Assembly: GCA_036268215.1 (NCBI GenBank) | Contig: DATAUO010000093.1 | Location: forward strand, 245 to 64,244 | Length of the DNA: 64,000 nucleotides | From: Steroidobacteraceae bacterium | GTDB lineage: Bacteria > Pseudomonadota > Gammaproteobacteria > Steroidobacterales > Steroidobacteraceae | Direction of reading: 5' to 3' | In this document: piece by piece, positions 1 through 64,000 of the stretch | Layout of the letters: every line of letters begins with the position of its first letter | Position numbering within the stretch: the stretch's first letter is position 1 | Made by a program: the position numbers and the translations under genes | Notes under the pieces: generated by a model | What the model saw: only the letters and a program-made list of their open reading frames with translations | Databases searched by the model: none | What the model was told of the DNA's origin: nothing

Positions 1-220
1 CGCCCCGCCCGTCGGTCGCGGCGGAGATCAGCGGCATGAACAGTCGGCACTCGCGGATGCGCTGCCGGATGGTCTGGTCCCAGGCGTCGCCGCCGCGCAG
101 CTCGCTCTTGTCGAACCACACTTCGATGGCGGCAGCCCTCAACGCCTCGCAAATGCGTTGGGCCGGCTCCGCATCCTCGGAGGCATAGCTCAGGAACACG
201 GCGCGCGATGTCTCCGTCAT
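1..220 (-). CDS. TIR domain-containing protein, N-terminal fragment (gene runs off the window start)
   Basis: Reverse translation from ATG at 218-220 gives MTETSRAVFLSYASEDAEPAQRICEALRAAAIEVWFDKSELRGGDAWDQTIRQRIRECRLFMPLIS. This is about three quarters identical by eye to the N-terminus of the 9422-11497 TIR protein. The FLSYA..D and WFD..L..G motifs are typical of bacterial TIR domains. Confidence 0.8.
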   Translation of the reverse strand, partial: MTETSRAVFLSYASEDAEPAQRICEALRAAAIEVWFDKSELRGGDAWDQTIRQRIRECRLFMPLISAATDGRG

Positions 221-301
221 CGAACTCATGTTCCCGGTGGCATCAGTCGAGGGCCCCTCCCTATTCACAACTATACGCGCGTAAATCAGCCAGCATGGCG
301 G

Positions 302-1684
302 TCAAGGTAGAGGGCGAAAGTGTCGGTAGGCGACCTTGCCGTCGACCAGAGGTCCGATATGCCACTCAAGCCGACCTCGAGCAAACGCTGCTACGTAGAC
401 GTCCGCTCCATCGGAATCCGTGCCTCTGTAAGTCAAGGATTTGAGCTCGCCCAATCCATCGATGAGCGCCTTGATTTTCGGCAATTGCCGGTTTACCGAC
501 GCTGCGAGCTGCGGTGACATCTCCTGGTAATTCGGACTGCCTTGCGCCACCGAAAGGATGTAACGACGCAGAGAATCCTCTGTCCCCGGACCAGCAGGCC
601 CGCTCTTGAGAGGCCCGCCGGGATTGTCCGGCTGCAGCGGCGTCGATACCGCCGAGTCGGATACTTCTCGCACCAGCAGGGGTCCCATGCCAACGACGAT
701 GGCCAGCGCCATGAGGGGCACCCACGACCAAGGATTGCCAAAATTTGGCGTCCAGCCGATCCCCATGCGTTTCTCGACCAGCAAGGCCCGATCGGTTGGG
801 TTGAAGTAGATGAGTCCTCCGATCCAACGTGCGTCCGCAGTGCGATCTCCGGCCGGTCGACCGCCTGTTGTCGTCAGCCGCGCGCCCCCTTGGCCGGCGC
901 GCATCAGGCCTATTACGAACGCGATGACGGTGACGAGGAGCGCCACGCTCCAGAGTCTGATGGCGAGAGCGGGTGCTTGCAGCAGACTAAATGCCGGCGG
1001 CATTATCGTAAAATACTCAACCGTGAGTATCACTAGAATGCTGCGGCGTCGGAACTGGCGCTCCGCTGCTGCGGATGGTCCCGACGTGGAGATGCGTCGC
1101 GACCAGTGCAGCACTCCCAATGCCGACGCGGTAAGCAAAAGGCATGCAAACGCGTGCACCATCAGGAGCCCGATGATCGCCCGAGGAGATGTGATCACCC
1201 ACCGATCCGGACCGCCAAATCCCCAATGAACCGGAAGTCGGTGCGGCAGCCGGTCCATATGCGATACGGCCCACGAGCCCAAGCCGATGAGCGCGACGAA
1301 CGGCAGCAACGTTGCTGAAATACCTCCTGGAATGTGCTCTTTGGGGGCCGACAGATCGATTTCGATCGTCGTTGAGCGCGCGGTTGCATGGATCAGCGCC
1401 CGGCGATGCGATGCCACCTGCGCACCGCAGGCGCCGACCAGGTAAACGAGAAATGCGGCCCCGACTCGATCGAGCATCCCTATGAGAGCGCCCGCCGCGA
1501 TGGAGCTGCACCAAAGAGCGATGCGATAGTCGCGAAGTATGCGGCGAGCCTCATCGGAGGCCCGAAACGCAGGGTCCACGGTAACTCCAAAGAACACATC
1601 CGGCCGCGTGAGCTGAGGCAGGTAGTGGCCCAGCGCACTCATCGAAAAAAGGCCGATCGAGACGAGGATGGTTGCTGTGCTCAT
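302..1684 (-). CDS. Polytopic membrane protein, DUF1648/SdpI-like, partner of the adjacent GntR regulator
   Basis: ORF 302-2017 was trimmed to ATG 1682-1684 (MSTATILVSIGLFSMSALG...), 4 nt below the GntR stop. It has multiple hydrophobic helices and an 'LPHRLPVHWGFGGPDRW' motif typical of DUF1648 membrane proteins. The discarded upstream part overlaps the GntR gene and is Arg-rich noise. Confidence 0.75.
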   Translation of the reverse strand: MSTATILVSIGLFSMSALGHYLPQLTRPDVFFGVTVDPAFRASDEARRILRDYRIALWCSSIAAGALIGMLDRVGAAFLVYLVGACGAQVASHRRALIHATARSTTIEIDLSAPKEHIPGGISATLLPFVALIGLGSWAVSHMDRLPHRLPVHWGFGGPDRWVITSPRAIIGLLMVHAFACLLLTASALGVLHWSRRISTSGPSAAAERQFRRRSILVILTVEYFTIMPPAFSLLQAPALAIRLWSVALLVTVIAFVIGLMRAGQGGARLTTTGGRPAGDRTADARWIGGLIYFNPTDRALLVEKRMGIGWTPNFGNPWSWVPLMALAIVVGMGPLLVREVSDSAVSTPLQPDNPGGPLKSGPAGPGTEDSLRRYILSVAQGSPNYQEMSPQLAASVNRQLPKIKALIDGLGELKSLTYRGTDSDGADVYVAAFARGRLEWHIGPLVDGKVAYRHFRPLP

Positions 1685-1688
1685 GGGA

Positions 1689-2072
1689 TCAAAAGCCCTC
1701 CAGAGCCTTTGCGATACGACGTAACTCTCGCGCCAGCGACGAGGGTGCCGCCCCGCTCGCTTGAATCTGGGCGATGAGCTCCTCGATGCGGCGTCGATAT
1801 GTCGCCGCCTCCGGTTTGGAGGCGACCGGCATCGAGCGCTCCTTGACCTGCGCTCCTCCGCGGGCGCTGATGTGCAGCCATCCCTCCCGCGCCAGCTCGC
1901 GATATGCCTGTGCCACGGTATTGAAATGAACGCCGATATCCAGCGCCAGCCGACGCACGGCAGGTAACGAATCACCCGGGGCGAGGTCGCCTTTGACCAA
2001 TGCAACTCGCAGCCCATCGACTATTTGCCGGTAGACCGGAGTCGCCGACTCAGCGTCGATGCGAAGAATCAT
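1689..2072 (-). CDS. GntR family transcriptional regulator (short YtrA-like subfamily)
   Basis: 127 aa. The N-terminal winged helix 'PVYRQIVDGLRVALVKGDLAPGDSLPAVRRLALDIGVHFNTVAQAYRELAREGWL' is the canonical GntR HTH. The short C-terminal tail is typical of YtrA-type members. Confidence 0.9.
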   Translation of the reverse strand: MILRIDAESATPVYRQIVDGLRVALVKGDLAPGDSLPAVRRLALDIGVHFNTVAQAYRELAREGWLHISARGGAQVKERSMPVASKPEAATYRRRIEELIAQIQASGAAPSSLARELRRIAKALEGF

Positions 2073-2080
2073 GCCACCTC

Positions 2081-2106
2081 TGTATACTGTATATGTACAG
2101 TATACA
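2081..2106. promoter_or_regulatory. Near-perfect 26-bp palindrome, probable GntR/YtrA operator
   Basis: TGTATACTGTA-TATG-TACAGTATACA: 11-bp inverted arms around a 4-bp centre. It is AT-rich in a GC-rich genome and starts 9 nt upstream of the GntR start codon (2070-2072). Confidence 0.55.
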
Positions 2107-2139
2107 GATGTTGAGCCTTATGCGCAAAATCGGCTCAGG

Positions 2140-3024
2140 CTACAGGGAGCAGAGCGTCATCCCGGCGATGATCGCGGCGATGCAGACATACTGCCGGGGA
2201 GTGATCCGCTCCTTGAGCACCAGTGCGGCGTAGATGATGGTGACGACCGGATAGGAGCCGATCAGCGGGGTGACGATGGAGATCGGGCCATGGCGCGCGG
2301 CGATGATGAGCCCCAGGCTGCCGCCGGCCATCATGCCCATCGGAACGAACGAGTGCGCCCACGCCCGCACCGAGTGCGGCCCGCCGCGCCCGCGCAGCAA
2401 TCCGAATACGCCGAGGGTGAGCGCGCCGCCGATGGAGCTGCAGACCGCCAGGTTGGCCTCGTTCGCACCGGGCAGCGAGTACGAGTACTTGATGAGGGTG
2501 TTCGACGTGGCCCAGGAAACCAGCGCCATCAGGGAGAGCGGGATCCAACGACGGCTCGTGGTCTGGCTCTCCGTGCCGGAGGGCGCGTGCGACAGCCCGA
2601 GGCAGCCGGCGACCACGAGGGTGACCGCCACGTATTGCAGGGGGGAGAGGTGCTCGCCGAGAAAAATGCGGGCGAACACGATCGTGAGCGCCGGATAGGC
2701 CGCGGACAGCGTGCCGACGATCGCCACGGGCCCGAGCACGACGGACTGGAAGTACAGGATCCATGCAGCGCCGTCGAAGAGATACGCGAGCACCCCGAAC
2801 ACCAGGAATTGCATGCCGCTTGCCGCCAGCAGCGGCGGATGGCCCTGCGTCAGGAAGAAGCCGAGGTTGACGATCGAGGTCGCGAGCACGTAGTAGAGGC
2901 AGAAGCGCGCCGGCGACACCTCGCCGATCCATTTCTTGGTGAGCCCCTGGCCGAGACCATAGAGCAGGAGCGCGATCAGCGCGGGAGTGAGCCAGACGTA
3001 AATCGGAACGATGTCTCCGGCCAT
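2140..3024 (-). CDS. EamA/DMT family transporter
   Basis: 294 aa with about 10 hydrophobic helices in two similar halves. Gly/Ala-rich TM segments are typical of the drug/metabolite transporter superfamily. Confidence 0.85.
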   Translation of the reverse strand: MAGDIVPIYVWLTPALIALLLYGLGQGLTKKWIGEVSPARFCLYYVLATSIVNLGFFLTQGHPPLLAASGMQFLVFGVLAYLFDGAAWILYFQSVVLGPVAIVGTLSAAYPALTIVFARIFLGEHLSPLQYVAVTLVVAGCLGLSHAPSGTESQTTSRRWIPLSLMALVSWATSNTLIKYSYSLPGANEANLAVCSSIGGALTLGVFGLLRGRGGPHSVRAWAHSFVPMGMMAGGSLGLIIAARHGPISIVTPLIGSYPVVTIIYAALVLKERITPRQYVCIAAIIAGMTLCSL

Positions 3025-3030
3025 GCCGCG

Positions 3031-3687
3031 TCAGCCGCTGCGTCGCCTGAGACCGGGTTGAGCCGCCACGGGGCCGACGCGGACGCGAGGCAGCCCGAAG
3101 CTGCGCTCGAGATACCGGCGCACCAGCTCGTCCTTGGCACGCTTGGCCTCGCGTTTGCTCAGGAACAGCAGCTGGACCGCGAGGCCGTCGACGAAGCTTG
3201 CCAGGGCGATTGCCTCCAGGCCGGTGTCGAGCGAGCGCTCCAGAACCCCATCCTCCTTGGCGATCGCGAGCTCCTCGTCGAAGAATTGCCGGCACTTGGT
3301 GTACCGCGACATCTGGATCGCGGTCAACTCCGTGTCGCCGATGGCGCGTCCGTTGAATGCCGTCAACACCAGCCAGGCCATGCGCGCCGACTCCGTGAGG
3401 GGGAGCAGGCACTCGCAGACGACGCGCAGTCTCGCGGCTCCTCGAAGCCGCTCACCGGCCTCGCGAGCGTTGTTCAGCATCTCGTCGATGAGGAGATTTT
3501 TGGTGTAGAGCAGCAACTCCTCCTTGCTGGCGAAGTAGTGCTGCAGGGGGCCCGTGGTGGTCCCGAGCGCGCGGGCGATATCCCGCATGTTCATCCGATG
3601 CAGCCCCCGCTCGATGATGGCGCGGCAGGTCGCGCGGGCGATGGCCTGTTTGCGGTCTTCCGGCGAGCCGGCCATTCGTGACGCCAA
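3031..3687 (-). CDS. TetR/AcrR family transcriptional regulator
   Basis: N-terminal HTH 'IARATCRAIIERGLHRMNMRDIARALGTTTGPLQHYFASKEELL' is the TetR signature. The gene is divergent from TonB-dependent receptor 1. Confidence 0.9.
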   Translation of the reverse strand: MASRMAGSPEDRKQAIARATCRAIIERGLHRMNMRDIARALGTTTGPLQHYFASKEELLLYTKNLLIDEMLNNAREAGERLRGAARLRVVCECLLPLTESARMAWLVLTAFNGRAIGDTELTAIQMSRYTKCRQFFDEELAIAKEDGVLERSLDTGLEAIALASFVDGLAVQLLFLSKREAKRAKDELVRRYLERSFGLPRVRVGPVAAQPGLRRRSG

Positions 3688-3764
3688 GTCTGATGCTCCT
3701 ATGAAGCGCTGTCGCGGACCGGCATGCCATCGCGGGCGCAGACGCTCTAGGACGACGACCGCGA

Positions 3765-3791
3765 TTGACGTGAAGCCGGCGTTAGTATAAT
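3765..3791 (+). promoter_or_regulatory. Candidate sigma70 promoter for TonB-dependent receptor 1
   Basis: TTGACG (3765-3770), a 15-nt spacer, then a perfect TATAAT (3786-3791) in an AT-rich island. The spacer is shorter than the optimal 17 nt. A GC hairpin GACGCCGG-CCG-CCGGCGTC follows at 3817-3835 in the leader. Confidence 0.35.
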
Positions 3792-3866
3792 TATTACAGA
3801 CATAATGAACAACGCCGACGCCGGCCGCCGGCGTCCGCGCCGGTCGAACTACGCAAGGGGACGGGG

Positions 3867-6500
3867 ATGAAATCCAACCTTTCAGCTGCGATCGCAGCCA
3901 TTCTGGGCGGCGTGTCGGCCGCGAGCTCGCTGGCCGCGGCCGCGGAATCCGGCACCGAAGCTCTCGAGGAGATCACCGTCACGGCCCAACGGCGCGAGCA
4001 AAGCATCCAGGACGTGCCGATCTCGATGCAGGCCCTGACCGGCCAGACCTTGCAGCAGCTCAACATCTCGACGTTCGACGACTACATCAAGTTCCTGCCC
4101 AACGTGACCAGCGCCAACAACGGACCGGGTCAGAGCGAGGTCTTCATGCGAGGCCTCTCCGCAGGCTCGCAGGCAAGCCAGGGCAGCTCATCGACCGGTC
4201 TGTATCCGAACGTCGCCATCTATCTCGACAATCAATCGGGCCAGCTGCCGAATCGCAATCTCGACATCTATGCCGCCGATCTCAACCGCATCGAGGTGCT
4301 GGAAGGCCCGCAGGGCACGCTGTTCGGCGCCGGCGCGGAAGCCGGCGTGATCCGCTACATCACCAACCAGCCCAAGATCGACGTGACCGAGGCCAGCGTC
4401 AAGGCGGGATACGGCACCACCGCTCACGGCGACAACAACGCGGACCTCACGGCCGTCCTGAACCTGCCCCTGATGCCCGAGCATCTGGCGGCGCGCGTCG
4501 TCATCTACGACGATCGGCGCGGCGGCTACATCGACAACGTGCCGGCCACCTTCGCCCGCAAGGACACGGACATCGGCATCCATTATGCGGGCTACCCGGC
4601 CGTGAACGGCGCTTGCCCCGACGGCCAGCCCAACAACGGCTATTGCGTGCCGCCGGGAAGCTCGACGGTGAGCAACGCGAGCATCGTGGGCCGGGCAATC
4701 AACCCGGTGACGTATCAGGGCGTGCGGGCCCAGCTCCTCTTCAAGATCAACGACGATTGGGACGCGCTGCTGGCGCAGACCTATCAGGAGATGCACTCGC
4801 AGGGCGTGTTCTACCAGCAGCCGAACGCCTCGGATGGCGCTCCCATGGCTCCGCTCGAGGTCACGCTCTTCAACCCGGCCTACAACAACGATGGCTTCGA
4901 GATGACGTCCCTGACGATCGACGGAAAGCTCGGGCCTCTCAAGGCCGTGTATACGGGCGGATATCTGGTGCGGCACGTCGAGCAGAGCGGCGACTACACC
5001 AATTATTCGCGCGGCGTCTATGCCGATTACTATCAGTGCTACGGGCTGTTCGATCTCTCGCCGACCTGCTTCTCGCCCAACGCGTACTGGCACACCGAGG
5101 AGCAGAACAAGCACATGCAACACGAGGTCCGGGTGAGCACGCCGGACGACTGGCGCGTGCGCGCCATCGCGGGCGCGTTCTACGAGGACAACCAGCTGTT
5201 CGATCACACGGCCTGGAGCTACAAGGGCGTCCCGGAGTGCACCGCGACCCGCACCACGGGTTGCTTCACCGACCTCGGCACCTTTCCCGGCAGTACGGTG
5301 GACCCCGCCGGAATCCGTCCCGCGAGCGAGTCGTTCTATCAGGACAACACGCGCGAGACCAAGCAGACGGCATTCTTTGCCTCGGTCGACGTCGACTTGA
5401 TCCCGAAGGCCTTGACGCTTACCGCGGGAACGCGCCACTTCCTGTTCGAGAACTCCTACAAGGGGAGCGTCATGTCGAGCTTCGGGTGCTATGAGGCCGG
5501 CACGCCGCCGGGAGGCTGCACCTCGTCGTCCTCGTACAATCTCGACGCGCAACATCTGCAGGGCTCGGAGTCGGGGTTCAAGAATCGCGCCAACCTCAAC
5601 TGGCACGTGACGCCGGACGTCATGTTGTACTACACCTGGTCTCAGGGGTTCCGGCCGGGCGGGTTCGACGAGAACGGGGGCACGCCTCACATCTACGGCA
5701 CGGACGGCAAGTACCAGTACCTGCTGCCGCGCTCCTGGGACTCCGACAAGCTCACCAACAACGAGCTCGGCTGGAAGACGGAGTTCTTCGACCACCGCTT
5801 CCAGTGGAACGGCGCCGTCTACCGCGAGAACTGGGACAACGTACAGATCTCGTTCTTCGACCCCGGCCTCGTCGGCAACCTGTTCTTCAATGCGAACGGA
5901 CAGAACTTCCTGGTCAAGGGCGTCGAGACTTCGATGGTGGCCCGCGTGTTCGGCGGACTGTCCCTGCAAGGGGCCGCGTCGTGGAACCAGACGCGCCAGA
6001 CGAATTCGCCGGCGCTGATGGACAACAATCCCGCGAGCGCCAATTACGGCCACCCGATCACGCAGGCCTGCGATTCCAGCGGCGGGAGCTGCACCGCCAT
6101 CACCAATCCGTTCGGCCCGGTGGGCTCGCCCACGGCGAACGCGCCGCCCATGCAATTCAGCGCGCGGGCACGCTATGAGTGGTCATTCCGCGACCACGAC
6201 TTCTTCGCGCAGTTCGGTGCCACTCACACGGGACACTCCTTCACGCAGGCGGGGTCGAACCCGACGTTCGCCGGCGCCGGCAACATCTCGACGTCGCGGC
6301 TGCGCTTCGAGAACGGCGCGTACTCGACCGTCTCGGCGTCGATCGGGGTGGCCAAGGATGCCTGGAACGTCATGCTGTTCGGCGAGAACCTGGCCAATTC
6401 GAACGCGTCCACGTTCACGAGCACCGACAACTTCATCGTCGAGCAGACGCCGCTTCGACCGCGCGTGCTCGGAGTCTCGTTCGGGTACAAGACCCAGTAA
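3867..6500 (+). CDS. TonB-dependent receptor (paralogue 1)
   Basis: 877 aa. It has a signal peptide (AAILGGVSAASSLAAAAES), plug-domain motifs 'EEITVTAQRREQSIQDVPIS' and 'IEVLEGPQGTLFGAGAEAG', and a long beta-barrel region with alternating aromatic and Gly residues. Confidence 0.95.
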   Translation: MKSNLSAAIAAILGGVSAASSLAAAAESGTEALEEITVTAQRREQSIQDVPISMQALTGQTLQQLNISTFDDYIKFLPNVTSANNGPGQSEVFMRGLSAGSQASQGSSSTGLYPNVAIYLDNQSGQLPNRNLDIYAADLNRIEVLEGPQGTLFGAGAEAGVIRYITNQPKIDVTEASVKAGYGTTAHGDNNADLTAVLNLPLMPEHLAARVVIYDDRRGGYIDNVPATFARKDTDIGIHYAGYPAVNGACPDGQPNNGYCVPPGSSTVSNASIVGRAINPVTYQGVRAQLLFKINDDWDALLAQTYQEMHSQGVFYQQPNASDGAPMAPLEVTLFNPAYNNDGFEMTSLTIDGKLGPLKAVYTGGYLVRHVEQSGDYTNYSRGVYADYYQCYGLFDLSPTCFSPNAYWHTEEQNKHMQHEVRVSTPDDWRVRAIAGAFYEDNQLFDHTAWSYKGVPECTATRTTGCFTDLGTFPGSTVDPAGIRPASESFYQDNTRETKQTAFFASVDVDLIPKALTLTAGTRHFLFENSYKGSVMSSFGCYEAGTPPGGCTSSSSYNLDAQHLQGSESGFKNRANLNWHVTPDVMLYYTWSQGFRPGGFDENGGTPHIYGTDGKYQYLLPRSWDSDKLTNNELGWKTEFFDHRFQWNGAVYRENWDNVQISFFDPGLVGNLFFNANGQNFLVKGVETSMVARVFGGLSLQGAASWNQTRQTNSPALMDNNPASANYGHPITQACDSSGGSCTAITNPFGPVGSPTANAPPMQFSARARYEWSFRDHDFFAQFGATHTGHSFTQAGSNPTFAGAGNISTSRLRFENGAYSTVSASIGVAKDAWNVMLFGENLANSNASTFTSTDNFIVEQTPLRPRVLGVSFGYKTQ

Positions 6501-6588
6501 TCCCGGCACGCCCCTAGGCGCGGATGGCGTTTCCGCGCACCCCGAGGCCGCTGCCTGCAACCCGCGCCCGTTTGGGGTACGCTAAGGC

Positions 6589-7551
6589 ATGGGCACAAAC
6601 GCAGGTGGCGTGACCGAGCTGCAGGTGTTCCTGGATGCGCATCCGCGCCGCTCCTATCGGCAGGGCGTGGGATCCATTCCGATCCAGGCGATTCGCCCGA
6701 GTGCTCAGCCCACGCGCAGCGACCCGAGGCCGGAGCTGCTCGCGGAGCTGGTGGCCTCGATCAAGGCCGGCGGCCTCATGCAGCCCCTCATCGTGCGGCC
6801 GGTCGCGGGCTTTCCGCATCAGTTCGAGGTGGTGGCGGGGGAGCGCCGCCTGAAGGCCGCGCAGCTGGCGGGACTCTCGAGCGTTCCGGTCATCATTCGC
6901 GACCTGAGCGATCCGGAAGCCGTTGCCGTCTCGCTGATCGAGAACATCCAGCGTGAGGAGCTGAGCGCCGGGGACGAGGCGCGTGCGCTCAAGCGGCTGA
7001 TCGAGGATTTTTCCCTGACGCACGAGGAGGTGGCGCAAGCCATCGGCCGCTCGCGGGCGTCGGTGAGCAACCTGCTGCGCCTGCTGGAGCTGCCGGCCGA
7101 GGTCACCGCGATGCTGGATGCGGGCACGATCAGCATGGGGCATGCGCGGGCGTTGCTCGGCCTCGAGGTCGCGGAGCAGCGGGTGCGCGTGGCGCAGATG
7201 ATCTGCGCGCGCCACTGGAGCGTGCGCGAAACCGAGTCGCAGGTGAGGAAGACGGCCGGCGCGGCCTCGACCACCGACGCGGGCAGCGCCCGTGTGCCTG
7301 CGCCGCGGCAGCCGGCCGCGGTCACCGAGTTCATGCGCGGCTCCGGCCTGCGCGCCGAGCTGCATCAGCGGGCCGACGGCTCGGGAAAGATCGTGATCGA
7401 GTTCGCGGATCAGCTTGCGCGCGATGCGGTGGTCGAGCGGCTGGGGGCGATCGAGGGGCTGAGGAGCATCGAGCAGCCTGGCAGTAACGAGCGGTCGGGG
7501 AGCCTCGAGCGGCATGGAAGCATCGGCCGGTCGGGGAAGATCGAGAGCTGA
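6589..7551 (+). CDS. ParB/Spo0J family protein (orphan, no adjacent ParA)
   Basis: It carries the ParB N-terminal box 'LMQPLIVRP....FEVVAGERRLKAAQLAGLSSVPVIIRDLSD', including the GERR CTP-binding motif. The HTH is 'THEEVAQAIGRSRASVSNLLRLLELP'. The C-terminal dimerisation-type segment is 'GKIVIEFADQLARDAVVERL'. Confidence 0.9.
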   Translation: MGTNAGGVTELQVFLDAHPRRSYRQGVGSIPIQAIRPSAQPTRSDPRPELLAELVASIKAGGLMQPLIVRPVAGFPHQFEVVAGERRLKAAQLAGLSSVPVIIRDLSDPEAVAVSLIENIQREELSAGDEARALKRLIEDFSLTHEEVAQAIGRSRASVSNLLRLLELPAEVTAMLDAGTISMGHARALLGLEVAEQRVRVAQMICARHWSVRETESQVRKTAGAASTTDAGSARVPAPRQPAAVTEFMRGSGLRAELHQRADGSGKIVIEFADQLARDAVVERLGAIEGLRSIEQPGSNERSGSLERHGSIGRSGKIES

Positions 7552-7596
7552 GGGCTCTGCTTGCATGGCGGCTGGACCCTAGGTAGACTTACAACC

Positions 7597-7902
7597 ATGG
7601 GTAAACGAGATCGTCCCGTGCGGATGTCGCTGCAGACGCTCAAGGTCCTCGAAGCCTTCCTGGAGAATTCGACCGAGGAGCTCTCGGGCGCCGACGTTCT
7701 GGGGCGCTGCGGCCTGGCCTCTGGAACCTTGTATCCCATTCTGATCCGACTCGAGTCCGCCGGATGGTTCGTCAGCCGGTGGGAATCCATCGATCCTTCG
7801 AGCGAGGGGCGTCCGCGACGGCGCCTCTATCGACTGACCGCGACCGGCGTGAGGCGCGCCGGAGAAGTGTTCGCCAGCTTTGGACGGGGTGTCTTTGCGT
7901 AG
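7597..7902 (+). CDS. PadR family transcriptional regulator
   Basis: 'LKVLEAFLENSTEELSGADVLGRCGLASGTLYPILIRLESAGWFVSRWE....RRRLYRLTATG' is the PadR winged-helix signature. The start is set at ATG 7597 (MGKRDRP) within ORF 7561-7902. Confidence 0.85.
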   Translation: MGKRDRPVRMSLQTLKVLEAFLENSTEELSGADVLGRCGLASGTLYPILIRLESAGWFVSRWESIDPSSEGRPRRRLYRLTATGVRRAGEVFASFGRGVFA

Positions 7903-7931
7903 GCCGTAAATCACCGCTGCCGGGAGGGCCC

Positions 7932-8171
<240 letters not shown>

Positions 8172-8197
8172 GGACTCGGCACAGGGGAGGGCGCGCG

Positions 8198-8605
8198 ATG
8201 GCAATGGCGATCGGCCGCGGCGAAGGCCAAGCGTATTCCAGCATCAACATGACGCCGCTGATCGATGTCATGCTGGTGTTGCTCATCATCTTCATCATCA
8301 CGATTCCGAGCCAGACGCACGCGGTCAAGATCGACAATCCCTTGCCGCCGCCGCCTCCGACGACCCGGACGGAGTCCGTCGACCTGTCGATCGATTTCGA
8401 CGGGACGGTCCTCTGTAATCGGCAGGCGGTCGATCGACGGGAGCTGCAGCGGTACATCGCGGTCTCCGCGGCGCTGACTCCGCAGCCCGAGGTGCACATC
8501 ACCGTCGACAAGTTCGCGCGCTATGAGATCGTGGCGCGGACGCTCGCTGACCTGCAGAGCCGCGGGCTTAAGAAAATCGGGTTCGTCGACAACGCGTACT
8601 TCTGA
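8198..8605 (+). CDS. exbD: ExbD/TolR family biopolymer transport protein
   Basis: 'SSINMTPLIDVMLVLLIIFIITIP' is the canonical ExbD N-terminal TM motif, followed by a periplasmic domain. No ExbB or TonB gene is adjacent. Confidence 0.9.
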   Translation: MAMAIGRGEGQAYSSINMTPLIDVMLVLLIIFIITIPSQTHAVKIDNPLPPPPPTTRTESVDLSIDFDGTVLCNRQAVDRRELQRYIAVSAALTPQPEVHITVDKFARYEIVARTLADLQSRGLKKIGFVDNAYF

Positions 8606-8631
8606 GCGGTTCGCTTGAGGAGATTCCAGGG

Positions 8632-9438
8632 ATGACGATCCGTATCGCGAGCGTGGGTCAGGCGGTCTTTGCGGCGACGCTGGTCGCCATCGGCATCATC
8701 GGGCTGTTCAGGGGCGATTTCGCTCCGGTCTGGGAGCCGGTGCCGAAAGGCCTACATGCGCGGGAATTCCTGATTTATCTCACGGCCCTGATCTCGCTGG
8801 GAACGGGGCTCGGGTTGTTGTGGCGGCCCGCGGCGGCCTGCGCCGCTCGCGCACTGCTCCTGTGTCTCGTGATCTGGATGCTGGCGTTTCGGGTGCCGGT
8901 CATCCTGCGCGCACCTCTGGTGGCGGTCGTGTGGGAGCAGTGGGGCGAGACCGCGGTCATCGTCGCCGCCGCGTGGATCCTCTACGTGTGGCTCGCGTCG
9001 GACTGGGATCGCCGGCGCCTCGGCTTTGCGGCCGGAGCGTTGGGCTTGCGCATCGCGCGCGCGATCTTCGGTCTCGCGCTGCTCGCGTTCGGCGTGGCGC
9101 ACTTTGCTTACGTGCCCGAGACCGCCTCGCTGGTGCCGGGCTGGCTGCCCGCGCACGTGGTCTGGGTGTACTTCACCGGAGCGGCGTATATCGCGGCGGG
9201 TGCGGCGGTGCTCGCCGGCGTGCGCGCGCAACTGGCTGCCGCGCTCGCGGCGTGGCAGATGGGGCTGTTTACGCTGCTGGTCTGGTTGCCGGCGGTGGCC
9301 GCGGGATCCAGGGATCCTTCGCAGTGGAGCGAGACCGTGATCTCGGTGGCGCTGACGGCGGGGGCGTGGGTCATCGCGGATTCGTATGCGCCGAGACCCG
9401 CGGCGCCGGTCGCGGCGGATCTCAGTCCGGAAAATTGA
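8632..9438 (+). CDS. Integral membrane protein (DoxX-like, function unknown)
   Basis: 268 aa with about 8 hydrophobic helices and good GC3 coding character. A purine-rich RBS-like stretch (GAGGAG) lies about 11 nt upstream of the ATG. The family assignment is tentative. Confidence 0.7.
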   Translation: MTIRIASVGQAVFAATLVAIGIIGLFRGDFAPVWEPVPKGLHAREFLIYLTALISLGTGLGLLWRPAAACAARALLLCLVIWMLAFRVPVILRAPLVAVVWEQWGETAVIVAAAWILYVWLASDWDRRRLGFAAGALGLRIARAIFGLALLAFGVAHFAYVPETASLVPGWLPAHVVWVYFTGAAYIAAGAAVLAGVRAQLAAALAAWQMGLFTLLVWLPAVAAGSRDPSQWSETVISVALTAGAWVIADSYAPRPAAPVAADLSPEN

Positions 9439-11497
9439 GCTGCCGCACGATCGCCTGGAAACGCGGCTCGTTGCGGATCGGATCCAGGAACGTGTGCACC
9501 TTCACATAGACGAGATAGGGATCGCGCTCGCGCAGCGCCTTCTCGAGGGAATCGATCGCGCGGGCATTGTCGCCCCACTGTGCGAAGGTCATCGCCAGGA
9601 GCGCGTCCACCCCGCCGGCGTCGGCCTCGACCTGGCGCTCCATGGCCTCGGCATCCGCGCGCCGGCCGAGCTTGAAGTAGGTCATGGACAAGCAATGCTT
9701 TCGATTGAAGTCAGCCTCATTCTTGACGCTTTCGCAGATATCGCGGGCGGCCGCGTAGTCGCCCTTCTGGTAGTAACTGTAACCGAGCCACGGCAGGATC
9801 GACTCATCGCTCGGATCGAGGGTCTGGAGCTCCTTGAAGACGCGTGCCGCCTCGTCGGTGCGAGCGATCATGGCCAGACCCTGCAACAGCGCCGTCTGAT
9901 TGAAGGTATTCAGGGGATCCAGCACCACGGAACGGCGCAGCGCCGAGAGGCCTGCCTCGGTATGTCCCATCTCGACCTCGAAAGCCCCGTAATGCCGCAG
10001 CACCTTGGCGTTGCCGGGGGCGAGCGACCGGGAGCGCTCGTATTCCTGGCTCGCCGCCTTGAAGTCGAGCCTCTGCTCGAGGACGACCGCGAGGGCCAGA
10101 TGTCCGTCCGCCAGGTCAGGCGCGGCGGCGATCGCCTTGCGCGCGTCCGTTTCGGCGTCACGGGTGTAGGCGGCGGTGTTGGCCCCCCGGGTAAAGTTCC
10201 GCGCGAGATCCAGCCGGGCGACCGACCGATCGGCATAGGCGGCCGCGTAATCCGGGTCCAGCCGGATGGCCTCCGTGTAGGCGGATATTGCCGCCCGTAG
10301 TCCGTTCTCGTCGAGGCCTCCACGATAGGCCTTCGACGCGAGCAGGTAGGCGTCGAATGCCGCGGGGTTGCGCGTCGAGCCGATCTGCACCTTCTCGGCC
10401 GCGCCGCCGAGCAGCGCGATCTTGAGGGCGCTTGCAACCGCGTTCGCGATCTCCGTCTGCAGCTGCAGCACGTCCTTCATGTTGCGGTCATAGGTCTCGG
10501 ACCAGAGCTGAAATCCCGTCACCGTATTGGTGAGCTGCGCTGTGATGCGCAGGGTCTGACCCGAGCGCCGCACGCTGCCCTCGAGAATCGAGGCGACGTT
10601 GAGCTTGTGCGCGATGGTCGCCAGATCGACGTGCTCGCCCTTGAAATAGAACGACGAGGTGCGCGCGGCCACCTGCAGCTCGTTGATCCGCGACAGCGAG
10701 TTGAGCAGCTCCTCGGAAAGGCCGTCGGAGAAGTACTCCTGGTCCTTGTCGCCGCTCATGTTGACGAACGGAATCACCGCGATGGCGTGGGCGGGGGGAG
10801 CAAACGCGGGCGTCGCCGTGGGGACGGGCGCTGCGGCGTCCGTTGGCGCCGGCTTCGGGGAGCCGAGCTTGGTTGCCGCGAGGTAGGCCAGCACGCCCAG
10901 CAGCGCCACGCCCGCCAGGATCGGCCAGAGGTATCTCGAGCGCGCGGACGGTGCGCGATGGGCGGCGCTGGTCGCGGCGGCGGGGGAGGGCGCGGCGGCG
11001 GGGGAGGGCGCGGCGGCACCGAGGTTATCGCTGAGAGCTCCTCGCGCGCGTGCCGGCGAGCCATCGGGTGAGATGAGGCCCTTGATGCGCTCGACGAACG
11101 CCGGTGGAGTCGCGCCGGCCGGAAGCGAGGTCCACTGAACCGCGCGAAAGGCGTCGGGGACCATGGCGTCCCGCTCGCCGGTGTCGTCGAGCACCACCGG
11201 CACGAGGAACGCCTTCTGCTCCGCCATGTCGTGCGTTCGCTCGATGGCGAGCTTCCATTCGCGCCGGAAGTATCCTTCCAGGCGCGCCTGGGTGTTGCGC
11301 GAAATGATCGGGATGAACAGGGCACAGTCGCGGATCTCGCGCCGGATCTTCTGGTCCCACGAGTCGCCGCCGCGCAGCTCGCTGCGGTCGAACCAGACCT
11401 CGATCCCGGAGGAACGCAAGGCCTCGCAGATGGTTTGCGCGGGCAGCGCGTCCTGCGATGCGTAGCTCAAGAATACCGCGCGCAACGGCTCGGTCAC
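9422..11497 (-). CDS. TIR domain / single TM / TolB-N-terminal-like / TPR repeat protein
   Basis: N-terminal TIR: 'AVFLSYASQDALPAQTICEALRSSGIEVWFDRSELRGGDSWDQKIRREIRDCALFIPIISRNTQARLEGYFRREWKLAIE'. This is followed by a Pro/Ala linker and a TM helix 'YLWPILAGVALLGVLAYLAA'. Next comes 'IAVIPFVNMSGDKDQEYFSDGLSEELLNSLSRINELQVAARTSS...LRITAQL', a TolB_N-like sensor module, and then about 300 aa of TPR-like repeats. Confidence 0.9.
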   Translation of the reverse strand: MTEPLRAVFLSYASQDALPAQTICEALRSSGIEVWFDRSELRGGDSWDQKIRREIRDCALFIPIISRNTQARLEGYFRREWKLAIERTHDMAEQKAFLVPVVLDDTGERDAMVPDAFRAVQWTSLPAGATPPAFVERIKGLISPDGSPARARGALSDNLGAAAPSPAAAPSPAAATSAAHRAPSARSRYLWPILAGVALLGVLAYLAATKLGSPKPAPTDAAAPVPTATPAFAPPAHAIAVIPFVNMSGDKDQEYFSDGLSEELLNSLSRINELQVAARTSSFYFKGEHVDLATIAHKLNVASILEGSVRRSGQTLRITAQLTNTVTGFQLWSETYDRNMKDVLQLQTEIANAVASALKIALLGGAAEKVQIGSTRNPAAFDAYLLASKAYRGGLDENGLRAAISAYTEAIRLDPDYAAAYADRSVARLDLARNFTRGANTAAYTRDAETDARKAIAAAPDLADGHLALAVVLEQRLDFKAASQEYERSRSLAPGNAKVLRHYGAFEVEMGHTEAGLSALRRSVVLDPLNTFNQTALLQGLAMIARTDEAARVFKELQTLDPSDESILPWLGYSYYQKGDYAAARDICESVKNEADFNRKHCLSMTYFKLGRRADAEAMERQVEADAGGVDALLAMTFAQWGDNARAIDSLEKALRERDPYLVYVKVHTFLDPIRNEPRFQAIVRQLNFPD
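10974..11017. repeat. 18-bp tandem duplication inside the TIR-protein linker
   Basis: GCGGCGGCGGGGGAGGGC occurs twice, plus a partial third copy. It encodes AAAPSP-AAAPSP-AAA on the minus strand. Confidence 0.85.
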
Positions 11498-11626
11498 GAG
11501 GACAACCCCTGGCGATGACAGCGGAAGGTCTTGGGCCGCCTCCCTGTGCGGCAGCTTACCTCAAGTGGCGGCATTGGCCGAGGATGGCCTCATGCACGGG
11601 CTGGCGTGGCGCCTCGGTCTTTGCGA

Positions 11627-12685
11627 TCACGGCGTCAGCACGATCTTGCCGGCGTGCGCCTTGGACAGAAAGTCCTTTTGCGCGGCCACGATCTCGCGCA
11701 GGGGATAGGTGGCGCTGACCAAGGGCTTGATCTCGCCGCGCTCGATGTAGGCGATCAGGTTGCCGAACACCTCGGGGTCCAAGATGGTGCAGCCGAGCAA
11801 GCGCAGGTCCTTCAAGTACAAGGTGCGCAGGTCGAGCTCGACGGTAGGCCCGGCGATGGCGCCGGCCACGGCGTAGCGGCCGCCGCGCTTCAGCACCTCG
11901 AGCAGCCGGGGAAAGGACGGCCCGCCCACCACGTCGATGACGGCATCGACCGACTCCGGCCCGAGCTCGGCGACCACGTCGGCGTCGCGGCCGAGGACCT
12001 TGCGCGCGCCGAGCGATGCGACCGCGACGGCCTTCGCCGCGCTCGCGACGGCGACGACCTGTGCGCCGCGCCTCCGCGCGAGCTGCACGGCCGCCGAGCC
12101 GACTCCGCCGGAGGCGCCGGTGACCAACACGGTCTCGCCGGCGGCGACGCGCGCCCGCGTCAGCATGTTCTCTGCGGCGCCGTAGGAGCAGGGAAACGAG
12201 GCAAGCTCGGCATCGCTCAGCGTGCTCTCGATCCTGCGCGCGTTGGCGGCCGGCACGGTGGTCAGCTCGGCGAACCCTCCATCCCGATCCGAGCCGAAGT
12301 AGCGGGTCTCATCGAGCGCGCCGGCGCCGGAGCGCAGGATCGGGTCCACGAGGACGCGCTCGCCGATCCGCGCGGGGTCGACGCCCGCACCCGCCGCGAC
12401 GATGCGGCCGCAGGCGTCGGCACCCTGAATGCGCGGGAATCCCACGGCATCGCCTGCCCATCCGCCATCGTCGGCGGCCGCGGCGGCGCCGACCGACGGC
12501 GAGTCGGTGGCATCGCTGACGGCTTTCGAGTACCAGCCGATGCGCATGTTGATGTCGGTGTTGTTGACGCCGGCGGCGCCGATCCGGATCAGCACTTCGC
12601 CCGGGGCCGGCGTCGGTGCGGGGACATCCTCGCGGTATTCGAGCCGATCGAAACCGCCGTGCCCGCGCAGCAGGACTGCCTTCAT
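11627..12685 (-). CDS. Zinc-type alcohol dehydrogenase / quinone oxidoreductase (MDR superfamily)
   Basis: 'GEVLIRIGAAGVNNTDINMRIGWY' is GroES-like. 'ETVLVTGASGGVGSAAVQLARRRGAQVVAV' is the Rossmann GxGxxG motif. Confidence 0.9.
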   Translation of the reverse strand: MKAVLLRGHGGFDRLEYREDVPAPTPAPGEVLIRIGAAGVNNTDINMRIGWYSKAVSDATDSPSVGAAAAADDGGWAGDAVGFPRIQGADACGRIVAAGAGVDPARIGERVLVDPILRSGAGALDETRYFGSDRDGGFAELTTVPAANARRIESTLSDAELASFPCSYGAAENMLTRARVAAGETVLVTGASGGVGSAAVQLARRRGAQVVAVASAAKAVAVASLGARKVLGRDADVVAELGPESVDAVIDVVGGPSFPRLLEVLKRGGRYAVAGAIAGPTVELDLRTLYLKDLRLLGCTILDPEVFGNLIAYIERGEIKPLVSATYPLREIVAAQKDFLSKAHAGKIVLTP

Positions 12686-13673
12686 GAGCCGGGCCGGGGG
12701 GAGCTGCGCATTCGAGCATCATACCGTGCGCCCGGGTGAATTCTGCGATCATCCCGCGGTGCCGACACTGTCCTACCGTGACCCGCCGGCGAATTGCGCC
12801 GCACTCCGCTCCGCCCTCTATGCCGGCGACATCGTGCGCTTCGCGGCGCTGCCGTCGATGGCGGCGCTCGCGGCGCTCAGCCGCGCGTTCGTCGAGGAGC
12901 GCCTCGCGCCGCATGACCCGGTGGAGATTCATCGCCACCTGCGTCCGGACGCGTTGGCGCGGAGGCTGAGCGAGGCTCAGCGGGAATACTCGGGGTCATC
13001 CGAGGTGAAGCGGTCGTGGCGCGCGCTGTTAGAGAGGGTCGGGCTCGATCCCGAGGACACGGCGCGCGACCGGCTGGTGCTGCGCTTTCAGGTGCACAGC
13101 GATCTCGGCGCGGCGGCGCCCCATGCGCGCAGCACGGCGACCGTGGGCTTTCATCGCGACAGCTGGGGGACGAACCTGCCGGCTCAGGTGAATTGGTGGG
13201 CGCCGGTGTGGCCGATCACCGCCGAGCGCACCTTTGCGATCTACCCGGCGCTCTGGGACGAGGCGGTGCCGAACGACAGCGAGCGCTTCGATCTCGCGGA
13301 CGTGATGGAGCGGGTGCGCAGCGCACCGGAAACGCTGGGTGCCGGCGCCTTGGCGCCGCGGCCTTCGATCGCGGTGGACCCGAGCGGCGGCGTGCCCGTG
13401 GTGATCGAGCCGGGCGAGATCATCGCGTTCTCGAGCGCGCACGCTCACGCAGGCATCCCGAATCACAGCGGGCTCACCCGCATCTCGCTCGAGACGCGCA
13501 CCGTCTCCATCGAGGACGTCCGCGCGGGGCGGGGGGCGCCGAACGTCGATGGCCGGGCTCGCTGGGCGGCGCCGGGACTTTTTCGGCGGCTCAGCGACGG
13601 GGCAGCGCTGAACCTGCTGCTGGGCGTCGATCGCCTGATAATGCGGGGCGCTGGTGAGGCGGGGCGCTGGTGA
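12684..13673 (+). CDS. Hypothetical protein, possible non-haem Fe(II) oxygenase-like fold (start uncertain)
   Basis: This is the in-frame part of ORF 12429-13673 beyond the divergent ADH gene. It has an H-x-D ('FHRDSWG') plus a distal His ('SSAHAHAG'), reminiscent of a 2-His-1-carboxylate triad. ATG 12684 overlaps the ADH start, and GTG 12759 is an alternative start. Confidence 0.55.
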   Translation: MSRAGGSCAFEHHTVRPGEFCDHPAVPTLSYRDPPANCAALRSALYAGDIVRFAALPSMAALAALSRAFVEERLAPHDPVEIHRHLRPDALARRLSEAQREYSGSSEVKRSWRALLERVGLDPEDTARDRLVLRFQVHSDLGAAAPHARSTATVGFHRDSWGTNLPAQVNWWAPVWPITAERTFAIYPALWDEAVPNDSERFDLADVMERVRSAPETLGAGALAPRPSIAVDPSGGVPVVIEPGEIIAFSSAHAHAGIPNHSGLTRISLETRTVSIEDVRAGRGAPNVDGRARWAAPGLFRRLSDGAALNLLLGVDRLIMRGAGEAGRW

Positions 13674-13710
13674 GGCGGGGCGCTGGTGATGGCGGGGCGA
13701 TGCGGGGCGC
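13645..13710. repeat. 16-bp tandem repeat (GGGGCGCTGGTGAGGC, about 3 copies plus degenerate copies)
   Basis: Copies lie at 13645-13660, 13661-13676 and 13677-13692 (the last with 2 changes), followed by degenerate GGGGCG units. The stop codon of the preceding CDS (13671-13673) lies inside copy 2. Confidence 0.85.
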
Positions 13711-13898
13711 AGGTTGAGCGGGTCGCGGACGCGGGCCTCCAAAATGGGCAAGCGCCGCCCATAAATTAGGTAACCCCTCGGATTCGGGCGCGCCCACGCA
13801 CGCCTACCGTGTCCTCGAGGCGCTAGACGCCCGCGCGGCCGTCGCGCCATCGATCCCTACTGGTCATCGATCACCGGAATACGCCGGCAGGAGCCCGC

Positions 13899-14447
13899 AT
13901 GAAAACTCGAAATACCCTCTCCGTCGTCACGCGCACCCTCGCCTTGTCGGCGCTCTTGGTCGCCGGATCGCAGCCGGCGGGCGCGTCGGAATCGGAGACC
14001 CTGATCCAGAAGGTGCGCGGCGCGACGCAGCGCTACCTCAACATCAATACCGCCTTCGCGGAAGGATGGGTGACCGCCACGCCGTGCGTCAGCGGACCCG
14101 ATACGGGCGCGATGGGGGTGCACCTGGTGCTTCAGTCCCGCATCGCCTCGGGCGAGACCAAAAGCACGGAGCCCCAGGCGTTGATCTACGAGCCGAAGTT
14201 CGACGGCTCGATGCGGCTCGTGGGCGTGGAGTTCATCGTGCTCGCGAGCATCTGGTCGGCGAACAATCCGGCGGGCTCGGTCCCGGCCGTCGACGGCAAC
14301 CTCATGAACTTCGTACCGGCCCCGAACCGCTACGGTCTGCCTGCGTTCTACGAGCTGCACGTCTGGGCCTGGGAGCGGAACCCGAAGGGCAGCTTCGCCG
14401 ACTGGAACACGCAGGTCAGCTGCGAGCAGGAGCAGCCGGCGGCCTAG
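13899..14447 (+). CDS. Secreted hypothetical protein
   Basis: The signal peptide is 'TLALSALLVAGSQPAGA'. An RBS-like 'GGAG' lies 5 nt upstream of the ATG. It has two Cys residues and a C-terminal 'YELHVWAWERNPKGSFADW' motif. No known family was recognised. Confidence 0.7.
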   Translation: MKTRNTLSVVTRTLALSALLVAGSQPAGASESETLIQKVRGATQRYLNINTAFAEGWVTATPCVSGPDTGAMGVHLVLQSRIASGETKSTEPQALIYEPKFDGSMRLVGVEFIVLASIWSANNPAGSVPAVDGNLMNFVPAPNRYGLPAFYELHVWAWERNPKGSFADWNTQVSCEQEQPAA

Positions 14448-14488
14448 CCGGCGTGGGGGCGGCTGCCGGCGCGCGGGTGGCAACGCCG

Positions 14489-15166
14489 TCACCGCGCCCG
14501 TGTCTTACGGCGACCTCGTCCAACTTGCCGCTGCGGGGCGCCGGTGGCGGCGGCATGCATGAGGAGCTCGCCGGACAGCCGCGCGACCCGCGCGAGGGAT
14601 CTTCCCGAGCGCGGCGCCGTGGCATAGATCGGATTCGTGCCCTCGGAGATGGTGCCGAGCAGCTGGGCGATGTCGTGGGCCCGCTGCCGGGACAGCTCGG
14701 GCCAGGCGACTCGCAGCCGGGCCGCGGCCAATCGATGCAGCTCATCGTAAAAGCGGTCCATGGCCCGGGCGATCGCCGGGTCGTGAAGCGCCATGACCCA
14801 GAGCTCGCGGAACACGCTGCTGCTATCGCGCGAGACCGAGTCGCCCATGTACCAGCGCAGGAGCTCGGCGAATCCGGTCTTGCCGCCGGCATTGTGCAGG
14901 TACGCCTGAGCATTGATCTTGTAGTGCTCGAGCAACGCCAGGATCACCGCGTGGACCAGGCTGCGCTTGGTGGGAAAATAATAGACGACATTGCCCACCG
15001 CCACGCGCGCCTCGCGCGCGACCGCACGCATGGACAGGCGCGCGTATCCCGCGCTCGCCAGCACGTGCCGGGCCGCGCGGAGTATCTCGGAGCGCGTGTC
15101 GCCTGATTCGGCAGTGCGGCGTCGCCGCGTCGGGGTCGGGGCGCTCCGTCCGCTGCGTTCCTTCAT
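14489..15166 (-). CDS. TetR/AcrR family transcriptional regulator
   Basis: The HTH is 'ILRAARHVLASAGYARLSMRAVAREARVAVGNVVYYFPTKRSLV'. The gene is divergent from the amidase / TonB-dependent receptor 2 pair. Confidence 0.9.
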   Translation of the reverse strand: MKERSGRSAPTPTRRRRTAESGDTRSEILRAARHVLASAGYARLSMRAVAREARVAVGNVVYYFPTKRSLVHAVILALLEHYKINAQAYLHNAGGKTGFAELLRWYMGDSVSRDSSSVFRELWVMALHDPAIARAMDRFYDELHRLAAARLRVAWPELSRQRAHDIAQLLGTISEGTNPIYATAPRSGRSLARVARLSGELLMHAAATGAPQRQVGRGRRKTRAR

Positions 15167-15359
15167 CGTCTGGGTCCCGGCATCGGCGGCACTCTACCGC
15201 GAGCCGAATGGCAATGCCACGCACCGACTTCGTGCGCCGCGACCGGCGACGGCGCCGCGCGCGGGAGGCCGCCGGGGAAGGGCTCAAAAAACTGCTGGTA
15301 GAGGGGTCAAAAATCTCTTGGCAAACGGCGGCTGCGGCGGTGTAGGATCGGCCCAGGTG

Positions 15360-15377
15360 TTAGTACTAGTGTACTAA
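15360..15377. promoter_or_regulatory. Inverted repeat TTAGTAC-N4-GTACTAA, candidate TetR operator
   Basis: Perfect 7-bp arms in the AT-richest part of the TetR/amidase divergent intergenic region. Confidence 0.5.
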
Positions 15378-15474
15378 TCGGGTGATGCAGGGAAGCAACG
15401 GAAGAATCTCGCAGGGGTTGCGGCCTCGAGCGGGAGATGTCGGTTCGTCCATGGGGTGTAATCGGAAGGATGAC

Positions 15475-17004
15475 ATGTCGGATCGAAGCGCTTTGACCCG
15501 CCGGGGGTTCGTGACCGGCGCGTCCGCGTTCATGGCCGGTGCGTGCGCTTGGGCGGGATCCCCGGCTGCCGCTGCCGCCGGCTCCGACGTCCCGGCGACG
15601 GACCTGTCCGCGGCGGACGCGGTGGACCGCATGCGCCGCGGCGAGCTCAGCTCGGAGGCCTATGCGAAGGCGCTGCTCGACCGCTGTGCCTCCTTGAAAG
15701 CGCTGAACGCCTTCATCACCCTGGAGCCCGACCGCGTGCTGAGCGATGCCCGCGCGGCCGATCGCTTGCGCGCGAAGGGGGCGAAGCTCGGCCCGCTGCA
15801 CGGGCTGCCGATTCCGGTCAAGGACAGCCTCAACACCCGCGACTACCCGACCACGGTGGGGACGCCGGCGCTGCGCAAGTTCCGGCCCGCCGAGGATGCG
15901 CCGCTGGTCGCGCAGCTGAAGAGCGCGGGCGCCCTCGTGCTCGGCAAGACCAACCTGCACGAGCTGGCGTACGGCTGGACCAGCAACAACCATGCCTTCG
16001 GCGCCGTCCACAATCCTTACGATCCGAGCCGGATTCCCGGGGGAAGCAGCGGCGGCACCGCGGCCGCGGTAGCGGCGCACATGGCCCCGCTCGGCGTCGC
16101 GGCCGATACCGAGGGCTCGATCCGCGTCCCGGCGGCGCTCTGCGGACTGGTGGGGTTTCGGCCGACGACCGGGCGCTATTCGCAGGAGGGCCTCGCTCCG
16201 ATCACGCCGGTGTTCGATGAGGCGGGCCCGCACGCGCGCCGCATGGGCGACATCGAATTGTTCGACTCGGTGGTGACGGGCGAGCATGGCCCGCTCGCCG
16301 TGCCGAAGCTCGAGACGATCCGGCTCGCGGTCTATCGCGGCTACTATTACCAGGGGCTGGATCCCGAGGTGGCGCGGGTCACCGACGCCGCGCTGGCCAG
16401 GCTCAAGAGCGCGGGCGTGACGATCGTCGAGACCGAGATCCCGGAGCTGGCCGACCTCATCGCCCGCATCACGGGTCCCGTCCAGTACCACGACACCGAG
16501 CCGACGCTGCGGGCGTACCTTGCCAAGTACCGAGCCGGGGTCACCTTCGAGCAACTCGTGGCCTCGGCCAGCGACGACATCCGCGCCACCTTCGCCCAAT
16601 ACGTGCTGCCGGGCGGGCGCGACGTGGTGAGCGATGCCGCTTACAGGACAGCGGTCGATCAGGATCTGCCCCATCTGCGCGCCGTGCTGCGCGAGACCTT
16701 TGCGCGCACCCGGACGAGCGCGCTCGTGCTCCCGACCACCATGACGACGGCGCCCAGGATCGGCGATGAGGGCCTGCTGTCCTTCGGCGGCCGCAAGGTC
16801 GCCTTCGACGTCGCGATGTCGCGCAACATCGACCCGGGCAGCACGGCCGGGCTGCCGGGACTGGTCATGCCGGTCGGGCTCGCCGCGAACGGCCTGCCCG
16901 TGTCGCTCGAATTCGATGGCCCCGCGGGATCCGACCGAGCGCTGCTCGGGCTCGGCACCGCGCTCGAGCGTGTGCTGGGGACAGAGCCCCCGCCGCGCAT
17001 CTGA
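15475..17004 (+). CDS. Amidase-signature family amidase with Tat signal (periplasmic)
   Basis: The start is at ATG 15475 with GGAAGGA upstream. The twin-arginine leader is 'SALTRRGFVTGASAFMAGACAWA'. The amidase signature is 'GGSSGGTAAAVAAHMAPLGVAADTEGSIRVPAALCGLVGFRPT'. Confidence 0.9.
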   Translation: MSDRSALTRRGFVTGASAFMAGACAWAGSPAAAAAGSDVPATDLSAADAVDRMRRGELSSEAYAKALLDRCASLKALNAFITLEPDRVLSDARAADRLRAKGAKLGPLHGLPIPVKDSLNTRDYPTTVGTPALRKFRPAEDAPLVAQLKSAGALVLGKTNLHELAYGWTSNNHAFGAVHNPYDPSRIPGGSSGGTAAAVAAHMAPLGVAADTEGSIRVPAALCGLVGFRPTTGRYSQEGLAPITPVFDEAGPHARRMGDIELFDSVVTGEHGPLAVPKLETIRLAVYRGYYYQGLDPEVARVTDAALARLKSAGVTIVETEIPELADLIARITGPVQYHDTEPTLRAYLAKYRAGVTFEQLVASASDDIRATFAQYVLPGGRDVVSDAAYRTAVDQDLPHLRAVLRETFARTRTSALVLPTTMTTAPRIGDEGLLSFGGRKVAFDVAMSRNIDPGSTAGLPGLVMPVGLAANGLPVSLEFDGPAGSDRALLGLGTALERVLGTEPPPRI

Positions 17005-17031
17005 CACTCAATTCATCAGGAGACTCGATCC

Positions 17032-19692
17032 ATGTCATCTAGGCTGACGTACGCAATCGCCTGCATCTTGGCCGGGACGTCGGGTTCCACGGCCGCGGCC
17101 GCCGCGGGCGCCGACACGAGCTCTAGCGCCAGCGCCGCCTCGGAGTCCCTGGGGGAGGTCGTGGTGACCGCGCAGCGGCGCTCGGAGAACATCCAGGACG
17201 TCCCCATCTCGATCCAAGCATTCACCGAGCAGGCGCTGCAGCAGCTCAACATCTCGACGTTCGACGACTACATCAAGTTCCTCCCCAACGTCACGAGCGC
17301 GAGCAACGGGCCCGGGCAGAACGAAGTATTCATGCGAGGCCTGTCCGCCGGATCGCAGGCGAGCCAGGCGAGCGCAATCACGGCGGTGCTGCCGAATGTC
17401 GCGATCTATCTCGACAACCAGTCGGGTCAGATGCCGAATCGCAATCTGGACATCTACGCAGCGGACCTCAACCGTATCGAGGTGCTGGAGGGACCGCAGG
17501 GCACTCTGTTCGGCGCCGGTGCCCAGGCGGGCGTGATCCGCTACATCACCAACGAGCCGAAGCTCGACAAGACCGAGGGCTACGTCAAGGCCGGCTATGG
17601 CGTCACCGCCGGCGGCGATCCCAACACGGACATGCAGGCGGTGATCAACCTGCCGCTGATCGCGGAGCACATGGCGGTGCGCGCCGTCGTTTACAGCGAT
17701 CGCCGCGGCGGCTACATCAACAACGTGCCGGACACCTTCGCGCGCAAGAACACCGACATCGGCATCCACTACGCCAACTATCCGGCGGTGAACGGCCAGT
17801 GTCCGGATGGGCAGCCGAACAACGGGTATTGCGTGCCGCCGGGCAGCCCCACCTTGAGCAACAATGCCCTGGTCGGCAGGGCGATCAACCCGGTCACCTA
17901 TCAGGGAACCCGGATCGAGCTGTTGTACAAGTTCAACGACGACTGGGACATCCTGCTCAGCCAGTCGTATCAGAACATGGAAGCCGACGGCGTGTTCTTC
18001 CAGCAACCCTTGTCCTCGAGCGGGTCGCCGCTGAAGCCCCTCGAGGTCACCCTGTTCAACCCGGCCTACGACCAGGACAAGTTCGAGAGCACCGCCTGGA
18101 CCGTCGACGGCAAGATCGGTCCCTTGAAGATGGTCTATACCGGCGGCTACCTCGACCGGCAGGTCAATCAAACCTCCGACTACACCAACTACGTTCGCGG
18201 CGTGTACGCGGACTACTACCAGTGCTACGGGCCGGGCTCGGGCGGAGATGCCCATCTACCGTCCAAGTGCTTCTCGGCCAACGCCTTCTGGCGGGAGCAG
18301 GAGCGCAACCTGCACCAGCAGCACGAGTTCCGCCTGAGCACGCCGGACGACTGGCGCATCCGCGGCATCGCCGGCGCGTACTGGGAGGACAACAAGCTCT
18401 ATGACGTGACGAGCTGGCTCTACAAGGGCTTGCCGGCCTGCACCGCCACGGCCAACGTCGGCTGCATCACGGACGTCGGCACCTTGCCGGGAACGACGGT
18501 GCAGTACCCGGGAATCCAGACCGACGACACCACGTTCTTCCAGGATGCGCACCGCGAGACCAAGCAGACCGCGTTCTTCCTCTCCGGCGACTTCGACATC
18601 ATCCCGAAGGTGCTGACCTTCACGGCCGGCACGCGCTACTTCAAGTTCGACAACAAGTTCGTGGGCAGCGTGTCGGAGAGCTTCGGCTGCTTCCAGGGAG
18701 GCGCGCCGCCCTGCAACAATTATCCGGGGTTTGCGTTCAATCTCGACGCGCAGGGCCTGCGCTCCTCGGAGTCCGGGGTCAAGAGCCGCGCCAACCTGAC
18801 TTGGCATGTCATGCCGGACGTGATGGTCTACTACACGTTCTCGCAGGGCTTCCGGCCGGGCGGATTCAACGGCAACAGCACCACCTCGCACATTCCGGGT
18901 CCGGACGGCGCCGAGCAGTACTACATTCCGCGGACGTACTCCTCGGACAAGCTCACCAACAACGAGATCGGCTGGAAGACCGAGTTCTTCGATCACCACC
19001 TGCAGTGGAACGGCGCGATCTACCGCGAGAACTGGGACAACGTGCAGATCGAGTTCTTCGATCCCGGTCTGATCGGCAACCTGTACGTCAACACCAACGG
19101 GCAGAATTTCCTCATCAAGGGAATCGAGACCTCGTTGATCGGCCGGGTGACCGACGGTCTCACCCTGCAGGGCTCCGCGTCTTGGAACCAGAGCCGGCAG
19201 ACGAACTCACCTTCGCTGATCGACAACAACCCGCTGAGCGTGAACTACGGCAAGCCGATCACCGAGAACTGCTTCACCACGCCTTGCCAGCCCGTGGGCA
19301 ATCCCTTCGGTCCCGTCGGCTCTCCGAGCGCGGACGCGCCGCCGATCCAGTTCTCCCTGCGGGGGCGCTACGACTGGACCATCGGCAGCTACAGCCCGTT
19401 CCTGCAGGCATCGGCGCATCACACCGGGCATTCGTTCACGCAGGCCGGCTCGAACCCGATGTTCGTCATCGGCAACCAGATCAACACCTCGCGCGGGCGG
19501 TTCGAGGTGCCGGCGTACTCGACGTTCGATGCCTCGGGCGGCGTGACCAAGGATGCCTGGACGGTGATGATCTACGGCCAGAATCTCGCGAACTCGAATG
19601 CGAGCACGTTCATCAGCACGGATCAGTTCATCATTGCGCAGACGCCCTTGCGGCCGCGGGTGATCGGGGCGTCGTTCAGCTACTCGTTCTAG
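17032..19692 (+). CDS. TonB-dependent receptor (paralogue 2)
   Basis: 886 aa, roughly 70-75% identical by eye to the 3867-6500 receptor. For example, 'LQQLNISTFDDYIKFLPNVTSA.NGPGQ.EVFMRGLSAGSQASQ' is shared. It ends in an aromatic residue (..ASFSYSF). Confidence 0.95.
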   Translation: MSSRLTYAIACILAGTSGSTAAAAAGADTSSSASAASESLGEVVVTAQRRSENIQDVPISIQAFTEQALQQLNISTFDDYIKFLPNVTSASNGPGQNEVFMRGLSAGSQASQASAITAVLPNVAIYLDNQSGQMPNRNLDIYAADLNRIEVLEGPQGTLFGAGAQAGVIRYITNEPKLDKTEGYVKAGYGVTAGGDPNTDMQAVINLPLIAEHMAVRAVVYSDRRGGYINNVPDTFARKNTDIGIHYANYPAVNGQCPDGQPNNGYCVPPGSPTLSNNALVGRAINPVTYQGTRIELLYKFNDDWDILLSQSYQNMEADGVFFQQPLSSSGSPLKPLEVTLFNPAYDQDKFESTAWTVDGKIGPLKMVYTGGYLDRQVNQTSDYTNYVRGVYADYYQCYGPGSGGDAHLPSKCFSANAFWREQERNLHQQHEFRLSTPDDWRIRGIAGAYWEDNKLYDVTSWLYKGLPACTATANVGCITDVGTLPGTTVQYPGIQTDDTTFFQDAHRETKQTAFFLSGDFDIIPKVLTFTAGTRYFKFDNKFVGSVSESFGCFQGGAPPCNNYPGFAFNLDAQGLRSSESGVKSRANLTWHVMPDVMVYYTFSQGFRPGGFNGNSTTSHIPGPDGAEQYYIPRTYSSDKLTNNEIGWKTEFFDHHLQWNGAIYRENWDNVQIEFFDPGLIGNLYVNTNGQNFLIKGIETSLIGRVTDGLTLQGSASWNQSRQTNSPSLIDNNPLSVNYGKPITENCFTTPCQPVGNPFGPVGSPSADAPPIQFSLRGRYDWTIGSYSPFLQASAHHTGHSFTQAGSNPMFVIGNQINTSRGRFEVPAYSTFDASGGVTKDAWTVMIYGQNLANSNASTFISTDQFIIAQTPLRPRVIGASFSYSF

Positions 19693-19702
19693 CTGCGCGC
19701 AA

Positions 19703-20224
19703 TCAGGCCGGGGCGCCTGATCCGCGCCAGCGCCGCTGTTGCTCCTCCGACAGGTCGTAGCTGGACAGGAACGCGGTGAGCCGCTCGCGCTCGGCCGCGC
19801 CGTCGCCGTCCGAGCGGATGAAGTGCCGGGGCGGCAGCGCGACGCCTCGGTGCCGGAGCAGAGGGGCGAGCCGGCGCCAGTGGAGCGCGTCGCCGTGCTC
19901 CCCGGCGTCGCGTCCGCCGGCTCCTCGCATCCCTACCGCGACCACGGCATAGCCGTGATGCGCGTACTCCGCCACCTGGTCCGCGATCACGGCGAGCAAC
20001 AGGCTGTGCTTTCCCGGCGGCGGGAGCTGCAGTAGGCCGTAGCCGCATTCCTCCAGCACGCGCAGCACGTCGAGGGAGCCCGGCTGACCTTCCGCGGGAT
20101 CGGGCGCGGGCGTTCGAACGGGCGCCGGCGTTGGGCCGGCCGATGCGGTGCGCGCGTCCGCGGAGGCATTCGTCAGTGCTTCGGGCAGCAGCGCGATACG
20201 CCAGCCGCGTGCGTCGGCGCTCAC
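19703..20224 (-). CDS. Hypothetical protein, degenerate Cys-less paralogue of the adjacent TudS/DUF523-like protein
   Basis: GTG 20222-20224 is preceded by AGGAAGGGG (7-nt spacer). 'LRVLEECGYGLLQLPPPGKHS' parallels 'VEALRQRGYQLLQLPCPELAF' of the upstream gene, but the Cys positions are replaced. The start and reality of this gene are only moderately supported. Confidence 0.5.
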   Translation of the reverse strand: MSADARGWRIALLPEALTNASADARTASAGPTPAPVRTPAPDPAEGQPGSLDVLRVLEECGYGLLQLPPPGKHSLLLAVIADQVAEYAHHGYAVVAVGMRGAGGRDAGEHGDALHWRRLAPLLRHRGVALPPRHFIRSDGDGAAERERLTAFLSSYDLSEEQQRRWRGSGAPA

Positions 20225-20261
20225 GTTCCCGCCCCTTCCTCGCGTGACGGGTGACGAGCCT

Positions 20262-20882
20262 TCATGCTGGCCGATCGTCGTTGCGCGAGCCGGCGGCAGT
20301 CTCGCGGGCGTCGAGGAATTCCTCCAGGTCGCGGCGCGAGCCGGCCTCGTCGAACCGCCCCATGTCGAGCGCCCAGCCGGTGGCGGGCACGGCGGGGAGT
20401 CCGCGACGGGCGAGCTCGGCCTCGAGCTCCTCGATCCAAATGCCACGCTGGGGCACGATCTGCCAGTCGTCGTTTGGGCGATTGGGCCGGCCGCCCCAGT
20501 CGGGCTGCGTGGAGGTGAAGCGCACGCCGGTGGAGGGGCTGCCGTCGAGCCCGATGAGGATCACCTCGTCGCCGCGGCGAAGATGCTGCTCGATCAGCGG
20601 CGCGATCGCCTGCGCCAGGCGGCGGCAATGCGTGCGATACGCGGGCGTGTCGTACTGCTCGTACACGGCCCACCAGCGACGCGCACCGGCAAAGGCGAGC
20701 TCGGGACAGGGGAGTTGCAGCAGCTGATAGCCGCGCTGGCGCAGCGCCTCGACCACGGGGCTCACCACACCGCGATAACGCGCGCCCTCGCAGACCTTGG
20801 CGTTCTGGTTCAGCAGGCAATTCGCGACCAGCGCCACCTTTCGAGGCGCGGCGCTCGCATCGTCAGGCAGCCCAGGTGGCAC
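20262..20882 (-). CDS. DUF523/TudS-related protein (putative Fe-S desulfidase-like)
   Basis: GTG 20880-20882 is preceded by GGAGG (6-nt spacer). 'VALVANCLLNQNAKVCEG....YQLLQLPCPELAFAG' matches the Cys pattern (C..N.N / C / CPE) I associate with DUF523/TudS-related proteins. Confidence 0.7.
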   Translation of the reverse strand: MPPGLPDDASAAPRKVALVANCLLNQNAKVCEGARYRGVVSPVVEALRQRGYQLLQLPCPELAFAGARRWWAVYEQYDTPAYRTHCRRLAQAIAPLIEQHLRRGDEVILIGLDGSPSTGVRFTSTQPDWGGRPNRPNDDWQIVPQRGIWIEELEAELARRGLPAVPATGWALDMGRFDEAGSRRDLEEFLDARETAAGSRNDDRPA

Positions 20883-21071
20883 TATCGACCTCCACAACCG
20901 CTTCAGCCGTCGCGTACAGGTTGCCGTCCGCGCTGCCGAAGTACACGGTCGCTCCGTCGACCGCGGGCGAGGACAGCACGGCGCCGACGCTCATCATCTT
21001 CCACACGCCGAGGATGAGATCGTCGTAGAAGAAATCGGTGAATGTCGCCTGGTAGTTCCCGGCGCGATGCC

Positions 21072-22907
21072 TCAGTGGCCTTGCGCCTTCTTCTTCGGCG
21101 CGGATGACGCGGCCGCCGGCTGGGTCGGCTCGTTCAGGGGAAAGAAATTCCATGCGGGATTGTCCTTCAGGAACTTCAGGGTGATCAAGCCCGCGGCGCC
21201 GGGCGGCTGCGGCGGCGCATTGGGGTCGCTCTGCAGCGGCATGACCTTGCGGTAGGCCGTCCACGCGGCGGTCGGCGCGGGGCCGAACTCGCGCGAGGAG
21301 TCCTGGGCGTGGCGCACGTCCAGCCAGCGCGTGCCGGTGATGATGTCGGTCGCCAGAAGGCGGAACGTGTCGTCGACCGCGGTCTGTGCGCGCACCGCCT
21401 TCAAGAGCGACTGCGCCTCGAGCTCTTCGACGCCGGAGCTGCCGCCGTACCCCTCGGGCGGCACGGGGGTGATCTGGGCCTGGATGTGCTGCCAGGTCTC
21501 GTGATTGCCGAAGGTGCCCGCGAAGAACAGGTTGCCGCCCTGCTCGCGCAGGATCTTCTGCGTGCCCTCGCCGGTGAAGAACTCGCTGCCGAAGCGCTCG
21601 GCGCGCAGCATGATGGCGATGTCCATGTTGGCGAGGGCGATGGTGAAGGCCTCGAGGTCGTTCGACAGGGGATACGGATCCCAGTTCGCATCGGAAAAGA
21701 TGAAGCCGTGCTTGCCGTTCGAGTTCTTGCCGCCCTTCACGTAGTACTTCTGCATCTCGGGCGTCGCCAGGTCCCAGGCGTCCTGGGGCGACAGCCCGGC
21801 GCGGATCGCGGGGTTGTGGTCGGACGAGTTGAGCTGCGTCACCACGTCGTCGCGCAGCATCGCCCACATCTGCCACGCCGAGGCCGTGCGGATCGAGGAA
21901 GCCCGCAGGGATTCGGGGTCCTGGATGATGCGGCCCTTGTCGTCGCCGAAGAGGTAGCTGCCCTTGATCATCTCCTTGACGCGATTGGCATCCCAGTTCA
22001 GCCACTTGAACGGCCGGTCGGTCTGGACCAGGTAGCTCAACGGGGTGACCGAGCTGTTCATGGCGTTCAAGTCGATGGCATAGATGAGGTCGGCCCAGGC
22101 GAGCGCCTGCTTGCCGTCGGCGACCGCGAAGGCGGCGCGCGCCGTCGCGTAGGCATCGCTCGAGGTGAGCGCATTGTCGTCGGCGGCGAAGGGCTGCAGC
22201 GGCGCCAGTCCGGCGGCCTTGAGCGCCTCGGCGGCCGGCATGCGCGTTCCGTTGTAGTACGCCTCGCCGACGCCGACCATGGTGGCGCCGATGTTGTTGA
22301 GCACGGACAGATCGCCTTCGCCGACCGTGCCCCGCGACTGCATCACCGGCGTGACGCGCTTGTTGAGGAGATCGAGCAGCATCTGCGCGAGAGCCGGACT
22401 CGGGGCGTTGTAAGTCATGGCGTTGGCGCGCGCGACCATCACGGCGCGCACCAGACCCTCGTCGTTGATCTCGGGACCTTCCATGGGGTTGGCGGCGCCG
22501 CGCTTGAAGGAGGCCAGCATCTTTTTCTCGAGCAGCGCCTTGTTCCCGGGAGACAGCGGGTCGCCCTCGAACTGCTTCACCTCGCGTCCTGCGCCGGCCC
22601 CGCGCGTGAACCAGTAGACCGACACGCCTTCCGCCGGGGCCTCGAGGAGGAGCCCGTAGTTGTCGACCTCACGCTGCCTGGCCTCTGGGCTCAGCTCGAC
22701 CTTGGCGCCGCCGCGCGCGACCTCGACGAGCTGGTCGATGGTGAAATCGCGGCCGGTCAGCGTCACGGTCCTGCCGCTCAGCGCCGGCTCGATGGCGTGG
22801 TAGCCGAGCGTATCTTGAGCGCGCGCGCCGAGCGCGAACAGAACGGCGCCTCCAATCGCGAGGGTGATTGCGCCGGCGCGGCAGCGATGTCCCGAATGAG
22901 CGTTCAT
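21072..22907 (-). CDS. Secreted aromatic-amino-acid-lyase-fold (HAL/PAL family) protein lacking the MIO triad, paralogue 1
   Basis: ATG 22905-22907 has AGAGGAA upstream. The leader is 'AITLAIGGAVLFALGARA'. Family motifs are 'QLVEVARGGAKVEL', 'VRAVMVARANAM', 'RVTPVMQSRGTVGEGDLSVL', 'IIQDPESLRAS' and 'SSDHNP'. GEGD replaces G-A-S-G-D. Confidence 0.85.
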   Translation of the reverse strand: MNAHSGHRCRAGAITLAIGGAVLFALGARAQDTLGYHAIEPALSGRTVTLTGRDFTIDQLVEVARGGAKVELSPEARQREVDNYGLLLEAPAEGVSVYWFTRGAGAGREVKQFEGDPLSPGNKALLEKKMLASFKRGAANPMEGPEINDEGLVRAVMVARANAMTYNAPSPALAQMLLDLLNKRVTPVMQSRGTVGEGDLSVLNNIGATMVGVGEAYYNGTRMPAAEALKAAGLAPLQPFAADDNALTSSDAYATARAAFAVADGKQALAWADLIYAIDLNAMNSSVTPLSYLVQTDRPFKWLNWDANRVKEMIKGSYLFGDDKGRIIQDPESLRASSIRTASAWQMWAMLRDDVVTQLNSSDHNPAIRAGLSPQDAWDLATPEMQKYYVKGGKNSNGKHGFIFSDANWDPYPLSNDLEAFTIALANMDIAIMLRAERFGSEFFTGEGTQKILREQGGNLFFAGTFGNHETWQHIQAQITPVPPEGYGGSSGVEELEAQSLLKAVRAQTAVDDTFRLLATDIITGTRWLDVRHAQDSSREFGPAPTAAWTAYRKVMPLQSDPNAPPQPPGAAGLITLKFLKDNPAWNFFPLNEPTQPAAASSAPKKKAQGH

Positions 22908-22930
22908 ACCTGTTCCTCTGAGTAACCTTT

Positions 22931-24787
22931 TCACGGGCTGGTGGTGGCGGCGTCGATGTCCTTGGCGAGCGGTGCATAGAATTCAGCCGCGGGATGCTCG
23001 AGCATGAAGCCGAGCACGATCTCTCCGGCGGGGCGGAGCGGCCGCTCCTCGGGCTTTTGCCGGAACGGCACTGCGCGGCGGAATTCGGTCCAGACGGCGG
23101 TGGGTGCGGCGCCGAAAGCCCGGTCCGGGACCTGCGCATGGCGCACGTCGAGCCAGAACGTCGCGGTCAGGAGATCCTCGCCGAGCAGCCGCACGGTGTC
23201 GTCGACGATCTGCCGCGCGCGCACGGTCTTCAGCACCGTCTCCGCCTGCAGCTCCTCGACGGTGTTGCTGATGGCGTTGCCCTCGACGCTCTGCAGGTGC
23301 GCGAGCCCCTGGATGTCCTGCCAGATCGCGGTCGGGTTGTAGCCGTCGACATCCGATTGAACGCTGTCCGCGAGCTCGGCCGCGCCAATCACGTCCTTCG
23401 GCGAGATGACGGTGAAGAACGTGCTCGAGAAGCGATAGATCCGCTGCACCACCGCGACGTCCATGTTGGCGAGCGCGTTGGTGAGGGCTTCGATCTCGTT
23501 GGCCATGGGGTACGGGTCCCAGTTGGCGTTCGACAGGATGAAGCCGTGCTGGCCGTGGCTCTCCGGGCCGCCTTTCACGTAGTACTTGCGCAGCTGCGGC
23601 GTGGCGAGCTCCCAGGAATCCCCGGGCCCGGCGCCGACCTCCACCCCGGGATTGTGATCGGAGGAGTTGAGCTGGATGCGGAGCGTGTCGCGCAGCGTCG
23701 CCCATGCCTTCCACGCCGAGCCTTGACGGCTGTACGAGGCGCGCTGGCTCTCGGGGTCCTGGATGATGCGCTTGGGATCGTCGTCGAACAGGTAGCTGCC
23801 CTTGACCATGTCGAGAACCCGGGCGGCGACGCGGTTCGAGTACTCGAGCGGCCGGCTCGATTGCACCGGCGTCGACAGCGGCGTCACGCTGCTGTTCAGG
23901 GCCTCGAGGTCGAGCGAGAGCGCAAGGTCGGCCCAATTCAGGGCGAGCTTGGCATCGTGGACGAGCAGGGCGGCCTGCCCTGCCGAGAACGCATTGGTGC
24001 TGGTGAGCGCGGAAGGATAGATGGCATCGGCCGGCCGCAGCGGCTTCAAGCCGGCGGCGGCGAGCGCTTGCGCGGCGCTCATGCGCTTTCCCTGGTAGTA
24101 CGCCTCGCCGGCACCGCCCATGGTGCCGAGGACGTTGCCCATCGCGGCGAGATCCGCCTCGCCGAGCGAGCCGCGCGACTGCACCACCGGCGTCACGCGC
24201 CGGTTGAGCAGATCGATCAGGACCTGCGACAGCCCCGGGCTCGCCGCCTCGGAGATCATGGTGTTCGCACGCACCGCGAGCAGTGCGCGCACGATCTCCT
24301 CGTCCGCCACTTCGGGACCGATGCCTTGTCTCGGTCCGCTCAGGAACGCCTTGGCCGCCTTGGCGGAGAGCAACGCTTCGTTCTCGGGAGAGAGCGGATC
24401 GCCGGAGAACAGCGGGATCTCGCGGCCGGCGCCGGGCGCGCGATTGAAGCCGTAGATGGCCATGCCTTCGGCGGCGCCTTCCAGGAGCAGCCCGTACGCG
24501 TCCGCTTGCCGGCGGCGCGCGTCGTCGCTCAAGGCGACCTTGGCGCCGTAGCGCGCGACCGCGACCACCTGGTCAGGGGTCAGGTCGCGGCCGGTGAGCA
24601 CGACGGTCTCGGCGCTGCGCGAGGCGACGATGGGGTGGTAGCCGCGCGGCTCGGACGCGGCGCCGGCGCTCGAGTCGGACGCGGCGGCCGATTTGACCGC
24701 AGCGCCGGCGGGCGACCCGAGGGCCAAGCCCGCGATCAGGACGCCGGCCAGGATTGCGAGCGCGCGACCCCGGCACCCGCGCCGCAT
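22931..24787 (-). CDS. Secreted aromatic-amino-acid-lyase-fold protein lacking the MIO triad, paralogue 2
   Basis: ATG 24785-24787. The leader is 'RALAILAGVLIAGLALGSPAGA'. Family motifs are 'QVVAVARYGAKVAL', 'VRALLAVRANTM', 'RVTPVVQSRGSLGEADLAAM', 'IIQDPESQRAS' and 'SSDHNP'. Confidence 0.85.
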   Translation of the reverse strand: MRRGCRGRALAILAGVLIAGLALGSPAGAAVKSAAASDSSAGAASEPRGYHPIVASRSAETVVLTGRDLTPDQVVAVARYGAKVALSDDARRRQADAYGLLLEGAAEGMAIYGFNRAPGAGREIPLFSGDPLSPENEALLSAKAAKAFLSGPRQGIGPEVADEEIVRALLAVRANTMISEAASPGLSQVLIDLLNRRVTPVVQSRGSLGEADLAAMGNVLGTMGGAGEAYYQGKRMSAAQALAAAGLKPLRPADAIYPSALTSTNAFSAGQAALLVHDAKLALNWADLALSLDLEALNSSVTPLSTPVQSSRPLEYSNRVAARVLDMVKGSYLFDDDPKRIIQDPESQRASYSRQGSAWKAWATLRDTLRIQLNSSDHNPGVEVGAGPGDSWELATPQLRKYYVKGGPESHGQHGFILSNANWDPYPMANEIEALTNALANMDVAVVQRIYRFSSTFFTVISPKDVIGAAELADSVQSDVDGYNPTAIWQDIQGLAHLQSVEGNAISNTVEELQAETVLKTVRARQIVDDTVRLLGEDLLTATFWLDVRHAQVPDRAFGAAPTAVWTEFRRAVPFRQKPEERPLRPAGEIVLGFMLEHPAAEFYAPLAKDIDAATTSP

Positions 24788-24788
24788 G

Positions 24789-26588
24789 TCAGGGCACTCC
24801 GGCCGGCGGCGCCGGATCCCCTTGCGGGTAGAAGGTTTCCGCGTGCGTCCCCCTCAGGAACTCGGCCGCCACCATGGGCCGAATCTGCGCCGGGCCGTCG
24901 GCCGAGGGCATGAAGGGCACGACCTTGCGGAACGCGGCGAGCGCCGCGGTCGGCCCGTCGCCGAAGGCGCGCGCGGCATCCTGCTTCTTGCGCACGTCCA
25001 TCCAGAACGTGGCGTTCAGCATGTCATGACCCAGAAGATCGAACGTGGTGCCGACCGCCTGACGCGCGCGATAGGCCTTGATGCGGGTCTGAGCCTGCAG
25101 ATCCTCGACGGTGAGGTCGATGGCGGCGCCCGAGGGGGCGACCGGGTTCGTGAGGCTCTGCATCTCCTGCTGCAGATCGACCGGAGTGTATCCGCCGCCG
25201 CCGGCGAGATAGAGCATGAATCCGCTTCCGGGCGGCAGATTCAGGACCTTGACCGCGTCCGTCTGGGTGAAGAACGGGCTGGTGAAGCGATCGATGCGCA
25301 GCGACACCGCGACGTCCATGTTGGCGAGGGCGATGACGAAGTTCTCGAGCTTGTTCGCCATCGGGAACGGATCCCAATTGGCGTTGGAGACGATGTAGCC
25401 GTGCTTGCCGTTGCTCTCCTTACCGCCCTTGACGTAGTACTTCATCATCTGGGGCGAGGCGAGGTCCCAGCCGTCCTGCGGCGAGAGATCCGTGCGCACG
25501 GCCGGGTTGTGGTCCGAAGAATTCATCTGCGTCACGACGGCGTCGCGCAGCGCACCCCACTCCTGCCACGCGGAGCCCTCGCGGATGGACGAGGCGCGCA
25601 GCGACTCGGGGTCCTGGATGATCCGGTGCGGGTCGTCGCCGAAGAGGTAGCTGCCCTTCAAGAGCTCGCGCACCCGCGCCGCGTCCCAGTTGAGCCACTG
25701 GAACGGCCGCTCGCGCTGCACCAGCAGGGTCAACGGAGTGATGCTGGAATTCATGCCGTCCAGGTCCATGGCGTAGATCAGGTCCGCCCAGTCGAGCGCG
25801 CGCCGGCCGTCGGCCACGGCCAGCCCGGCGATGCCGGTGGCATAGGCATCGCTCGAGGTGAGGGCATTGGTGTCGGCCGCGAACGGCTGGATGGGCTTCA
25901 ACCCCGCCTTGGCCAGGGCGTCGGACGCCCTCATGCGCGTGCCCTCGAAATACGCATCGCCGGCTCCGACCATGGTCGCGCCGACGTTGCTGAGCTCGGC
26001 GAGATCGCCTTCGCCGAGCGTGCCGCGGGATAGCACCACCGGCGTGACGCGACGGTTGAGGAGGTTGGTGAGCATCTCGGCGAGCTGGGGGCTCGGGGCG
26101 TTCCAGGTCATGGCATTGGCCCGCACCGCCATCATGGCGCGCACGATCTCCTCGTCGGAGACCTCGGGACCGTAGCCGAAGACGGCGCCGAGCTTGAACT
26201 CCATGAGCTGGGATTTCTCGAGGTACTCCTTGTTCTTCGGCGAGAGCGGGTCGCCCGAGAACAGCACCGTCTCGCGCTGGTCGCCGGCACCGCGGTTGAA
26301 CCAGTACACCGCGATGCCCTCGGCCGACGCCTCGAGCAGCAGGCCGTAGTTGTCGGCCTCGCGCTGCCTGGCCTCGGGGCTCAGCTGCACCTTCGCGCCG
26401 TACCGCGCGATGTCGACCAGCTGCTCGACGGTGAGATCCTTGCCGGTCAGCGTGATCACCTTGTCCGACATCGTCGCCTGGATGGGCGTGTACCCGGAGC
26501 CGGCCAGCGCGGAAGCGCCCGCGCAAAGACATCCCATCAGAATCCCGAGACGCCCAGCCGTCCGCCGTCCGATCGCCATGCCATTCAT
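24789..26588 (-). CDS. Secreted aromatic-amino-acid-lyase-fold protein lacking the MIO triad, paralogue 3
   Basis: ORF 24789-26657 was trimmed to ATG 26586-26588, with GGGGAG 6 nt upstream. The leader is 'GRLGILMGCLCAGASALA'. Family motifs are 'QLVDIARYGAKVQL', 'RVTPVVLSRGTLGEGDLAEL', 'IIQDPESLRAS' and 'SSDHNP'. The stop lies 1 nt from the start of paralogue 2. Confidence 0.85.
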   Translation of the reverse strand: MNGMAIGRRTAGRLGILMGCLCAGASALAGSGYTPIQATMSDKVITLTGKDLTVEQLVDIARYGAKVQLSPEARQREADNYGLLLEASAEGIAVYWFNRGAGDQRETVLFSGDPLSPKNKEYLEKSQLMEFKLGAVFGYGPEVSDEEIVRAMMAVRANAMTWNAPSPQLAEMLTNLLNRRVTPVVLSRGTLGEGDLAELSNVGATMVGAGDAYFEGTRMRASDALAKAGLKPIQPFAADTNALTSSDAYATGIAGLAVADGRRALDWADLIYAMDLDGMNSSITPLTLLVQRERPFQWLNWDAARVRELLKGSYLFGDDPHRIIQDPESLRASSIREGSAWQEWGALRDAVVTQMNSSDHNPAVRTDLSPQDGWDLASPQMMKYYVKGGKESNGKHGYIVSNANWDPFPMANKLENFVIALANMDVAVSLRIDRFTSPFFTQTDAVKVLNLPPGSGFMLYLAGGGGYTPVDLQQEMQSLTNPVAPSGAAIDLTVEDLQAQTRIKAYRARQAVGTTFDLLGHDMLNATFWMDVRKKQDAARAFGDGPTAALAAFRKVVPFMPSADGPAQIRPMVAAEFLRGTHAETFYPQGDPAPPAGVP

Positions 26589-26645
26589 TGTTGTCTCCCC
26601 AGTGTTGCCGCGGGAGGGTCCTTCCCCCGAAAGATCCGTGCCATC

Positions 26646-26674
26646 GGTATGCAACATTTTTAACTGGTATGCAA
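26646..26674 (-). promoter_or_regulatory. Direct repeat TTGCATACC x2 (20-bp register) in an AT-rich island upstream of the lyase-like operon
   Basis: On the minus strand the sequence reads TTTGCATACCagttaaaaatgTTGCATACCgaTGGCAC. It lies about 60-85 nt upstream of the 26588 start codon. This is the only AT-rich stretch in the 206-bp gap. Confidence 0.35.
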
Positions 26675-26794
26675 ATTACATTTTCGGACCCGGCCGGGGG
26701 CGGAGGGGCCGTTGCCGCCGCCCGAAGGGCCGGAATGCGCCGAATGAGCCGGTTTGCCCGGGCAGCCGCCCGAGAACCACGCCGGGCCGGTCGG

Positions 26795-28711
26795 TCACGT
26801 GCCGGCGCCGCCCGGATAGGAATCGATCACCGGCCCGAGCGCGCCTTTCAACGGGCCGAGCCAGGGCTCGTAGTGGCGCCATTGCTCCAGGCCCTCGCGA
26901 AAGATCGGCCGGCGCACCTGCCCGGAGCTCGCGCTGCGCACGGCGCGAGGATTCTGGTAGAAGCGCAGGCACGACTCCTCGAAAGGCAGCCCGCAGTAAT
27001 CGAGCAGCGCGCGGACTTCGCTCTCGGTGTCCTCCACCATCCGCTCGTAGATGACGCGATGAACCCGGCCGGGAGCGACCCGGTCGAAGTGCGCCATGAG
27101 CTCGACGTAGTCGCGGTAGTAACGGCCGATGTCCTCGAGGCCGTAGCTGAAGTGCTGGCCCAGCGCGAAATGCTGCTTGAAGCCGGAAAAGCAGCACGCC
27201 AGCGGATGGCGGCGCGCATCGACGATCTTGGCGCTGGGAAGCGCGAGCAGGATCAGGCCGAGATGCTGGAAGTTGTTCGGCATCTTGTCGATGAAGAACG
27301 GCGCCGCGCGCTTGCGGTGGATGCGCGTGCGCTCGAGGTATTCCTCGCCGAGGCGCCGCCACTCGGCGCCGGTCAAGGAGGCGAGCGCGCCCGGGTAATT
27401 CGTGCCCTCGCTCTCGTCGGACGCGGCCGCGACCCGGCGCGCCATCGCGATGATGTCCGGGATCTCGATGGTGCCCTCGACCTGCGAGTGGCTGGCCAGG
27501 ATCTGCTCGAGCAGCGTCGAGCCGGACCGCGGCAGGCCGACGATGAAGATCGGATCCGGCGCCGGACATCCCGCCTTCGACCGCGCGCGGATGAAATCCG
27601 CGCTGAAGAGCTGGTGCGAGCGGCCGAGTCTCGCGTGGTGCTCGTCCGCATCGTAGCGGATCTCGGCCCGGCGCAACCGGTTGCCCTCGGCGTAATGCTC
27701 GAAGGACTGCGCGAACCGCCCCTGATCCTCGAGCGCCTTGCCGAGCGCGAAATGAAAATGAAAGCGCTCGTGCGCCTCGAGCGTGTCGTTCCGAAGCGCC
27801 GCGAGCATGGCACCGGTCTCGTCCGCGGCGAAGCGGAAGGTCTTGAGATTGGCGAGGCTCCAGTAGCTCTCGCCGAGGCGCGGCTCGAGCTCGATGCTCC
27901 TGCGGTAGGCGGCTACCGCGTCCTGGTCGCGGCCGGAGGTCTTCAGCGCATGTCCGAAGCTCATCCAGATCCGCGCCTGGTTCGGATAGGCGTCCAGCAC
28001 CTCGCGATAGAGCTCGAGCGACGCGGCATATTCCCCGACGGCGCCGAGGATCGCCGCCTTGATGTTGCGCGCGCTGATCCGCCGCGGCTCGGCCGACAGG
28101 CAGCGGTCGATCTCGGCAAGCGCTTCGGCGTGCTTGTTCTCACGGTGCAGGACGAGGGCGAGATTCTGGCGCGCGGCAACGAAGTTCGGCGCGAGCCCGA
28201 CGCAGTGGCGCAGCAGCGCCTCGGCATCGCCGTAGCGGCGCAGCCGCGCGGCGAGCTCGGCCAGCATGCGCAACGCCGCCACGTCGTTGGGGTTCTCGCG
28301 CACCTTGGCCCGGAGCAAGGGCTCCGCCTCCGCGAGGCGGTTCTGGTAGAGCGCGGCGCCCGCGGCCCGCATGCGCGGATCATGGATCGAGTGCTTGACG
28401 TGCTCGGCATAGGCGCGGTCGGCGTCGGGCACGTTGCCCACGTCCGTGTACAGATCGCCGAGCGCGAGCCACGCCGGACCGAGATCCGGCTTAGCCGCGA
28501 CCGCGCGGCGCAGCGTCTCGATGGCCTCGCCGTTGCGTCCGAGCGCGCGCCGGGCGAGGGCGAGCAGGTACAGCGCCGCGGGCTGATCCGGCAGCTGCTC
28601 GAGGATGGCCTGGGCCTGCTCGGCCGCGAGCTCAGGCTGCGCGGCGAGGAGGCGCATGCCGTGCGCGAGCGCGGCATCGAGTGTACCCAGGGGATCTGCG
28701 GCTGGAGTCAT
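26795..28711 (-). CDS. TPR repeat-containing sulfotransferase family protein
   Basis: The N-terminal about 330 aa consist of TPR repeats. The C-terminal sulfotransferase domain has the PAPS 5'-phosphosulfate loop 'IFIVGLPRSGSTLLEQIL' and 'IVDARRHPLACCFS'. The start is ATG 28711 or GTG 28747. Confidence 0.85.
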   Translation of the reverse strand: MTPAADPLGTLDAALAHGMRLLAAQPELAAEQAQAILEQLPDQPAALYLLALARRALGRNGEAIETLRRAVAAKPDLGPAWLALGDLYTDVGNVPDADRAYAEHVKHSIHDPRMRAAGAALYQNRLAEAEPLLRAKVRENPNDVAALRMLAELAARLRRYGDAEALLRHCVGLAPNFVAARQNLALVLHRENKHAEALAEIDRCLSAEPRRISARNIKAAILGAVGEYAASLELYREVLDAYPNQARIWMSFGHALKTSGRDQDAVAAYRRSIELEPRLGESYWSLANLKTFRFAADETGAMLAALRNDTLEAHERFHFHFALGKALEDQGRFAQSFEHYAEGNRLRRAEIRYDADEHHARLGRSHQLFSADFIRARSKAGCPAPDPIFIVGLPRSGSTLLEQILASHSQVEGTIEIPDIIAMARRVAAASDESEGTNYPGALASLTGAEWRRLGEEYLERTRIHRKRAAPFFIDKMPNNFQHLGLILLALPSAKIVDARRHPLACCFSGFKQHFALGQHFSYGLEDIGRYYRDYVELMAHFDRVAPGRVHRVIYERMVEDTESEVRALLDYCGLPFEESCLRFYQNPRAVRSASSGQVRRPIFREGLEQWRHYEPWLGPLKGALGPVIDSYPGGAGT

Positions 28712-28777
28712 ACGGATCGGCAACCGGAGTCGTGCGCCGCCCGGCACCGGCGGGAAGTCGAGGCCGGGGCGTCGAGG

Positions 28778-30571
28778 TCAGTTTGCCACAACCGGCAGCA
28801 CGACGTGCGAGGGGTGACCTGCCTCGTGATAGATGCGGATCGTCGCCGCGCGGGCGTTCGCGGAACGGGTCTCGGACTCCCCGCTCTGCAGGTTGCGCGA
28901 GAAATAGGCAAAGAACTGCCCGGAGACCTGAACCCGGATGCGGTGGCCTTGCTTGAACAGGTTGCTGGTCACGGGGCCGGTGATGTCGATCCGGTAGATC
29001 TTTCCCGGCTCGAGCAACTGCCGGCCCTTGTCGATGTCACGGTAGCTCGCGCGCTCGAGCTCGCTGCCCGCGCTCATCTGGTTCCAGACCGCGCCGTCCG
29101 GCGCCACGTCGTAAAGGCGGACCCAGAGGTCGAGGTCCCGGCAATCGCAGCTCACGAAGATGTGCGAGTCGATGGCCCCCGTCACTTCGGTGTCCCTGGC
29201 AAGCGGCGCGGTCTCGAAGGTGAGCAGGTCCCGGCGCGCGCCGAGCTCGCGGTAATCGTGCGCGCCGAGCTCCTCGGCGTGGCGGTCCGTCACCGGGTGC
29301 AGGGGATCGGACACGAACGCGCTGGACCCGCCCGCCTCGGGGGCCGATTCGCTCAACGAACCGGGGCGGCCCGGCGCGGCATCGCCGAGATAGAAGCGCG
29401 CGGCCCTCGCCGCGGAAGGCGGCCATGACGCGCCCTCGCGCCAGGCGTCGGCGCCCATGACGTAGTAGCGCACCGGGGGCTTTCGGTCGACGCCGTTGTC
29501 GATGCCGCGCAGATAATGATCCATCCAATCGAGCACGGTCTTGTCGTAGTCGATCGCCGCGGCCGCGGGGAACGTGCGCTCGCCGGCCTTGGGGGTCTCT
29601 GTGGACTTCACCCCGTGAATCCACGGACCGACCAGGAGGGCCGTCCTGCGCGGCTGGCCGGAGCGCGCTTTCAAGAGACCTTCGAAGTTCGTGACGGCGC
29701 CTTCGGGGCCGTAATGCTCGTCGTACCATCCGGAAAGATTGAGCACCGCGGCGCGGGTGCGGCGGTACTTGCCGCGCAGATCCGACCAATTCCACCACGC
29801 ATCGTCCGGGGGGTGGCGCAGCCACTCGTAGTAGTAGGGCGCGACATCGCGAAGCTCGGGCAAGGCGTCGAGGGGCAGCACGCCCTCCATCTCGGACGCG
29901 CTGCGCTGCCAGGCCGCGACGGCGTCGTCATAGGTGCGCGGCCCGGGCAGATTCAGCTTCACCCGCACGTCCGGCGCGATGTTGTCCCAGATCCACTCGA
30001 TCCACGACAGGTCGAACGCGCCGCTTGCATAGAAGAACGTGCGATGCGAGGAGAAGGTCATGGCGGGGACCATGGCCTCGAGGTGCGGCGGGCTTTCCAC
30101 CGCCGCAAGCCATTGCACCGCGCCGGGATACGACAATCCGAAGGTGCCGACCTTGCCGTTCGACCAGGGCTGGCGCGCCGCCCACTCGATGGTGTCGTAG
30201 CCGTCGCGGCCTTCGTTCACATAGGGAACGAAAACCCCGGCGGAGCCGTAGCGCCCGCGCACGTCCTGCACCACGACGGCATAGCCCCGGGCGCGCGCGG
30301 CTTCGAAGGTGGTGTATTCCTGAAGCGCGTTCTTCTCGCCATAGGGCGTGCGGTACACGAGCACCGGGAAGGGGCCGTTGCCGGCCGGCAGCAAGAGGTC
30401 CGCGCGCAGAGTGAGGCTGTCGCGCATGGGGATCGCGGCCTGCATCTCGGCGCCCGCAGCGGCGGTGGCGGTGGCGGCGTTGGCGTTGGCGTTGGCGTCG
30501 GCTTCGGCTTCGGCGGCCCAAGCCGCCGGCGTCGCGACGAATAAACCAATCAGCAGCACGCACCGCCTCAT
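28778..30571 (-). CDS. CocE/NonD family hydrolase (S15 X-Pro dipeptidyl-peptidase-like), secreted
   Basis: ORF 28778-30727 was trimmed to ATG 30569-30571, with GGAG upstream. The leader is 'MRRCVLLIGLFVATPAAWA'. Family motifs are 'PVLVYRTPYG', 'VVVQDVRGRYGSAG' and the nucleophile motif 'GTFGLSYPGAVQW'. Confidence 0.9.
   Translation of the reverse strand: MRRCVLLIGLFVATPAAWAAEAEADANANANAATATAAAGAEMQAAIPMRDSLTLRADLLLPAGNGPFPVLVYRTPYGEKNALQEYTTFEAARARGYAVVVQDVRGRYGSAGVFVPYVNEGRDGYDTIEWAARQPWSNGKVGTFGLSYPGAVQWLAAVESPPHLEAMVPAMTFSSHRTFFYASGAFDLSWIEWIWDNIAPDVRVKLNLPGPRTYDDAVAAWQRSASEMEGVLPLDALPELRDVAPYYYEWLRHPPDDAWWNWSDLRGKYRRTRAAVLNLSGWYDEHYGPEGAVTNFEGLLKARSGQPRRTALLVGPWIHGVKSTETPKAGERTFPAAAAIDYDKTVLDWMDHYLRGIDNGVDRKPPVRYYVMGADAWREGASWPPSAARAARFYLGDAAPGRPGSLSESAPEAGGSSAFVSDPLHPVTDRHAEELGAHDYRELGARRDLLTFETAPLARDTEVTGAIDSHIFVSCDCRDLDLWVRLYDVAPDGAVWNQMSAGSELERASYRDIDKGRQLLEPGKIYRIDITGPVTSNLFKQGHRIRVQVSGQFFAYFSRNLQSGESETRSANARAATIRIYHEAGHPSHVVLPVVAN
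30461..30516. repeat. Compound hexanucleotide microsatellite (GGCGGT)2(GGCGTT)3(GGCGTC)(GGCTTC)2
   Basis: Read directly from the sequence. It encodes AAEAEADANANANAATATAAA just after the signal peptide of the CocE/NonD hydrolase. Confidence 0.85.
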
Positions 30572-30739
30572 AGGAGCTCCTTTCCGCAATTCAGATACTA
30601 AGCGGCGCGCGCGGGCGGCGCCACCGCCACGCGGCGCTGGTGGATCGCGGGCGTCTATCGCAGAATCCCCACCTCCATGAGACCGCCCCGATCCGCTCCG
30701 TGACGCCCAACCCGGCTCGCGCCACATTGCGTTGAACGC

Positions 30740-33040
30740 ATGGCACGACGCAAATCACTTCGCCTGAAGCTCCTGATCGGAGCGGCCGCGGTGGCCGCGG
30801 TGCTGGCGATCGCGGCCGTCCTCTGGGTGGCGCGACTCGACCGGCTGGTCACCCAACAATTCAAGGGACGTCTCTGGTCCGTGCCGGCCCGGGTCTACGC
30901 CGAGCCGCTCGATCTCTACGCGGGTGCGCCGATCTCCGCCGACGACCTCGAGGACGAGCTGCGCCGCTTGAGCTATCGGAGCGGAGACCCGGCCGCGGGG
31001 CCCGGCCTCTATCGCCGCCGCGGCGGCGAGTTCGATCTGCAGTGTCGTCGTGCGCGCTTCGCTGACGAGCTGCGCGATCCGGTGCGCGTGTCGATCCGTG
31101 CCGGAAGCGCCTCGATCACCGCGCTGAGCCGCGACGACGGCAAGGAGCTGCCGGTGTTTCGCCTCGATCCGCCGCTCATGGGCAGCGTGTTCCCGGTTCA
31201 CGGCGAAGACCGCATCGTGCTCTCGCCCGCCGAGGTGCCGGCGCTGCTGCGCGCGGCGATCAAGGCGGTCGAGGACCGCCGCTTCGACGAGCATCATGGC
31301 GTCGATCTCCTCGGCATCACGCGCGCGATGTGGGCGGATCTCAAAGCGCGGCGCTTCACCCAGGGCGGCAGCACGCTCACGCAACAGCTCGTGAAGAACT
31401 ACTTCCTATCCGACGAGCAGACCTTCAGCCGCAAGCTGACGGAAGCCGTGATGGCCCTGCGGCTCGAGGCGCATTTCACCAAGGACGAGATCCTCGTGGC
31501 CTATCTCAACGAGGTGTTCCTCGGACAGGACGGGCAACGCGCGATCCACGGATTCGGTCTCGGCAGCGAGTACTACTTCGGCAAGCCGCTGGCCGAGGCC
31601 GACGTGAGCCAGGTCGCGCTGCTCGTGGGCCTGGTCAAGGGGCCGTCGTACTACGACCCGCGCAAGCATCCGGATCGAGCGCGCACGCGGCGCAATCTCG
31701 TCCTGAAGCAGCTGGCGGACGAGCGCCTGATCGATGCCGCGACCGCCGCCCGGGCCGCGGCCGAGCCGCTGGGATTGCGGCCGCCCGGCGCGCACTACAT
31801 GCCGGCGTTCATGGACCTCGTGCGGCGCAATCTGAAGCGCGACTACGCCGAGGCGGATCTCGCCGCCGCGGGGCTGGCGGTGTTCACGACCTTCGACCCG
31901 CGCGCGCAGGCAGCGGCGCAGCGGGCGCTGACGCGCAATCTCGCGCGGCTCGACGCGGCGAGCCGCGTGCGCGGCGACCATCTCGACGGCGCGGTGGTGA
32001 TCGCGGAGCCGAACAGCGGCGATGTGGTCGCGGTGGTGGGAGGGCGCGACGTGGAAGGGGCGGGCTTCGACCGCGCGCTCGACGCGCGCCGTCCCATCGG
32101 CTCGCTGGTCAAGCCCGCGATCTATCTGACCGCGATCGAGACGGGCCGCTACAACGCCGCCACCATCCTCGAGGACGAGGCGATCGAGCTCAAGATGCCG
32201 GACGGCAGCGTGTGGGCGCCGCAGAATTTCGAGCGCAACACCAACGGCCGCGTGCCGATGGTGCGGGCGCTCGCCGAGTCCCTGAACCTCGCCACGGTGC
32301 GGCTCGGGCTGGACCTCGGGCTGCCGGCCGTCGCCGATACGCTGCAGAAACTCGGCCTGGAGCGGCGCCCGGTCTTGAACCCCTCGATGCTCCTCGGCAC
32401 GGTGGAAATGACGCCGCTCGAGGTGCTGCAGATGTACACGACGCTCGCCAACGGCGGATTTCGCGCGCGGCTGCGCACCGTGCGCGCCGTGCTCGACGAG
32501 CAGGGGCGGCCGCTGCGCAGCTTCAAGGTCCAGGTCGAGGCGGCTGCGCCGCCCGCCGCGATCTATCAGCTCGACCGCATGTTGACCGTGGTGACGACGC
32601 ACGGCACGGGACGGGGTGCCGCGGCGCACCTGCCCCCGGGAACGGTGGTCGCCGGCAAGACCGGCACGTCTTCCGACACGCGCGACAGCTGGTTCTCGGG
32701 GATCACCGGCAGCTACCTCGCTGTCGTGTGGGTGGGATACGACGACAACCGCGAGACCGGCCTCACGGGCGCCGCGGGTGCGCTGCCCATCTGGGCCGAT
32801 ACCGTGGGCGCGCTGCGCTCGAGCTCGTTCGAGCCCATCGCGCCGGAGCAGATCGAGGATCGCTCCATCGGCTACCTCGACGGGCTGGAGACCCCGGCGA
32901 GCTGCGCCGGCAGCACCGACGTGGTGTCGATCGCTGTGCCCCCGGGGACGCAGCTGCCGGCGAACCCCGCTTGCGGAGGCTCGCCTACGGCCTCGCCGGC
33001 TGACAAAATCAAGTCATGGATCAAATCAATCGTTCATTGA
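30740..33040 (+). CDS. mrcB: Penicillin-binding protein 1B (bifunctional glycosyltransferase/transpeptidase)
   Basis: The N-terminal TM helix is followed by a UB2H-like segment. GT51 motifs are 'EDRRFDEHHGVD', 'GGSTLTQQLVKN' and 'RKLTEAVMALRLE'. Transpeptidase motifs are 'GSLVKP' (SxxK), 'SLN' and 'KTGTS'. Confidence 0.95.
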   Translation: MARRKSLRLKLLIGAAAVAAVLAIAAVLWVARLDRLVTQQFKGRLWSVPARVYAEPLDLYAGAPISADDLEDELRRLSYRSGDPAAGPGLYRRRGGEFDLQCRRARFADELRDPVRVSIRAGSASITALSRDDGKELPVFRLDPPLMGSVFPVHGEDRIVLSPAEVPALLRAAIKAVEDRRFDEHHGVDLLGITRAMWADLKARRFTQGGSTLTQQLVKNYFLSDEQTFSRKLTEAVMALRLEAHFTKDEILVAYLNEVFLGQDGQRAIHGFGLGSEYYFGKPLAEADVSQVALLVGLVKGPSYYDPRKHPDRARTRRNLVLKQLADERLIDAATAARAAAEPLGLRPPGAHYMPAFMDLVRRNLKRDYAEADLAAAGLAVFTTFDPRAQAAAQRALTRNLARLDAASRVRGDHLDGAVVIAEPNSGDVVAVVGGRDVEGAGFDRALDARRPIGSLVKPAIYLTAIETGRYNAATILEDEAIELKMPDGSVWAPQNFERNTNGRVPMVRALAESLNLATVRLGLDLGLPAVADTLQKLGLERRPVLNPSMLLGTVEMTPLEVLQMYTTLANGGFRARLRTVRAVLDEQGRPLRSFKVQVEAAAPPAAIYQLDRMLTVVTTHGTGRGAAAHLPPGTVVAGKTGTSSDTRDSWFSGITGSYLAVVWVGYDDNRETGLTGAAGALPIWADTVGALRSSSFEPIAPEQIEDRSIGYLDGLETPASCAGSTDVVSIAVPPGTQLPANPACGGSPTASPADKIKSWIKSIVH

Positions 33041-33573
33041 TGAGCAGAGCCGCCCCGGCCGTTGCCGCCGCCGCCTTGCTCAGCGCATGCAGCTTGTTTC
33101 GGTCGCAGCCGCCGGAAGCGCCGCCGGCCACCGTAAGGGCTCCGCCGCCGCCGGCCGCGTCACCCCTCTCGCCGAGCGGGTCGCAAGCACCCGCGCCGGC
33201 ACCGCCCGAGACGCAAGCGCCGGCGCCGCGTCCACCCGTGCTCCGTGAGAATCACCTGTCGCCCGCGACCCGCTCGCTCGTGGATCAGGCGCACGGCCAG
33301 ATAGCCCACGGCGACCTGCCCGCCGCCTCGGTGTCGTTGGATCGCGCGTTGAGGATCGAGCCGAGCAATCCGCTGCTCTGGGTCGAGCTCGGCCGGTTGC
33401 GACTGGCGGAGAACGACGCGCATCAGGCCGAGGGGTGCGGGCGCAAGGCGCTCGCGCTCGCGCGCGGAGATCGCGCGGCCCAGGACCAGTCCGCCCGGCT
33501 GCTCGCCGATGCTCTGCGCATGGAGAAGCGCAATCAGGAAGCGAGCGACGTCGAGCGGCAGTGGCTGAATTGA
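33040..33573 (+). CDS. TPR-containing outer-membrane lipoprotein, LpoP-like candidate PBP1B activator
   Basis: ATG 33040 overlaps the mrcB TGA (TGATG). The lipobox is 'AAALLSAC'. A Pro/Ala-rich linker of about 50 aa is followed by a TPR-like domain ('ALRIEPSNPLLWVELGRLRLAENDAHQAEGCGRKALAL'). Confidence 0.75.
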   Translation: MSRAAPAVAAAALLSACSLFRSQPPEAPPATVRAPPPPAASPLSPSGSQAPAPAPPETQAPAPRPPVLRENHLSPATRSLVDQAHGQIAHGDLPAASVSLDRALRIEPSNPLLWVELGRLRLAENDAHQAEGCGRKALALARGDRAAQDQSARLLADALRMEKRNQEASDVERQWLN

Positions 33574-33574
33574 C

Positions 33575-34615
33575 TCAGGGGTCCGGGCCCGACCTGACCG
33601 GGTAGCCGGCCTCGCGCCAGGCACGCATGCCGCCATCCAGGGCGACGGCGCGCAAAAACCCCATCTCGCGCAAGGTCGCGGTCGCGAGCGTGGAGATGCG
33701 GCCGAACTCGCAGCACGCGACGATGCGCAGCGTCGGGTCCGGCAACTCCTCGTTGACCCGGAGCTCGAGCTGTCCGCGCGGCAACGATTTGGCGCCCGGG
33801 ATGTGGGCCGCCGCGTAGGCGTCGCGCTCGCGCACGTCGAGAATGAGGAGTCCGTCGGGCGATGCGGCGTTGCGCGAGTTGAGCTCTGCGAGCGACATGA
33901 AGGGCACGTGGGCGGCGGCCTCGGACAGCATCTGCGCCACGGTCTTGCCGCCGCTCAAGTTGGTGCGCAGGGCTTCGGTGATGTGCGTCGGCATCTTGAG
34001 GTCGAGGTTGCACATCAGCTCGATGAATGCCGTGCGGTCGCGCACCTGCAGGCGCGGGTTCTCCGCGAGCTCGCGGCCGATGGTGGTGTGGTCGCGGTCC
34101 TTGTACTCGTGCGCCGGGTGCACCTTGGTGTCGGGATCGAGGCGCAGCAGACGCCCGAACAGACTCTCGTGGAGCATGCCCGGGTCGCCGGTGGGCAGGT
34201 CGGTGCGCCCGGTGGCGCCGATGAGCAGCGTGTCGCCGGTGAGCACGCGATCTTCGACGCAGAGGCACATCGAGTCCCGGGTGTGACCGGGCGTGTGCAT
34301 GACCTGCAGCCGCAGCTTGCCGACCGCAAGCATCTCGCCGTCGTCGAGCGCGAGCGTGACAAAGGGCGCGGGGCTCATGCGATGCATCGCGACGGGGACT
34401 TGGAGCTTGCGGGCGAGCTCGAGCGTGGCGGAGAAGTGGTCGGCGTGCGTGTGCGTGTCGACCAGGTAGCGGATCCGCAGGCCGTCGCGCGCCGCGAGCG
34501 CGAGGTAACGGTCGATGAGCGAGATTTCCGGATCGATGAGCGCCGCGACGCAGCTTTCCTGGCAGCCAACGAGGTACGACCGGCAGCCGCCCACGCTGAA
34601 TTGCTCGAATATCAT
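33575..34615 (-). CDS. MBL-fold hydrolase (persulfide dioxygenase-like) fused to a rhodanese domain
   Basis: ORF 33575-34756 was trimmed to ATG 34613-34615. The metallo-beta-lactamase motif is 'VDTHTHADH', with 'HTPGHT' also present. The C-terminal rhodanese domain is 'LILDVRERDAYAAAHIPGAKSLP...IVACCEFGRIS' with an active-site Cys loop. Confidence 0.9.
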   Translation of the reverse strand: MIFEQFSVGGCRSYLVGCQESCVAALIDPEISLIDRYLALAARDGLRIRYLVDTHTHADHFSATLELARKLQVPVAMHRMSPAPFVTLALDDGEMLAVGKLRLQVMHTPGHTRDSMCLCVEDRVLTGDTLLIGATGRTDLPTGDPGMLHESLFGRLLRLDPDTKVHPAHEYKDRDHTTIGRELAENPRLQVRDRTAFIELMCNLDLKMPTHITEALRTNLSGGKTVAQMLSEAAAHVPFMSLAELNSRNAASPDGLLILDVRERDAYAAAHIPGAKSLPRGQLELRVNEELPDPTLRIVACCEFGRISTLATATLREMGFLRAVALDGGMRAWREAGYPVRSGPDP

Positions 34616-34815
34616 CGCTCCCTCTCCCGCGCAGCGGCAATTCTCGAGATCAGTATGGCGGATGCCGCCGCCGTTCGCCAACGACGCGCCGCGCGACCGC
34701 TGCCACGTTCGACCCCTGTCCTCTGGATGGCACTCCGCGTGGGCCCGGCATATCATCTTCCCGCCGTAGCCTTCGTTGGAACCGCACGAACAAGATTAAT
34801 AAAGGAATATCAATC

Positions 34816-35391
34816 ATGCGCACTCGAATTGGCCTCCTATTGCTTGCCTTCGCGCTGACCGTGTCCGCGAAGACCGCGTTGCTGACCCATATACCCCTGG
34901 TCTGGAAACCGACGTCCCAGCTGCAGCTCGGGTCCATGGGCCCCATCGATGCCACGGTGCATTTCGAGCCCTTCCAGGACGTGCGCGGCAACAAGGAGAA
35001 GATCGGCGAGAACCAGGAAGACAAGGACCCGAAGCCGGTGACCACCGGCGATGACGTCGGTGCCTTCGTGAGCACGCACATGCGCGGGCTGTTCGACAAG
35101 GCGGGGATCAAGACCACCGACGGCGGCGACGCGTCGGTGACGATCAAGGGCGAGGTGCGGCAATTCTTCGTCACCGAGATCAACACCTACGAGGCGCAGG
35201 TGGAGGTGCAGATCACCGTGTTGGGCCGCGACGGCTCGCAGCTCTGGAAGGGGATTGCCTCGGGCGACGCGACGCGGTTCGGGCGGTCTTACAGGGCCGA
35301 GAACTACTACGAGACGCTGTCCGACGCCGTGGTCAACACCGTGAGCTCGATGCTGCGAAGCCCGGAGATGCAGAAGGCCTTGGGCAAATGA
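34816..35391 (+). CDS. Secreted hypothetical protein
   Basis: The leader is 'IGLLLLAFALTVSA'. The predicted alpha/beta character is 'VTIKGEVRQFFVTEINTYEAQVEVQITVL'. No family was recognised with confidence. Confidence 0.7.
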   Translation: MRTRIGLLLLAFALTVSAKTALLTHIPLVWKPTSQLQLGSMGPIDATVHFEPFQDVRGNKEKIGENQEDKDPKPVTTGDDVGAFVSTHMRGLFDKAGIKTTDGGDASVTIKGEVRQFFVTEINTYEAQVEVQITVLGRDGSQLWKGIASGDATRFGRSYRAENYYETLSDAVVNTVSSMLRSPEMQKALGK

Positions 35392-35422
35392 CCCGATGAG
35401 CGGGCGGGCGCAGGACCGGGGC

Positions 35423-36055
35423 ATGGAGAAGAAGGCCAATTGGTATTTCGATCCGATCTCTCCCTATGTGTATCTGCAGCTTCCGGATCTCGACCGGCTG
35501 CCCGCGGGCTGGGTGGTGAGGCCGGTGCCCGTGCTCCTGGGCGCGCTCTTGAATCACGCGGGGATCAAGGCGCCGGCCGAGGTTCCGGCCAAGCGCCTGC
35601 ACACGTATCGTCAGTGCGCGTGGCTGGCGAAATCGCGCAACCTGCCGTTCCGGATGCCGCCGCGCCATCCGTTCAATCCGCTGCAGCCGCTGCGGCTGCT
35701 GTGCGCCGTCGGGCCGACGCTCGAGCAGGCGCGCATCGCCAGCCGGTTCGTGTTCGGGGAGGGACGCGATCCGTCGACCCCGGAGGGGTTGCGCGATCTC
35801 GCTTCCGCGCTCGGCGTGCGCGACCCCGAGGCGGCGATTGCGGAGACCCCGGTCAAGGACCGGTTGCGGGCCAACACCGATGAAGCGGTCAAGCTCGGCG
35901 TGTGGGGCGTGCCGACGTTCGTCGTGGGCGAGGAGATATTCTGGGGCGCGGACAGCTTCCCGATGCTGCTGAACTATCTCGAGGACCCGGCCTGGTTCGA
36001 GACCCCCGAGATGAGACGCATCGAGGCGTTGCCGGTCGGGGCGGCGCGCAAGTAA
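35423..36055 (+). CDS. 2-hydroxychromene-2-carboxylate isomerase / DsbA-like thioredoxin-fold protein
   Basis: 'WYFDPISPYVYL' at the N-terminus and 'GVWGVPTFVVGEEIFWGADSFPML' near the C-terminus are the typical HCCA isomerase family motifs. Confidence 0.85.
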   Translation: MEKKANWYFDPISPYVYLQLPDLDRLPAGWVVRPVPVLLGALLNHAGIKAPAEVPAKRLHTYRQCAWLAKSRNLPFRMPPRHPFNPLQPLRLLCAVGPTLEQARIASRFVFGEGRDPSTPEGLRDLASALGVRDPEAAIAETPVKDRLRANTDEAVKLGVWGVPTFVVGEEIFWGADSFPMLLNYLEDPAWFETPEMRRIEALPVGAARK

Positions 36056-36111
36056 CGAATCTTGGGATAGGCTGGAGGTCCCCAGCCTACATCCCACCCG
36101 AAGGAGCTCCC

Positions 36112-36549
36112 ATGGATAGCATCAAGCCCTTGTTTACTGCGGTCGCCTCCGTCACCGGCGGCCGCAACGGTCATGCCGAAGCCGCCGATCACAGCGTGTC
36201 GGCGGACCTCTCCGTTCCCAAGGCCATGGGCGGCCCGGGCAAGCCGAATACCACGACGCCGGAGCATCTGTTCGCCTGCGGCTACGCTGCGTGCTTCGGC
36301 GGCGCTCTGGACTACGTAGCCAGCCAGAAGAAGAAGAACGCCAAGGGCGCGACCGTGACCTGCAGCGTGTCGATCGGTCCGCGGGACCTCGGCGGCTTCG
36401 GGCTCGCGGTCAAGCTGCACGTCAAGGACAAGAGCCTGCCGCAGGCGGAGCTGTCCGATCTCGCCAGGGAGGCGCACGAGAAGATCTGCCCGTACTCGCA
36501 CGCGACCCGCAACAACATTGCGGTGGAGCTCGAGGTGGAGGGAGGCTGA
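36112..36549 (+). CDS. ohr: Organic hydroperoxide resistance protein (Ohr/OsmC family)
   Basis: ATG 36112 has GAAGGAG upstream. It contains 'TGGRNGH', 'PEHLFACGYAACF' and 'KICPYSHATRNNI', including both conserved Cys residues. Confidence 0.9.
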   Translation: MDSIKPLFTAVASVTGGRNGHAEAADHSVSADLSVPKAMGGPGKPNTTTPEHLFACGYAACFGGALDYVASQKKKNAKGATVTCSVSIGPRDLGGFGLAVKLHVKDKSLPQAELSDLAREAHEKICPYSHATRNNIAVELEVEGG

Positions 36550-36633
36550 ACGCCCGAGTGGTGGCGGGTATCGGCGGCGCGCGCCGCGATATCAGATGAT
36601 GTCGCGACCCGCGCCGACGCCGCAGGGGCTCGA

Positions 36634-37449
36634 TCAGTGCTCGCTCATCCCCGCCATGGCCGAGTGATCCATGTTGTCGTGTCCCTCCCCGTCATCGTCG
36701 GTCGACCAGATCTTCCCGGGGTCCGTCTCGTAGGGGTATACGTGGACCATCCAGCCGAAGATGTGGGGGTGGAACTCGCCGCCCGCGGCCGCGCACGCTT
36801 CTTGGGTGGTGATGGAGCCGAGCAACCCGAATTTGGCGTTCGGCCCGAAGTACTCGGCCTTGCGGTCCGGCGGCGCCTTGCAGAAGTTGGTGTGCTGGTG
36901 CCAGCGGACGATGCTGAGCGGAATCCGCGAGTTGAGCTCATCCTCGTTGGCGTCCACCCGGTCGGTATACATGGCGCCGATCAGCTTGTAGCCGCCCTCG
37001 GCGGTCTTCTTGTACAGCAGCGAGGTGGGCTTGAGCGGGTCGAAGCTCTTCCAGGCCTCGCGCCCGTTGTCGTACTGGGTGAAGTGATACTGGGGCTGCG
37101 GGATGTTCGGCAGGAAAATCTTGTAGCCGTCCGCGAGCGCCTTGCGATAGTCCTGATACGGCGCCATGGCTTGCTTGGCGGCCGCGACGACCGCGTCGGC
37201 CCGTTGCCGATCACCCGGCTGCATCGGCCGGAGCGTGGTCAGGTACATGTGGCCGGCCATGTGCGCCATGGCGTGGTCGCCGGCCTGCGCGGCCTGCGCG
37301 CCCTGCGCAGTCTGCGTGACCTGCGTGGCCGACGAGGTCGGCGCAGTCTGCGCGGGCGTCGAGCCTGCGGCGATCAGCATCACCGCGGCGAGGCGAGCGG
37401 TGGTTCGTCGGCCTCCGCCGCGATTTGCGCGTTGCGATAGCACGTTCAT
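36634..37449 (-). CDS. Secreted hypothetical protein (His-rich termini)
   Basis: ORF 36634-37647 was trimmed to ATG 37447-37449, with GGAGG upstream. The leader is 'TARLAAVMLIAAGSTPAQT'. It contains 'HAMAHMAGHM' and a C-terminal 'GEGHDNMDHSAMAGMSEH', suggesting metal binding. The 'GWMVHVYPYETDPGKIW' motif resembles the C-terminus of the 13899-14447 product. Confidence 0.7.
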   Translation of the reverse strand: MNVLSQRANRGGGRRTTARLAAVMLIAAGSTPAQTAPTSSATQVTQTAQGAQAAQAGDHAMAHMAGHMYLTTLRPMQPGDRQRADAVVAAAKQAMAPYQDYRKALADGYKIFLPNIPQPQYHFTQYDNGREAWKSFDPLKPTSLLYKKTAEGGYKLIGAMYTDRVDANEDELNSRIPLSIVRWHQHTNFCKAPPDRKAEYFGPNAKFGLLGSITTQEACAAAGGEFHPHIFGWMVHVYPYETDPGKIWSTDDDGEGHDNMDHSAMAGMSEH

Positions 37450-37564
37450 CCTGTTCCTCCGTAGCGATGCCGCGGGTTTGACAAAATAGCTTGCGGTCGA
37501 TCCCGCAAGAATAGCAATCCAACCGGAATGCTTGCTAATCTGCATCATCGATCGAGAGGCACGC

Positions 37565-38311
37565 ATGCCCGACCTTTCCGGAAAGACCGCTGTCGTGACG
37601 GGAGCCTCCCGCGGCATCGGCCGCGCGACGGCGCTGGCGCTCGCCAAGGCCGGCGCGCGCGTGATCGTGCATTACGGCCGCGCCCAGGCTGAAGCCGAGG
37701 CGGTGGCGGCGCAGATCGCCGGGGCCGGCGGCCGGGCCGACCTCGTCTCGGCGGATCTCGCGCTCGGCGACGGCCCTCATCGGCTCGCCGCGGAGGTGCG
37801 CCGCATCGCCGGCGAGCGTCTCGACATCCTCGTGGCCAATGCCGGCATCTCCAAGGCGGCGAGCCTCGAGAAGACCCAGGTCGCGGACTTCGACAACCTC
37901 TTTGCGGTCAACGTGCGCGCGCCCTTCTTTCTGGTGCAGCAGCTCGCGCCCATCATGCCGGCCGGCGGCAGCATCGTGTTCCTGTCGTCGCTGGCAGCGC
38001 GCTCCGCGGTCGGCGTACTGGCCGCCTATGCCGCGACCAAGGGCGCGGTCGACACGCTGGTGAAGCATTTTGCGTTCGCGCTCGGCGAGCGCGGCATCCG
38101 CGTCAACGCGGTGGCGCCCGGCATCGTCAGCACCGACATGTCGAGCTTCACCAAGACGGAGCAGGGCCGCAGCTACGCGCTCGGCGTGCAGGCGCTGAAG
38201 CGCATCTCCGTGCCCGAGGACATCGCCGACGCGATCGCGTTCCTCGCATCCGACGAGGCGCGCTGGATCACCGGCGACACGGTGCACGTGGACGGCGGCT
38301 CCAAACTCTAG
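37565..38311 (+). CDS. SDR family oxidoreductase
   Basis: It has '[18 protein letters not shown]' (TGxxxGxG), 'NAG', and a catalytic 'YAATKGA' (YxxxK). Confidence 0.9.
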
Positions 38312-38322
38312 AGGCAATCGCC

Positions 38323-39723
38323 ATGGCCAACGTTCGCCTCGAGACCGACAGCCTGGGCAAGATCGAGGTCCCGGCCGACAAGCTGTGGGGCGCGCAGACG
38401 CAGCGGTCGCTCGAGTATTTCAGCATCGGCGCGGAGCTGATGCCGCGCCAGATGATCGGCGCCTACGCCGTCCTCAAGAAGGCCTGCGCGCTCGTCAATC
38501 ACGAGGGCGGCCGCCTCGGCGCCGGCGAGAGCGATCTCATCGTCAAGGTTTGCGACGAGATCCTCGCCGGGCAGCATCACGACATGTTCCCGCTGCACGT
38601 GTGGATGACGGGCAGCGGCACGCAGTTCAACATGAACGTGAACGAGGTGATCTCGAACCGCTGCTGCCAGCTTGCAGGCACGGCGCTCGGCAGCAAGACG
38701 CCGGTGCACCCGAACGACCACGTCAACATGTCGCAGTCGTCGAACGACAACTTCCCCTCGGCGATGTACATCGCGGCGGCCGTCGGCACGGTCGAGCGGC
38801 TGATGCCCGCGGTGCGCGAGCTGCGCGATGCGATCGCGGCCAAGGCCGAGGCGTGGGATGACATCGTCAAGATCGGCCGCACGCACATGCAGGATGCGAC
38901 ACCGATCACATTGGGGCAGGAGTGGTCGGGCTATGCGGCGATGCTGGCGGACGATCTGACGGCGCTCGGCCATGCGCTCGGCGGCGTCCATCGCCTGGCG
39001 CTCGGCGGCACCGCCGTCGGCACCGGCATCAACGCCGCGCCGGGCTTTGCGGAGGCCGCCGCCGCGCGGATCGCCGGGTTGACCGGATTGCCGTTCGTGA
39101 GCGCGCCCAACAAGTTCGCGGTGCAGGGCGCGCACGATGCGCTAGTGCAGCTCTCCGGCACCCTGCGCACCCTGGCGGTCTCGCTGTACAAGATCGCGAA
39201 CGACATCCGGCTCATGGGCTGCGGTCCCCGCGCGGGCTTCGCGGAGCTGATACTGCCCGAGAACGAGCCGGGGTCATCCATCATGCCGGGCAAGGTCAAC
39301 CCGACGCAGGCCGAGGCGCTGACCATGATCGCGGTGCAGGTCATGGCCAACGACGTCGCCGTCGGCTTCGGCGGCGCGGGCGGCTACCTGGAGATGAACG
39401 TGTACAAGCCGCTGATGATCCACAACATCGCGCAGTCGCTCACCCTGCTCACGGACGGCTGCACCAATTTCCGCAAGTTCCTGATCGAGGGCACGCGCCC
39501 GGACCTGAAGAAGATCCGGCACTACGTCGAGCATTCGCTGATGCTGGTCACCGCGCTCTCGCCGGTGATCGGCTACGACAAGGCCTCCAAGATCGCGCAC
39601 TACGCCATGGAGCACGAGCTGACCTTGAAGACCGCGGCGCTGAAGCTCGGCTTCGTGGACGAGGCCGAATTCGACCGGATCGTCGATCCGGCCAAGATGG
39701 TGAAACCGTACGTGGCGACCTGA
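38323..39723 (+). CDS. fumC: Class II fumarate hydratase
   Basis: It has '[23 protein letters not shown]', 'SSNDNFPSA', and the signature '[16 protein letters not shown]'. Confidence 0.95.
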
Positions 39724-39737
39724 TGCGCCCGTGAAGG

Positions 39738-40055
39738 TCAGCGGCCGACAGGCACGAGGTCGAGCAGCGCTCTTTCCATGGAGACGATGACGCCGCTCTT
39801 CTCGAGTGCCTGTGCGTTGTGCCGGTGGTCGGGGTCGTCGCCCAGCACCTTGCGGTAACGCTCGTAGCTCGCGAGGTCCGGGAAATCGATGAATCCGTAA
39901 CCGACGTTGTTCGGTCCGGCGTAGTCGGTGGCGAGCCAGTAGCCGACGATCCTTCCGCCGCTGCGCTCGATGACGGGTTGCTCGGCCTCGACGTACGCGC
40001 GGAAGTCCCGGGCACGATTGGGGTCCAGAATGTAGCGGATGCAGAGTGTGTGCAT
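39738..40055 (-). CDS. NIPSNAP family protein
   Basis: This 105-aa product is the C-terminal part of ORF 39738-40688, starting at ATG 40053-40055: 'MHTLCIRYILDPNRARDFRAYVEAEQPVIERSGGRIVGYW'. It looks like a dimeric alpha-beta-barrel type small protein. Confidence 0.75.
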   Translation of the reverse strand: MHTLCIRYILDPNRARDFRAYVEAEQPVIERSGGRIVGYWLATDYAGPNNVGYGFIDFPDLASYERYRKVLGDDPDHRHNAQALEKSGVIVSMERALLDLVPVGR

Positions 40056-40118
40056 GGGCCCGACTCTAGCGCGGCTGCGCCTGGTACACTTCGGCGCAAA
40101 CCGAAGCGTGGTGGTGCC

Positions 40119-40829
40119 ATGGGTGATAGGGTCGGGCGCATGAAGCCGGTTTCGGGCATGGCAGGGGTCGCCGCGCTGGTCGGGGACCCGGCCCGCGCCC
40201 GTATGCTCGCCGCGCTGCTGGATGGCCGCGCGCTGACCGCGACCGAGCTCGCCGCGGAGGCCGGCGTGACGCCCGCGACCGCGAGCGGGCATCTCGGCAA
40301 ATTGACGGGGCTGCACCTGGTGACGCCGGCGGCGCAAGGCCGGCATCGCTACTATCGCCTGGGCTCGCGCGAGGTGGCGCGGATGCTCGAGGGCATCATG
40401 GTGGTCGCGGGCGAGACCCTCGTGCGGGGCCGGCGTACCGAGCCGCGCATCGATCCCGATCTCCGTTTCGCGCGGACCTGCTATGACCACCTCGCCGGCA
40501 AGCTGGGCGTTGCGCTGGCGAGCTCGCTGGTCTCGCGCGGTGCCGTGGTGTTGCGCGACGGCGCCGGTCAGGTGACGCCGTCGGGGGAGCGGCTGCTGGC
40601 GGAGTTCGGCATCGCCTCCGAGGACGCGCTGCGGGCGCGGCGAATGTACTGCCGGCCCTGTCTCGATTGGAGCGAGCGCCGCACCCACCTGGCGGGCGTG
40701 CTCGGCGCCGCGCTGCTCGACCGGCTGCTCGAGCTCCGGTGGATTCAGCGGTCGCCGGCGGGCCGCGCCGTGAAGGTGACTTCGGCCGGAAGCCGTGGAT
40801 TGAAGGCGCGGTTCGGGGTGGAGGTCTGA
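40119..40829 (+). CDS. ArsR/SmtB-type winged-helix transcriptional regulator with C-terminal extension
   Basis: 'LVGDPARARMLAALLDGRALTATELAAEAGVTPATASGHLGKLTGLHLV...GRHRYYRL' is the ArsR HTH. The gene is divergent from the NIPSNAP gene. Confidence 0.8.
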   Translation: MGDRVGRMKPVSGMAGVAALVGDPARARMLAALLDGRALTATELAAEAGVTPATASGHLGKLTGLHLVTPAAQGRHRYYRLGSREVARMLEGIMVVAGETLVRGRRTEPRIDPDLRFARTCYDHLAGKLGVALASSLVSRGAVVLRDGAGQVTPSGERLLAEFGIASEDALRARRMYCRPCLDWSERRTHLAGVLGAALLDRLLELRWIQRSPAGRAVKVTSAGSRGLKARFGVEV

Positions 40830-40869
40830 CTCGATCGGAGGGGGCGGCGCGCTCGCGCCGCCGTAAACG

Positions 40870-41790
40870 TCAGGGCTGGCCGGCGCCGCCGGACGATCCG
40901 TAGATCTGCCCGGTCGCGAAGCTGCCGCGGTTGTCGGCGAGCTGCACGTAGATGCCCGCGAGCTCGCCCGGCTGGCCCGGACGGCCGAAGGGCGTGTGGC
41001 CGCCGAACTTTTTCAGCTTTTCCGGGGAGGCACCGCCGGATACCTGCAGCGGTGTCCACACCGGGCCCGGCGCGACGCCGTTGACGCGGATGCCCTTGGT
41101 CGCGAGCTGCTTCGCCAATGACTTGACGAAGCTCATGGTCGCCGCCTTGGTTTGGGCGTAGTCGTACAAATCCGGCGTCGGGTCGTAGGCCTGCTCGGAC
41201 GTCGTTGCGATGATGCAGGAGCCGGGCGGCATGCTGGGCAGCGCGGCCTTGATGATCCAGAACGGCGCGTAGATGTTGGTTTTCATGGTCGCGTCGAAGT
41301 CCTCGCTGGAAATGTCGAGGATCGAGTCGTGCGCCTGCTGCCGTCCGGCGTTGCTCACCAGGAGGTCGAGGCCTCCGAGCTCCCCGACGGCGCGCGCGAC
41401 GAGCTTGCTGCAGAACTCCTCGTCGCGCAGATCGCCGGGGATGGCCACCGCCTTGCGGCCGGCCGCCTCGATGAGGCCGACGACCTCGCGGGCATCCGGC
41501 TCCTCGCTCGGAAAGTAGTTGATGGCGACGTCCGCGCCTTCGCGCGCAAAGGCGATCGCCGCGGCGCGGCCCATGCCGGAGTCGCCGCCGGTGACCAGCG
41601 CCCGCCGGCCGGCGAGCCGGCCGGATCCGACGTACGAGTGCTCGCCGTGATCGGGTTTCGGGTTCATCTCGGCGGCAAGGCCGGGCCAGGGTTGCTTCTG
41701 ATTCGCGAAGGGCGGCTTGGGAAATTTTTTCGTCGGGTCCTCGAGCGGCGCGGTGGTAGTCGGCGTATGGGCTTCGCGGGCGGCGGCCAT
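40870..41790 (-). CDS. SDR family oxidoreductase (YghA / general-stress-protein-39-like)
   Basis: ORF 40870-41955 was trimmed to ATG 41788-41790. Motifs are 'GRRALVTGGDSGMGRAAAIAFAREGADVAINY', 'NAG' and 'YAQTKAA'. Confidence 0.9.
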   Translation of the reverse strand: MAAAREAHTPTTTAPLEDPTKKFPKPPFANQKQPWPGLAAEMNPKPDHGEHSYVGSGRLAGRRALVTGGDSGMGRAAAIAFAREGADVAINYFPSEEPDAREVVGLIEAAGRKAVAIPGDLRDEEFCSKLVARAVGELGGLDLLVSNAGRQQAHDSILDISSEDFDATMKTNIYAPFWIIKAALPSMPPGSCIIATTSEQAYDPTPDLYDYAQTKAATMSFVKSLAKQLATKGIRVNGVAPGPVWTPLQVSGGASPEKLKKFGGHTPFGRPGQPGELAGIYVQLADNRGSFATGQIYGSSGGAGQP

Positions 41791-41978
41791 GGCGGGTCTC
41801 CATTGGGTCTCGATGGCATCGGGGTGGAGGAGAACGTAACGCGCGAGGGAGGCGCGGTCTGTAGGAAAAGACGTGACGCGAGGTGCTCCGTCGGCCCGAG
41901 CCGGTGTGGGTATGTCACGAAAAGCGGCGCAGGAGCGCGCGCTGGACGTCGGCACATCGAACCATTAGCCTCGCCCAA

Positions 41979-42680
41979 ATGCGCATCGAGCAGAGACATC
42001 AGATGGCGGCGACGGCGATTCCCGTCCAGCTCCAGGTGGACGATACGCGGCGCGTTTCGGCGCTGCTCGATCGGCCCGATGAAGCGAAGGCGTGCCTGGT
42101 GCTCGCGCACGGCGCGGGGGCGGGCATGCGGCACCCGTCGATGACCTCGTTGGCGGAGGGGCTGGCCGAGCGCGGGATCGCCACGCTGCGCTACCAGTTT
42201 CCGTACATGGAGCAGGGCGGGCGGCGTCCCGATCCGCCGCCGCTCTGCCATGCAACCGTGCGAACGGCGGTCGCGGAGGCACGGCGCCTCATGCCGGGTG
42301 CCGCGCTGTTCGCGGGCGGCCGCTCGTTCGGCGGCCGCATGACCTCGCAGGCGCAGGCGATCGAGGCGCTCGCCGACGTGAAGGGTCTCGTGTTCTTTGC
42401 GTTTCCGCTGCACCCGGCGGGCAAGCCCGACGCGGCGCGCGCGGCGCACCTCGGGAAGGTGCGGATTCCCATGCTGTTCCTGCAGGGCACGCGCGATGCG
42501 CTGGCCGACCTGACGCTGCTCGAGCCCCTGGCCGCGGAGCTGGGAGCGCGCGCGGCCCTGAAGACTCTCGAGGGCGCCGACCACTCCTTCCACGTGCTCG
42601 CGCGCAGCGGCCGCGAGGATGAGGAAGTGAGGCGCGAGATGCTCGACGCCGCAGCCGGCTGGCTGACCGCGGCCCGCTGA
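41979..42680 (+). CDS. Alpha/beta hydrolase (KANL3/Tex30-like, dienelactone-hydrolase-type)
   Basis: Motifs are 'LVLAHGAGAGMRHPSM', the nucleophile-elbow-like 'GGRSFGGRM', and 'FLQGTRDAL...GADHSF'. The start is ATG 41979 or 42003. Confidence 0.8.
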   Translation: MRIEQRHQMAATAIPVQLQVDDTRRVSALLDRPDEAKACLVLAHGAGAGMRHPSMTSLAEGLAERGIATLRYQFPYMEQGGRRPDPPPLCHATVRTAVAEARRLMPGAALFAGGRSFGGRMTSQAQAIEALADVKGLVFFAFPLHPAGKPDAARAAHLGKVRIPMLFLQGTRDALADLTLLEPLAAELGARAALKTLEGADHSFHVLARSGREDEEVRREMLDAAAGWLTAAR

Positions 42681-42685
42681 GCTCG

Positions 42686-43966
42686 ATGCCGCCGCAACGC
42701 GAAGCCGGGCGCGCCCGCTGGTATGTGCTGCTCCTGTTGACGGCGGTGTACGCGCTCAACATCGCGGATCGATTCGTCATCTCGACGCTGATCGAGCCGA
42801 TCAAGGCGGACCTGCACATCTCGGACTATGCCGTCGGCTTCCTGACGGGCGCCTCGCTCGCGCTCTTTTACGTGGCCGCGGGCCTGCCCTTGTCGGCGCT
42901 CGCGGACCGCGTCAACCGCCGCAACCTGATCGCGGTCGCGCTCGGCGCCTGGTCGGTGATGACCGTGATCTGCGGCTTCACGCGCACGTTCTGGCAGCTG
43001 ATGATCGCGCGCGTGATGGTCGGAGTCGGCGAGGCGGGCGGAACGCCGCCGTCCCAATCGCTGATCTCCGACTATTTCCCGTGGCGGCGACGCGCGCTGG
43101 CGCTTTCGGTGTATGCGGTCGGCGCCGCCATCGGCTCGATGCTGGGCTCGAGCATGGGCTACGTGAGCGATCGCTGGGGATGGCGCAGCGCGTTCTTCGT
43201 GCTGGGGGTGCCCGGTATCGTGGTGGCGCTGGTCGTGCGTATCACCGTGAAGGAGCCGCCGCGCGGCCGTCTCGATGAACTCGCGCCCGCGGCCGCCGCG
43301 GCACCCTTCATGGAGATGCTGCGGACCGCGTGGGGGGAGCCGGCCCTGCGGCATGCCCTCCTCGGAGGGGCTCTGTACTCGACCTGGGCCTTCGGCCTGC
43401 TGTGGTGGCTGCCGTCGCTTCTGGTGCGCTCTCATCACATGACGCTGGGCGCCGCCGGCGGGGCGGTGTCGCTCATGCATGGGCTCGGCGGAACGCTGGT
43501 GCTGCTCGGGACGGCCGCGCTGATGAAAAAATTGATCCCGCTGGACGCCCGCGCCGTCCCGCTGTTCCTGGTGGGATGCTGCGCGCTGGGCTCCATTCCC
43601 GCGGCGGGTGCGTTGCTCGCGGCGGGGAACGCGGCAGCGCTCGGGATGCTGTGGATCTTCGTGCCGCTGTCCTATGCGCCGATCGGACCCTGCTTCGCGC
43701 TGATTCAGAATCTCGTGCCTCCGCCGATGCGCTCGAAGATCGTCGGGCTGTTCCTCCTGATGACGACCGTCGGAAATCTGGTGATCGCTCCGCAGCTCAT
43801 CGGCCTCGGCAGCGACCTGTTGGGCGCGCGATACGGGGCGGATTCACTACGCGTGGCGCTGCTGCCGCTGTCGCTGGTGGGATTGTGGGCCGCGGGCCAT
43901 TTCTGGGCCTGCACCCTGCGGATCAAGGCCGGCCTGGCGCGCGCCGGCAATTCGCCGGAACAGTGA
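42686..43966 (+). CDS. MFS transporter
   Basis: 426 aa with 12 predicted helices. It has 'LADRVNRRNLI' (MFS motif A-like) and 'GVGEAGGTP'. Confidence 0.85.
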   Translation: MPPQREAGRARWYVLLLLTAVYALNIADRFVISTLIEPIKADLHISDYAVGFLTGASLALFYVAAGLPLSALADRVNRRNLIAVALGAWSVMTVICGFTRTFWQLMIARVMVGVGEAGGTPPSQSLISDYFPWRRRALALSVYAVGAAIGSMLGSSMGYVSDRWGWRSAFFVLGVPGIVVALVVRITVKEPPRGRLDELAPAAAAAPFMEMLRTAWGEPALRHALLGGALYSTWAFGLLWWLPSLLVRSHHMTLGAAGGAVSLMHGLGGTLVLLGTAALMKKLIPLDARAVPLFLVGCCALGSIPAAGALLAAGNAAALGMLWIFVPLSYAPIGPCFALIQNLVPPPMRSKIVGLFLLMTTVGNLVIAPQLIGLGSDLLGARYGADSLRVALLPLSLVGLWAAGHFWACTLRIKAGLARAGNSPEQ

Positions 43967-44082
43967 CATCGATAGCATAGGTCTCGAGGCGGTCCCGACC
44001 GACGATTCTGCATTCCGCTTAAAACCAGCACTAAAGCACGGCAATCGGGCGGCTCTTTACATCCATCAGGTTCCTAGTTACG

Positions 44083-44099
44083 ATGGTATCGTTGTCATT
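44083..44099. promoter_or_regulatory. LacI-family operator-like site 1 (ATGGTATCGTTGTCATT)
   Basis: This 17-mer is identical to the site at 56539-56555 and matches 13 of 16 positions of the perfect palindrome at 57448-57463. It fits the LacI-family core TG..A.CG.T..CA and lies about 100 nt upstream of the receptor start at 44202. Confidence 0.6.
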
Positions 44100-44201
44100 T
44101 GATGATGATGGTAAGCGCCTGGAATGAGGCCCGTCGAGCCGATGGGCCGGCGACCGGATGCGCTCATCGAAACCAAAAAATAGTGGCGGGGGGGATCGAT
44201 C

Positions 44202-46388
44202 ATGATGAACCGGACGCGAAATGCGAGCTGCCTCGACGGCAGTGGGGTTGTCCGCGCGACGTTGGCGGGCGTTTGGCTGGCCATGGCGGGCTGGAGCGGG
44301 TCCGCTCTGGCGGACGCCGACTCCCGCTCGGACGCCAAGAAGCCCAAAGCGGACGACGATTTGCAGGAGGTCGTGGTCGTCAGCTACCGGATCACCCGCG
44401 GATCCGTGGGATCGCTGGTCGACGCGCCGGTGATCGACATTCCGAGAAATCTCGACGTCATCACGCCGGAGACGCTGGACGACCAGATGGTCTCGAGCAC
44501 CCTCGACATCCTCAAGAACTGGGCCGGCGTGCAGCGCGGCGAGGCGACGCCCGGCGGCGAGCATCCGGTGGTCCGCGGCATGACGGCCTATCAGTTCCTC
44601 GAAGGCTCCTTCTCGGGGGGTGCCATCTGGGACGCGGCGGAATTCCTCGGCTCGGCGGAATTGATGACCGGTCCGGACTCGGTTCAGTACGGCTTCCTGG
44701 TGCAGGGCGGCGGCGCCATCAATTACCGGTTGAAGCGTCCCGAGGCGGATGAATTTCTCGATGTCACGGCTCAGGGCAACAATTGGGGCACGAACAAGTA
44801 CGAAATCGACGGCAACAAGCCGTTCGACGACGGGTACGCCGGCGATGGGCTGCGCCTCATCGGCGTGCACGAGTCGATCCAGGATTATCGCAAGGGAACC
44901 GATCCCGGCCAGCGCAACAGCATCGGCGCCATGTTGACCTACAGCGGCCTGCTCGGAATCAAGATGGAGCTGGATGCCGAGCTGCTGCGCCGCGATGCGC
45001 CGGCACCCGAGATCATCCAGTTCTCGGCGAATCCGACCGCGCCTCTGCCGAACATCAATCCGCGCGACTCCACCGAGCAGCCGTGGGAGCGAATCGACCG
45101 GGACGGCTACCACCTCGGGGCGAAGCTGTCGCGCGACCTGGTGGGCACCTGGCGGGCGGTGGCGTACCTGGCGGACGAGTCGGAACGGGTCATCAACAAG
45201 TCCTGCACGCTGTTCGATCCCAACGTGGTCACGGGCGAAGGCGCCTTCGGCTGCAATACGTTCGGCTTCGAGACCTATTCCAATCGCTCGCTGCGGTTGG
45301 ACCTCCTCGGCAGCTTCGAGACCTTCGGCATCAAGCACAATGTGACCGTCGGCGCCGCGCAGCTGCGCCAGTTCATCGAGCTGCCGCCGACCTTCGACAC
45401 CTATGGCGCCGCTCCCTACACGGCCAACAACCTGTATGACCCGCGGTACTATCCGGAGCCGTTCACCGCGACCTCGCAATCGATATTCAATCAATACCGC
45501 GAGACGCAGTGGTGGACCCAGGAGTATTTCCAGGACCGCATCCAGTTCGATCCGCACTGGGATCTGTGGCTGGGCTTGAACGAGGGCAACAACAAGGTGG
45601 TGCTCTACCAGGTGCAGCAGCTGCTGGCGGAGACCAAGGCGAACGGCCTGTCGCCGAGCTTCTCCCTGTCGTACTCGCCGAAGGACAAGCTGCGGCTCTA
45701 CGTGACCTATGCCGATGCGGTCAGTCCGGGCGGCCAGGCGCCCATCAGCCCGCAGTACGTGAATTCCGGCGAGCGCTTCGGCCCCATGCGCCTGAAGTCC
45801 TACGAGGCTGGCGTCAAATGGCAGGTGGCGGACATCTCCGAGCTGAACATGAACCTGTTCAGGGCGGACCAGCCGCTGGCCTACGTGCAGGTGCTGGCGC
45901 CGAACGAGTTCGTCTACAACGAGAAGGGCCTGTCCCGCTATACCGGCGTGGAATTCACGTCGGTGAGCAAGTTCCCGTTCGGCCTGACCTTGAACGCCAA
46001 CGTCACGCTCTTGAAGCCGCTGCAGGTGGACACGGGCACGCCCGACATCAACAATAAGTACGTCCCGGGCGTCTCGCGCGAAAGCGCGTCGTTCTATGCG
46101 GAGTACAAGCTGCCGATGGTCCCGAACCTCGGTCTCACCGGCCTCGTCACCTACAACAGCTCGACGCCGCTGCTGGCGACGAACGGCTACAACGTGCCCG
46201 GGCATACCCTGGCCGACCTGGGAGCGTTCTACTCCCATCCCCTGGGCGACGTTCCTCTGACGTTTAGAATGATCCTCCAGAATGCATTCGACACGCGCTA
46301 TTACTCGCCGTACTACAGCACCATGACCACGGGAGCGCCGAGAACGCTAGAGGCATCGGTCACGGCGCGATTCGGCGGCCACAATTGA
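44202..46388 (+). CDS. TonB-dependent receptor (carbohydrate locus)
   Basis: The signal peptide is 'LAGVWLAMAGWSGSALA'. Plug motifs are 'LQEVVVVS', 'LDVITPETLDDQ' and 'VVRGM'. The C-terminal barrel ends '..TLEASVTARF' plus a short tail. Confidence 0.9.
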   Translation: MMNRTRNASCLDGSGVVRATLAGVWLAMAGWSGSALADADSRSDAKKPKADDDLQEVVVVSYRITRGSVGSLVDAPVIDIPRNLDVITPETLDDQMVSSTLDILKNWAGVQRGEATPGGEHPVVRGMTAYQFLEGSFSGGAIWDAAEFLGSAELMTGPDSVQYGFLVQGGGAINYRLKRPEADEFLDVTAQGNNWGTNKYEIDGNKPFDDGYAGDGLRLIGVHESIQDYRKGTDPGQRNSIGAMLTYSGLLGIKMELDAELLRRDAPAPEIIQFSANPTAPLPNINPRDSTEQPWERIDRDGYHLGAKLSRDLVGTWRAVAYLADESERVINKSCTLFDPNVVTGEGAFGCNTFGFETYSNRSLRLDLLGSFETFGIKHNVTVGAAQLRQFIELPPTFDTYGAAPYTANNLYDPRYYPEPFTATSQSIFNQYRETQWWTQEYFQDRIQFDPHWDLWLGLNEGNNKVVLYQVQQLLAETKANGLSPSFSLSYSPKDKLRLYVTYADAVSPGGQAPISPQYVNSGERFGPMRLKSYEAGVKWQVADISELNMNLFRADQPLAYVQVLAPNEFVYNEKGLSRYTGVEFTSVSKFPFGLTLNANVTLLKPLQVDTGTPDINNKYVPGVSRESASFYAEYKLPMVPNLGLTGLVTYNSSTPLLATNGYNVPGHTLADLGAFYSHPLGDVPLTFRMILQNAFDTRYYSPYYSTMTTGAPRTLEASVTARFGGHN

Positions 46389-46404
46389 TCGAATCGCGAA
46401 GCGC

Positions 46405-47184
46405 ATGAAAGATCCAAGATGTGCGATGGTCACGGGCGCCGCGGCCGGTCTCGGCCGCGAGCTCTCGGCCGCGCTCGCGAAGCGCGGGCTGTCGGTGGTG
46501 CTCGTCGACATCGACGCGGCCGGCCTCGACAGCGCGAACCGCGAGTGCGGGACGCACACGAAGGAGCTCTTGTCGATCGCGGCGGACCTGACCGCGACCG
46601 GCAGCGCCGCGCGCATCGCCGCGGATGCCATCCGGCGATTCGGCCGGATCGACATCCTGGTGAACTGCGCCGCGATCGGCGAGGCCGAGGCGTTCAACAG
46701 CATGACCGAGTCTCTCTGGCAGAGAACGTTCGCGGTGAACGTGACGGGTCTCGTGGCGCTGACGCGCGAGGTCGCGAGCGAGATGATCAAGCGTGAGACC
46801 AAGGGGCGGATCGTCAACATCACCTCGCCGGGATCGCGCATGGCGCTTCCCAACTATGCCGCCTACGCGGCGAGCAAGGCGGCGGTCGATTCCTTCACCC
46901 GTACCGCGTCGATCGCGCTGGCGCGGCACGGCATCAAGGTGAACAGCGTCGCGCCCGGCATGATGGACACGGCGATGCAGCGCACGGTCGAGGCGGAGAT
47001 GGCCCGGGTCGAGGGCCGGGCGGACCTGGAGACCTTCCTGCAGGAGCGCACCAACCGCGTTCCGCTCGGCCGGCGCGCCGAGGTTTCCGAGGTGGTCGAC
47101 AGCATTCTGTGGCTGGTCCTGGATGCCCCGGACTACGTGACCTGCGCGCGCCTCAACGTCAGCGGCGGACTGGACAAGGATTGA
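46405..47184 (+). CDS. SDR family oxidoreductase
   Basis: Motifs are 'AMVTGAAAGLGRELSAALAKRG', 'NCAA' and 'YAASKAAV'. Confidence 0.9.
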   Translation: MKDPRCAMVTGAAAGLGRELSAALAKRGLSVVLVDIDAAGLDSANRECGTHTKELLSIAADLTATGSAARIAADAIRRFGRIDILVNCAAIGEAEAFNSMTESLWQRTFAVNVTGLVALTREVASEMIKRETKGRIVNITSPGSRMALPNYAAYAASKAAVDSFTRTASIALARHGIKVNSVAPGMMDTAMQRTVEAEMARVEGRADLETFLQERTNRVPLGRRAEVSEVVDSILWLVLDAPDYVTCARLNVSGGLDKD

Positions 47185-47216
47185 GCAGCAGGAACCAGCC
47201 AGCGGATCACGCACGC

Positions 47217-48086
47217 ATGAACGATTCCAGCCACACCGAGCCGGCCACCGCCGCGGAGCTCTCCGAGCTCCGGAGCCGCGCGACGCGCCTTCGCAGACAC
47301 ATGCTGACCATGGCCTCCGGGCGGGGACAAGGGTATCTCGGCCAGGGGCTCGGCATCGCCGATCTGATGGCGGCCCTGTATTTCCATGAGATGAAGTACG
47401 ACCCGCAGAACCCCAAGGCGCCGGGCCGCGACCGCTTCGTCATGTCGACCGGACACTATTCGATCGCACTCTGGGCCGCGCTGGTGGAAGCCGGCACCCT
47501 GCCGGCCGCCGAGCTCTCGACCTATGGGGCGGACGACAGCCGCCTGGAGATGAGCACCCTCGACACCACGCCCGGCGTGGAGATCATCGGCGGGTCGCTC
47601 GGACACGGCCTCGGGCAGGCCGCCGGCATCGCGCTGGCCCTGAAGACGCAGGGCTCATCGGCGCGAGTCTTCGTCGAGCTGTCGGACGGCGAGATGCAGG
47701 AGGGCTCGACCTGGGAAGCGGCCATGGCGATCTCGCACTTCGGTCTCGACAACCTGGTCGCCCTGGTGGACTGCAACGGCATCCAAGCCGACGGCCCCAT
47801 CGTGATGCGCGTGGAGCCCGTCGCGGACAAATGGCGGGCCTTCGGTTGGGAGGCGCGCGACATCGACGGCAACGACATCGCGGCCATCGTCGACAGCCTG
47901 CACTGGGGGCGGGCGACGGCGGGCGTTCCGCACGTGATCGTCCTGCGCACCACGCCCGGCAAGGGGATTCCGACGCTCGAGCGGCGCGAGAAGGCGCACT
48001 TCGTGCGCATCGAGTCTTCCGACTGGGCTCAGTTCGAGAGGGAGTTCGAGGCACTGAGCAAGGCACCGGGCGGGGACGCGCGATGA
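47217..48086 (+). CDS. Transketolase, N-terminal (TPP-binding) subunit of a split enzyme
   Basis: ORF 47109-48086 was trimmed to ATG 47217. Motifs are 'GYLGQGLGIADLMAALYF', 'STGHYSIALWAAL', and 'ELSDGEMQEGSTWEAAM' (GDG-x-EG-type TPP motif). Confidence 0.9.
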   Translation: MNDSSHTEPATAAELSELRSRATRLRRHMLTMASGRGQGYLGQGLGIADLMAALYFHEMKYDPQNPKAPGRDRFVMSTGHYSIALWAALVEAGTLPAAELSTYGADDSRLEMSTLDTTPGVEIIGGSLGHGLGQAAGIALALKTQGSSARVFVELSDGEMQEGSTWEAAMAISHFGLDNLVALVDCNGIQADGPIVMRVEPVADKWRAFGWEARDIDGNDIAAIVDSLHWGRATAGVPHVIVLRTTPGKGIPTLERREKAHFVRIESSDWAQFEREFEALSKAPGGDAR

Positions 48087-48139
48087 GCCGCGCCATGATT
48101 GCACCGGGGACGCGCGATGAGTGATGCCATGATCGCCCC
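48072..48139. repeat. 34-bp tandem duplication across the transketolase subunit junction
   Basis: Copy A is 48072-48105 and copy B is 48106-48139, with 28 of 34 positions identical. Both contain GGGGACGCGCGATGAG and GCCATGAT. Confidence 0.8.
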
Positions 48140-49070
48140 GACCCCTCGCGCCGTGATCGATGCGCCGTTCGGGCACGCGCTGGTCGCGCTCGGCACGCGC
48201 CGTCCCGACGTGGTGGCTCTGTCGGCGGATCTGTCCAAGTACACGGATCTCATTCCCTTCATCAAGGCGTTTCCCAAGCGGTTCTTCAACGTGGGGATGG
48301 CGGAGCAGAATCTCTTCGCCATGTCGGCCGGCATGGCGCGGACCGGCTTGCTGCCGTTCTGCACCACCTACGGGGTCTTCGCGACGCGCCGCGCCTATGA
48401 CTTCATGGCGATCGGCTGCGCGCATTCGCGTCTGCCCGTCAAGATATTCGCGGGCCTGCCGGGCCTCACCACCGGCTACGGCGGCACGCATCAGGCGACC
48501 GAGGACACGGGGCTCGCGCGCCTGGTGCCCGACCTGGTGGTGATCGATCCTTGCGATGCCACCGAGATCGCGCAGGTGGTGGAGGCCGTGGCCGAGTATC
48601 CGGGTCCGGTCTACGTGCGTTTGCTGCGCGCCGGCGTGCCGGCCGTGCTCGATCCCGCGGGCTATCGATTCGTCATCGGCAAGGCGACGGTGCTGAAGCA
48701 AGGCGGCGACCTCGGCTTCATATCGACGGGCTTCATGACGGAGCGCGCCCTGGACGCGTGCGCCGAGCTGGCAAGGGCCGGCACCGCCGCCGGAGTGCTG
48801 CACGTGCCGACGCTGAAACCGTTGGATACGGAAGCGATCGCGCGGTTCGCCGCGGGGGTGCGGCATGTGCTGGTCGCCGAGAACCACGTCTCCTCGGGCG
48901 GATTGGCGAGCCAGGTCGCGGAGGTGCTGCACGGCGCGGGCGTCGGCACGCCCATCACGAGAATCGGGCTGCCGGATCGCTTCATCGAGTGCGGTTCCGT
49001 GCCGACTCTGCAGCAGCGCTACGGCCTGACCGTGGATCGCATGGTCGCCGCCGCGCAGACCGCCTATTGA
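48117..49070 (+). CDS. Transketolase, C-terminal (pyrimidine-binding) subunit
   Basis: ATG 48117 lies within ORF 48099-49070. Motifs are 'FGHALVALG', 'VVALSADLSKYT', 'FNVGMAEQNLFAMSAGMA', and 'PVKIFAGLPGLTTGYGGTHQATED'. Confidence 0.9.
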   Translation: MSDAMIAPTPRAVIDAPFGHALVALGTRRPDVVALSADLSKYTDLIPFIKAFPKRFFNVGMAEQNLFAMSAGMARTGLLPFCTTYGVFATRRAYDFMAIGCAHSRLPVKIFAGLPGLTTGYGGTHQATEDTGLARLVPDLVVIDPCDATEIAQVVEAVAEYPGPVYVRLLRAGVPAVLDPAGYRFVIGKATVLKQGGDLGFISTGFMTERALDACAELARAGTAAGVLHVPTLKPLDTEAIARFAAGVRHVLVAENHVSSGGLASQVAEVLHGAGVGTPITRIGLPDRFIECGSVPTLQQRYGLTVDRMVAAAQTAY

Positions 49071-49087
49071 GCCAGGCGCCGTCCACG

Positions 49088-51211
49088 ATGCGGCAACTCC
49101 TCGCGTGCGCCGTGCTGCTCATGCCGATGGCCGCGATCTCGCGGGCCGCGCCGGCGCCGACCGAATGGACGCTGGCCTCGAAGGACACCGAGATACGGAT
49201 CGGAATCCGCAACGGCGCCGATGCGATTCTGTCGCTGCACACCGCGTCCTCGCCGTGGGAATGGGTGCGCACACCGAACGCCCAGGCGCTGCCTGCATCC
49301 GTGGTGCAGGGCGGCGCGACGCTGCGCTTGAGCTGGGTGTTTTCGGGCGCACGGCAATCGCCCGACCATCGTGAGCTGACGCTGACCTTTCGCAACGTCT
49401 CGCCGGCGCTCGCGCTCACCTCGTACTGGAAGGCATCGGCGGGTCTCGGGCCCATCGAGCACTGGGCGGTGCTCAAGAACGGCTCCGGCGAGCGGCTGAC
49501 GATCGGTGCTCCGACGAGCTTGAGCCTGCCGTCGCTGTCGCTGCCGCAAGGCCATTACGTCGAGTCGACCCAGGTGCGCCGCGGAGGCTCGAACGCGCAG
49601 GTCTCGGGCGGCGTGCTCACGCGGCCGGTCGGCCAGTACTGGAGCGTGTCGGTCCCGAGCCGGCCGTCTGACGGCGGCAGCAGCAGCGGCCCGCTGGACT
49701 ACGCCTCGCAGGTGCCCTTCCTGAGCCTGCAGGTCGATGACGCGCACGGGCTCTATGTGGGCTGGAAGTTCTCGGCGGTCGGCGAGATCGCGGGGTCCTG
49801 CGACGGCACGACCGTCAAGCTCACCGTCGGGCTGGCGCCGGACTTCAAGACCGATGTGCTCGCGGGCGAGGAGCTGCTCATCCCCGCGGGATTCATCGGA
49901 ACCTACCGCGGAGATCAGGCCGCGGGAGCGTATTCGATGTATCGGTACGTGCAGGACTCGCTGCTCCCGAAGCGCCCGGCCGACGAGCCTTACCCGTCGC
50001 TGATCTACGGCTACTACTTCGACGGCACCAAGCCCGGCACCCAGACCGAGTCGGATGTGCTCGCGAGCGCGCGGCTGGCGCACGAGCTCGGATTCGAGAC
50101 CTTCCTCGCCGACGCGATGTGGTTTCCCGACACCGGCGACTGGCGCTGGGATCCGAAGCGGTTTCCCAACGGATCGAAGCCGCTCGCGGACTACCTGCAT
50201 GCGAACGGCATGAAGCTCGCGCTGTGGATGGGATGGACCATGGCGGCGGACTCCGAGGCGCCGGGCACCCTCAACTTCAAGGAGCATCCGGACTGGTTCA
50301 CGCGGCCGCCGACCTACGACAAGGAGGGCGGCATCAACTGGGACGCGCAGATCGACGTGGGCAACGACGATGCGCGGCGCTGGGTGGAGAACGCGACACA
50401 GCGCGTGGTGGCCGAGAATCGGGTCGATTATCTCAAGACCGACTACAGCCCGATCGCCGTCACTTCCATGGCGCGGCACTCGCACGGCGACAGCCGCACC
50501 GATACCAGCTACTGGTCGACGCTCGGCTATTACCGCATCCAGGAACGGCTGATGGAGCGATTCCCGGACCTCCGGCTCGAGAGCTGCTCGGGGGGAGGCA
50601 CGATCAAGGATTTCGGCGACATCGAGCATGCCCACTATCTCGTGGGCACGGACACGTTGTCCGCCCTGGCCGACCGGCAATCGATCTACGACTCGAGCTA
50701 CGTATTTCCGCCGGGCTCGATGATCCTCTATACCTACGACCGGGTGTATTCGGACGTCTCGGATGCGCCGGAGCCCTATCTCTGGCGCTCGGCCATGATG
50801 GGCGCCTGGGACCTGGCGCTCACCGACAGCGCGAAGCTCACCCTCGAGCAGAAGCAGCGCATCCGGCACGCGAGCGACATCTACAAGAGCTGGATCAGGC
50901 CCATTCTCGCGGACGCCCATGTCCAGCGCATCCTGCCTCGCCCGGACGGCACGCACTGGGACGGATTGTTCTACTGGAATGCGGCCATCGGGAAGGGCAC
51001 CGCGTACGTGTTCCGTCCCAACAGCGAGATCGCGCACCAAGCGGTGCTGCTCGCGGGCTTGGACCCGGACAAGTCCTACCGGATCCGGACGGAGGATGGA
51101 TCGGTGGCCGAGGGCAGCCGGAAGGGACGGGCGCTCATGACCGACGGACTGGACATCCGGTTGCCGGGGCGATTCACCAGCGATCTGATCTACGTGGAGG
51201 AGGCGAAGTGA
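49088..51211 (+). CDS. GH36-like (clan GH-D) glycoside hydrolase, Sec-exported
   Basis: ORF 48551-51211 was trimmed to ATG 49088. The leader is 'LLACAVLLMPMAAISRAAP'. It has 'VDYLKTDYSP' (KxD nucleophile motif) and 'LESCSGGGTIKDFG' (CxGGG motif), both typical of alpha-galactosidase-type GH36. Confidence 0.8.
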   Translation: MRQLLACAVLLMPMAAISRAAPAPTEWTLASKDTEIRIGIRNGADAILSLHTASSPWEWVRTPNAQALPASVVQGGATLRLSWVFSGARQSPDHRELTLTFRNVSPALALTSYWKASAGLGPIEHWAVLKNGSGERLTIGAPTSLSLPSLSLPQGHYVESTQVRRGGSNAQVSGGVLTRPVGQYWSVSVPSRPSDGGSSSGPLDYASQVPFLSLQVDDAHGLYVGWKFSAVGEIAGSCDGTTVKLTVGLAPDFKTDVLAGEELLIPAGFIGTYRGDQAAGAYSMYRYVQDSLLPKRPADEPYPSLIYGYYFDGTKPGTQTESDVLASARLAHELGFETFLADAMWFPDTGDWRWDPKRFPNGSKPLADYLHANGMKLALWMGWTMAADSEAPGTLNFKEHPDWFTRPPTYDKEGGINWDAQIDVGNDDARRWVENATQRVVAENRVDYLKTDYSPIAVTSMARHSHGDSRTDTSYWSTLGYYRIQERLMERFPDLRLESCSGGGTIKDFGDIEHAHYLVGTDTLSALADRQSIYDSSYVFPPGSMILYTYDRVYSDVSDAPEPYLWRSAMMGAWDLALTDSAKLTLEQKQRIRHASDIYKSWIRPILADAHVQRILPRPDGTHWDGLFYWNAAIGKGTAYVFRPNSEIAHQAVLLAGLDPDKSYRIRTEDGSVAEGSRKGRALMTDGLDIRLPGRFTSDLIYVEEAK

Positions 51212-51213
51212 CG

Positions 51214-52245
51214 CTAGGTCGTCTCGCGCTCGACGATGACGAAGGGCATCGCCACCCGCCGCGGAAGGCCCGGCTCGCCGGCGATGCGGCGCGCGAGGAC
51301 CTCGATGGCCTTGCGGCCCATCTGGTAGCGCGGCACGCGCACGGTGGTGAGGCGCGGGAACAGCTGTCCCGCGAGCTCGGTGTCCCCGTAGCCGGCGATC
51401 GCGATGTCCTGGGGGATCTTCCAGCCGCGGCGGTGGCATTCCTGCACGCCGCCGATGGCGAGCACGTCGCTCGAGAAGAACACCGCGTCGATGTTCGGGT
51501 CGCGCAGCTTGAGGATGTTCAGCGCCTCCGATCCGCCCGCGGAGGTGATCGGCATCTCGATCTCCAGCCGCTCGGCCACGGGCATGTTCCTGCTCTCGAG
51601 CGCCTTGCGATAGCCGATGCGCCGCTGCTGCAAGCGATCGTTGCCGTGAATCGGCGTCGAGACGAAGGCGATGCGCTTGTAGCCGATCTCGGCCAATCGG
51701 GTGGTCATGCCGAATGCGGTGTCGAAATTCGACACGCCCACCGCGATGTCGACGGGCTCGCGGCCCGAGATCTCGCTGATCTCGATGAGCGGCACGCCGT
51801 TGGCGCGCAGGAGCGACACCGCGCGCGGGCTCTGCACGAAAGCCTGGAGAACGAGGCCGGCAGGCCGCCATCCGAGCAGCGTGCGGATCGCGCGCTCCTC
51901 CGCATCGACGGTGAAGTCGCCCTGGATGAGGAGGAGCTGCAGGTTGCGCTCCTGGCATGCCTCCGACATTCCCTGGACCTGCTCCGCGATCCCCGAGTTG
52001 ATCAGCGGCGGTACAATCGTTCCGACCAGCGTGCGGCTGCTGCGCATCGACGAGGCGATCTGGTCGGGGACGAAACCGACTCCTTCCGCGACCTTCATGA
52101 TGCGCGCGAGCGTGGCGGGCGCGAGCTTGCCGGGATTGCGGAAGGCTCGCGATACGGTGATCGGAGACAATCCGGCTGCCTTGGCGATCGTCCTGACGTT
52201 GTGGGGCGCGTCGGCGGAACGTCTTCGTTTCTTCTTGGCGGCCAT
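51214..52245 (-). CDS. LacI family transcriptional regulator
   Basis: ORF 51214-53373 was trimmed to ATG 52243-52245. The HTH is 'VRTIAKAAGLSPITVSRAFRNPGKLAPATLARIMKVAEGVGFVPDQIASSM', followed by a periplasmic-binding-protein-like sugar-binding core. Confidence 0.9.
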   Translation of the reverse strand: MAAKKKRRRSADAPHNVRTIAKAAGLSPITVSRAFRNPGKLAPATLARIMKVAEGVGFVPDQIASSMRSSRTLVGTIVPPLINSGIAEQVQGMSEACQERNLQLLLIQGDFTVDAEERAIRTLLGWRPAGLVLQAFVQSPRAVSLLRANGVPLIEISEISGREPVDIAVGVSNFDTAFGMTTRLAEIGYKRIAFVSTPIHGNDRLQQRRIGYRKALESRNMPVAERLEIEMPITSAGGSEALNILKLRDPNIDAVFFSSDVLAIGGVQECHRRGWKIPQDIAIAGYGDTELAGQLFPRLTTVRVPRYQMGRKAIEVLARRIAGEPGLPRRVAMPFVIVERETT

Positions 52246-52296
52246 TACGCCCGATTCTAGATGGAACCGCCTAACCTTGCGAATGAGACAGATTCC

Positions 52297-53493
52297 ATGA
52301 GCACGATCGAAGCCATCGAGACCGTACGCTACCAGGCTCAGCCCAACATCCTGTGGGTTCGAGTCCACGCCGACAACGGCATGGTGGGTCTCGGCGAGAC
52401 GTTCTATCTGCCCGGCGCCGTGGAGGCGGTCGTTCACGACATGATCGCCGATTTCTCGCTCGGTCAGCCGGTCTTCAATACCGAGCACCTGTGGGACACG
52501 GTGTTCAGCTGGGCGAATTTCTACGGATATGCGGGCGCGGAGATGCGCGCGATGTCCGCGTTCGACATCGCGCTCTGGGATCTCAAGGGGCAGCTGACCG
52601 GGCGGCCGATCTACGACCTCCTGGGCGGAGAGTGCCGCGCGGATATCCCGGTCTACAACACCTGCGTCGATGCGGGACAGTACCGCGACCAGCATGCCTT
52701 CCTGCACGATCCGGGCGGGCTCGCCAGGAGCCTGCTCGCCGAGGGCATCACCGCGCTGAAGATGTGGCCGTGGGACCGCTATGCGCCGAAGTTCCGCACC
52801 GGCACGCATACGGGACCGGCGGGATGGCTCTCGACCGGCCACTCGGGTCCCTACCTCTCCGAGCGCGATCTGCAGGGAGGGCTGGAGTGCGTCAAGCGGA
52901 TCCGCGACGCCGTCGGCGACGAGATGGAGATCATGATCGAGGGCCACAGCCGCTGGGATCTCAACAATGCCATCCGCATCGGCCGGGCGCTCGAGCCCTA
53001 CCGCGTCATGTGGATGGAGGACATGATCAAGCCGGACAGCGCCCAGGATCTGAAGCGCCTGTCGCAGGAGACGCGCGTGCCCCACAGCATCAGCGAGCGG
53101 CTGATGACGCGCTACGCCTTCCGCGAGGTGCTGGAGTGCGGCGCCGCGCACGTGGTGATGCCGGATCTCATCTGGACCGGCGGTCTCACCGAGGGCAAGA
53201 AGATCGCGATCATGGCGGACGCCTATCACCTGTCGATCGCACCTCACGACTGCACGGGCCTGGTCGCGCTGTACTCGAACCTGCATCTGTGCGCGGCGAG
53301 CATGAATGCCATGATCCTGGAATGCGTGCGCGGCTTCTATCGCGACGGCTGGTATGGCGACGTGTACACGCACAACATCGACATCGAAGCGGGGCGCGCG
53401 AAGGTTCCACGGCGTCCGGGGCTGGGCACGGCGCTCAAGGGCGAGCTGCTGGCGAGCTCCCAGGTTCGAACGCGCATCAGCCGCAAGGAATGA
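52297..53493 (+). CDS. Enolase-superfamily dehydratase (mandelate racemase/muconate lactonizing family; sugar-acid dehydratase type)
   Basis: ATG 52297. Motifs are 'ILWVRVHADNGMVGLGET', 'SAFDIALWDLKGQLTGRPIYDLLGG', 'EIMIEGHSRW', 'VMWMEDM', 'ISERL' and 'APHDCTG'. Confidence 0.9.
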   Translation: MSTIEAIETVRYQAQPNILWVRVHADNGMVGLGETFYLPGAVEAVVHDMIADFSLGQPVFNTEHLWDTVFSWANFYGYAGAEMRAMSAFDIALWDLKGQLTGRPIYDLLGGECRADIPVYNTCVDAGQYRDQHAFLHDPGGLARSLLAEGITALKMWPWDRYAPKFRTGTHTGPAGWLSTGHSGPYLSERDLQGGLECVKRIRDAVGDEMEIMIEGHSRWDLNNAIRIGRALEPYRVMWMEDMIKPDSAQDLKRLSQETRVPHSISERLMTRYAFREVLECGAAHVVMPDLIWTGGLTEGKKIAIMADAYHLSIAPHDCTGLVALYSNLHLCAASMNAMILECVRGFYRDGWYGDVYTHNIDIEAGRAKVPRRPGLGTALKGELLASSQVRTRISRKE

Positions 53494-54380
53494 AGCCCGT
53501 GCAGCCCGAGAACGTCGTCAGCGTCGGCAACGTCATCGGCGAAGGCCCGCGTTGGAACGCGGCGGAGCAAAGGCTCTACTGGGTGGATTTCATCGAGAAC
53601 CAGAACATCCACACCTGGGATCCCGCGTCGCGCGAGCTGCGGACTCATCGCACCGAGGCGCCGGTGTCGGCCCTCGGGTTCCGACGCGCGGGGGGCCTCA
53701 TCGTAGCCACCGGGGGGAATATCGCGGAGTGCGACCTCAGGACCGGAAGCTTGAGGCTGCTGGCGAGCGTGGACGAACGGCCGCTGATGCGGCTCAACGA
53801 CGGCGCGGTCGACGCGGAGGGCCGGTTCTGGGTGGGCAGCATGCATACGCAGCAGCAGGACCAGCCGCACGGATCGCTGCATCGCTATGACCCCGACGGC
53901 TCGGTGCACACCATGGACAGCGGCATCACCGTGTCCAACGGGCTCGGCTGGTCGCCGGATCAACGCACGCTCTATTTCGTCGACACCTTCCGGCGCGCGG
54001 TCTACGCCTACGACTATTCGCGTGCGACGGGCTCGATCGGCAAGCGCCGCGTGTTCGTGCGAACGCTGGAAGCGGACGGCTATCCGGACGGCATGGCGGT
54101 GGACGCGGAAGGACACGTGCTGGTGGCCTTCTGGGGCGGATGGAAGGTGGCCCGCTACGCGCCCGACGGCGCGCTGGAGCGGGAGATCCGCTTTCCCGTC
54201 GCGAATCCCACCGCGTGCGCGTTCGGCGGTCCCGGTCTCGACGAGCTGTACGTGACGTCGGCGAAGCTCGCGCTGGCGGCGGATCAGCTCGCCGCGCAGC
54301 CGATGGCAGGCGACTTGTTCCGGGTGCGGCTGGGGATCCGCGGGCAGCCCGAGCCCTATTTCGGCCCGACTAGCGGCTAA
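53490..54380 (+). CDS. SMP-30/gluconolactonase/LRE family lactonase
   Basis: ATG 53490 overlaps the dehydratase stop (ATGA). Motifs are 'GEGPRWNAAEQRLYWVD', 'NDGAVDAEGRFWVG', 'SNGLGWSPDQRTLYFVD', 'PDGMAVDAEGHVLVA' and 'FGGPGLDELYVTSA'. Confidence 0.9.
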   Translation: MKPVQPENVVSVGNVIGEGPRWNAAEQRLYWVDFIENQNIHTWDPASRELRTHRTEAPVSALGFRRAGGLIVATGGNIAECDLRTGSLRLLASVDERPLMRLNDGAVDAEGRFWVGSMHTQQQDQPHGSLHRYDPDGSVHTMDSGITVSNGLGWSPDQRTLYFVDTFRRAVYAYDYSRATGSIGKRRVFVRTLEADGYPDGMAVDAEGHVLVAFWGGWKVARYAPDGALEREIRFPVANPTACAFGGPGLDELYVTSAKLALAADQLAAQPMAGDLFRVRLGIRGQPEPYFGPTSG

Positions 54381-56506
54381 GCCTCGTCGATGAGCACGAT
54401 CTCGGAAGCGCCGGGCTCGGGCAGAGAGAGATACACGCCGGCCTCCATGAGCTCCCGTCCGGATTTGATCGACTCCGTGCCGCCGTCGGTGAAACGCAGG
54501 CGGTAGCTCTTGTGCGGATCGAGCCGGCTCAGGCGCGGCTCGGAGACGGGCTGCGTGCTCGACGCGCGGAAGGCGAGCAGCACGCCCTGGGTTGCGCGGG
54601 GATCGGTGAATTGCACGGCCTGCCAGCCGCGCGGGTCCGTGCCGTACGGCGGGTAGGGGAAACTCACCTGCTCATAGAGCAGGTGGCGGAACTTCTTGTA
54701 GAGCGCGACGTTCGGCGACAGGCGATCGCGGATGGCCTGGGGGTAGAGCGAGGCGCGCTGCGACATCTGGCCGTTGAGCGTGCCGACGCCGAACAGCCCG
54801 ACCATGCGGCTGCGAATCGCGGCGTCGATGATCGCCGTCGTCTTGGCGCCGAAGAGCTCGGTGTCTTCGTTGACGATCCAGGCGGCGTTGTAGGCCGACG
54901 GATAGACGCTGGCGCAGGCCAGGGAATTCGAGCGCAGGCGCGAGGCGGGGTAGCAGGTGTCGCTGCACCAGTTGGCGCGGATGCTCGGGGCCAGCCCGTA
55001 GTCGAGACGGCTGCCGTAGCCGCACTGCTCGAGCGCGAGATCCGGGAACTTGCGATGCAGGTGCTCGAAGACCGCGTATTGTCCGAGAAGGGCGGCATCG
55101 CTGCCGTCGCCGGGCGCGTGACCGTGGTCGCCGCGATTGCAGCGCGCGGGCAGGGCGGGGATGCCGGAGTTGTCCCACTTGATCCAATCGAGGCGGTAGT
55201 CCTCGACCAGCCGCGCGAGATTCTCCTTGAGGTGCTCGACGTAACCGGAGGCGCCGAGGCAGACCTGCAGGCAGGTGTTCTCCCAGCTGGGAATCTTGAG
55301 CTCGGCCGGCCTGCCGTCCACCGTCGCGAGCCAGGATGACGGGATCTGGCCCGGCACCAGCGCCGCATCGACGATATTGGGACCGACCCACAGGCCGAAC
55401 TTCATGCCGGCGGCGTGGACCTGGTCGGACAGGTGGCGCAACCCTTGGGGAAATTTCGAGCGGTCCTCGACGTAGACGCCGATTCCCTTGCCCCAGTCGC
55501 CGTTGCCGCGGGTCGATGAGCCGCGATACCAGGAGGCATCCAGGTAGAAGAGCTCGATCCCCATGGCGGCGGCGAACGGGATCTCGTCGAGGATGTTCTT
55601 CTCGACGTCCTTGGCGTCCGTCGACCAGATGTTGTAGCTGACCCACGGTGCGTGATCGAGAGCCGGGGGCAGGATGCGTGCGCGCAGGTGATGCAGGGCG
55701 AGATTGACCGCGGCATCGAGATCGCCTCCGCAGGCGCCGAGGAACAGCGGGCAGGCGGCCAGGGCGTCGTGGGCCTCGAGGGTTCGCTGCAGGTCGGTGA
55801 GGGTCACGCTCATCCGCAGGCGATCCGCGAGCTGCTCGAGCTCGAAGCTCCAGCCGCGCTCCCGCTGAACTCCGAGCACCAGGAACTCGGCGTGCTCGAC
55901 CGCCTCGACGATGATGAGCCCGGTGTGAGAGGGCGCATTCCAGTCGCCTCCCCGGACCGTGACCTTGGATTGGAGCGGCAGAGCCTCGCGCGTGTAATCC
56001 CCGTCGCGGCGCACGCAGTGAACGACGAGGCGGCCAATATCCTTCCTGAGGTCGAGATCCAGGGCGCTGACGCGCGACACGCCGGCGAGCGGCGCGGAGC
56101 CGACATTCGAGTAGGACTGATGCCAGCGGAACGCGCCGGTATCCCCGTAGGCGCCGATCTCGACCCGGGCTTCGAGGCCGGGCGCGGCGGCGGAAAGCAC
56201 CATTCCGTCCGCGGCGGCGGAGGCGGCCCGCGCCTGCCAGAGGGGCGATGCGGTGCCCGAGTACTGGAACACGGGCAGCAGAGAGCGTCCGGGCTGGAGC
56301 CACTCGAATCGACTGGCGGAGCTCCGAAGCGAGGTGAGCGCGGATGCCGCGGCGTCGCGGCCGGAGCACTCGAGAATGGAGCCTTGGTTTGCGAGCCGGC
56401 CCGCGGTTCCGGATCGCGCGGGCGCGCCGCTCGCCGGGAAGCCGCCGAGCACGAGGGTGGCTATACTCGCCCCGAGCACGTCGCGTCGGGTCATTTTTTC
56501 AGGCAT
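54377..56506 (-). CDS. GH36-like (clan GH-D) glycoside hydrolase with Tat-type leader
   Basis: The leader is 'MTRRDVLGASIATLVLGGFPASGA'. It contains 'ELFYLDASWY', 'GMKFGLWVGP', 'LDWIKWDNSG' (KWD) and 'LEQCGYGSRLDYG'. It is only distantly related to the 49088-51211 enzyme. Confidence 0.8.
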   Translation of the reverse strand: MPEKMTRRDVLGASIATLVLGGFPASGAPARSGTAGRLANQGSILECSGRDAAASALTSLRSSASRFEWLQPGRSLLPVFQYSGTASPLWQARAASAAADGMVLSAAAPGLEARVEIGAYGDTGAFRWHQSYSNVGSAPLAGVSRVSALDLDLRKDIGRLVVHCVRRDGDYTREALPLQSKVTVRGGDWNAPSHTGLIIVEAVEHAEFLVLGVQRERGWSFELEQLADRLRMSVTLTDLQRTLEAHDALAACPLFLGACGGDLDAAVNLALHHLRARILPPALDHAPWVSYNIWSTDAKDVEKNILDEIPFAAAMGIELFYLDASWYRGSSTRGNGDWGKGIGVYVEDRSKFPQGLRHLSDQVHAAGMKFGLWVGPNIVDAALVPGQIPSSWLATVDGRPAELKIPSWENTCLQVCLGASGYVEHLKENLARLVEDYRLDWIKWDNSGIPALPARCNRGDHGHAPGDGSDAALLGQYAVFEHLHRKFPDLALEQCGYGSRLDYGLAPSIRANWCSDTCYPASRLRSNSLACASVYPSAYNAAWIVNEDTELFGAKTTAIIDAAIRSRMVGLFGVGTLNGQMSQRASLYPQAIRDRLSPNVALYKKFRHLLYEQVSFPYPPYGTDPRGWQAVQFTDPRATQGVLLAFRASSTQPVSEPRLSRLDPHKSYRLRFTDGGTESIKSGRELMEAGVYLSLPEPGASEIVLIDEA

Positions 56507-56538
56507 GGTCGTCCGGAAGCGATGGCGTAACAGCGTCT

Positions 56539-56555
56539 ATGGTATCGTTGTCATT
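56539..56555. promoter_or_regulatory. LacI-family operator-like site 2 (ATGGTATCGTTGTCATT)
   Basis: This 17-mer is identical to site 1. It is centred in the 87-bp divergent region between the GH36-like gene (start 56506) and the Udh-like gene (start 56594). Confidence 0.6.
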
Positions 56556-56593
56556 CGAGAATTGAAAGACACTTGAGAAGCGAGGCTCGAGCC

Positions 56594-57397
56594 ATGTTGC
56601 TCATCACCGGAGCCACCGGGAGCATCGGCCGCAAATTGCGGCACCACTTCGCCGCTCGCGGCGTCGCGCTGCGACTGCTCTGCCTCAATCCACGCCGCGA
56701 CCCCGCCGTCGTGACCGCGGACCTGCGCGAATACGACGAGCAGTGGGCGGGCGAGCTCGGGGGCGTGGATGCGGTGATTCACCTCGCCGGGGACCCCTAT
56801 GCCGCCGCATCGTGGGAATCGGTGCAGCGATCCAACATCGATCTGTCGCTCAACGTTTTCCGGGCGGCCCGCGAACACGGCGTGCGAAGAATCGTGTTCG
56901 CGAGCTCGAACTGGGTCATGGCCGGCTATCGCCTCGGATCGGAGCGGCTGACCACGGATCTGCCGGCGTGGCCCACGAACGCGTACGGCTGCGGCAAACT
57001 GCTGTGCGAGCGGGTGGGCCGGACGCTCGCGCGCGAGACCGGCATGTCGTTCATCGCGCTCAGGATCGGTTGCTGCCAACACATCGAGGGGAACGTGCCC
57101 GGACCGCAGATCGAGCACGGTATCTGGGGGCAGCAGATGTGGCTGAGCGACCGCGACCTCTGTCAGGGTGTCGAGCGCGCGGCATTCGCGGAGGGCGTGC
57201 AGTTCGCGGTGCTCAACCTGATGTCCGATAATCCCGGCATGCGCTGGGACATCGAGGAGACGCGGCGGCTCATCGGCTACGAGCCGCGGGACGGGCACGC
57301 CGCGGTGGTCACGCCCGCCATCGAGGAGCAGGAGCGCCTGCTGCGGCAGGAGGACGAGCGGAGCCGCGGTTTCAAAGCGGGCTCCGGCAAGTGGTAG
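56594..57397 (+). CDS. NAD-dependent epimerase/dehydratase family oxidoreductase, uronate-dehydrogenase-like
   Basis: ATG 56594. Motifs are 'LLITGATGSIGRKL', 'VIHLAG', 'RIVFASSNWVMAGY', 'PTNAYGCGKLLCE' (YxxxK) and 'IALRIGCC'. The overall layout resembles Udh-type sugar dehydrogenases. Confidence 0.75.
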   Translation: MLLITGATGSIGRKLRHHFAARGVALRLLCLNPRRDPAVVTADLREYDEQWAGELGGVDAVIHLAGDPYAAASWESVQRSNIDLSLNVFRAAREHGVRRIVFASSNWVMAGYRLGSERLTTDLPAWPTNAYGCGKLLCERVGRTLARETGMSFIALRIGCCQHIEGNVPGPQIEHGIWGQQMWLSDRDLCQGVERAAFAEGVQFAVLNLMSDNPGMRWDIEETRRLIGYEPRDGHAAVVTPAIEEQERLLRQEDERSRGFKAGSGKW

Positions 57398-57447
57398 GAA
57401 CGCTGCGGGACGGCGGGATGGCGCGCCGGCGTGCTTGCCGGGGAGTG

Positions 57448-57463
57448 ATGATAACGTTATCAT
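57448..57463. promoter_or_regulatory. LacI-family operator-like site 3 (perfect palindrome ATGATAACGTTATCAT)
   Basis: A 16-bp perfect palindrome 29 nt upstream of the SDR start at 57492. It matches sites 1 and 2 at 13 of 16 positions. Confidence 0.6.
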
Positions 57464-57491
57464 CTAGAAATGGTACGGTCCGGGCGCGGTC

Positions 57492-58307
57492 ATGACCGCC
57501 GCGCGCGAGGGAGCCTCTAAGATCATGCGGGGGATCGATCAGACCGGCGTGTTCATCACCGGCGGTTGCGGCGACATCGGGTTGGCGGTGGCGCGCCGCT
57601 TCCTGGATGCCGGCGCCCGGGTCGTCGTGGCGGACGTGCCCGGCGTACGCAAGGGCCGGGCGCTGGTGAAAAAGTCGCTGACCTCCTCGAAGGCCGAGTT
57701 CGTGAGCTGCGACGTGCGGCGCGTCGCATCGATCGATGCGGCTCTGCGGGCCGCGGTCAAATTTCTCGGCAGGCTCGACACGGTGATATGCAATGCCGGC
57801 GTCGTGCTCAACGAGCCGTTTCTCTCGGCCACCGAGCGCGCCTGGGCCGCGACTCTCGCGGTGAATCTCACCGGCAGCTTTCTCACCGCGCAGCGGGGCG
57901 CGCGCATCATGCGCAGGAACCGCCGCCGCGGCAACGGACGCCGCGGCACGATCCTGTTCACGGGCTCGTGGGTGCAGTCCATGCCGTGGCCCAACGGGGC
58001 GAGCTATTGCAGCAGCAAGGCGGCGCAGGAGATGCTGGCCAAGGTGATGGCGCAGGAGCTCGCAGCGGAGGGCATCGCCGTCTCGCTGGTCGCGCCGGGC
58101 ATGGTCTACGCGGGCCTGACCCGCCGCATCTACGACAAGAACCGCGGGTTCGCGAAGCAGGTCGATCAGACCATTCCCATGGGACGGATGTCGACGGCCG
58201 AGGAGGTCGCCGGCAGCTTCCTGTTCCTCGCCAGCGACGACGGCGCCTACATCACGGGCACCACGCTGCTGATCGACGGCGGCGCCACGCTCGTGCGGCG
58301 CAGCTAG
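57492..58307 (+). CDS. SDR family oxidoreductase
   Basis: Motifs are 'VFITGGCGDIGLAVARRFLDAGARVVVAD', 'NAG' and 'YCSSKAAQ'. The alternative start is ATG 57525. Confidence 0.85.
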   Translation: MTAAREGASKIMRGIDQTGVFITGGCGDIGLAVARRFLDAGARVVVADVPGVRKGRALVKKSLTSSKAEFVSCDVRRVASIDAALRAAVKFLGRLDTVICNAGVVLNEPFLSATERAWAATLAVNLTGSFLTAQRGARIMRRNRRRGNGRRGTILFTGSWVQSMPWPNGASYCSSKAAQEMLAKVMAQELAAEGIAVSLVAPGMVYAGLTRRIYDKNRGFAKQVDQTIPMGRMSTAEEVAGSFLFLASDDGAYITGTTLLIDGGATLVRRS

Positions 58308-58331
58308 ACGCCGGCACCGGCGCCGACCCCG

Positions 58332-59750
58332 ATGCCGCGCCCCTCCGCCGATCAGCGGCTCGCCTACCTGATATTCGTCTGCGGGGTCGCGACCCTGGCC
58401 GGGTTTCTGTTCGGGTTCGACGCGGCGGTCATCAACGGCACGGTCGGCGCGCTCAGCAGGGAATTCGCCTCATCCAGTGTGGGCGCCGGCCTCTCCGTGG
58501 CCTCGGTGCTGGTCGGATCGGCGATCGGCGCGCTGCTCGCGGGCCAGTACGCGGACCGGATGGGGCGGCGGCCGCTGATGCTGCTGACCGCCGCGCTGTT
58601 CACGGTGGGCGCGGCCGGGGCGGGCGGCGCGCAATCGGCGGCGATGTTCTTCGTGGTCAGGCTGATCGGCGGATTCGGCGTCGGGGCTGCCTCGGTGGTC
58701 GCGCCCGCCTATGTCGCGGAGGTGTCTCCGGCCGGCATACGCGGCGGGCTGACCACCATGCAGCAGCTCGCCATCGTGCTCGGCCTGCAGTGCGCCTTCC
58801 TCAGCAACTATCTGATCGCGCGCGCCGCCGGCGGGCCCGGCGCGGCCTGGCTGCTCGGGCTGCATGCCTGGCGTTGGATGTACTGGGTCCAGCTCGTTCC
58901 GAGCGTGGTCTATCTCACCGCTTCGTTGATCCTGCCCGAGTCTCCGCGCTATCTCGTGATCAAGGGCCGCGAGCGCGAGGCGCGCGCGATGATGCAGCGG
59001 CTCTGGGGCGCAAGCGTCGATCCGGAGCGCATGATCGCGGAGATTCGTGCGTCGGTCGGCGAGACAACGGGCGGCGAGACAACGGGCGGCGAGAAGAGGA
59101 ATGCGAACGGCCTCTTGGCGTTTCCCATCGTATGGGTCGGAATCGGATTGGCCTTCTTCCAGCAGGCGTCCGGCATCAACGCCGTGATGTATTTCGGGGA
59201 GTACCTCTGGGCCGCCGCGGGGTTCACCGAGCAGAGCGGCCTCTTGATCAACGTGACGCTGGGGGCGATTCTCGTCGTCTCGACGGTGGCCTCGATGGCG
59301 CTGGTCGACCGGATCGGCCGGCGTCCCCTGCTCCTCGGCGGATCGGCGGTCATGAGCTCGACCTTGGTCATTCTCGCGGCGCTGTTCATGTTCAGCGCCC
59401 GCGGTCCGCAAGGCACGTTGCAGCTGACCTCGGTGCAGGCGCAAATCACGCTGGTGGCGGAGCATTTGTTCATCTTCGCGTTCGGCATTTCCTGGGGGCC
59501 GGTCGTATGGGTGCTGCTGGGGGAGATGTTTCCCAACCGCATTCGTGCGCGCGCGCTCGCGTTGAGCGCCGGAGCGCAGTGGGTGACCGCGTTTCTGGTG
59601 ACCACGAGCTTTCCGCCGCTGCTTTCGGGCATCGGCCTCGGCGGCGTGTTCTGCGTGTATGCGGCCGCCTCGATCGCCGCCTATCTGATGGTGTCCGCCC
59701 GGGTGCGCGAGACCAAGGGGATGGTGCTGGAGGACATGCCGGGGATCTGA
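58332..59750 (+). CDS. MFS sugar porter (sugar:H+ symporter family)
   Basis: It has 'GFLFGFD', 'DRMGRRPLML', 'PESPRYL', 'VDRIGRRPLLL' and 'PETKG'-type 'RETKGMVLEDM', which are the classical sugar-porter signatures. Confidence 0.9.
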   Translation: MPRPSADQRLAYLIFVCGVATLAGFLFGFDAAVINGTVGALSREFASSSVGAGLSVASVLVGSAIGALLAGQYADRMGRRPLMLLTAALFTVGAAGAGGAQSAAMFFVVRLIGGFGVGAASVVAPAYVAEVSPAGIRGGLTTMQQLAIVLGLQCAFLSNYLIARAAGGPGAAWLLGLHAWRWMYWVQLVPSVVYLTASLILPESPRYLVIKGREREARAMMQRLWGASVDPERMIAEIRASVGETTGGETTGGEKRNANGLLAFPIVWVGIGLAFFQQASGINAVMYFGEYLWAAAGFTEQSGLLINVTLGAILVVSTVASMALVDRIGRRPLLLGGSAVMSSTLVILAALFMFSARGPQGTLQLTSVQAQITLVAEHLFIFAFGISWGPVVWVLLGEMFPNRIRARALALSAGAQWVTAFLVTTSFPPLLSGIGLGGVFCVYAAASIAAYLMVSARVRETKGMVLEDMPGI

Positions 59751-59752
59751 GG

Positions 59753-62533
59753 CTAGCGTTTGGATTTGCGCGCCGCCGATGGTCCGGTCACCGCGCGAAT
59801 CGCATCCTCGAGGGAACGGGCAGCCTCGTCGTAGCCGCGCCAGGGCTTGGACTTTCGCAGCAGGGCCGGCGCACTGATGACCGTGAACCGGGCCGGGTCG
59901 AGGCCGGCGCGCACGGCTTTCCAGTCGATCGGCATGGACACGGTCGGCAGCTCGCGGGCGCGCGGCGAAAGCACGGCGACGGCAGTGGCGGTGCGGTCGT
60001 TGCGCAGATAGTCGAGGAAGATCTTGCCGCCGCGCAGGCTCTTCGACATGACGTCGAGATACTTCCTGGGGCTGTCGTGCGCCATCTGCGCGCACACGAT
60101 GTGCGCGAAGTTCTTGGCGGTCGGCCAGGGCACGGCTTGCTTGCCGCCGAGCAGCGGCGTAACCACGTGCAGGCCCTTTCCGCCGGTGGTCTTGCAAAAG
60201 GATTCGAGGCCGAGCTTCTTCAGACGGTCGCGGACTTCGGTCGCGGCCTCGATGACGGCGCCGAAGCTCACGTCGGGCGCCGGATCGAGGTCGAACACCA
60301 GGCGCCCGGCGACCTCGGGATTGTGGGGTGCACAGTTCCACGGGTGCAGCTCGATGGTGCCGAACTGCGCCGCCGCCGCGAGGCCCTCGATGCGGTCGAT
60401 CTGAACGTAGGCGGCCTTGTCGCCGCGGATCTTCACCGACGAGAACTGGGCGGACATTCCCGGCGTCGAGTGGCGCTGAAAGAATTTCTCGCCGCCGACG
60501 CCGTCGGGCATGCGCACCAGCGAGCAGGGGCGCCCCGCGAGGTACGGCATCATCCAGTCGCCCACGGACTCGAAGTACTGCGCCAGCTCCAGCTTGGAGA
60601 GGGGGGGAGTCGCCCCGGTCTTCGGCCACATGACCTTGTCGGGGTGGGAGATGGTCACCCCGAGCACCTGGGTCACGCCCTTGGGGGCCGCCGCGGGCGT
60701 GGAGGCCGCGGGTGTGCGCGAGGCCGCGGGCGCGGATGAGGCGCGGGATGCGCGGCTACCTGTCTTTGCGGCACGCGTCGATTTCTTGGATGCCATCGCC
60801 TGGTCCTCCTTCGAGGGTTCGCCGCCGCTGGGGCGCTCGTCCACCACTTCCCGCGCGGGCTTGTCCTCGCGCAGGCCCTTGAACGCGGCCGCGCGGATCA
60901 TGCCGCCGTCCGTCCAGCCGGCAAACTCGATCTCGGCGACCAGCTCCGGCTTCACCCAGCTGACCTTGGCCTGCTGCGGCGGAATGTTCGCGCCGGCGAA
61001 CGGATTGAATTTGCCGACGAGCGCGTCGAGCCGCGGCGACAGTATTCGCGCGACGTCGCGGCCGAAACCGGTGCCGATGCGGCCCACGTACTGCAGCACG
61101 CCTTTGCGATGAATGCCGGCGAGCAGGGAGCGGACTTCCCCATTCTCCGAGGTGAAGCCGCCGATGACCACTTCCTGTCCGGTGCGGGCCTTGGCCTTGA
61201 CCCACGCCCCGGAGCGGCCGGACCGGTAGGGCGCGTCGAGCTTCTTGGAGACGATCCCCTCGAGATTCATCTTCTTGGCCGACTCGAACACGTCATGCCC
61301 GTTCGAGGTGAGATGCGCGACGTAGCGAAAATGCTCGAGCTCGCGGTGCGCCGCGAGCAGCTTCTCGAGCCGCGCCTTGCGGTCGGACAACGGCAGTTGC
61401 CGCAGGTCCTCCCGCCCCTGGAACAAAAGGTCGAACACGTAGTAGGTCAACCGCTCGGAAGCCTCGTCGGAGAGCGCGGCTTGCAGCGCGGAAAAGCTCG
61501 GCAATCCCTGGCCGTCCATCGCGACGATCTCGCCGTCCATGATGCAGTCCGGAAACGCCCGGGCCTCGGCCGCGACCGCCGCAAATCGCGGGGTCCAGTC
61601 GAGCCCGGTGCGCGTGCGGATCGCTGCGCGGCGCTTTTGCACGCGAAGCTGCGCGCGGTAGCCGTCGAGCTTCACTTCGTGGCCCCAGCCGGCGTAGGCC
61701 GGCGGCAGGTCGACCGACTTGCAGAGCTCGGGCGCGATGAAGCCCGGCAGCTCGTCGACGCGGATGGGCTTGATCTTGGAGGGCCGCGGCGTCTTGGGCG
61801 CGGGCGCCGCTTTGGAAGGCCGCGCCGGCTTGGACGCGGGCGCGGGGGCGAGCACCGCGGCGCCGCCGCCCTCGCGGGAGTGCCACACGGCATCCGCGCG
61901 GGCGCCGCTCTTGCCGGCGACCATGAAGGGAGCGGGGCGCTTGCCGACGCCGCGCGCGATCTGATCCATGGTGCGGCCGGAGGCGACCGAGCGGTCGTCG
62001 TGCATGAGCGCGTCGCCTTCACCTTGCATCGCGGCCTCGTCGCGATGCTTGATCAACAACCAGTTGTTGCGCTTGCCGCCGAAGCGGTCGCCGCGCATGC
62101 GCACCAGCACCCAGCTGCCGTGCATGCGGGCGCCTTCGAGAGTGAACTTGAGGTCGCCCTTCGCGAGCATGTCCTCCGGCGTCTTGCCGCCCTCCGGCAC
62201 CCAGTAGCCGCGATCCCAGAGCTGCACGGTGCCGCCGCCATACTCGCCTTTGGGTATGGTCCCCTCGAAGTCGCCGTAATCCAGGGGATGATCCTCGACC
62301 TCGACCGCCAAACGCTTGTCGGCGGGATCGACGGATGGGCCGCGCGTGACCGCCCAGGATTTGAAGACGCCATCGAGCTCGAGGCGCAGATCGTAGTGCA
62401 GCCGCGACGCGGCGTGCTTCTGTACGACGAACCTCAGGCGCCTCGAGGGCGCGACCTTGGCTCGACCCGACGGCTCGGCGGTCTTGGAGAAATCGCGTTT
62501 GGCGCGATAGACGGTGAGCGCGGGCTTGGCCAT
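59753..62533 (-). CDS. ligD: ATP-dependent DNA ligase D (phosphoesterase-ligase-polymerase)
   Basis: 926 aa. The N-terminal 3'-phosphoesterase domain has 'RFVVQKHAASRLHYDLRLELDGVFKSWAVTRGPS'. The ligase core contains 'HEVKLDGYRAQL' (adenylation Lys). The C-terminal primase-polymerase domain has 'ISHPDKVMWP...LAQYFESVGDWMMPYLAGRPCSLVRMPDG..FFQRH'. Confidence 0.95.
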   Translation of the reverse strand: MAKPALTVYRAKRDFSKTAEPSGRAKVAPSRRLRFVVQKHAASRLHYDLRLELDGVFKSWAVTRGPSVDPADKRLAVEVEDHPLDYGDFEGTIPKGEYGGGTVQLWDRGYWVPEGGKTPEDMLAKGDLKFTLEGARMHGSWVLVRMRGDRFGGKRNNWLLIKHRDEAAMQGEGDALMHDDRSVASGRTMDQIARGVGKRPAPFMVAGKSGARADAVWHSREGGGAAVLAPAPASKPARPSKAAPAPKTPRPSKIKPIRVDELPGFIAPELCKSVDLPPAYAGWGHEVKLDGYRAQLRVQKRRAAIRTRTGLDWTPRFAAVAAEARAFPDCIMDGEIVAMDGQGLPSFSALQAALSDEASERLTYYVFDLLFQGREDLRQLPLSDRKARLEKLLAAHRELEHFRYVAHLTSNGHDVFESAKKMNLEGIVSKKLDAPYRSGRSGAWVKAKARTGQEVVIGGFTSENGEVRSLLAGIHRKGVLQYVGRIGTGFGRDVARILSPRLDALVGKFNPFAGANIPPQQAKVSWVKPELVAEIEFAGWTDGGMIRAAAFKGLREDKPAREVVDERPSGGEPSKEDQAMASKKSTRAAKTGSRASRASSAPAASRTPAASTPAAAPKGVTQVLGVTISHPDKVMWPKTGATPPLSKLELAQYFESVGDWMMPYLAGRPCSLVRMPDGVGGEKFFQRHSTPGMSAQFSSVKIRGDKAAYVQIDRIEGLAAAAQFGTIELHPWNCAPHNPEVAGRLVFDLDPAPDVSFGAVIEAATEVRDRLKKLGLESFCKTTGGKGLHVVTPLLGGKQAVPWPTAKNFAHIVCAQMAHDSPRKYLDVMSKSLRGGKIFLDYLRNDRTATAVAVLSPRARELPTVSMPIDWKAVRAGLDPARFTVISAPALLRKSKPWRGYDEAARSLEDAIRAVTGPSAARKSKR

Positions 62534-63378
62534 CAGGCTCCTTCCCGCTCCGTCATGCGCCGGTACGCCAGCAAATGTCGGAGCGAAGCCTTGGAGTTGC
62601 GCGCGCGCTCAAACAGCCGGGCGAGATTGAAGTGCGCGTCGGCGAGCTGCGGATCGAGCGCCAGCGCCTCACGATAGGTCTCGATCGCCTCGGGCTCGCG
62701 ATGCAGATCCTCGAGCAGCACGGCCAGATTGAAGACGATCATGGGCTCCTTGGCCGCGCTCGCGCGATAGACCCGCTCGGCCTCGGCCAGATCGCCGTCG
62801 AGGTGCAGCAGCCGCCCGAGATTGATGCGGGCCTCCAGATGCTGGGGATCGAGCTCGAGGCTCTCCTCGTAGGCGATGCGCGCGGCCGCGGGGTTGGTCT
62901 CCTCGAGCGCATCGCCCCGCGAGAAGAGCTCCTCCGCGGAAAGCGCCGGCTCGGCGGCGGACAAAGCGGCGTTGCCGCGCGCGGCGGCCGGCGCCGCCGC
63001 CTCGAGCACGTGCAGTCCGCCTTGCTCGAGGTCGATCTCCAGCGCCAGCACGTACTGTCCGCTGTCCGATTCCCAGAGCATCCGTCCGTCGCGAACCGCG
63101 ATGCGATCGCCGAGCGCGGTGAGGGACAGGCGATTCAACGAGGTGCCTTCAGGCATGCTCGCCCGCAGGCGCTCGAGCGTGCGGTTGATGCGCTTGGCGG
63201 GGATATTGGCGGCGCGCAGCGCGCTCGCGGTGCGCAGCACGATCAGGTCTTGAAAGGAGTAGTGCAGCCGTCCGGCGCGCTTGACCGGATTCAGGTAGCC
63301 CGCGCGCTCCAGCGATCGGACCGTCGTCGCGGGCAGCCCGAACAGGCGCTTGAGGTCCTTCGTGTCGTAGGCATGCAT
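62533..63378 (-). CDS. MerR-like HTH / TPR repeat protein inserted between ku and ligD
   Basis: ORF 62533-63477 was trimmed to ATG 63376-63378. 'YDTKDLKRLFGLPATTVRSLERAGYLNPVKRAGRLHYSFQDLIVLR' resembles a MerR-type HTH. The C-terminal TPRs include 'AARIAYEESLELDPQHLEARINLGRLL' and 'AIETYREALALDPQLADAHFNLARLF'. Its stop overlaps the ligD start. Confidence 0.75.
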   Translation of the reverse strand: MHAYDTKDLKRLFGLPATTVRSLERAGYLNPVKRAGRLHYSFQDLIVLRTASALRAANIPAKRINRTLERLRASMPEGTSLNRLSLTALGDRIAVRDGRMLWESDSGQYVLALEIDLEQGGLHVLEAAAPAAARGNAALSAAEPALSAEELFSRGDALEETNPAAARIAYEESLELDPQHLEARINLGRLLHLDGDLAEAERVYRASAAKEPMIVFNLAVLLEDLHREPEAIETYREALALDPQLADAHFNLARLFERARNSKASLRHLLAYRRMTEREGA

Positions 63379-63379
63379 C

Positions 63380-64000
63380 TCATCGTTTGGCCGACTTGCG
63401 CGCGGCCGAGCCGGCCGCCGCGGCGCGCTTCGGCGCCTTGCGCTCCTTGAGCTCCGAGCTCTTGCTGCCGCGTGCATCGATGCTCGCGCGCAAGGCTTCC
63501 ATCAGGTCGATGACGTTGCCGCCCTTGGCGGCGACCGGACCTTCGGCGATGGCGATCTCCTTGCCCTCGACTTTCTTCTGAATCGCCGCCTCGACGCGGC
63601 TCTTGTGCTCGTCGGAGAACTCGTTGGGGTCGAAGCGCTTCTGTGCGAGATGGTCGATGAGCTGCTGCGCGAGCTTGAGCTCGGGCTCCGAAATCGGAGC
63701 GCTCTCGACGCCGAGATCCTTGAGGTCGCGCACCTCGGCCTTGAAGTGGAGCTGATGCATGGCCAAGCCGCTCTCCATCGCGCGGATGACGATGATGTGC
63801 TCCTTGCCGCGCGAGATCCATCGCCCGACCGCGGCCTGATGCGTCTTGCGCAAAGCGGACGCGAGCAGGTTGTACGGCTTCGCGCCGCCCTTGTCGGGCG
63901 CGAGGTAATAAGTGCCGTCGAAATACACCGGGTCGACCGACTCGAGCGGCACGAACTGGCCGATGTCGATGGCGTGGGTGGTCGCGTCCTCGAGCGCCTT
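63380..64000 (-). CDS. ku: Ku protein (NHEJ DNA-end-binding), C-terminal part; gene runs off the window end
   Basis: It contains 'VDPVYFDGTYYLAPDKGGAKPYNLLASALRKTHQAAVGRWISRGKEHIIVIRAMESGLAMHQLHF..EVR' and a basic C-terminal tail 'KERKAPKRAAAAGSAARKSAKR'. The reading frame stays open to position 64000. Confidence 0.9.
   Translation of the reverse strand, partial: KALEDATTHAIDIGQFVPLESVDPVYFDGTYYLAPDKGGAKPYNLLASALRKTHQAAVGRWISRGKEHIIVIRAMESGLAMHQLHFKAEVRDLKDLGVESAPISEPELKLAQQLIDHLAQKRFDPNEFSDEHKSRVEAAIQKKVEGKEIAIAEGPVAAKGGNVIDLMEALRASIDARGSKSSELKERKAPKRAAAAGSAARKSAKR

Follow-up and report, generated by a model that had tools for sequence, protein, structure and literature searches.

The locus described here lies in a 64-kb stretch of DNA (the window) from a Steroidobacteraceae MAG, and its features are listed in Table 1. 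ORFs were found where an earlier note on this DNA had placed them, and the Pfam and NCBIfam models that we used for family assignment agreed with its genes, strands and families. The gaps that it gave along the minus-strand series (30, 206, 1, 23, 189 and 37 nt) were recovered using start codons backed by orthologues. The 189-nt gap has the right length, but it is not empty, as it holds the 3′ remnant of a deleted beta-propeller gene. On the opposite strand, the TonB-dependent receptor (TBDR) gene runs towards this series, with 10 nt separating its stop codon from that of the 19703-20224 gene. The proposal that six products are exported is plausible: an N-terminal hydrophobic segment is present in 68 of 74 lyase homologues (versus 3 of 114 sulfotransferases and none of 120 TudS-like proteins), and, read by eye, the CocE N-terminus ends ...AAWA-AE and the amidase leader carries T-R-R-G-F-V.

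Table 1. Genes and gene remnant of the locus, with positions in the window.
Feature	Position	Strand	Basis and remarks
CocE/NonD (S15) hydrolase, exported (predicted)	28778-30571	-	TIGR00976
TPR + Sulfotransfer_3 protein, cytoplasmic	26795-28747	-	Pfam; likely start 28711 (MTPAADPLG), matching orthologues
Lyase 1, PF00221 paralogue, exported (predicted)	24789-26588 (ORF to 26657)	-	PF00221, E 1.7e-92
Lyase 2, PF00221 paralogue, exported (predicted)	22931-24787	-	PF00221
Lyase 3, PF00221 paralogue, exported (predicted)	21072-22907 (ORF to 22934)	-	PF00221
PQQ/BamB-type beta-propeller gene, 3′ remnant	20903-21057	-	DNA match to L014 gene
TudS-related gene (CD3072-family, PF27735), putative Fe-S desulfidase, cytoplasmic	20262-20882	-	NF045597
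Partner of TudS-related gene, cysteine-less remote paralogue	19703-20224	-	hhalign
TBDR, convergent on lyase strand	17032-19692	+	Plug + barrel
Amidase, twin-arginine-type leader	15382-17004	+	PF01425; likely start 15475 (MSDRSALTRRGFV)
TetR regulator, divergent from amidase	14489-15166	-	TetR_N + TetR_C_6

Our analysis places the three lyases in a MIO-less branch of PF00221 whose closest solved relative is ergothionase. All three match PF00221 (E 1.8e-81 to 1.7e-92), and lyases 2 and 3 are 51% and 59% identical to lyase 1, respectively. The ATG at 26588 gives lyase 1 an N-terminus (MNGMAIGRR...) that resembles a signal peptide, and the lyase 3 start at 22907 is backed by the orthologue in locus L087. 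The best PDB sequence match of lyase 1 is the Treponema denticola ergothionase (6s7j, E 4.8e-40). An AF2 model of lyase 1 (pLDDT 65.6, moderate confidence) retrieved ergothionase, HAL and TAM as top Foldseek matches, with 6s7j first (E 2e-19, TMt 0.77). Where MIO enzymes have Ala-Ser-Gly, lyases 1, 2 and 3 carry GEGD, GEAD and GEGD, and every one of the 103 family members has GE[GAS]D, aligned to the GEGD of ergothionase. The alignment further showed that the catalytic Tyr (HAL Tyr53) is retained in 102/103 members, the carboxylate-binding Gln, Arg and Asn (HAL Gln277, Arg283 and Asn313) in 103/103 and the catalytic Glu in 94/103; lyase 1 has them all. The family also has an N-terminal Y-x-P-I motif of its own (Tyr in 95/103), missing from ergothionase and HAL, and this conserved Tyr sits 3-5 residues past the predicted signal cleavage site.

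Homologues of these lyases carry the public names 'histidine ammonia-lyase' or 'aromatic amino acid ammonia-lyase'. An MIO-dependent enzyme of this kind was ruled out by the absence of the Ala-Ser-Gly triad and by scores of 128-175 against hutH (TIGR01225), far below the NCBIfam cutoff of 539. Ergothionase proper was also ruled out, as there is no equivalent of its thiolate-binding Lys384 or of the imidazole-binding HAL His83; at the corresponding sites, which vary across the family, the three window lyases have neither Lys nor His, the alignment being uncertain in these loops. Because the binding Lys and His are absent, the substrates are probably not ergothioneine or hercynine. The Treponema enzyme differs further in being cytoplasmic and 497 residues long, whereas the window lyases are predicted to be exported, and no thiourocanate-pathway genes were seen with them. 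The earlier note had recognized the lyase fold of these proteins and predicted their export; the fold is confirmed and the export is plausible. It did not remark on the missing Ala-Ser-Gly, which changes the identity of the enzymes, and thereby missed that they are homologues of MIO-less, ergothionase-like trimethylammonia-lyases with relatives near trimethylamine dehydrogenase and betaine genes.

Those MIO-less members of PF00221 that have been characterised to date are trimethylammonia-lyases, and some are periplasmic, among them the Shewanella histidine-betaine lyase Swoo_3913, ergothionase SO_3057 and N(pi)-methyl-histidine-betaine lyase SO_3299 (bioRxiv 10.1101/2025.08.13.670108; 10.64898/2026.04.22.720169). 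The window lyases share with the Shewanella enzymes the PF00221 fold, the lack of an MIO triad, a signal peptide, the Tyr base and the Gln/Arg/Asn set. They differ in being about 100 residues longer, with the Y-x-P-I segment and a KYYVKGG-containing insertion, and in not conserving the His and Lys/Asn/Gln specificity positions; indeed, their side-chain-binding positions are unlike those of all characterised trimethylammonia-lyases, although the alignment there is uncertain. There are also three paralogues per operon, in a soil Steroidobacteraceae host, and the neighbours of the family are TonB receptors, TPR-sulfotransferases, trimethylamine dehydrogenase and betaine-catabolic genes.

The order lyase 1-2-3 is kept in at least seven loci, a lyase 2 orthologue again being the central gene in L001-L004, L010, L014 and L087. 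Orthologous three-lyase operons in relatives adjoin trimethylamine dehydrogenase: a protein scoring 1408 bits against the crystallised enzyme (1djn) occurs near lyases in eight loci and adjoins the lyase genes in most of them. Paralogous lyases belong to clusters for the catabolism of betaine, choline and sarcosine, with choline-sulfatase, BetA-like, dimethylglycine-dehydrogenase-like, SoxB/G-like, GbcA-like, MttB-like, GbdR-like and FolD-like genes. Neither periplasmic flavocytochrome c nor urocanate reductase, the operon partners in the Shewanella-type respiratory lyase/reductase pair, was found among the annotated recurrent neighbour clusters of the lyases, and the 64-kb window is itself devoid of methylamine genes, trimethylamine dehydrogenase included. 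Because relatives adjoin trimethylamine dehydrogenase and paralogues lie in betaine, choline and sarcosine clusters, we read the three proteins as putative periplasmic trimethylammonia-lyases that probably cleave trimethylamine from amino-acid betaines; trimethylamine release is inferred here from homology and neighbourhood. An amino-acid-derived substrate, raised earlier as a possibility for this locus, is plausible. The substrate, an alpha-N,N,N-trimethyl amino acid (betaine), would cross the outer membrane via a TBDR, and each lyase would then catalyse 1,2-elimination of trimethylamine in the periplasm, with Tyr taking the beta-proton. The products, an alpha,beta-unsaturated acid and trimethylamine, would subsequently be imported and oxidised. 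The presence of three conserved paralogues suggests either three substrates or one hetero-oligomer.

The TPR-sulfotransferase is a genuine, recurrent partner of the lyases and of TonB receptors. Its product matches PF13469 (E 2.3e-49), and both the PRSGST PAPS loop and the downstream Arg/Ser 3′-phosphate motif are present. Six residues (P22, R23, S24, G25, T27 and R129) do not vary across 36 sulfotransferase sequences, and S137 is almost as constant, which bears out the claim of an intact PAPS loop; its cytoplasmic placement agrees with the absence of a signal peptide in 111 of 114 homologues. The link to the lyases reaches well beyond this genome, as a sulfotransferase lies near a lyase in 36 of 66 related loci versus 0 of 37 control loci (p 8.6e-10), often directly upstream and co-directional. 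The same family also occurs beside receptors and hydrolases with no lyase. Profile searches of the PDB with the catalytic domain returned protein-tyrosine sulfotransferases (TPST1/2) as best matches (E 2e-17), followed by the CurM sulfotransferase. The domain resembles human TPST1/2 in its Sulfotransfer_3 assignment and its PAPS loop as well, and sulfation of tyrosine in a protein or peptide is a putative activity. RaxST is a bacterial protein-tyrosine sulfotransferase. Unlike TPST1/2 and RaxST, the window enzyme is TPR-fused and cytoplasmic, and its gene neighbours those of TonB receptors and catabolic enzymes; no gene for a RaxX-like precursor or a peptidase-exporter was noticed. It is hard to see where an enzyme that consumes PAPS would fit into a catabolic route.

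The CocE/NonD hydrolase, the TPR-sulfotransferase and the convergent receptor-amidase pair make up a separate hydrolase module. The hydrolase scores 378.6 bits against TIGR00976 (cutoff 66.3) and has Peptidase_S15 and PepX_C domains. Its gene precedes that of the sulfotransferase in L014, L084 and L087, and L084 has this arrangement with a convergent pair in which the TBDR gene comes before the amidase gene, and no lyase. The amidase matches PF01425 (E 5e-97). Its nearest equivalog, NF005688 'indoleacetamide hydrolase', scores 525.8 against a cutoff of 532, and we have therefore filed it only as an amidase-signature enzyme. The unit in which the amidase gene precedes the TBDR gene is conserved only in L014. 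The TBDR has Pfam Plug and barrel domains, and its homologues (59-69% identity) lie directly upstream of a lyase or sulfotransferase in many loci. However, TBDRs of the same clade are equally common in lyase loci (39/66) and control loci (20/37), so that receptor coupling rests on direct co-directional adjacency and not on enrichment. The TetR regulator has a BetI-type C-terminal domain, and its best NCBIfam match is BetI, far under the cutoff.

The TudS-like pair, in turn, is an independent two-gene unit that sequence comparison with relatives suggests was brought in by strain-level rearrangement, the junction being strain-variable. The product of 20262-20882 matches the CD3072-family TudS-related model NF045597 (123.5, just under the cutoff of 130). 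Inspection by eye found Cys in ANCLLN and LPCPE and SPSTG at the third conserved motif. It recalls the TudS/RudS thiouracil and 4-thiouridine desulfidases (PMC10611767, PMC11417400), from which it differs in its sub-cutoff score, its cysteine-less paralogue partner and the lack of a DUF1722 fusion; its function as a desulfidase is putative. No family model matches the 19703-20224 gene, which lacks Cys at these positions, and hhalign relates it to the TudS-related product (probability 87.8%, E 3e-6). We regard it as a real gene because elsewhere a conserved partner with ~70% identity to it comes after TudS-like genes, in 76 of 80 loci. Of the two TudS-related proteins proposed earlier, then, the first stands, with a match under the cutoff, and the second is only a remote, cysteine-less relative. 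Homologues of the first (84-92% identity) sit in other contexts. The pair occurs in 0/76 lyase-anchored loci, the closest relative included, and the lyases, sulfotransferase, CocE and amidase occur in 0/80 TudS-anchored loci. The TudS-related gene is missing at this spot in L014; in L087 a TudS-like gene comes after lyase 3, and this may reflect some functional link with the lyases. The adjoining remnant shares 88% DNA identity with the end of a full beta-propeller gene (PQQ_2 / Beta-prop_ACSF4 domains) in L014, and we interpret it as a deletion scar.

Compared with its close relatives, the window lacks an RpiR gene, a TBDR-amidase pair (TBDR gene first) and most of the propeller gene, and its contiguous co-directional layout is a product of these deletions. 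On balance, we lean towards reading the locus as a mosaic of three units: an exported trimethylammonia-lyase-like core, a TPR-sulfotransferase/hydrolase module and the TudS-like pair. This departs from the proposal that the eleven genes form one pathway, with which the absence of the TudS pair and the lyases from each other's anchored loci, the lyase-free CocE module of L084 and the deletions disagree. Co-occurrence in other genomes was seen beyond this genome for lyases and sulfotransferase, and in one narrow lineage for CocE, sulfotransferase, amidase, receptor and lyases together; the TudS pair did not recur in the lyase-anchored loci.

A more far-reaching interpretation, which we consider unlikely, is that a TonB receptor and secreted MIO-less lyases form a hitherto unrecognised outer-membrane-to-periplasm route for amino-acid betaines not derived from histidine, in which the TPR-sulfotransferase would be obligatory, its target being either the lyase or receptor prior to export or else the unsaturated-acid product. 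If true, Steroidobacteraceae, and with the lyase alone some Alphaproteobacteria, would free trimethylamine in aerobic soils, and no earlier bacterial TPST-like enzyme would have been linked to nutrient uptake and not to a signalling peptide.

We think it rather improbable that the lyases eliminate another leaving group (dimethylsulfonium, dimethylammonium or a sulfate ester that the neighbouring sulfotransferase would add in CurM-type 'activating' sulfation) or are non-catalytic binding proteins. The unusual substrate-side residues, the fact that the CurM and OLS activating sulfotransferases come second among structural relatives of the sulfotransferase domain, and the recurrence of choline-sulfatase and TauD in paralogous lyase clusters are all consistent with a different leaving group. 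However, the lyases are exported and the sulfotransferase is cytoplasmic, so direct hand-over would need export of a sulfated intermediate, and the trimethylamine dehydrogenase and other methyl-amine genes that adjoin lyases favour trimethylamine. The invariant catalytic residues speak against a binding role.

There is little likelihood that all eleven genes serve one envelope pathway, in which the receptor would import an amide/ester-linked, possibly sulfated aromatic, CocE and the amidase would cleave it in the periplasm, the lyases and TudS-like proteins would process the pieces and TetR would regulate the whole. Tight packing of mostly co-directional genes, the six predicted exports, the TudS-like gene after lyase 3 in L087 and the fact that the lyases of two close relatives, L014 and L087, again have CocE, sulfotransferase, amidase and receptor as neighbours all suit such a pathway. 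Yet this co-occurrence is limited to one narrow lineage whose genes are 86-95% identical to those of the window. In addition to the module known without lyases and the contiguity that arose through deletions, the lyase trio is known without CocE, amidase and TetR, adjoining trimethylamine dehydrogenase, and the TudS pair and the lyases are missing from each other's loci throughout (76/76 and 80/80).

N-terminal TPR arrays are typical of peptide or protein binding. That the sulfotransferase is a protein-tyrosine sulfotransferase acting on a neighbouring product prior to its secretion, such as the lyase at its N-terminal Tyr, would suit this array, the TPST1/TPST2 relationship, the family-specific Y-x-P-I motif and the gene's position directly upstream of lyases in many loci, but we find it highly improbable, as the Tyr motif is equally conserved without a nearby sulfotransferase (44 loci vs 37), the same family sits beside receptors and hydrolases lacking lyases, and the residue preceding Tyr is mostly non-acidic.

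In Xanthomonas, Caulobacter and sphingomonads, some catabolic loci are centred on a TonB receptor, whose gene is accompanied by those of degradative enzymes of the periplasm and of a local repressor. The present locus is similar in these respects and in having a modifying enzyme alongside. TonB-receptor neighbourhoods with a halogenase, SapC, a dioxygenase and sometimes a sulfotransferase have been described (Iyer et al. 2010, PMC2938197). In contrast to such loci, the partners here are a TPR-TPST-like sulfotransferase, MIO-less lyases, amidases and S15 hydrolases. We found no description of this exact combination in the searchable literature, in agreement with the earlier note. The exported lyase trio is probably a variant of the recently described trimethylammonia-lyases, with a sulfotransferase as its recurrent neighbour.

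As a pathway, the locus is more ordinary than the earlier note held; as an enzyme family, it is more specific and testable. That note had read the genes of this locus as one candidate envelope pathway. Its ORFs were all found, with coordinates and strands in agreement, and the families were confirmed with Pfam and NCBIfam. However, the genes are not conserved as a set in the neighbourhoods of 76 lyase-anchored and 80 TudS-anchored loci, and a single conserved pathway for all of them was rejected on this basis. The G+C content of the window is ~68%. A promoter/terminator scan gave no signal above shuffled expectation that marks operon boundaries, and no Rfam families matched within the window.

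Features of the locus, with the source of each family assignment
Feature	Position	Strand	Assignment
TetR	14489-15166	-	Pfam/NCBIfam
Amidase	15382-17004	+	Pfam/NCBIfam
TonB-dependent receptor (TBDR)	17032-19692	+	Pfam/NCBIfam
Small partner gene of the TudS-like gene	19703-20224	-	no family-model match
TudS-related CD3072-family protein	20262-20882	-	Pfam/NCBIfam
Lyase 3, PF00221	21072-22907	-	Pfam/NCBIfam
Lyase 2, PF00221	22931-24787	-	Pfam/NCBIfam
Lyase 1, PF00221	24789-26588	-	Pfam/NCBIfam
TPR + Sulfotransfer_3 protein	26795-28747	-	Pfam/NCBIfam
CocE/NonD hydrolase	28778-30571	-	Pfam/NCBIfam

The three lyases share 51-59% identity among themselves. In place of the Ala-Ser-Gly triad from which histidine and phenylalanine ammonia-lyases form their MIO cofactor, they carry GEGD, GEAD and GEGD. 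Their best match among solved structures is the ergothionase of Treponema denticola (6s7j; E 4.8e-40), whose GEGD aligned with the lyase motif. With an AlphaFold model (pLDDT 65.6, pTM 0.73; moderate confidence) as query, a structure search also retrieved ergothionase first (E 2e-19, TMt 0.77), with histidine ammonia-lyase (HAL) and tyrosine aminomutase close behind. An alignment was then made of ergothionase, a HAL and 103 family members taken from related loci. The MIO position reads GE[GAS]D in 103/103 members, the proton-abstracting Tyr is kept in 102, the carboxylate-binding Gln, Arg and Asn are present in all 103, and the equivalent of HAL Glu414 is present in 94. Over 2,600 homologues have been recorded and, where a source name is given, it is histidine or aromatic amino acid ammonia-lyase. 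Since the Ala-Ser-Gly triad is missing, this naming does not fit.

MIO-less members of the PF00221 fold have recently been described as trimethylammonia-lyases, an activity shown solely for histidine-derived betaines in anaerobes. Periplasmic versions are known from Shewanella, namely Swoo_3913 (histidine-betaine lyase), SO_3057 (ergothionase) and SO_3299 (N(pi)-methyl-histidine-betaine lyase) (bioRxiv 10.1101/2025.08.13.670108; 10.64898/2026.04.22.720169). These are the closest known systems, and they have in common with the lyases studied here the chemistry that we infer and the export that we predict. Specificity residues, triplication and ecology differ. So does the type of partner: among the recurrent lyase neighbours that were annotated there is no flavocytochrome reductase, and its place is taken by trimethylamine dehydrogenase, a TPST-like sulfotransferase and TonB receptors.

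With regard to specificity, neither the imidazole-binding His (HAL His83) nor ergothionase Lys384 has a counterpart in the lyases, in a region where the loop alignment is uncertain. At the position of HAL Tyr280, 102/103 members have Glu, and at that of HAL Phe329 all 103 have Trp. The lack of the His and the Lys favours substrates other than hercynine and ergothioneine. Ergothioneine catabolism, in which ergothionase-like lyases would work with a TudS-like desulfidase, was rejected because these two residues have no equivalents and because the TudS pair is not a conserved lyase neighbour. Our guess is that the substrates are aromatic or other amino-acid betaines; a literature search returned nothing relevant on lyases of hypaphorine or tyrosine betaine. 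The subfamily also has an insertion of its own with KYYVKGG, and a specific Y-x-P-I segment that lies 3-5 residues past the predicted signal cleavage site (Tyr in 95/103, Ile in 96/103), is absent from ergothionase and HAL, and was modelled with good confidence. In lyase 1 the segment is encoded at 26460-26500, and lyases 2 and 3 have it at equivalent positions.

The earlier export predictions hold up when judged by simple criteria. An N-terminal hydrophobic segment was present in 68/74 lyase homologues, as against 3/114 sulfotransferase homologues and 0/120 TudS-like homologues. The amidase leader reads T-R-R-G-F-V.

The lyase neighbourhoods of relatives were compared by scanning one genome per GTDB species, which returned 76 loci, mostly from Steroidobacteraceae MAGs and in the minority from Mesorhizobium, Inquilinus, Labrys, Novosphingobium and Caulobacteraceae. 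ORFs were called by GC3 and clustered, and the window proteins were placed by tblastn. The lyase 1-2-3 order is kept at 71-92% identity in six of these loci (L001-L004, L010 and L014), and the order also occurs in L087. A 730-residue protein lies near the lyases in 8 loci, mostly adjoining the lyase genes (L005:7463-9655, with equivalents in L001, L002, L004, L008, L013, L017 and L020). It matched the crystallised trimethylamine dehydrogenase of Methylophilus (1djn) with 1408 bits over 729 residues. For hosts so distant from each other the match is unusually close, and horizontal transfer may lie behind it. Alongside are ETF-like and Fe-S-protein-like genes, a permease, and a DAO + FAO_M + GCV_T gene that resembles dimethylglycine or sarcosine dehydrogenase.

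Single lyase paralogues, 55-60% identical, sit in larger conserved clusters. These contain a choline-sulfatase (806 bits against a cutoff of 433), a BetA-like GMC oxidoreductase, SoxB- and SoxG-like proteins, a GbcA-like Rieske oxygenase, an MttB-family methyltransferase, a GbdR-like regulator, TauD and, by eye, a FolD-like gene. It is mainly this methylamine and betaine gene context in relatives that leads us to read the lyases as releasing trimethylamine from quaternary amines. Neither trimethylamine dehydrogenase nor betaine-catabolic genes were found in the 64-kb window, and lyase neighbours in cultured alphaproteobacteria were heterogeneous and did not hint at a substrate. Six Steroidobacteraceae loci (L031, L033, L035, L049, L060 and L063) also have a conserved cluster of 12-15 genes. 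It comprises a BetA-like oxidoreductase, enolase-superfamily and 3-hydroxyisobutyrate-dehydrogenase-like proteins, a TonB receptor, a TPR-sulfotransferase, the MIO-less lyase, a cytoplasmic PhnD-like binding protein, a fatty-acid-desaturase-like membrane protein, an MFS transporter, choline-sulfatase, and FolD, SoxG-like and dimethylglycine-dehydrogenase-like genes. Immediately downstream of the lyase, ~25 loci have the PhnD-like/desaturase-like pair.

The link between sulfotransferase and lyase extends beyond this genome. A TPR-sulfotransferase of the same family was found within the fetched flanks of 36/66 lyase loci (those of at least 8 kb) and of 0/37 control loci, which were taken from the same bacterial family with the TudS-like gene as anchor (Fisher p 8.6e-10). 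The usual layout is receptor, sulfotransferase (1-3 copies) and lyase, all co-directional, with 29 receptor-to-sulfotransferase and 15 sulfotransferase-to-lyase adjacencies. In the profile of the catalytic domain the PRSGST loop is invariant, and an Arg/Ser motif lies downstream. The best match of this profile was TPST1/2 (E 2e-17), followed by the 'activating' sulfotransferases CurM and OLS; a phmmer search of the domain against the PDB gave no matches. The protein has no signal peptide. It could conceivably place a sulfotyrosine on the lyase N-terminus, but the Tyr motif of the lyases does not track the presence of the sulfotransferase, and we regard this as having a low probability.

Members of the sulfotransferase family at 60-77% identity also occur beside TonB receptors in lyase-free loci (L084, L086, L088 and L089), which hold amidases, formamidase-like enzymes, amidohydrolases and peptidases as well. 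No description of a TPR-sulfotransferase paired with a TonB receptor was found in the literature, the nearest precedent being TonB-receptor neighbourhoods with halogenase, SapC, dioxygenase and sometimes sulfotransferase (Iyer et al. 2010, PMC2938197).

Homologues of the receptor, 59-69% identical, lie directly upstream of a lyase or sulfotransferase in many loci. The receptor clade is equally frequent in controls (39/66 lyase loci and 20/37 control loci; not significant), so the coupling of receptor to lyase and sulfotransferase is suggested by repeated direct co-directional adjacency and not by enrichment. The window contains three TonB receptors. One of them (3867-6500, +) is 67% identical to the receptor at this locus and is divergent from another TetR gene (3031-3687, -), whose product has a BetI-type C-terminal domain. 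The receptor gene is directly followed by an odd neighbour, a ParB-like gene (ParB_N + HTH_ParB; 6589-7551).

The layout of the window was compared by DNA alignment with L014, from the closest GTDB relative (proteins 86-96% identical), and with gene calls of L087, which shares 98-100% protein identity with L014. Both run PBP1B, RpiR, CocE followed by sulfotransferase, a second and different receptor-amidase pair, and lyases 1-2-3. Thereafter L014 has a PQQ-type propeller gene and continues with the convergent amidase-receptor unit, whereas L087 has a TudS-like gene, at the start of which the fetched sequence ends. The junction after lyase 3 therefore varies between strains. The window lacks both RpiR and the second pair, its propeller gene is reduced to a 155-nt 3' remnant (PQQ/BamB-type; 20903-21057) of a gene intact in L014 (~15640-16932), and at that junction it has the TudS pair. 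Its tidy layout is thus derived. The TetR and the amidase-receptor unit are common to the window and L014 only. The lyase-free locus L084 has RpiR, CocE followed by sulfotransferase, and convergent amidase and receptor, which identifies a separate hydrolase module. A metallo-beta-lactamase + rhodanese fusion of persulfide-dioxygenase-like architecture (33575-34756, -) is syntenic with its counterpart near PBP1B in L087.

Two TudS-related genes had been claimed. The first is indeed TudS-related and highly conserved (84-92% identity); a protein identical to its product is recorded from a Steroidobacteraceae MAG under the name hypothetical protein. The second has no family-model match; profile-profile comparison shows that it is remotely related to its neighbour (probability 87.8%, E 3e-6), and its cysteines have been lost. 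It is nevertheless a real gene: it is ~70% identical to the gene after TudS-like genes in other Steroidobacteraceae, and the partner follows in 76/80 metagenomic loci. Within 8 kb of the TudS-like gene, none of these 80 loci encodes a lyase, a sulfotransferase, CocE or an amidase. A receptor of the window clade directly adjoins the pair in ~8/80, and a receptor link of its own is suggested. Soil metagenome contigs with this adjacency (receptors 54-64% identical) are L139, L150, L161, L168, L137, L154 and L156. Other neighbours are aldo-keto reductase, YCII and polysaccharide deacetylase genes. A reading of the pair as a mobile element was rejected: repeats on its flanks do not go beyond chance-level matches, it has no transposase next to it, and at the junction only a deletion scar and strain-level polymorphism were seen.

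The anatomy, conserved catalytic residues, predicted signal peptides and neighbourhood statistics are observed, and the remaining mechanism is what we infer. A TonB receptor would pass a betaine across the outer membrane, the secreted lyases, with the conserved Tyr taking the beta-proton, would release trimethylamine independently of MIO, and the unsaturated acid and trimethylamine would enter the cell, where in relatives trimethylamine dehydrogenase would oxidise the latter. The conservation of three paralogues implies either three specificities or a mixed tetramer. Possible targets of the sulfotransferase are the lyase product and an exported protein, and CocE/NonD and the amidase may trim ester- or amide-linked precursors.

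If this is true, a large soil lyase family that differs in its specificity residues, has predicted signal peptides and is linked to trimethylamine dehydrogenase would extend MIO-less chemistry to new substrates, provide a new source of trimethylamine in aerobic soils, and correct a widespread mis-annotation as ammonia-lyases. The one puzzling association is the repeated occurrence of a TPST-like TPR-sulfotransferase beside TonB receptors and periplasmic catabolic enzymes. Mesorhizobium, Inquilinus, Labrys and Novosphingobium are cultured carriers of the lyase and could be used for enzyme work.

Elsewhere in the window, a TIR_2 + TPR protein of 691 residues (9422-11497, -) shares the N-terminal VFLSYASEDA...AQ motif with a second TIR-domain gene at the window edge (2-268, -). 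By eye, from N-terminal sequences, 59753-64000 (-) holds DNA ligase D-like and then Ku-like genes, a non-homologous end-joining set.

Follow-up and report, generated by a model that had tools for sequence, protein, structure and literature searches.

Three neighboring genes in a 64,000-nucleotide stretch of DNA from a soil Steroidobacteraceae bacterium (the window) encode lyase-fold paralogs that carry export leaders and lack the residues of the MIO cofactor. The three ORFs, here called A, B, and C, lie back-to-back on the minus strand, and their positions and likely starts agreed with the tandem arrangement and the gaps of 1 and about 23 nt described in an earlier note on this DNA. Gene A (24789–26588) encodes a precursor of 599 amino acid residues and starts at ATG 26588, which is preceded by a Shine-Dalgarno-like GGGGAG. 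Gene B (22931–24787; 618 residues) starts at ATG 24787, 1 nt past the stop codon of A. Gene C (21072–22907) encodes 611 residues from ATG 22907, which is 23 nt past the stop codon of B and is preceded by a Shine-Dalgarno-like GAGGA; GTG 22934 is an alternative start. The Pfam profile PF00221 covered all three polypeptides end to end with E-values of 1e-81 to 1e-92 (1.7e-92 for A, 2.8e-82 for B, and 1.8e-81 for C), which bears out the ammonia-lyase fold previously proposed. Their scores against the hutH equivalog profile ranged from 128 to 175 bits, far under the cut-off of 539. The pairwise identities were 58% between A and C, 53–55% between A and B, and 50–53% between B and C. B was the most diverged paralog, as had been claimed, but the identity between A and C fell below the two thirds estimated by eye.

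Signal peptides were called by an in-house hydrophobicity and cleavage-site heuristic rather than by SignalP. The leader peptide of A, MNGMAIGRRTAGRLGILMGCLCAGASALAGS (26496–26588, minus strand), has an uncharged stretch of 18 residues in addition to three positive charges and AxA sites. The leader peptide and linker of B, MRRGCRGRALAILAGVLIAGLALGSPAGA / AVKSAAASDSSAGAASEPR (24644–24787, minus strand), and the leader peptide of C, MNAHSGHRCRAGAITLAIGGAVLFALGARAQDTL (22806–22907, minus strand), were also positive. All three leaders have a positive n-region and at least 18 uncharged residues in a row, and AxA-type sites immediately precede GY.PI, the conserved mature N-terminus in A, B, and C. 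The mature part of A, about 568 residues long, starts with GYTPIQ at 26495; in B, a linker rich in Ala/Ser separates the leader from the mature domain, which starts with GYHPIV at 24643. By the same heuristic, a hydrophobic leader was found in all 91 homologs examined and a Tat motif in none of the 91. In line with the Sec-type leaders noticed earlier, A, B, and C are most likely Sec-type exported proteins with a predicted periplasmic location.

MIO position and active-site residues

The register at the MIO position was obtained by aligning a profile of 31 family members to solved structures. In this alignment, G-T-V-G-E-G-D-L of the family fell on S-S-I-G-E-G-D-I of ergothionase and on G-S-V-G-[MIO]-D-L of HAL, and from this register the segment is one residue shorter and has no Ser. 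The segments, all on the minus strand, are G-T-L-G-E-G-D-L in A (26001–26024), G-S-L-G-E-A-D-L in B (24149–24172), of which GEAD is fixed across the B clade, and G-T-V-G-E-G-D-L in C (22308–22331). Ala-Ser-Gly was found in 0 of 91 family members. Thus, the family is unable to form MIO, as the earlier note had claimed for A, B, and C. Moreover, the Glu of GE[GAS]D was conserved in 100% of the homologs (91/91).

The aromatic-amino-acid-lyase motifs were all located in A, B, and C in the order previously given, on the minus strand throughout. The loop V-Y-W-F-N-R-G-A-G of A (26283–26309) and its equivalents in B (24431–24457) and C (22593–22619) contain the catalytic-base Tyr (HAL Tyr53/ergothionase Tyr54) and an ergothionase-type Arg, which were conserved in 98 and 100% of the 91 family members, respectively. 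I-I-Q-D-P-E-S-L-R-A-S of A (25590–25622) and the equivalent segments of B (23735–23767) and C (21897–21929) contain the carboxylate-binding Gln and Arg as well as a family-specific Glu, 98% conserved, at the position of HAL Tyr280 and of a Leu in ergothionase. N-S-S-D-H-N-P of A (25503–25523), with equivalents in B (23648–23668) and C (21810–21830), contains the carboxylate-binding Asn and a family-specific His that was 95% conserved and is Asp in ergothionase-like proteins. The carboxylate-binding Gln, Arg, and Asn were each conserved in 100% of the 91 members. At the position of HAL Asn195 the family has Ser, as does ergothionase; the replacements reported earlier for this Asn and for HAL Tyr280 were therefore both recovered.

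The segment G-G-G-Y-T-P of A (25182–25199), with equivalents in B (23333–23350) and C (21504–21521), is aligned with Lys384 of ergothionase and is the most diverged segment between the paralogs; in place of Lys384 itself, A and B have Tyr and C has Phe. Of the 91 members, 90% have a Glu at the position of ergothionase E412. A, B, and C each keep the full set of the Tyr, the Glu of GE[GA]D, the Gln/Arg/Asn triad and the E412-position Glu. However, no counterpart was found in the alignment for the imidazole-binding His (HAL His83, Swoo_3913 His117), where the family has a 9-residue insertion without a conserved His.

Comparison with known lyases and proposed reaction

The best solved relative of both A and B was the ergothionase of Treponema denticola (PDB 6s7j/6s7q), with a phmmer E-value of 4.8e-40 against 6s7j. 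The family profile matched 6s7j with 215 bits (E 1e-62), and Foldseek gave an E-value of 1.7e-19 with TM scores of 0.67/0.75. The identity to ergothionase was 25%, and the C-terminal halves aligned weakly (11–28 bits). The structural model was moderately confident, with a pLDDT of 70 that dropped below 50 around the QDPES region. Similar to ergothionase, the A/B/C family has the fold without MIO, an identical G-E-G-D at the MIO position, the Tyr and Arg of V-Y-x-x-N-R-G, the Ser at the HAL Asn195 position, the Gln/Arg/Asn triad and a Glu412 equivalent. Different from ergothionase, which is typically cytoplasmic (bioRxiv 10.64898/2026.04.22.720169) and whose reconstructed 6s7j sequence shows no leader, A, B, and C possess leaders. 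They also have Tyr or Phe for Lys384, no His84 equivalent, QDPES for QDPLS, SSDHNP for TTDDNP, a longer C-terminus and two insertions, one of 9 residues and one of about 28 that contains an invariant KYYVKGG.

The earlier note knew of no characterized exported MIO-less family, which does not hold. [quoted passage not shown] Similar to A, B, and C, they are PF00221 proteins with an N-terminal leader; they act in the periplasm and release trimethylamine and a 2-enoate. Every characterized MIO-less member cleaves a trimethylammonium group, and none deaminates amino acids (bioRxiv 10.1101/2025.08.13.670108; 10.64898/2026.04.22.720169), and all of them strictly need the trimethylammonium group (bioRxiv 10.64898/2026.04.22.720169). 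Given that Swoo_3913 deaminated none of the proteinogenic amino acids tried (bioRxiv 10.1101/2025.08.13.670108), assays of A, B, and C with His, Phe, or Tyr as ammonia-lyase substrates are expected to be negative. Compared by their descriptions, the Shewanella enzymes differ from A, B, and C in keeping the imidazole-binding His and in having Lys, Asn, or Gln at position 384. Their genes are in operons with flavocytochrome c/urocanate reductase that serve anaerobic respiration, whereas no such reductase gene is near A, B, and C, whose relatives are hosted by soil Steroidobacteraceae and Alphaproteobacteria and whose family is associated with a TonB-dependent receptor, a TPR-sulfotransferase, trimethylamine dehydrogenase/ETF and choline/betaine catabolism. 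The MIO-dependent HutH, PAL, TAL, and TAM share with the family the PF00221 fold, the Tyr base and the carboxylate-binding Gln/Arg/Asn; different from them, A, B, and C are without Ala-Ser-Gly, have the Asn195 and Tyr280 equivalents replaced and are predicted to be exported.

The literature search found no publication on this exact subfamily of about 570 residues, and the residues that define the characterized specificities are absent from it, in agreement with the suggestion that its function had not been assigned. Judged by its own QDPES and SSDHNP motifs and its two insertions, the subfamily is distinct from the characterized MIO-less lyases. Exported MIO-less enzymes of this kind were thus already known, and what is new is a subfamily with a different substrate pocket.

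With moderate confidence, we place A, B, and C in the ergothionase-type (trimethylammonia-lyase) branch, as three periplasmic lyases independent of MIO that would release trimethylamine from different non-histidine betaines. Their precursors would be exported by Sec, lose their leaders and assemble in the periplasm. The substrate, an alpha-N-trimethylated (betaine-type) carboxylic acid, would cross the outer membrane via the co-localized TonB-dependent receptor and be held at its carboxylate by the conserved Gln/Arg/Asn triad, with its quaternary ammonium at the MIO site beside the invariant Glu/Asp of G-E-[GA]-D. The conserved loop Tyr would remove the beta-proton, and the quaternary ammonium would depart as trimethylamine, no electrophilic cofactor being needed. 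The products would be a 2-enoic acid, for uptake and catabolism, and trimethylamine, which in sister genomes may be oxidized by the adjacent trimethylamine dehydrogenase/ETF system.

These substrates are unlikely to derive from histidine, because the imidazole-binding His and the thiolate-binding Lys are absent. That A, B, and C are instead ergothioneine and/or histidine-betaine (hercynine) lyases, with the imidazole bound in a remodeled pocket, would be consistent with the histidine-derived substrates of all of the closest characterized enzymes, with the E412-position Glu, whose counterparts in HAL and ergothionase bind a nitrogen of the imidazole, and with the common occurrence of both compounds in soil (bioRxiv 10.1101/2025.08.13.670108; 10.64898/2026.04.22.720169). 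However, the missing His is the one that binds N(tau), and Lys384, which is essential to ergothionase activity and is Asn or Gln in two sulfur-free specificities (same two preprints), is neither of these in A, B, or C. Moreover, no urocanate/thiourocanate pathway genes were seen near A, B, and C, and such histidine-derived substrates appear unlikely.

Distribution and divergence of the paralogs

The survey covered 77 loci and 91 homologs. The family is present as one copy in most loci (about 55 of 76), and the A-B-C triplet is limited to one Steroidobacteraceae lineage, in which the order A-B-C is kept in L001, L002, L003, L004, L010, and L014. A was found alone in L005 and L007, and with C but no B in L008. 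A, B, and C each form a separate ortholog clade, and the orthologs of A were 77–95% identical. The dN/dS ranged from 0.08 to 0.14 for A, from 0.13 to 0.19 for B and from 0.13 to 0.14 for C, ratios by which all three genes are under purifying selection. Among the clade-conserved columns, clade-fixed differences accounted for 7 of 7 in the segment of ergothionase Lys384, as compared with 23% protein-wide; the three paralogs probably differ in side-chain specificity.

The HAL/PAL fold is normally tetrameric, with each active site shared between several subunits. A, B, and C could therefore assemble into a single hetero-oligomeric enzyme of the periplasm instead of acting as three independent enzymes, an idea also raised in the earlier note and favored by the tight packing of the genes, the order kept in six loci and the separate clade of each paralog. 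This idea is weakened, however, because most genomes carry a single copy, from which the ancestral state was a homo-oligomer. In addition, A occurs without B or C, the catalytic set is complete in all three paralogs, and the fixed differences cluster in the substrate-specificity segment, not across interfaces. A hetero-oligomer is thus considered improbable.

Genomic neighborhood

On the minus strand, the gene directly upstream of A (26795–28747) encodes a TPR and sulfotransferase (PF13469) protein without a leader, cytoplasmic by this criterion, and farther upstream is a gene for a CocE/NonD (peptidase S15) hydrolase whose leader is visible in the translation (28778–30727, minus strand). The TPR-sulfotransferase family was found in 34 of the 77 lyase loci, where its gene usually follows that of the receptor and precedes that of the lyase; the hydrolase gene is conserved in L014, the closest relative. 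A TonB-dependent receptor gene with Plug and barrel domains (17032–19692, plus strand) is convergent with the lyase operon. Receptors of the same family were identified in 39 of 77 loci, where the lyase genes typically come after the receptor gene. Directly upstream of the receptor gene is an indoleacetamide-hydrolase-like amidase gene (15475–17004, plus strand) with the Tat motif LTRRGFV, which scored 525.8 bits against NF005688 (cut-off, 532); its pairing with a receptor gene recurs in L014 and L021.

In relatives, a bona fide trimethylamine dehydrogenase gene (full-length match to PDB 1djn, 1407 bits) is 115–575 nt from a lyase gene in L001, L002, L004, L005, and L020, at a distance of about 390 nt, by tblastn coordinates, in L008 and within 4–6 kb in L013 and L017. 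With it come genes for ETF alpha/beta and an Fe-S oxidoreductase, as well as a transporter gene whose product scored 793 bits against the trimethylamine-N-oxide permease model, above the cut-off of 690. No trimethylamine dehydrogenase or sarcosine oxidase gene was within reach in the window or in L014, and the trimethylamine context is therefore borrowed from orthologs with 71–81% identity. The lyase genes of another clade lie among genes for a choline-sulfatase (806 bits; cut-off, 433), sarcosine-oxidase subunits, FolD and GbdR-, GbcA-, MttB-, and BetA-like proteins. The alphaproteobacterial single copies lie among housekeeping genes, which speaks against the proposed reaction.

Given that the Glu of QDPES and the His of SSDHNP replace the ergothionase-like Leu and Asp near the leaving-group/carboxylate site, the reaction chemistry or its leaving group may be different. 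A beta-elimination in which Glu/His acid catalysis expels dimethylamine or monomethylamine, or one with a sulfonium leaving group, would fit the 98 and 95% conservation of these two residues. A conjugated substrate, such as a betaine ester, an amide, a lipid head group, or a sulfated compound, would fit the co-located exported amidase, esterase-type hydrolase and sulfotransferase and the choline-sulfatase of the other clade. Both are quite unlikely, as the adjacent dehydrogenase in at least six genomes is specifically a close full-length homolog of trimethylamine dehydrogenase and the characterized MIO-less lyases depend on trimethylammonium (bioRxiv 10.64898/2026.04.22.720169). Finally, loss of the MIO triad and low model confidence in part of the active-site region might suggest catalytically dead binding proteins or pseudo-enzymes that keep only the fold, which is extremely improbable, given the 98–100% conservation of the catalytic Tyr and the carboxylate triad over 91 sequences, the dN/dS of 0.08–0.19, and the fact that MIO loss is normal in an active, characterized enzyme class.

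The lyase paralogues and the MIO position

Three co-oriented minus-strand ORFs together occupied 21072–26657 of the window. Gene A (24789–26588, minus strand) encodes 599 amino acid residues, gene B (22931–24787, minus strand) 618 and gene C (21072–22907, minus strand) 611. The start of A was chosen by a Shine-Dalgarno-like sequence, and those of B and C, which are 1 nt past the stop of A and 23 nt past the stop of B, respectively, had the same support, so that the coordinates and spacings of an earlier note on this DNA were reproduced by ORF and start analysis. The identities were 58% between A and C, 53–55% between A and B and 50–53% between B and C. A scan around the lyase operon detected no promoter-like site, and its terminator-like sites were no commoner than in shuffled sequences.

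A PF00221 profile search, which the earlier note had proposed, matched all three proteins at full length (profile positions 1–466) and above the gathering score, with 311, 277 and 275 bits for A, B and C, respectively (cut-off 27.3), and E values of 1e-81 to 1e-92. In addition, an AlphaFold2 model of A (pTM 0.76, pLDDT 70) matched ergothionase, HAL, TAM, TAL and PAL in Foldseek with a probability of 1.00 and TM scores of 0.65–0.78. Given its pLDDT and the shallow alignment on which it rests, the model was used only to assign the fold and not to judge the geometry of the pocket; as modelled, A has the three-dimensional fold of HAL/PAL.

In HAL, PAL, TAL and aminomutases, the electrophilic cofactor MIO is cyclised from Ala-Ser-Gly. 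A family profile of 31 non-redundant members was aligned onto the solved structures 6s7j and 7tqr, in which G-T-V-G-E-G-D-L fell on S-S-I-G-E-G-D-I of Treponema denticola ergothionase (6s7j) and on G-S-V-G-[MIO]-D-L of histidine ammonia-lyase (7tqr). The in-register residues were GEGD in A, GEAD in B and GEGD in C. Thus, Ala-Ser-Gly is replaced by two residues, which are Glu-Gly in A and C and Glu-Ala in B. Moreover, none of the 91 full-length homologues compared contained an Ala-Ser-Gly (or Thr/Cys-Ser-Gly) triad, which agrees with the profile alignment and with the claim that no intact triad is present. In HAL, MIO and the amine are supported by Asn195 and Tyr280 (P. putida numbering). In A, B and C, the residue aligned with the former is Ser (ALTSS) and that aligned with the latter is Glu (QDPES), as expected from the claimed loss of the Asn of the NGT motif and the Tyr of the QDxYSxR motif. 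The three proteins scored 175, 142 and 128 bits against the hutH equivalog model (cut-off 539) and were far under every cut-off of the NCBIfam equivalog models for HAL, PAL, TAL and aminomutases. With such scores and no in-register Ala-Ser-Gly, A, B and C are ruled out as canonical members of these enzyme groups.

In each of the leaders of A, B and C, the n-region was basic, at least 18 residues in a row were uncharged, and AxA-type sites directly preceded a conserved GY.PI mature N-terminus, a pattern that sustains the earlier note's reading of an export leader on each protein. By the same hydrophobicity and cleavage-site heuristic, which is not SignalP, comparable hydrophobic leaders were found in 91 of 91 homologues. 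Because the leader is kept family-wide, export of A, B and C is very likely, though judged by a heuristic. The twin-arginine motif was found in none of the 91 lyase leaders, and Tat export of the lyases was rejected on this ground. The leader of A (26496–26588, minus strand) has a Cys within its hydrophobic region, in a near-lipobox ILMGC. A Cys was also found in the hydrophobic region of the A-type leaders of three related loci in other genomes, which are L001 (9986–10080, VLAGC), L007 and L024. In a manual reading of the A-type leaders, charged residues just before this Cys break the standard lipobox rule; the motif would nevertheless leave room for an A-type enzyme that is a membrane-anchored lipoprotein.

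Relationship to trimethylammonia-lyases

Ergothionase is an MIO-independent enzyme that eliminates trimethylamine from ergothioneine. It was the best match of the family by sequence and by profile (215 bits, E 1e-62) as well as the best Foldseek match for the model of A (E 1.7e-19, TM 0.67/0.75). Periplasmic MIO-less lyases with leader peptides have been described in two preprints (bioRxiv 10.1101/2025.08.13.670108; 10.64898/2026.04.22.720169). Among those of Shewanella, Swoo_3913 acts as a trimethylammonia-lyase on histidine betaine and deaminated no tested proteinogenic amino acid (bioRxiv 10.1101/2025.08.13.670108), whereas SO_3057 is an ergothionase and SO_3299 acts on N(pi)-methyl histidine betaine (bioRxiv 10.64898/2026.04.22.720169). 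Swoo_3913 requires Mg2+. Ergothionase and these three periplasmic enzymes contradict the premise of the earlier note, which knew of no characterised exported MIO-less family. Thus, the observation is real, but its novelty was overstated, as MIO-independent and often periplasmic trimethylammonia-lyases were already known.

The signature of the ergothionase-type clade consists of no MIO, G-E-[GA]-D, the Arg of an N-R-G loop and Ser at the Asn195 position. By the 6s7j profile alignment, column statistics and comparison with 35 MIO-less representatives, all of these features are found in A, B and C. Among the 91 family members, the Glu of G-E-[GAS]-D, the Arg of the N-R-G loop and each of the carboxylate-binding Gln, Arg and Asn were 100% conserved, and the catalytic Tyr (ergothionase Tyr54) was 98% conserved; the carboxylate-binding residues and the Tyr are all present in A, B and C. 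By these residues, the family belongs mechanistically with the trimethylammonia-lyases.

The substrate-binding residues differed. The family was 25% identical to ergothionase. In the two preprints, imidazole is described as bound by His and Glu in the characterised enzymes, and Lys384 of ergothionase as binding the thiolate and being essential for activity, with Asn or Gln at its position in sulfur-free specificities (bioRxiv 10.1101/2025.08.13.670108; 10.64898/2026.04.22.720169). These roles of ergothionase residues, which go back to the ergothionase structure paper (Chemistry 2019), were taken second-hand from the preprints. At the Lys384 position, where the alignment is moderately reliable, A and B have Tyr and C has Phe, and the family has Tyr, Phe or Ile, different from the Asn or Gln of the Swoo_3913 and SO_3299 types. 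The His of ergothionase equivalent to His83 of HAL has no conserved counterpart in the matching family segment, which carries a 9-residue insertion; similarly, no equivalent was found for His117, which binds imidazole together with Glu467 in Swoo_3913. The equivalent of ergothionase Glu412 was 90% conserved, and the sole conserved His of the family is in SSDHNP. Similar to the Swoo_3913 and SO_3299 types, A, B and C have an N-terminal leader (by the heuristic).

The next relatives found by exhaustive search were MIO-less proteins of 27–37% identity. Most of them had the His (xSH or xAH), QDPLS[FY]R and SSDDNP, and mostly I-Q-K with the Lys384 equivalent, whereas the family had QDPES with a 98% conserved Glu, SSDHNP with a 95% conserved His and a conserved insertion, about 28 residues long, that includes KYYVKGG. 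A distant MIO-less relative from the representative search, P0152 (1206 amino acid residues, 33% identical, GSVGEADI, with a leader), has about 600 C-terminal residues fused to the lyase with a dinucleotide-binding-like motif VVIVGGGPHG, and could be a natural lyase-oxidoreductase fusion.

The family thus lacked the residues diagnostic of ergothionase, of histidine betaine lyase and of the SO_3299 type. Without the equivalents of Lys384 and the His, A, B and C are unlikely to be ergothionases or hercynine lyases sensu stricto, and their substrates are probably not histidine derivatives. Specificity for histidine betaine after all, with the Glu412 equivalent retained in most members and no His at the imidazole-binding position, is improbable. 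Plant or fungal aromatic or aliphatic amino-acid betaines are the candidate substrates that we infer; a literature search on lyases of hypaphorine or other betaines found nothing relevant.

Distribution and divergence of the paralogues

Close homologues, about 77% identical, were plentiful in soil metagenomes; their annotations assign them to Steroidobacteraceae and call them "aromatic amino acid ammonia-lyase" or "histidine ammonia-lyase". These names are almost certainly wrong. A genome scan with one genome per species identified 76 loci. The A-B-C triplet was found in the same order in 6 of them (L001, L002, L003, L004, L010 and L014), of which L014 was the nearest, with identities of 90–93%. 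Most loci contained a single copy, including those of cultured Mesorhizobium, Labrys, Inquilinus and Novosphingobium. The genome with L014 also has, on another contig, at least a fourth paralogue at L034 (DATAYZ010000014.1), together with BetA-like, enolase-superfamily, receptor, sulfotransferase, PhnD-like, MFS transporter and choline-sulfatase genes. As this is the closest relative, the source genome of the window probably has more than three lyase copies too.

In a neighbour-joining tree rooted with ergothionase, A, B and C formed separate orthologue clades among several others. The dN/dS values of 0.08–0.19 for all three genes indicated purifying selection. Among the clade-conserved columns, 23% differed between the A, B and C clades, and all 7 of 7 did so in the segment (432–444) that matches ergothionase Lys384, which also held 5 of the 14 three-state columns, packed into 13 residues. 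This pattern of sequence divergence fits three enzymes of differing side-chain specificity better than one obligate hetero-oligomer. Assembly of A, B and C into one hetero-oligomer, which the fixed order of the triplet favours and the prevalence of single copies disfavours, is rated as a minor possibility.

Genomic context and putative function

The neighbour genes of all related loci were clustered into families. A recurrent order was a TonB-dependent receptor gene (39 of 77 loci), a cytoplasmic TPR-sulfotransferase gene (34 of 77) and then the lyase gene. Receptor and TPR-sulfotransferase pairs, often two or three in tandem, were found upstream of the lyase gene (34 of 77 loci), as in L003, L012, L019, L027, L029, L035, L041, L047, L066 and others. 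In the window, the cytoplasmic TPR and sulfotransferase (PF13469) protein is encoded at 26795–28747 (minus strand). A PDB search with it returned generic TPR matches and a weak match to the CurM sulfotransferase, and nothing relevant on the receptor-sulfotransferase pairing was found in the literature.

Near the lyase genes of the A-type clade and its sisters was a gene that matches crystallised trimethylamine dehydrogenase over its full length (1407 bits). The distance was 115–575 nt in L001, L002, L004, L005 and L020, about 390 nt in L008 (tblastn coordinates) and within 4–6 kb in L013 and L017. ETF is the natural electron acceptor of trimethylamine dehydrogenase, and the dehydrogenase and ETF genes were near lyase orthologues in 8 genomes. 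The partners of the dehydrogenase gene were genes for ETF alpha/beta, an Fe-S oxidoreductase and a transporter passing the trimethylamine-N-oxide permease model. The neighbours in the other large clade included PhnD-like, desaturase-like and ProP-like MFS transporter genes, a choline-sulfatase gene (806 bits, cut-off 433), genes for sarcosine-oxidase subunits and FolD, and GbdR-, GbcA-, MttB- and BetA-like genes. The genes of the Swoo_3913 and SO_3299 types are clustered with flavocytochrome c/urocanate reductase genes. Neither the window nor the recurrent neighbour families of the 76 related loci included a gene of this kind, and a Shewanella-style respiratory coupling was rejected. The subfamily is set apart by its distinctive pocket signature, its lineage-specific triplication and its catabolic rather than respiratory context.

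The operon of the window has the order exported CocE/S15 hydrolase, TPR-sulfotransferase, A, B and C. Convergent to it is a unit of a BetI-type TetR regulator gene (14489–15166, minus strand), divergent to a Tat-exported amidase gene (15475–17004, plus strand), and a TonB-dependent receptor gene (17032–19692, plus strand) directly downstream of the latter. The amidase, whose Tat motif is LTRRGFV, resembles indoleacetamide hydrolase (525.8 bits, cut-off 532); it might trim an amide conjugate ahead of the lyases. L014 has two such amidase-receptor pairs and L021 has one. Neither a trimethylamine dehydrogenase gene nor a sarcosine oxidase gene was found within the window, so that the link to trimethylamine comes from the orthologues. 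The ORF 174 nt downstream of C (20262–20897, minus strand) encodes a desulfidase-like protein of the TudS-related [4Fe-4S] type (NF045597, 123.5 bits, cut-off 130). None of the 76 related loci has this ORF, not even the closest relative; it is thus probably a coincidental neighbour and is rejected as a link to thio-compounds.

The trimethylamine dehydrogenase and ETF genes beside the orthologues lend indirect support to the prediction that A, B and C eliminate trimethylamine from an alpha-trimethylammonio carboxylate. We consider it reasonably probable that they are periplasmic, cofactor-free trimethylamine-releasing lyases acting on betaine-type substrates. In the proposed mechanism, the Sec pathway would export the precursors, which would then assemble in the periplasm, and the substrate would come in via the TonB-dependent receptor. 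Its carboxylate would be held by Gln, Arg and Asn, its beta-proton would be taken by the loop Tyr, and the quaternary ammonium, at the MIO site near the invariant Glu/Asp, would depart as trimethylamine. The enoate would then be taken up, and trimethylamine would be oxidised by trimethylamine dehydrogenase/ETF where present.

The Leu and Asp of ergothionase-like proteins are replaced in the family by the virtually invariant Glu of QDPES and His of SSDHNP. It is conceivable, at rather long odds, that these two residues form an acid/base pair with which a leaving group that is poorer or of another kind is eliminated without a cofactor, or that they enable attack on a betaine conjugate (for instance, the head group of a betaine-lipid or peptide) which the receptor delivers and the exported amidase and esterase trim, with an A/B/C hetero-tetramer of mixed active sites in the triplet lineage. 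Another leaving group or a conjugated substrate taken by itself, which the exported amidase of the window favours and the trimethylamine dehydrogenase genes beside the orthologues disfavour, is improbable. That A, B and C are pseudo-enzymes, with the catalytic Tyr present and all three genes under purifying selection, is very improbable.

If trimethylamine-releasing activity on betaines is correct, Steroidobacteraceae, a widespread soil lineage, would have up to four or more periplasmic betaine lyases, with single copies in Mesorhizobium, Labrys, Inquilinus, Novosphingobium and Caulobacteraceae. Through these enzymes, quaternary amines of plants and fungi would gain a new route into carbon and nitrogen cycling, and there would be a new biological source of trimethylamine beyond the gut and anaerobic respiration, and the substrate range of cofactor-free lyases with the HAL fold would extend past histidine derivatives. 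The fixed pocket differences among A, B and C would also be a natural experiment on how the HAL fold sets specificity.

Outer-membrane uptake loci were numerous in the window. Besides the receptor gene near the lyases, a second one of its family (3867–6500, plus strand) has its own BetI-type TetR regulator gene (3031–3687, minus strand). A third TonB-dependent receptor gene, two GH36 (melibiase-like) genes and, between these two, an ORF call of 719 amino acid residues were found elsewhere (44202–46388, plus strand; 48551–51211, plus strand; 51214–53373, minus strand; 54377–56506, minus strand). The C-terminal part of this ORF call (about 396–719) matches LacI-type regulators, and the call is probably over-extended. 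Finally, a protein of 691 amino acid residues (9422–11497, minus strand) has an N-terminal TIR domain followed by TPR repeats, an architecture that resembles those of defence or signalling proteins.
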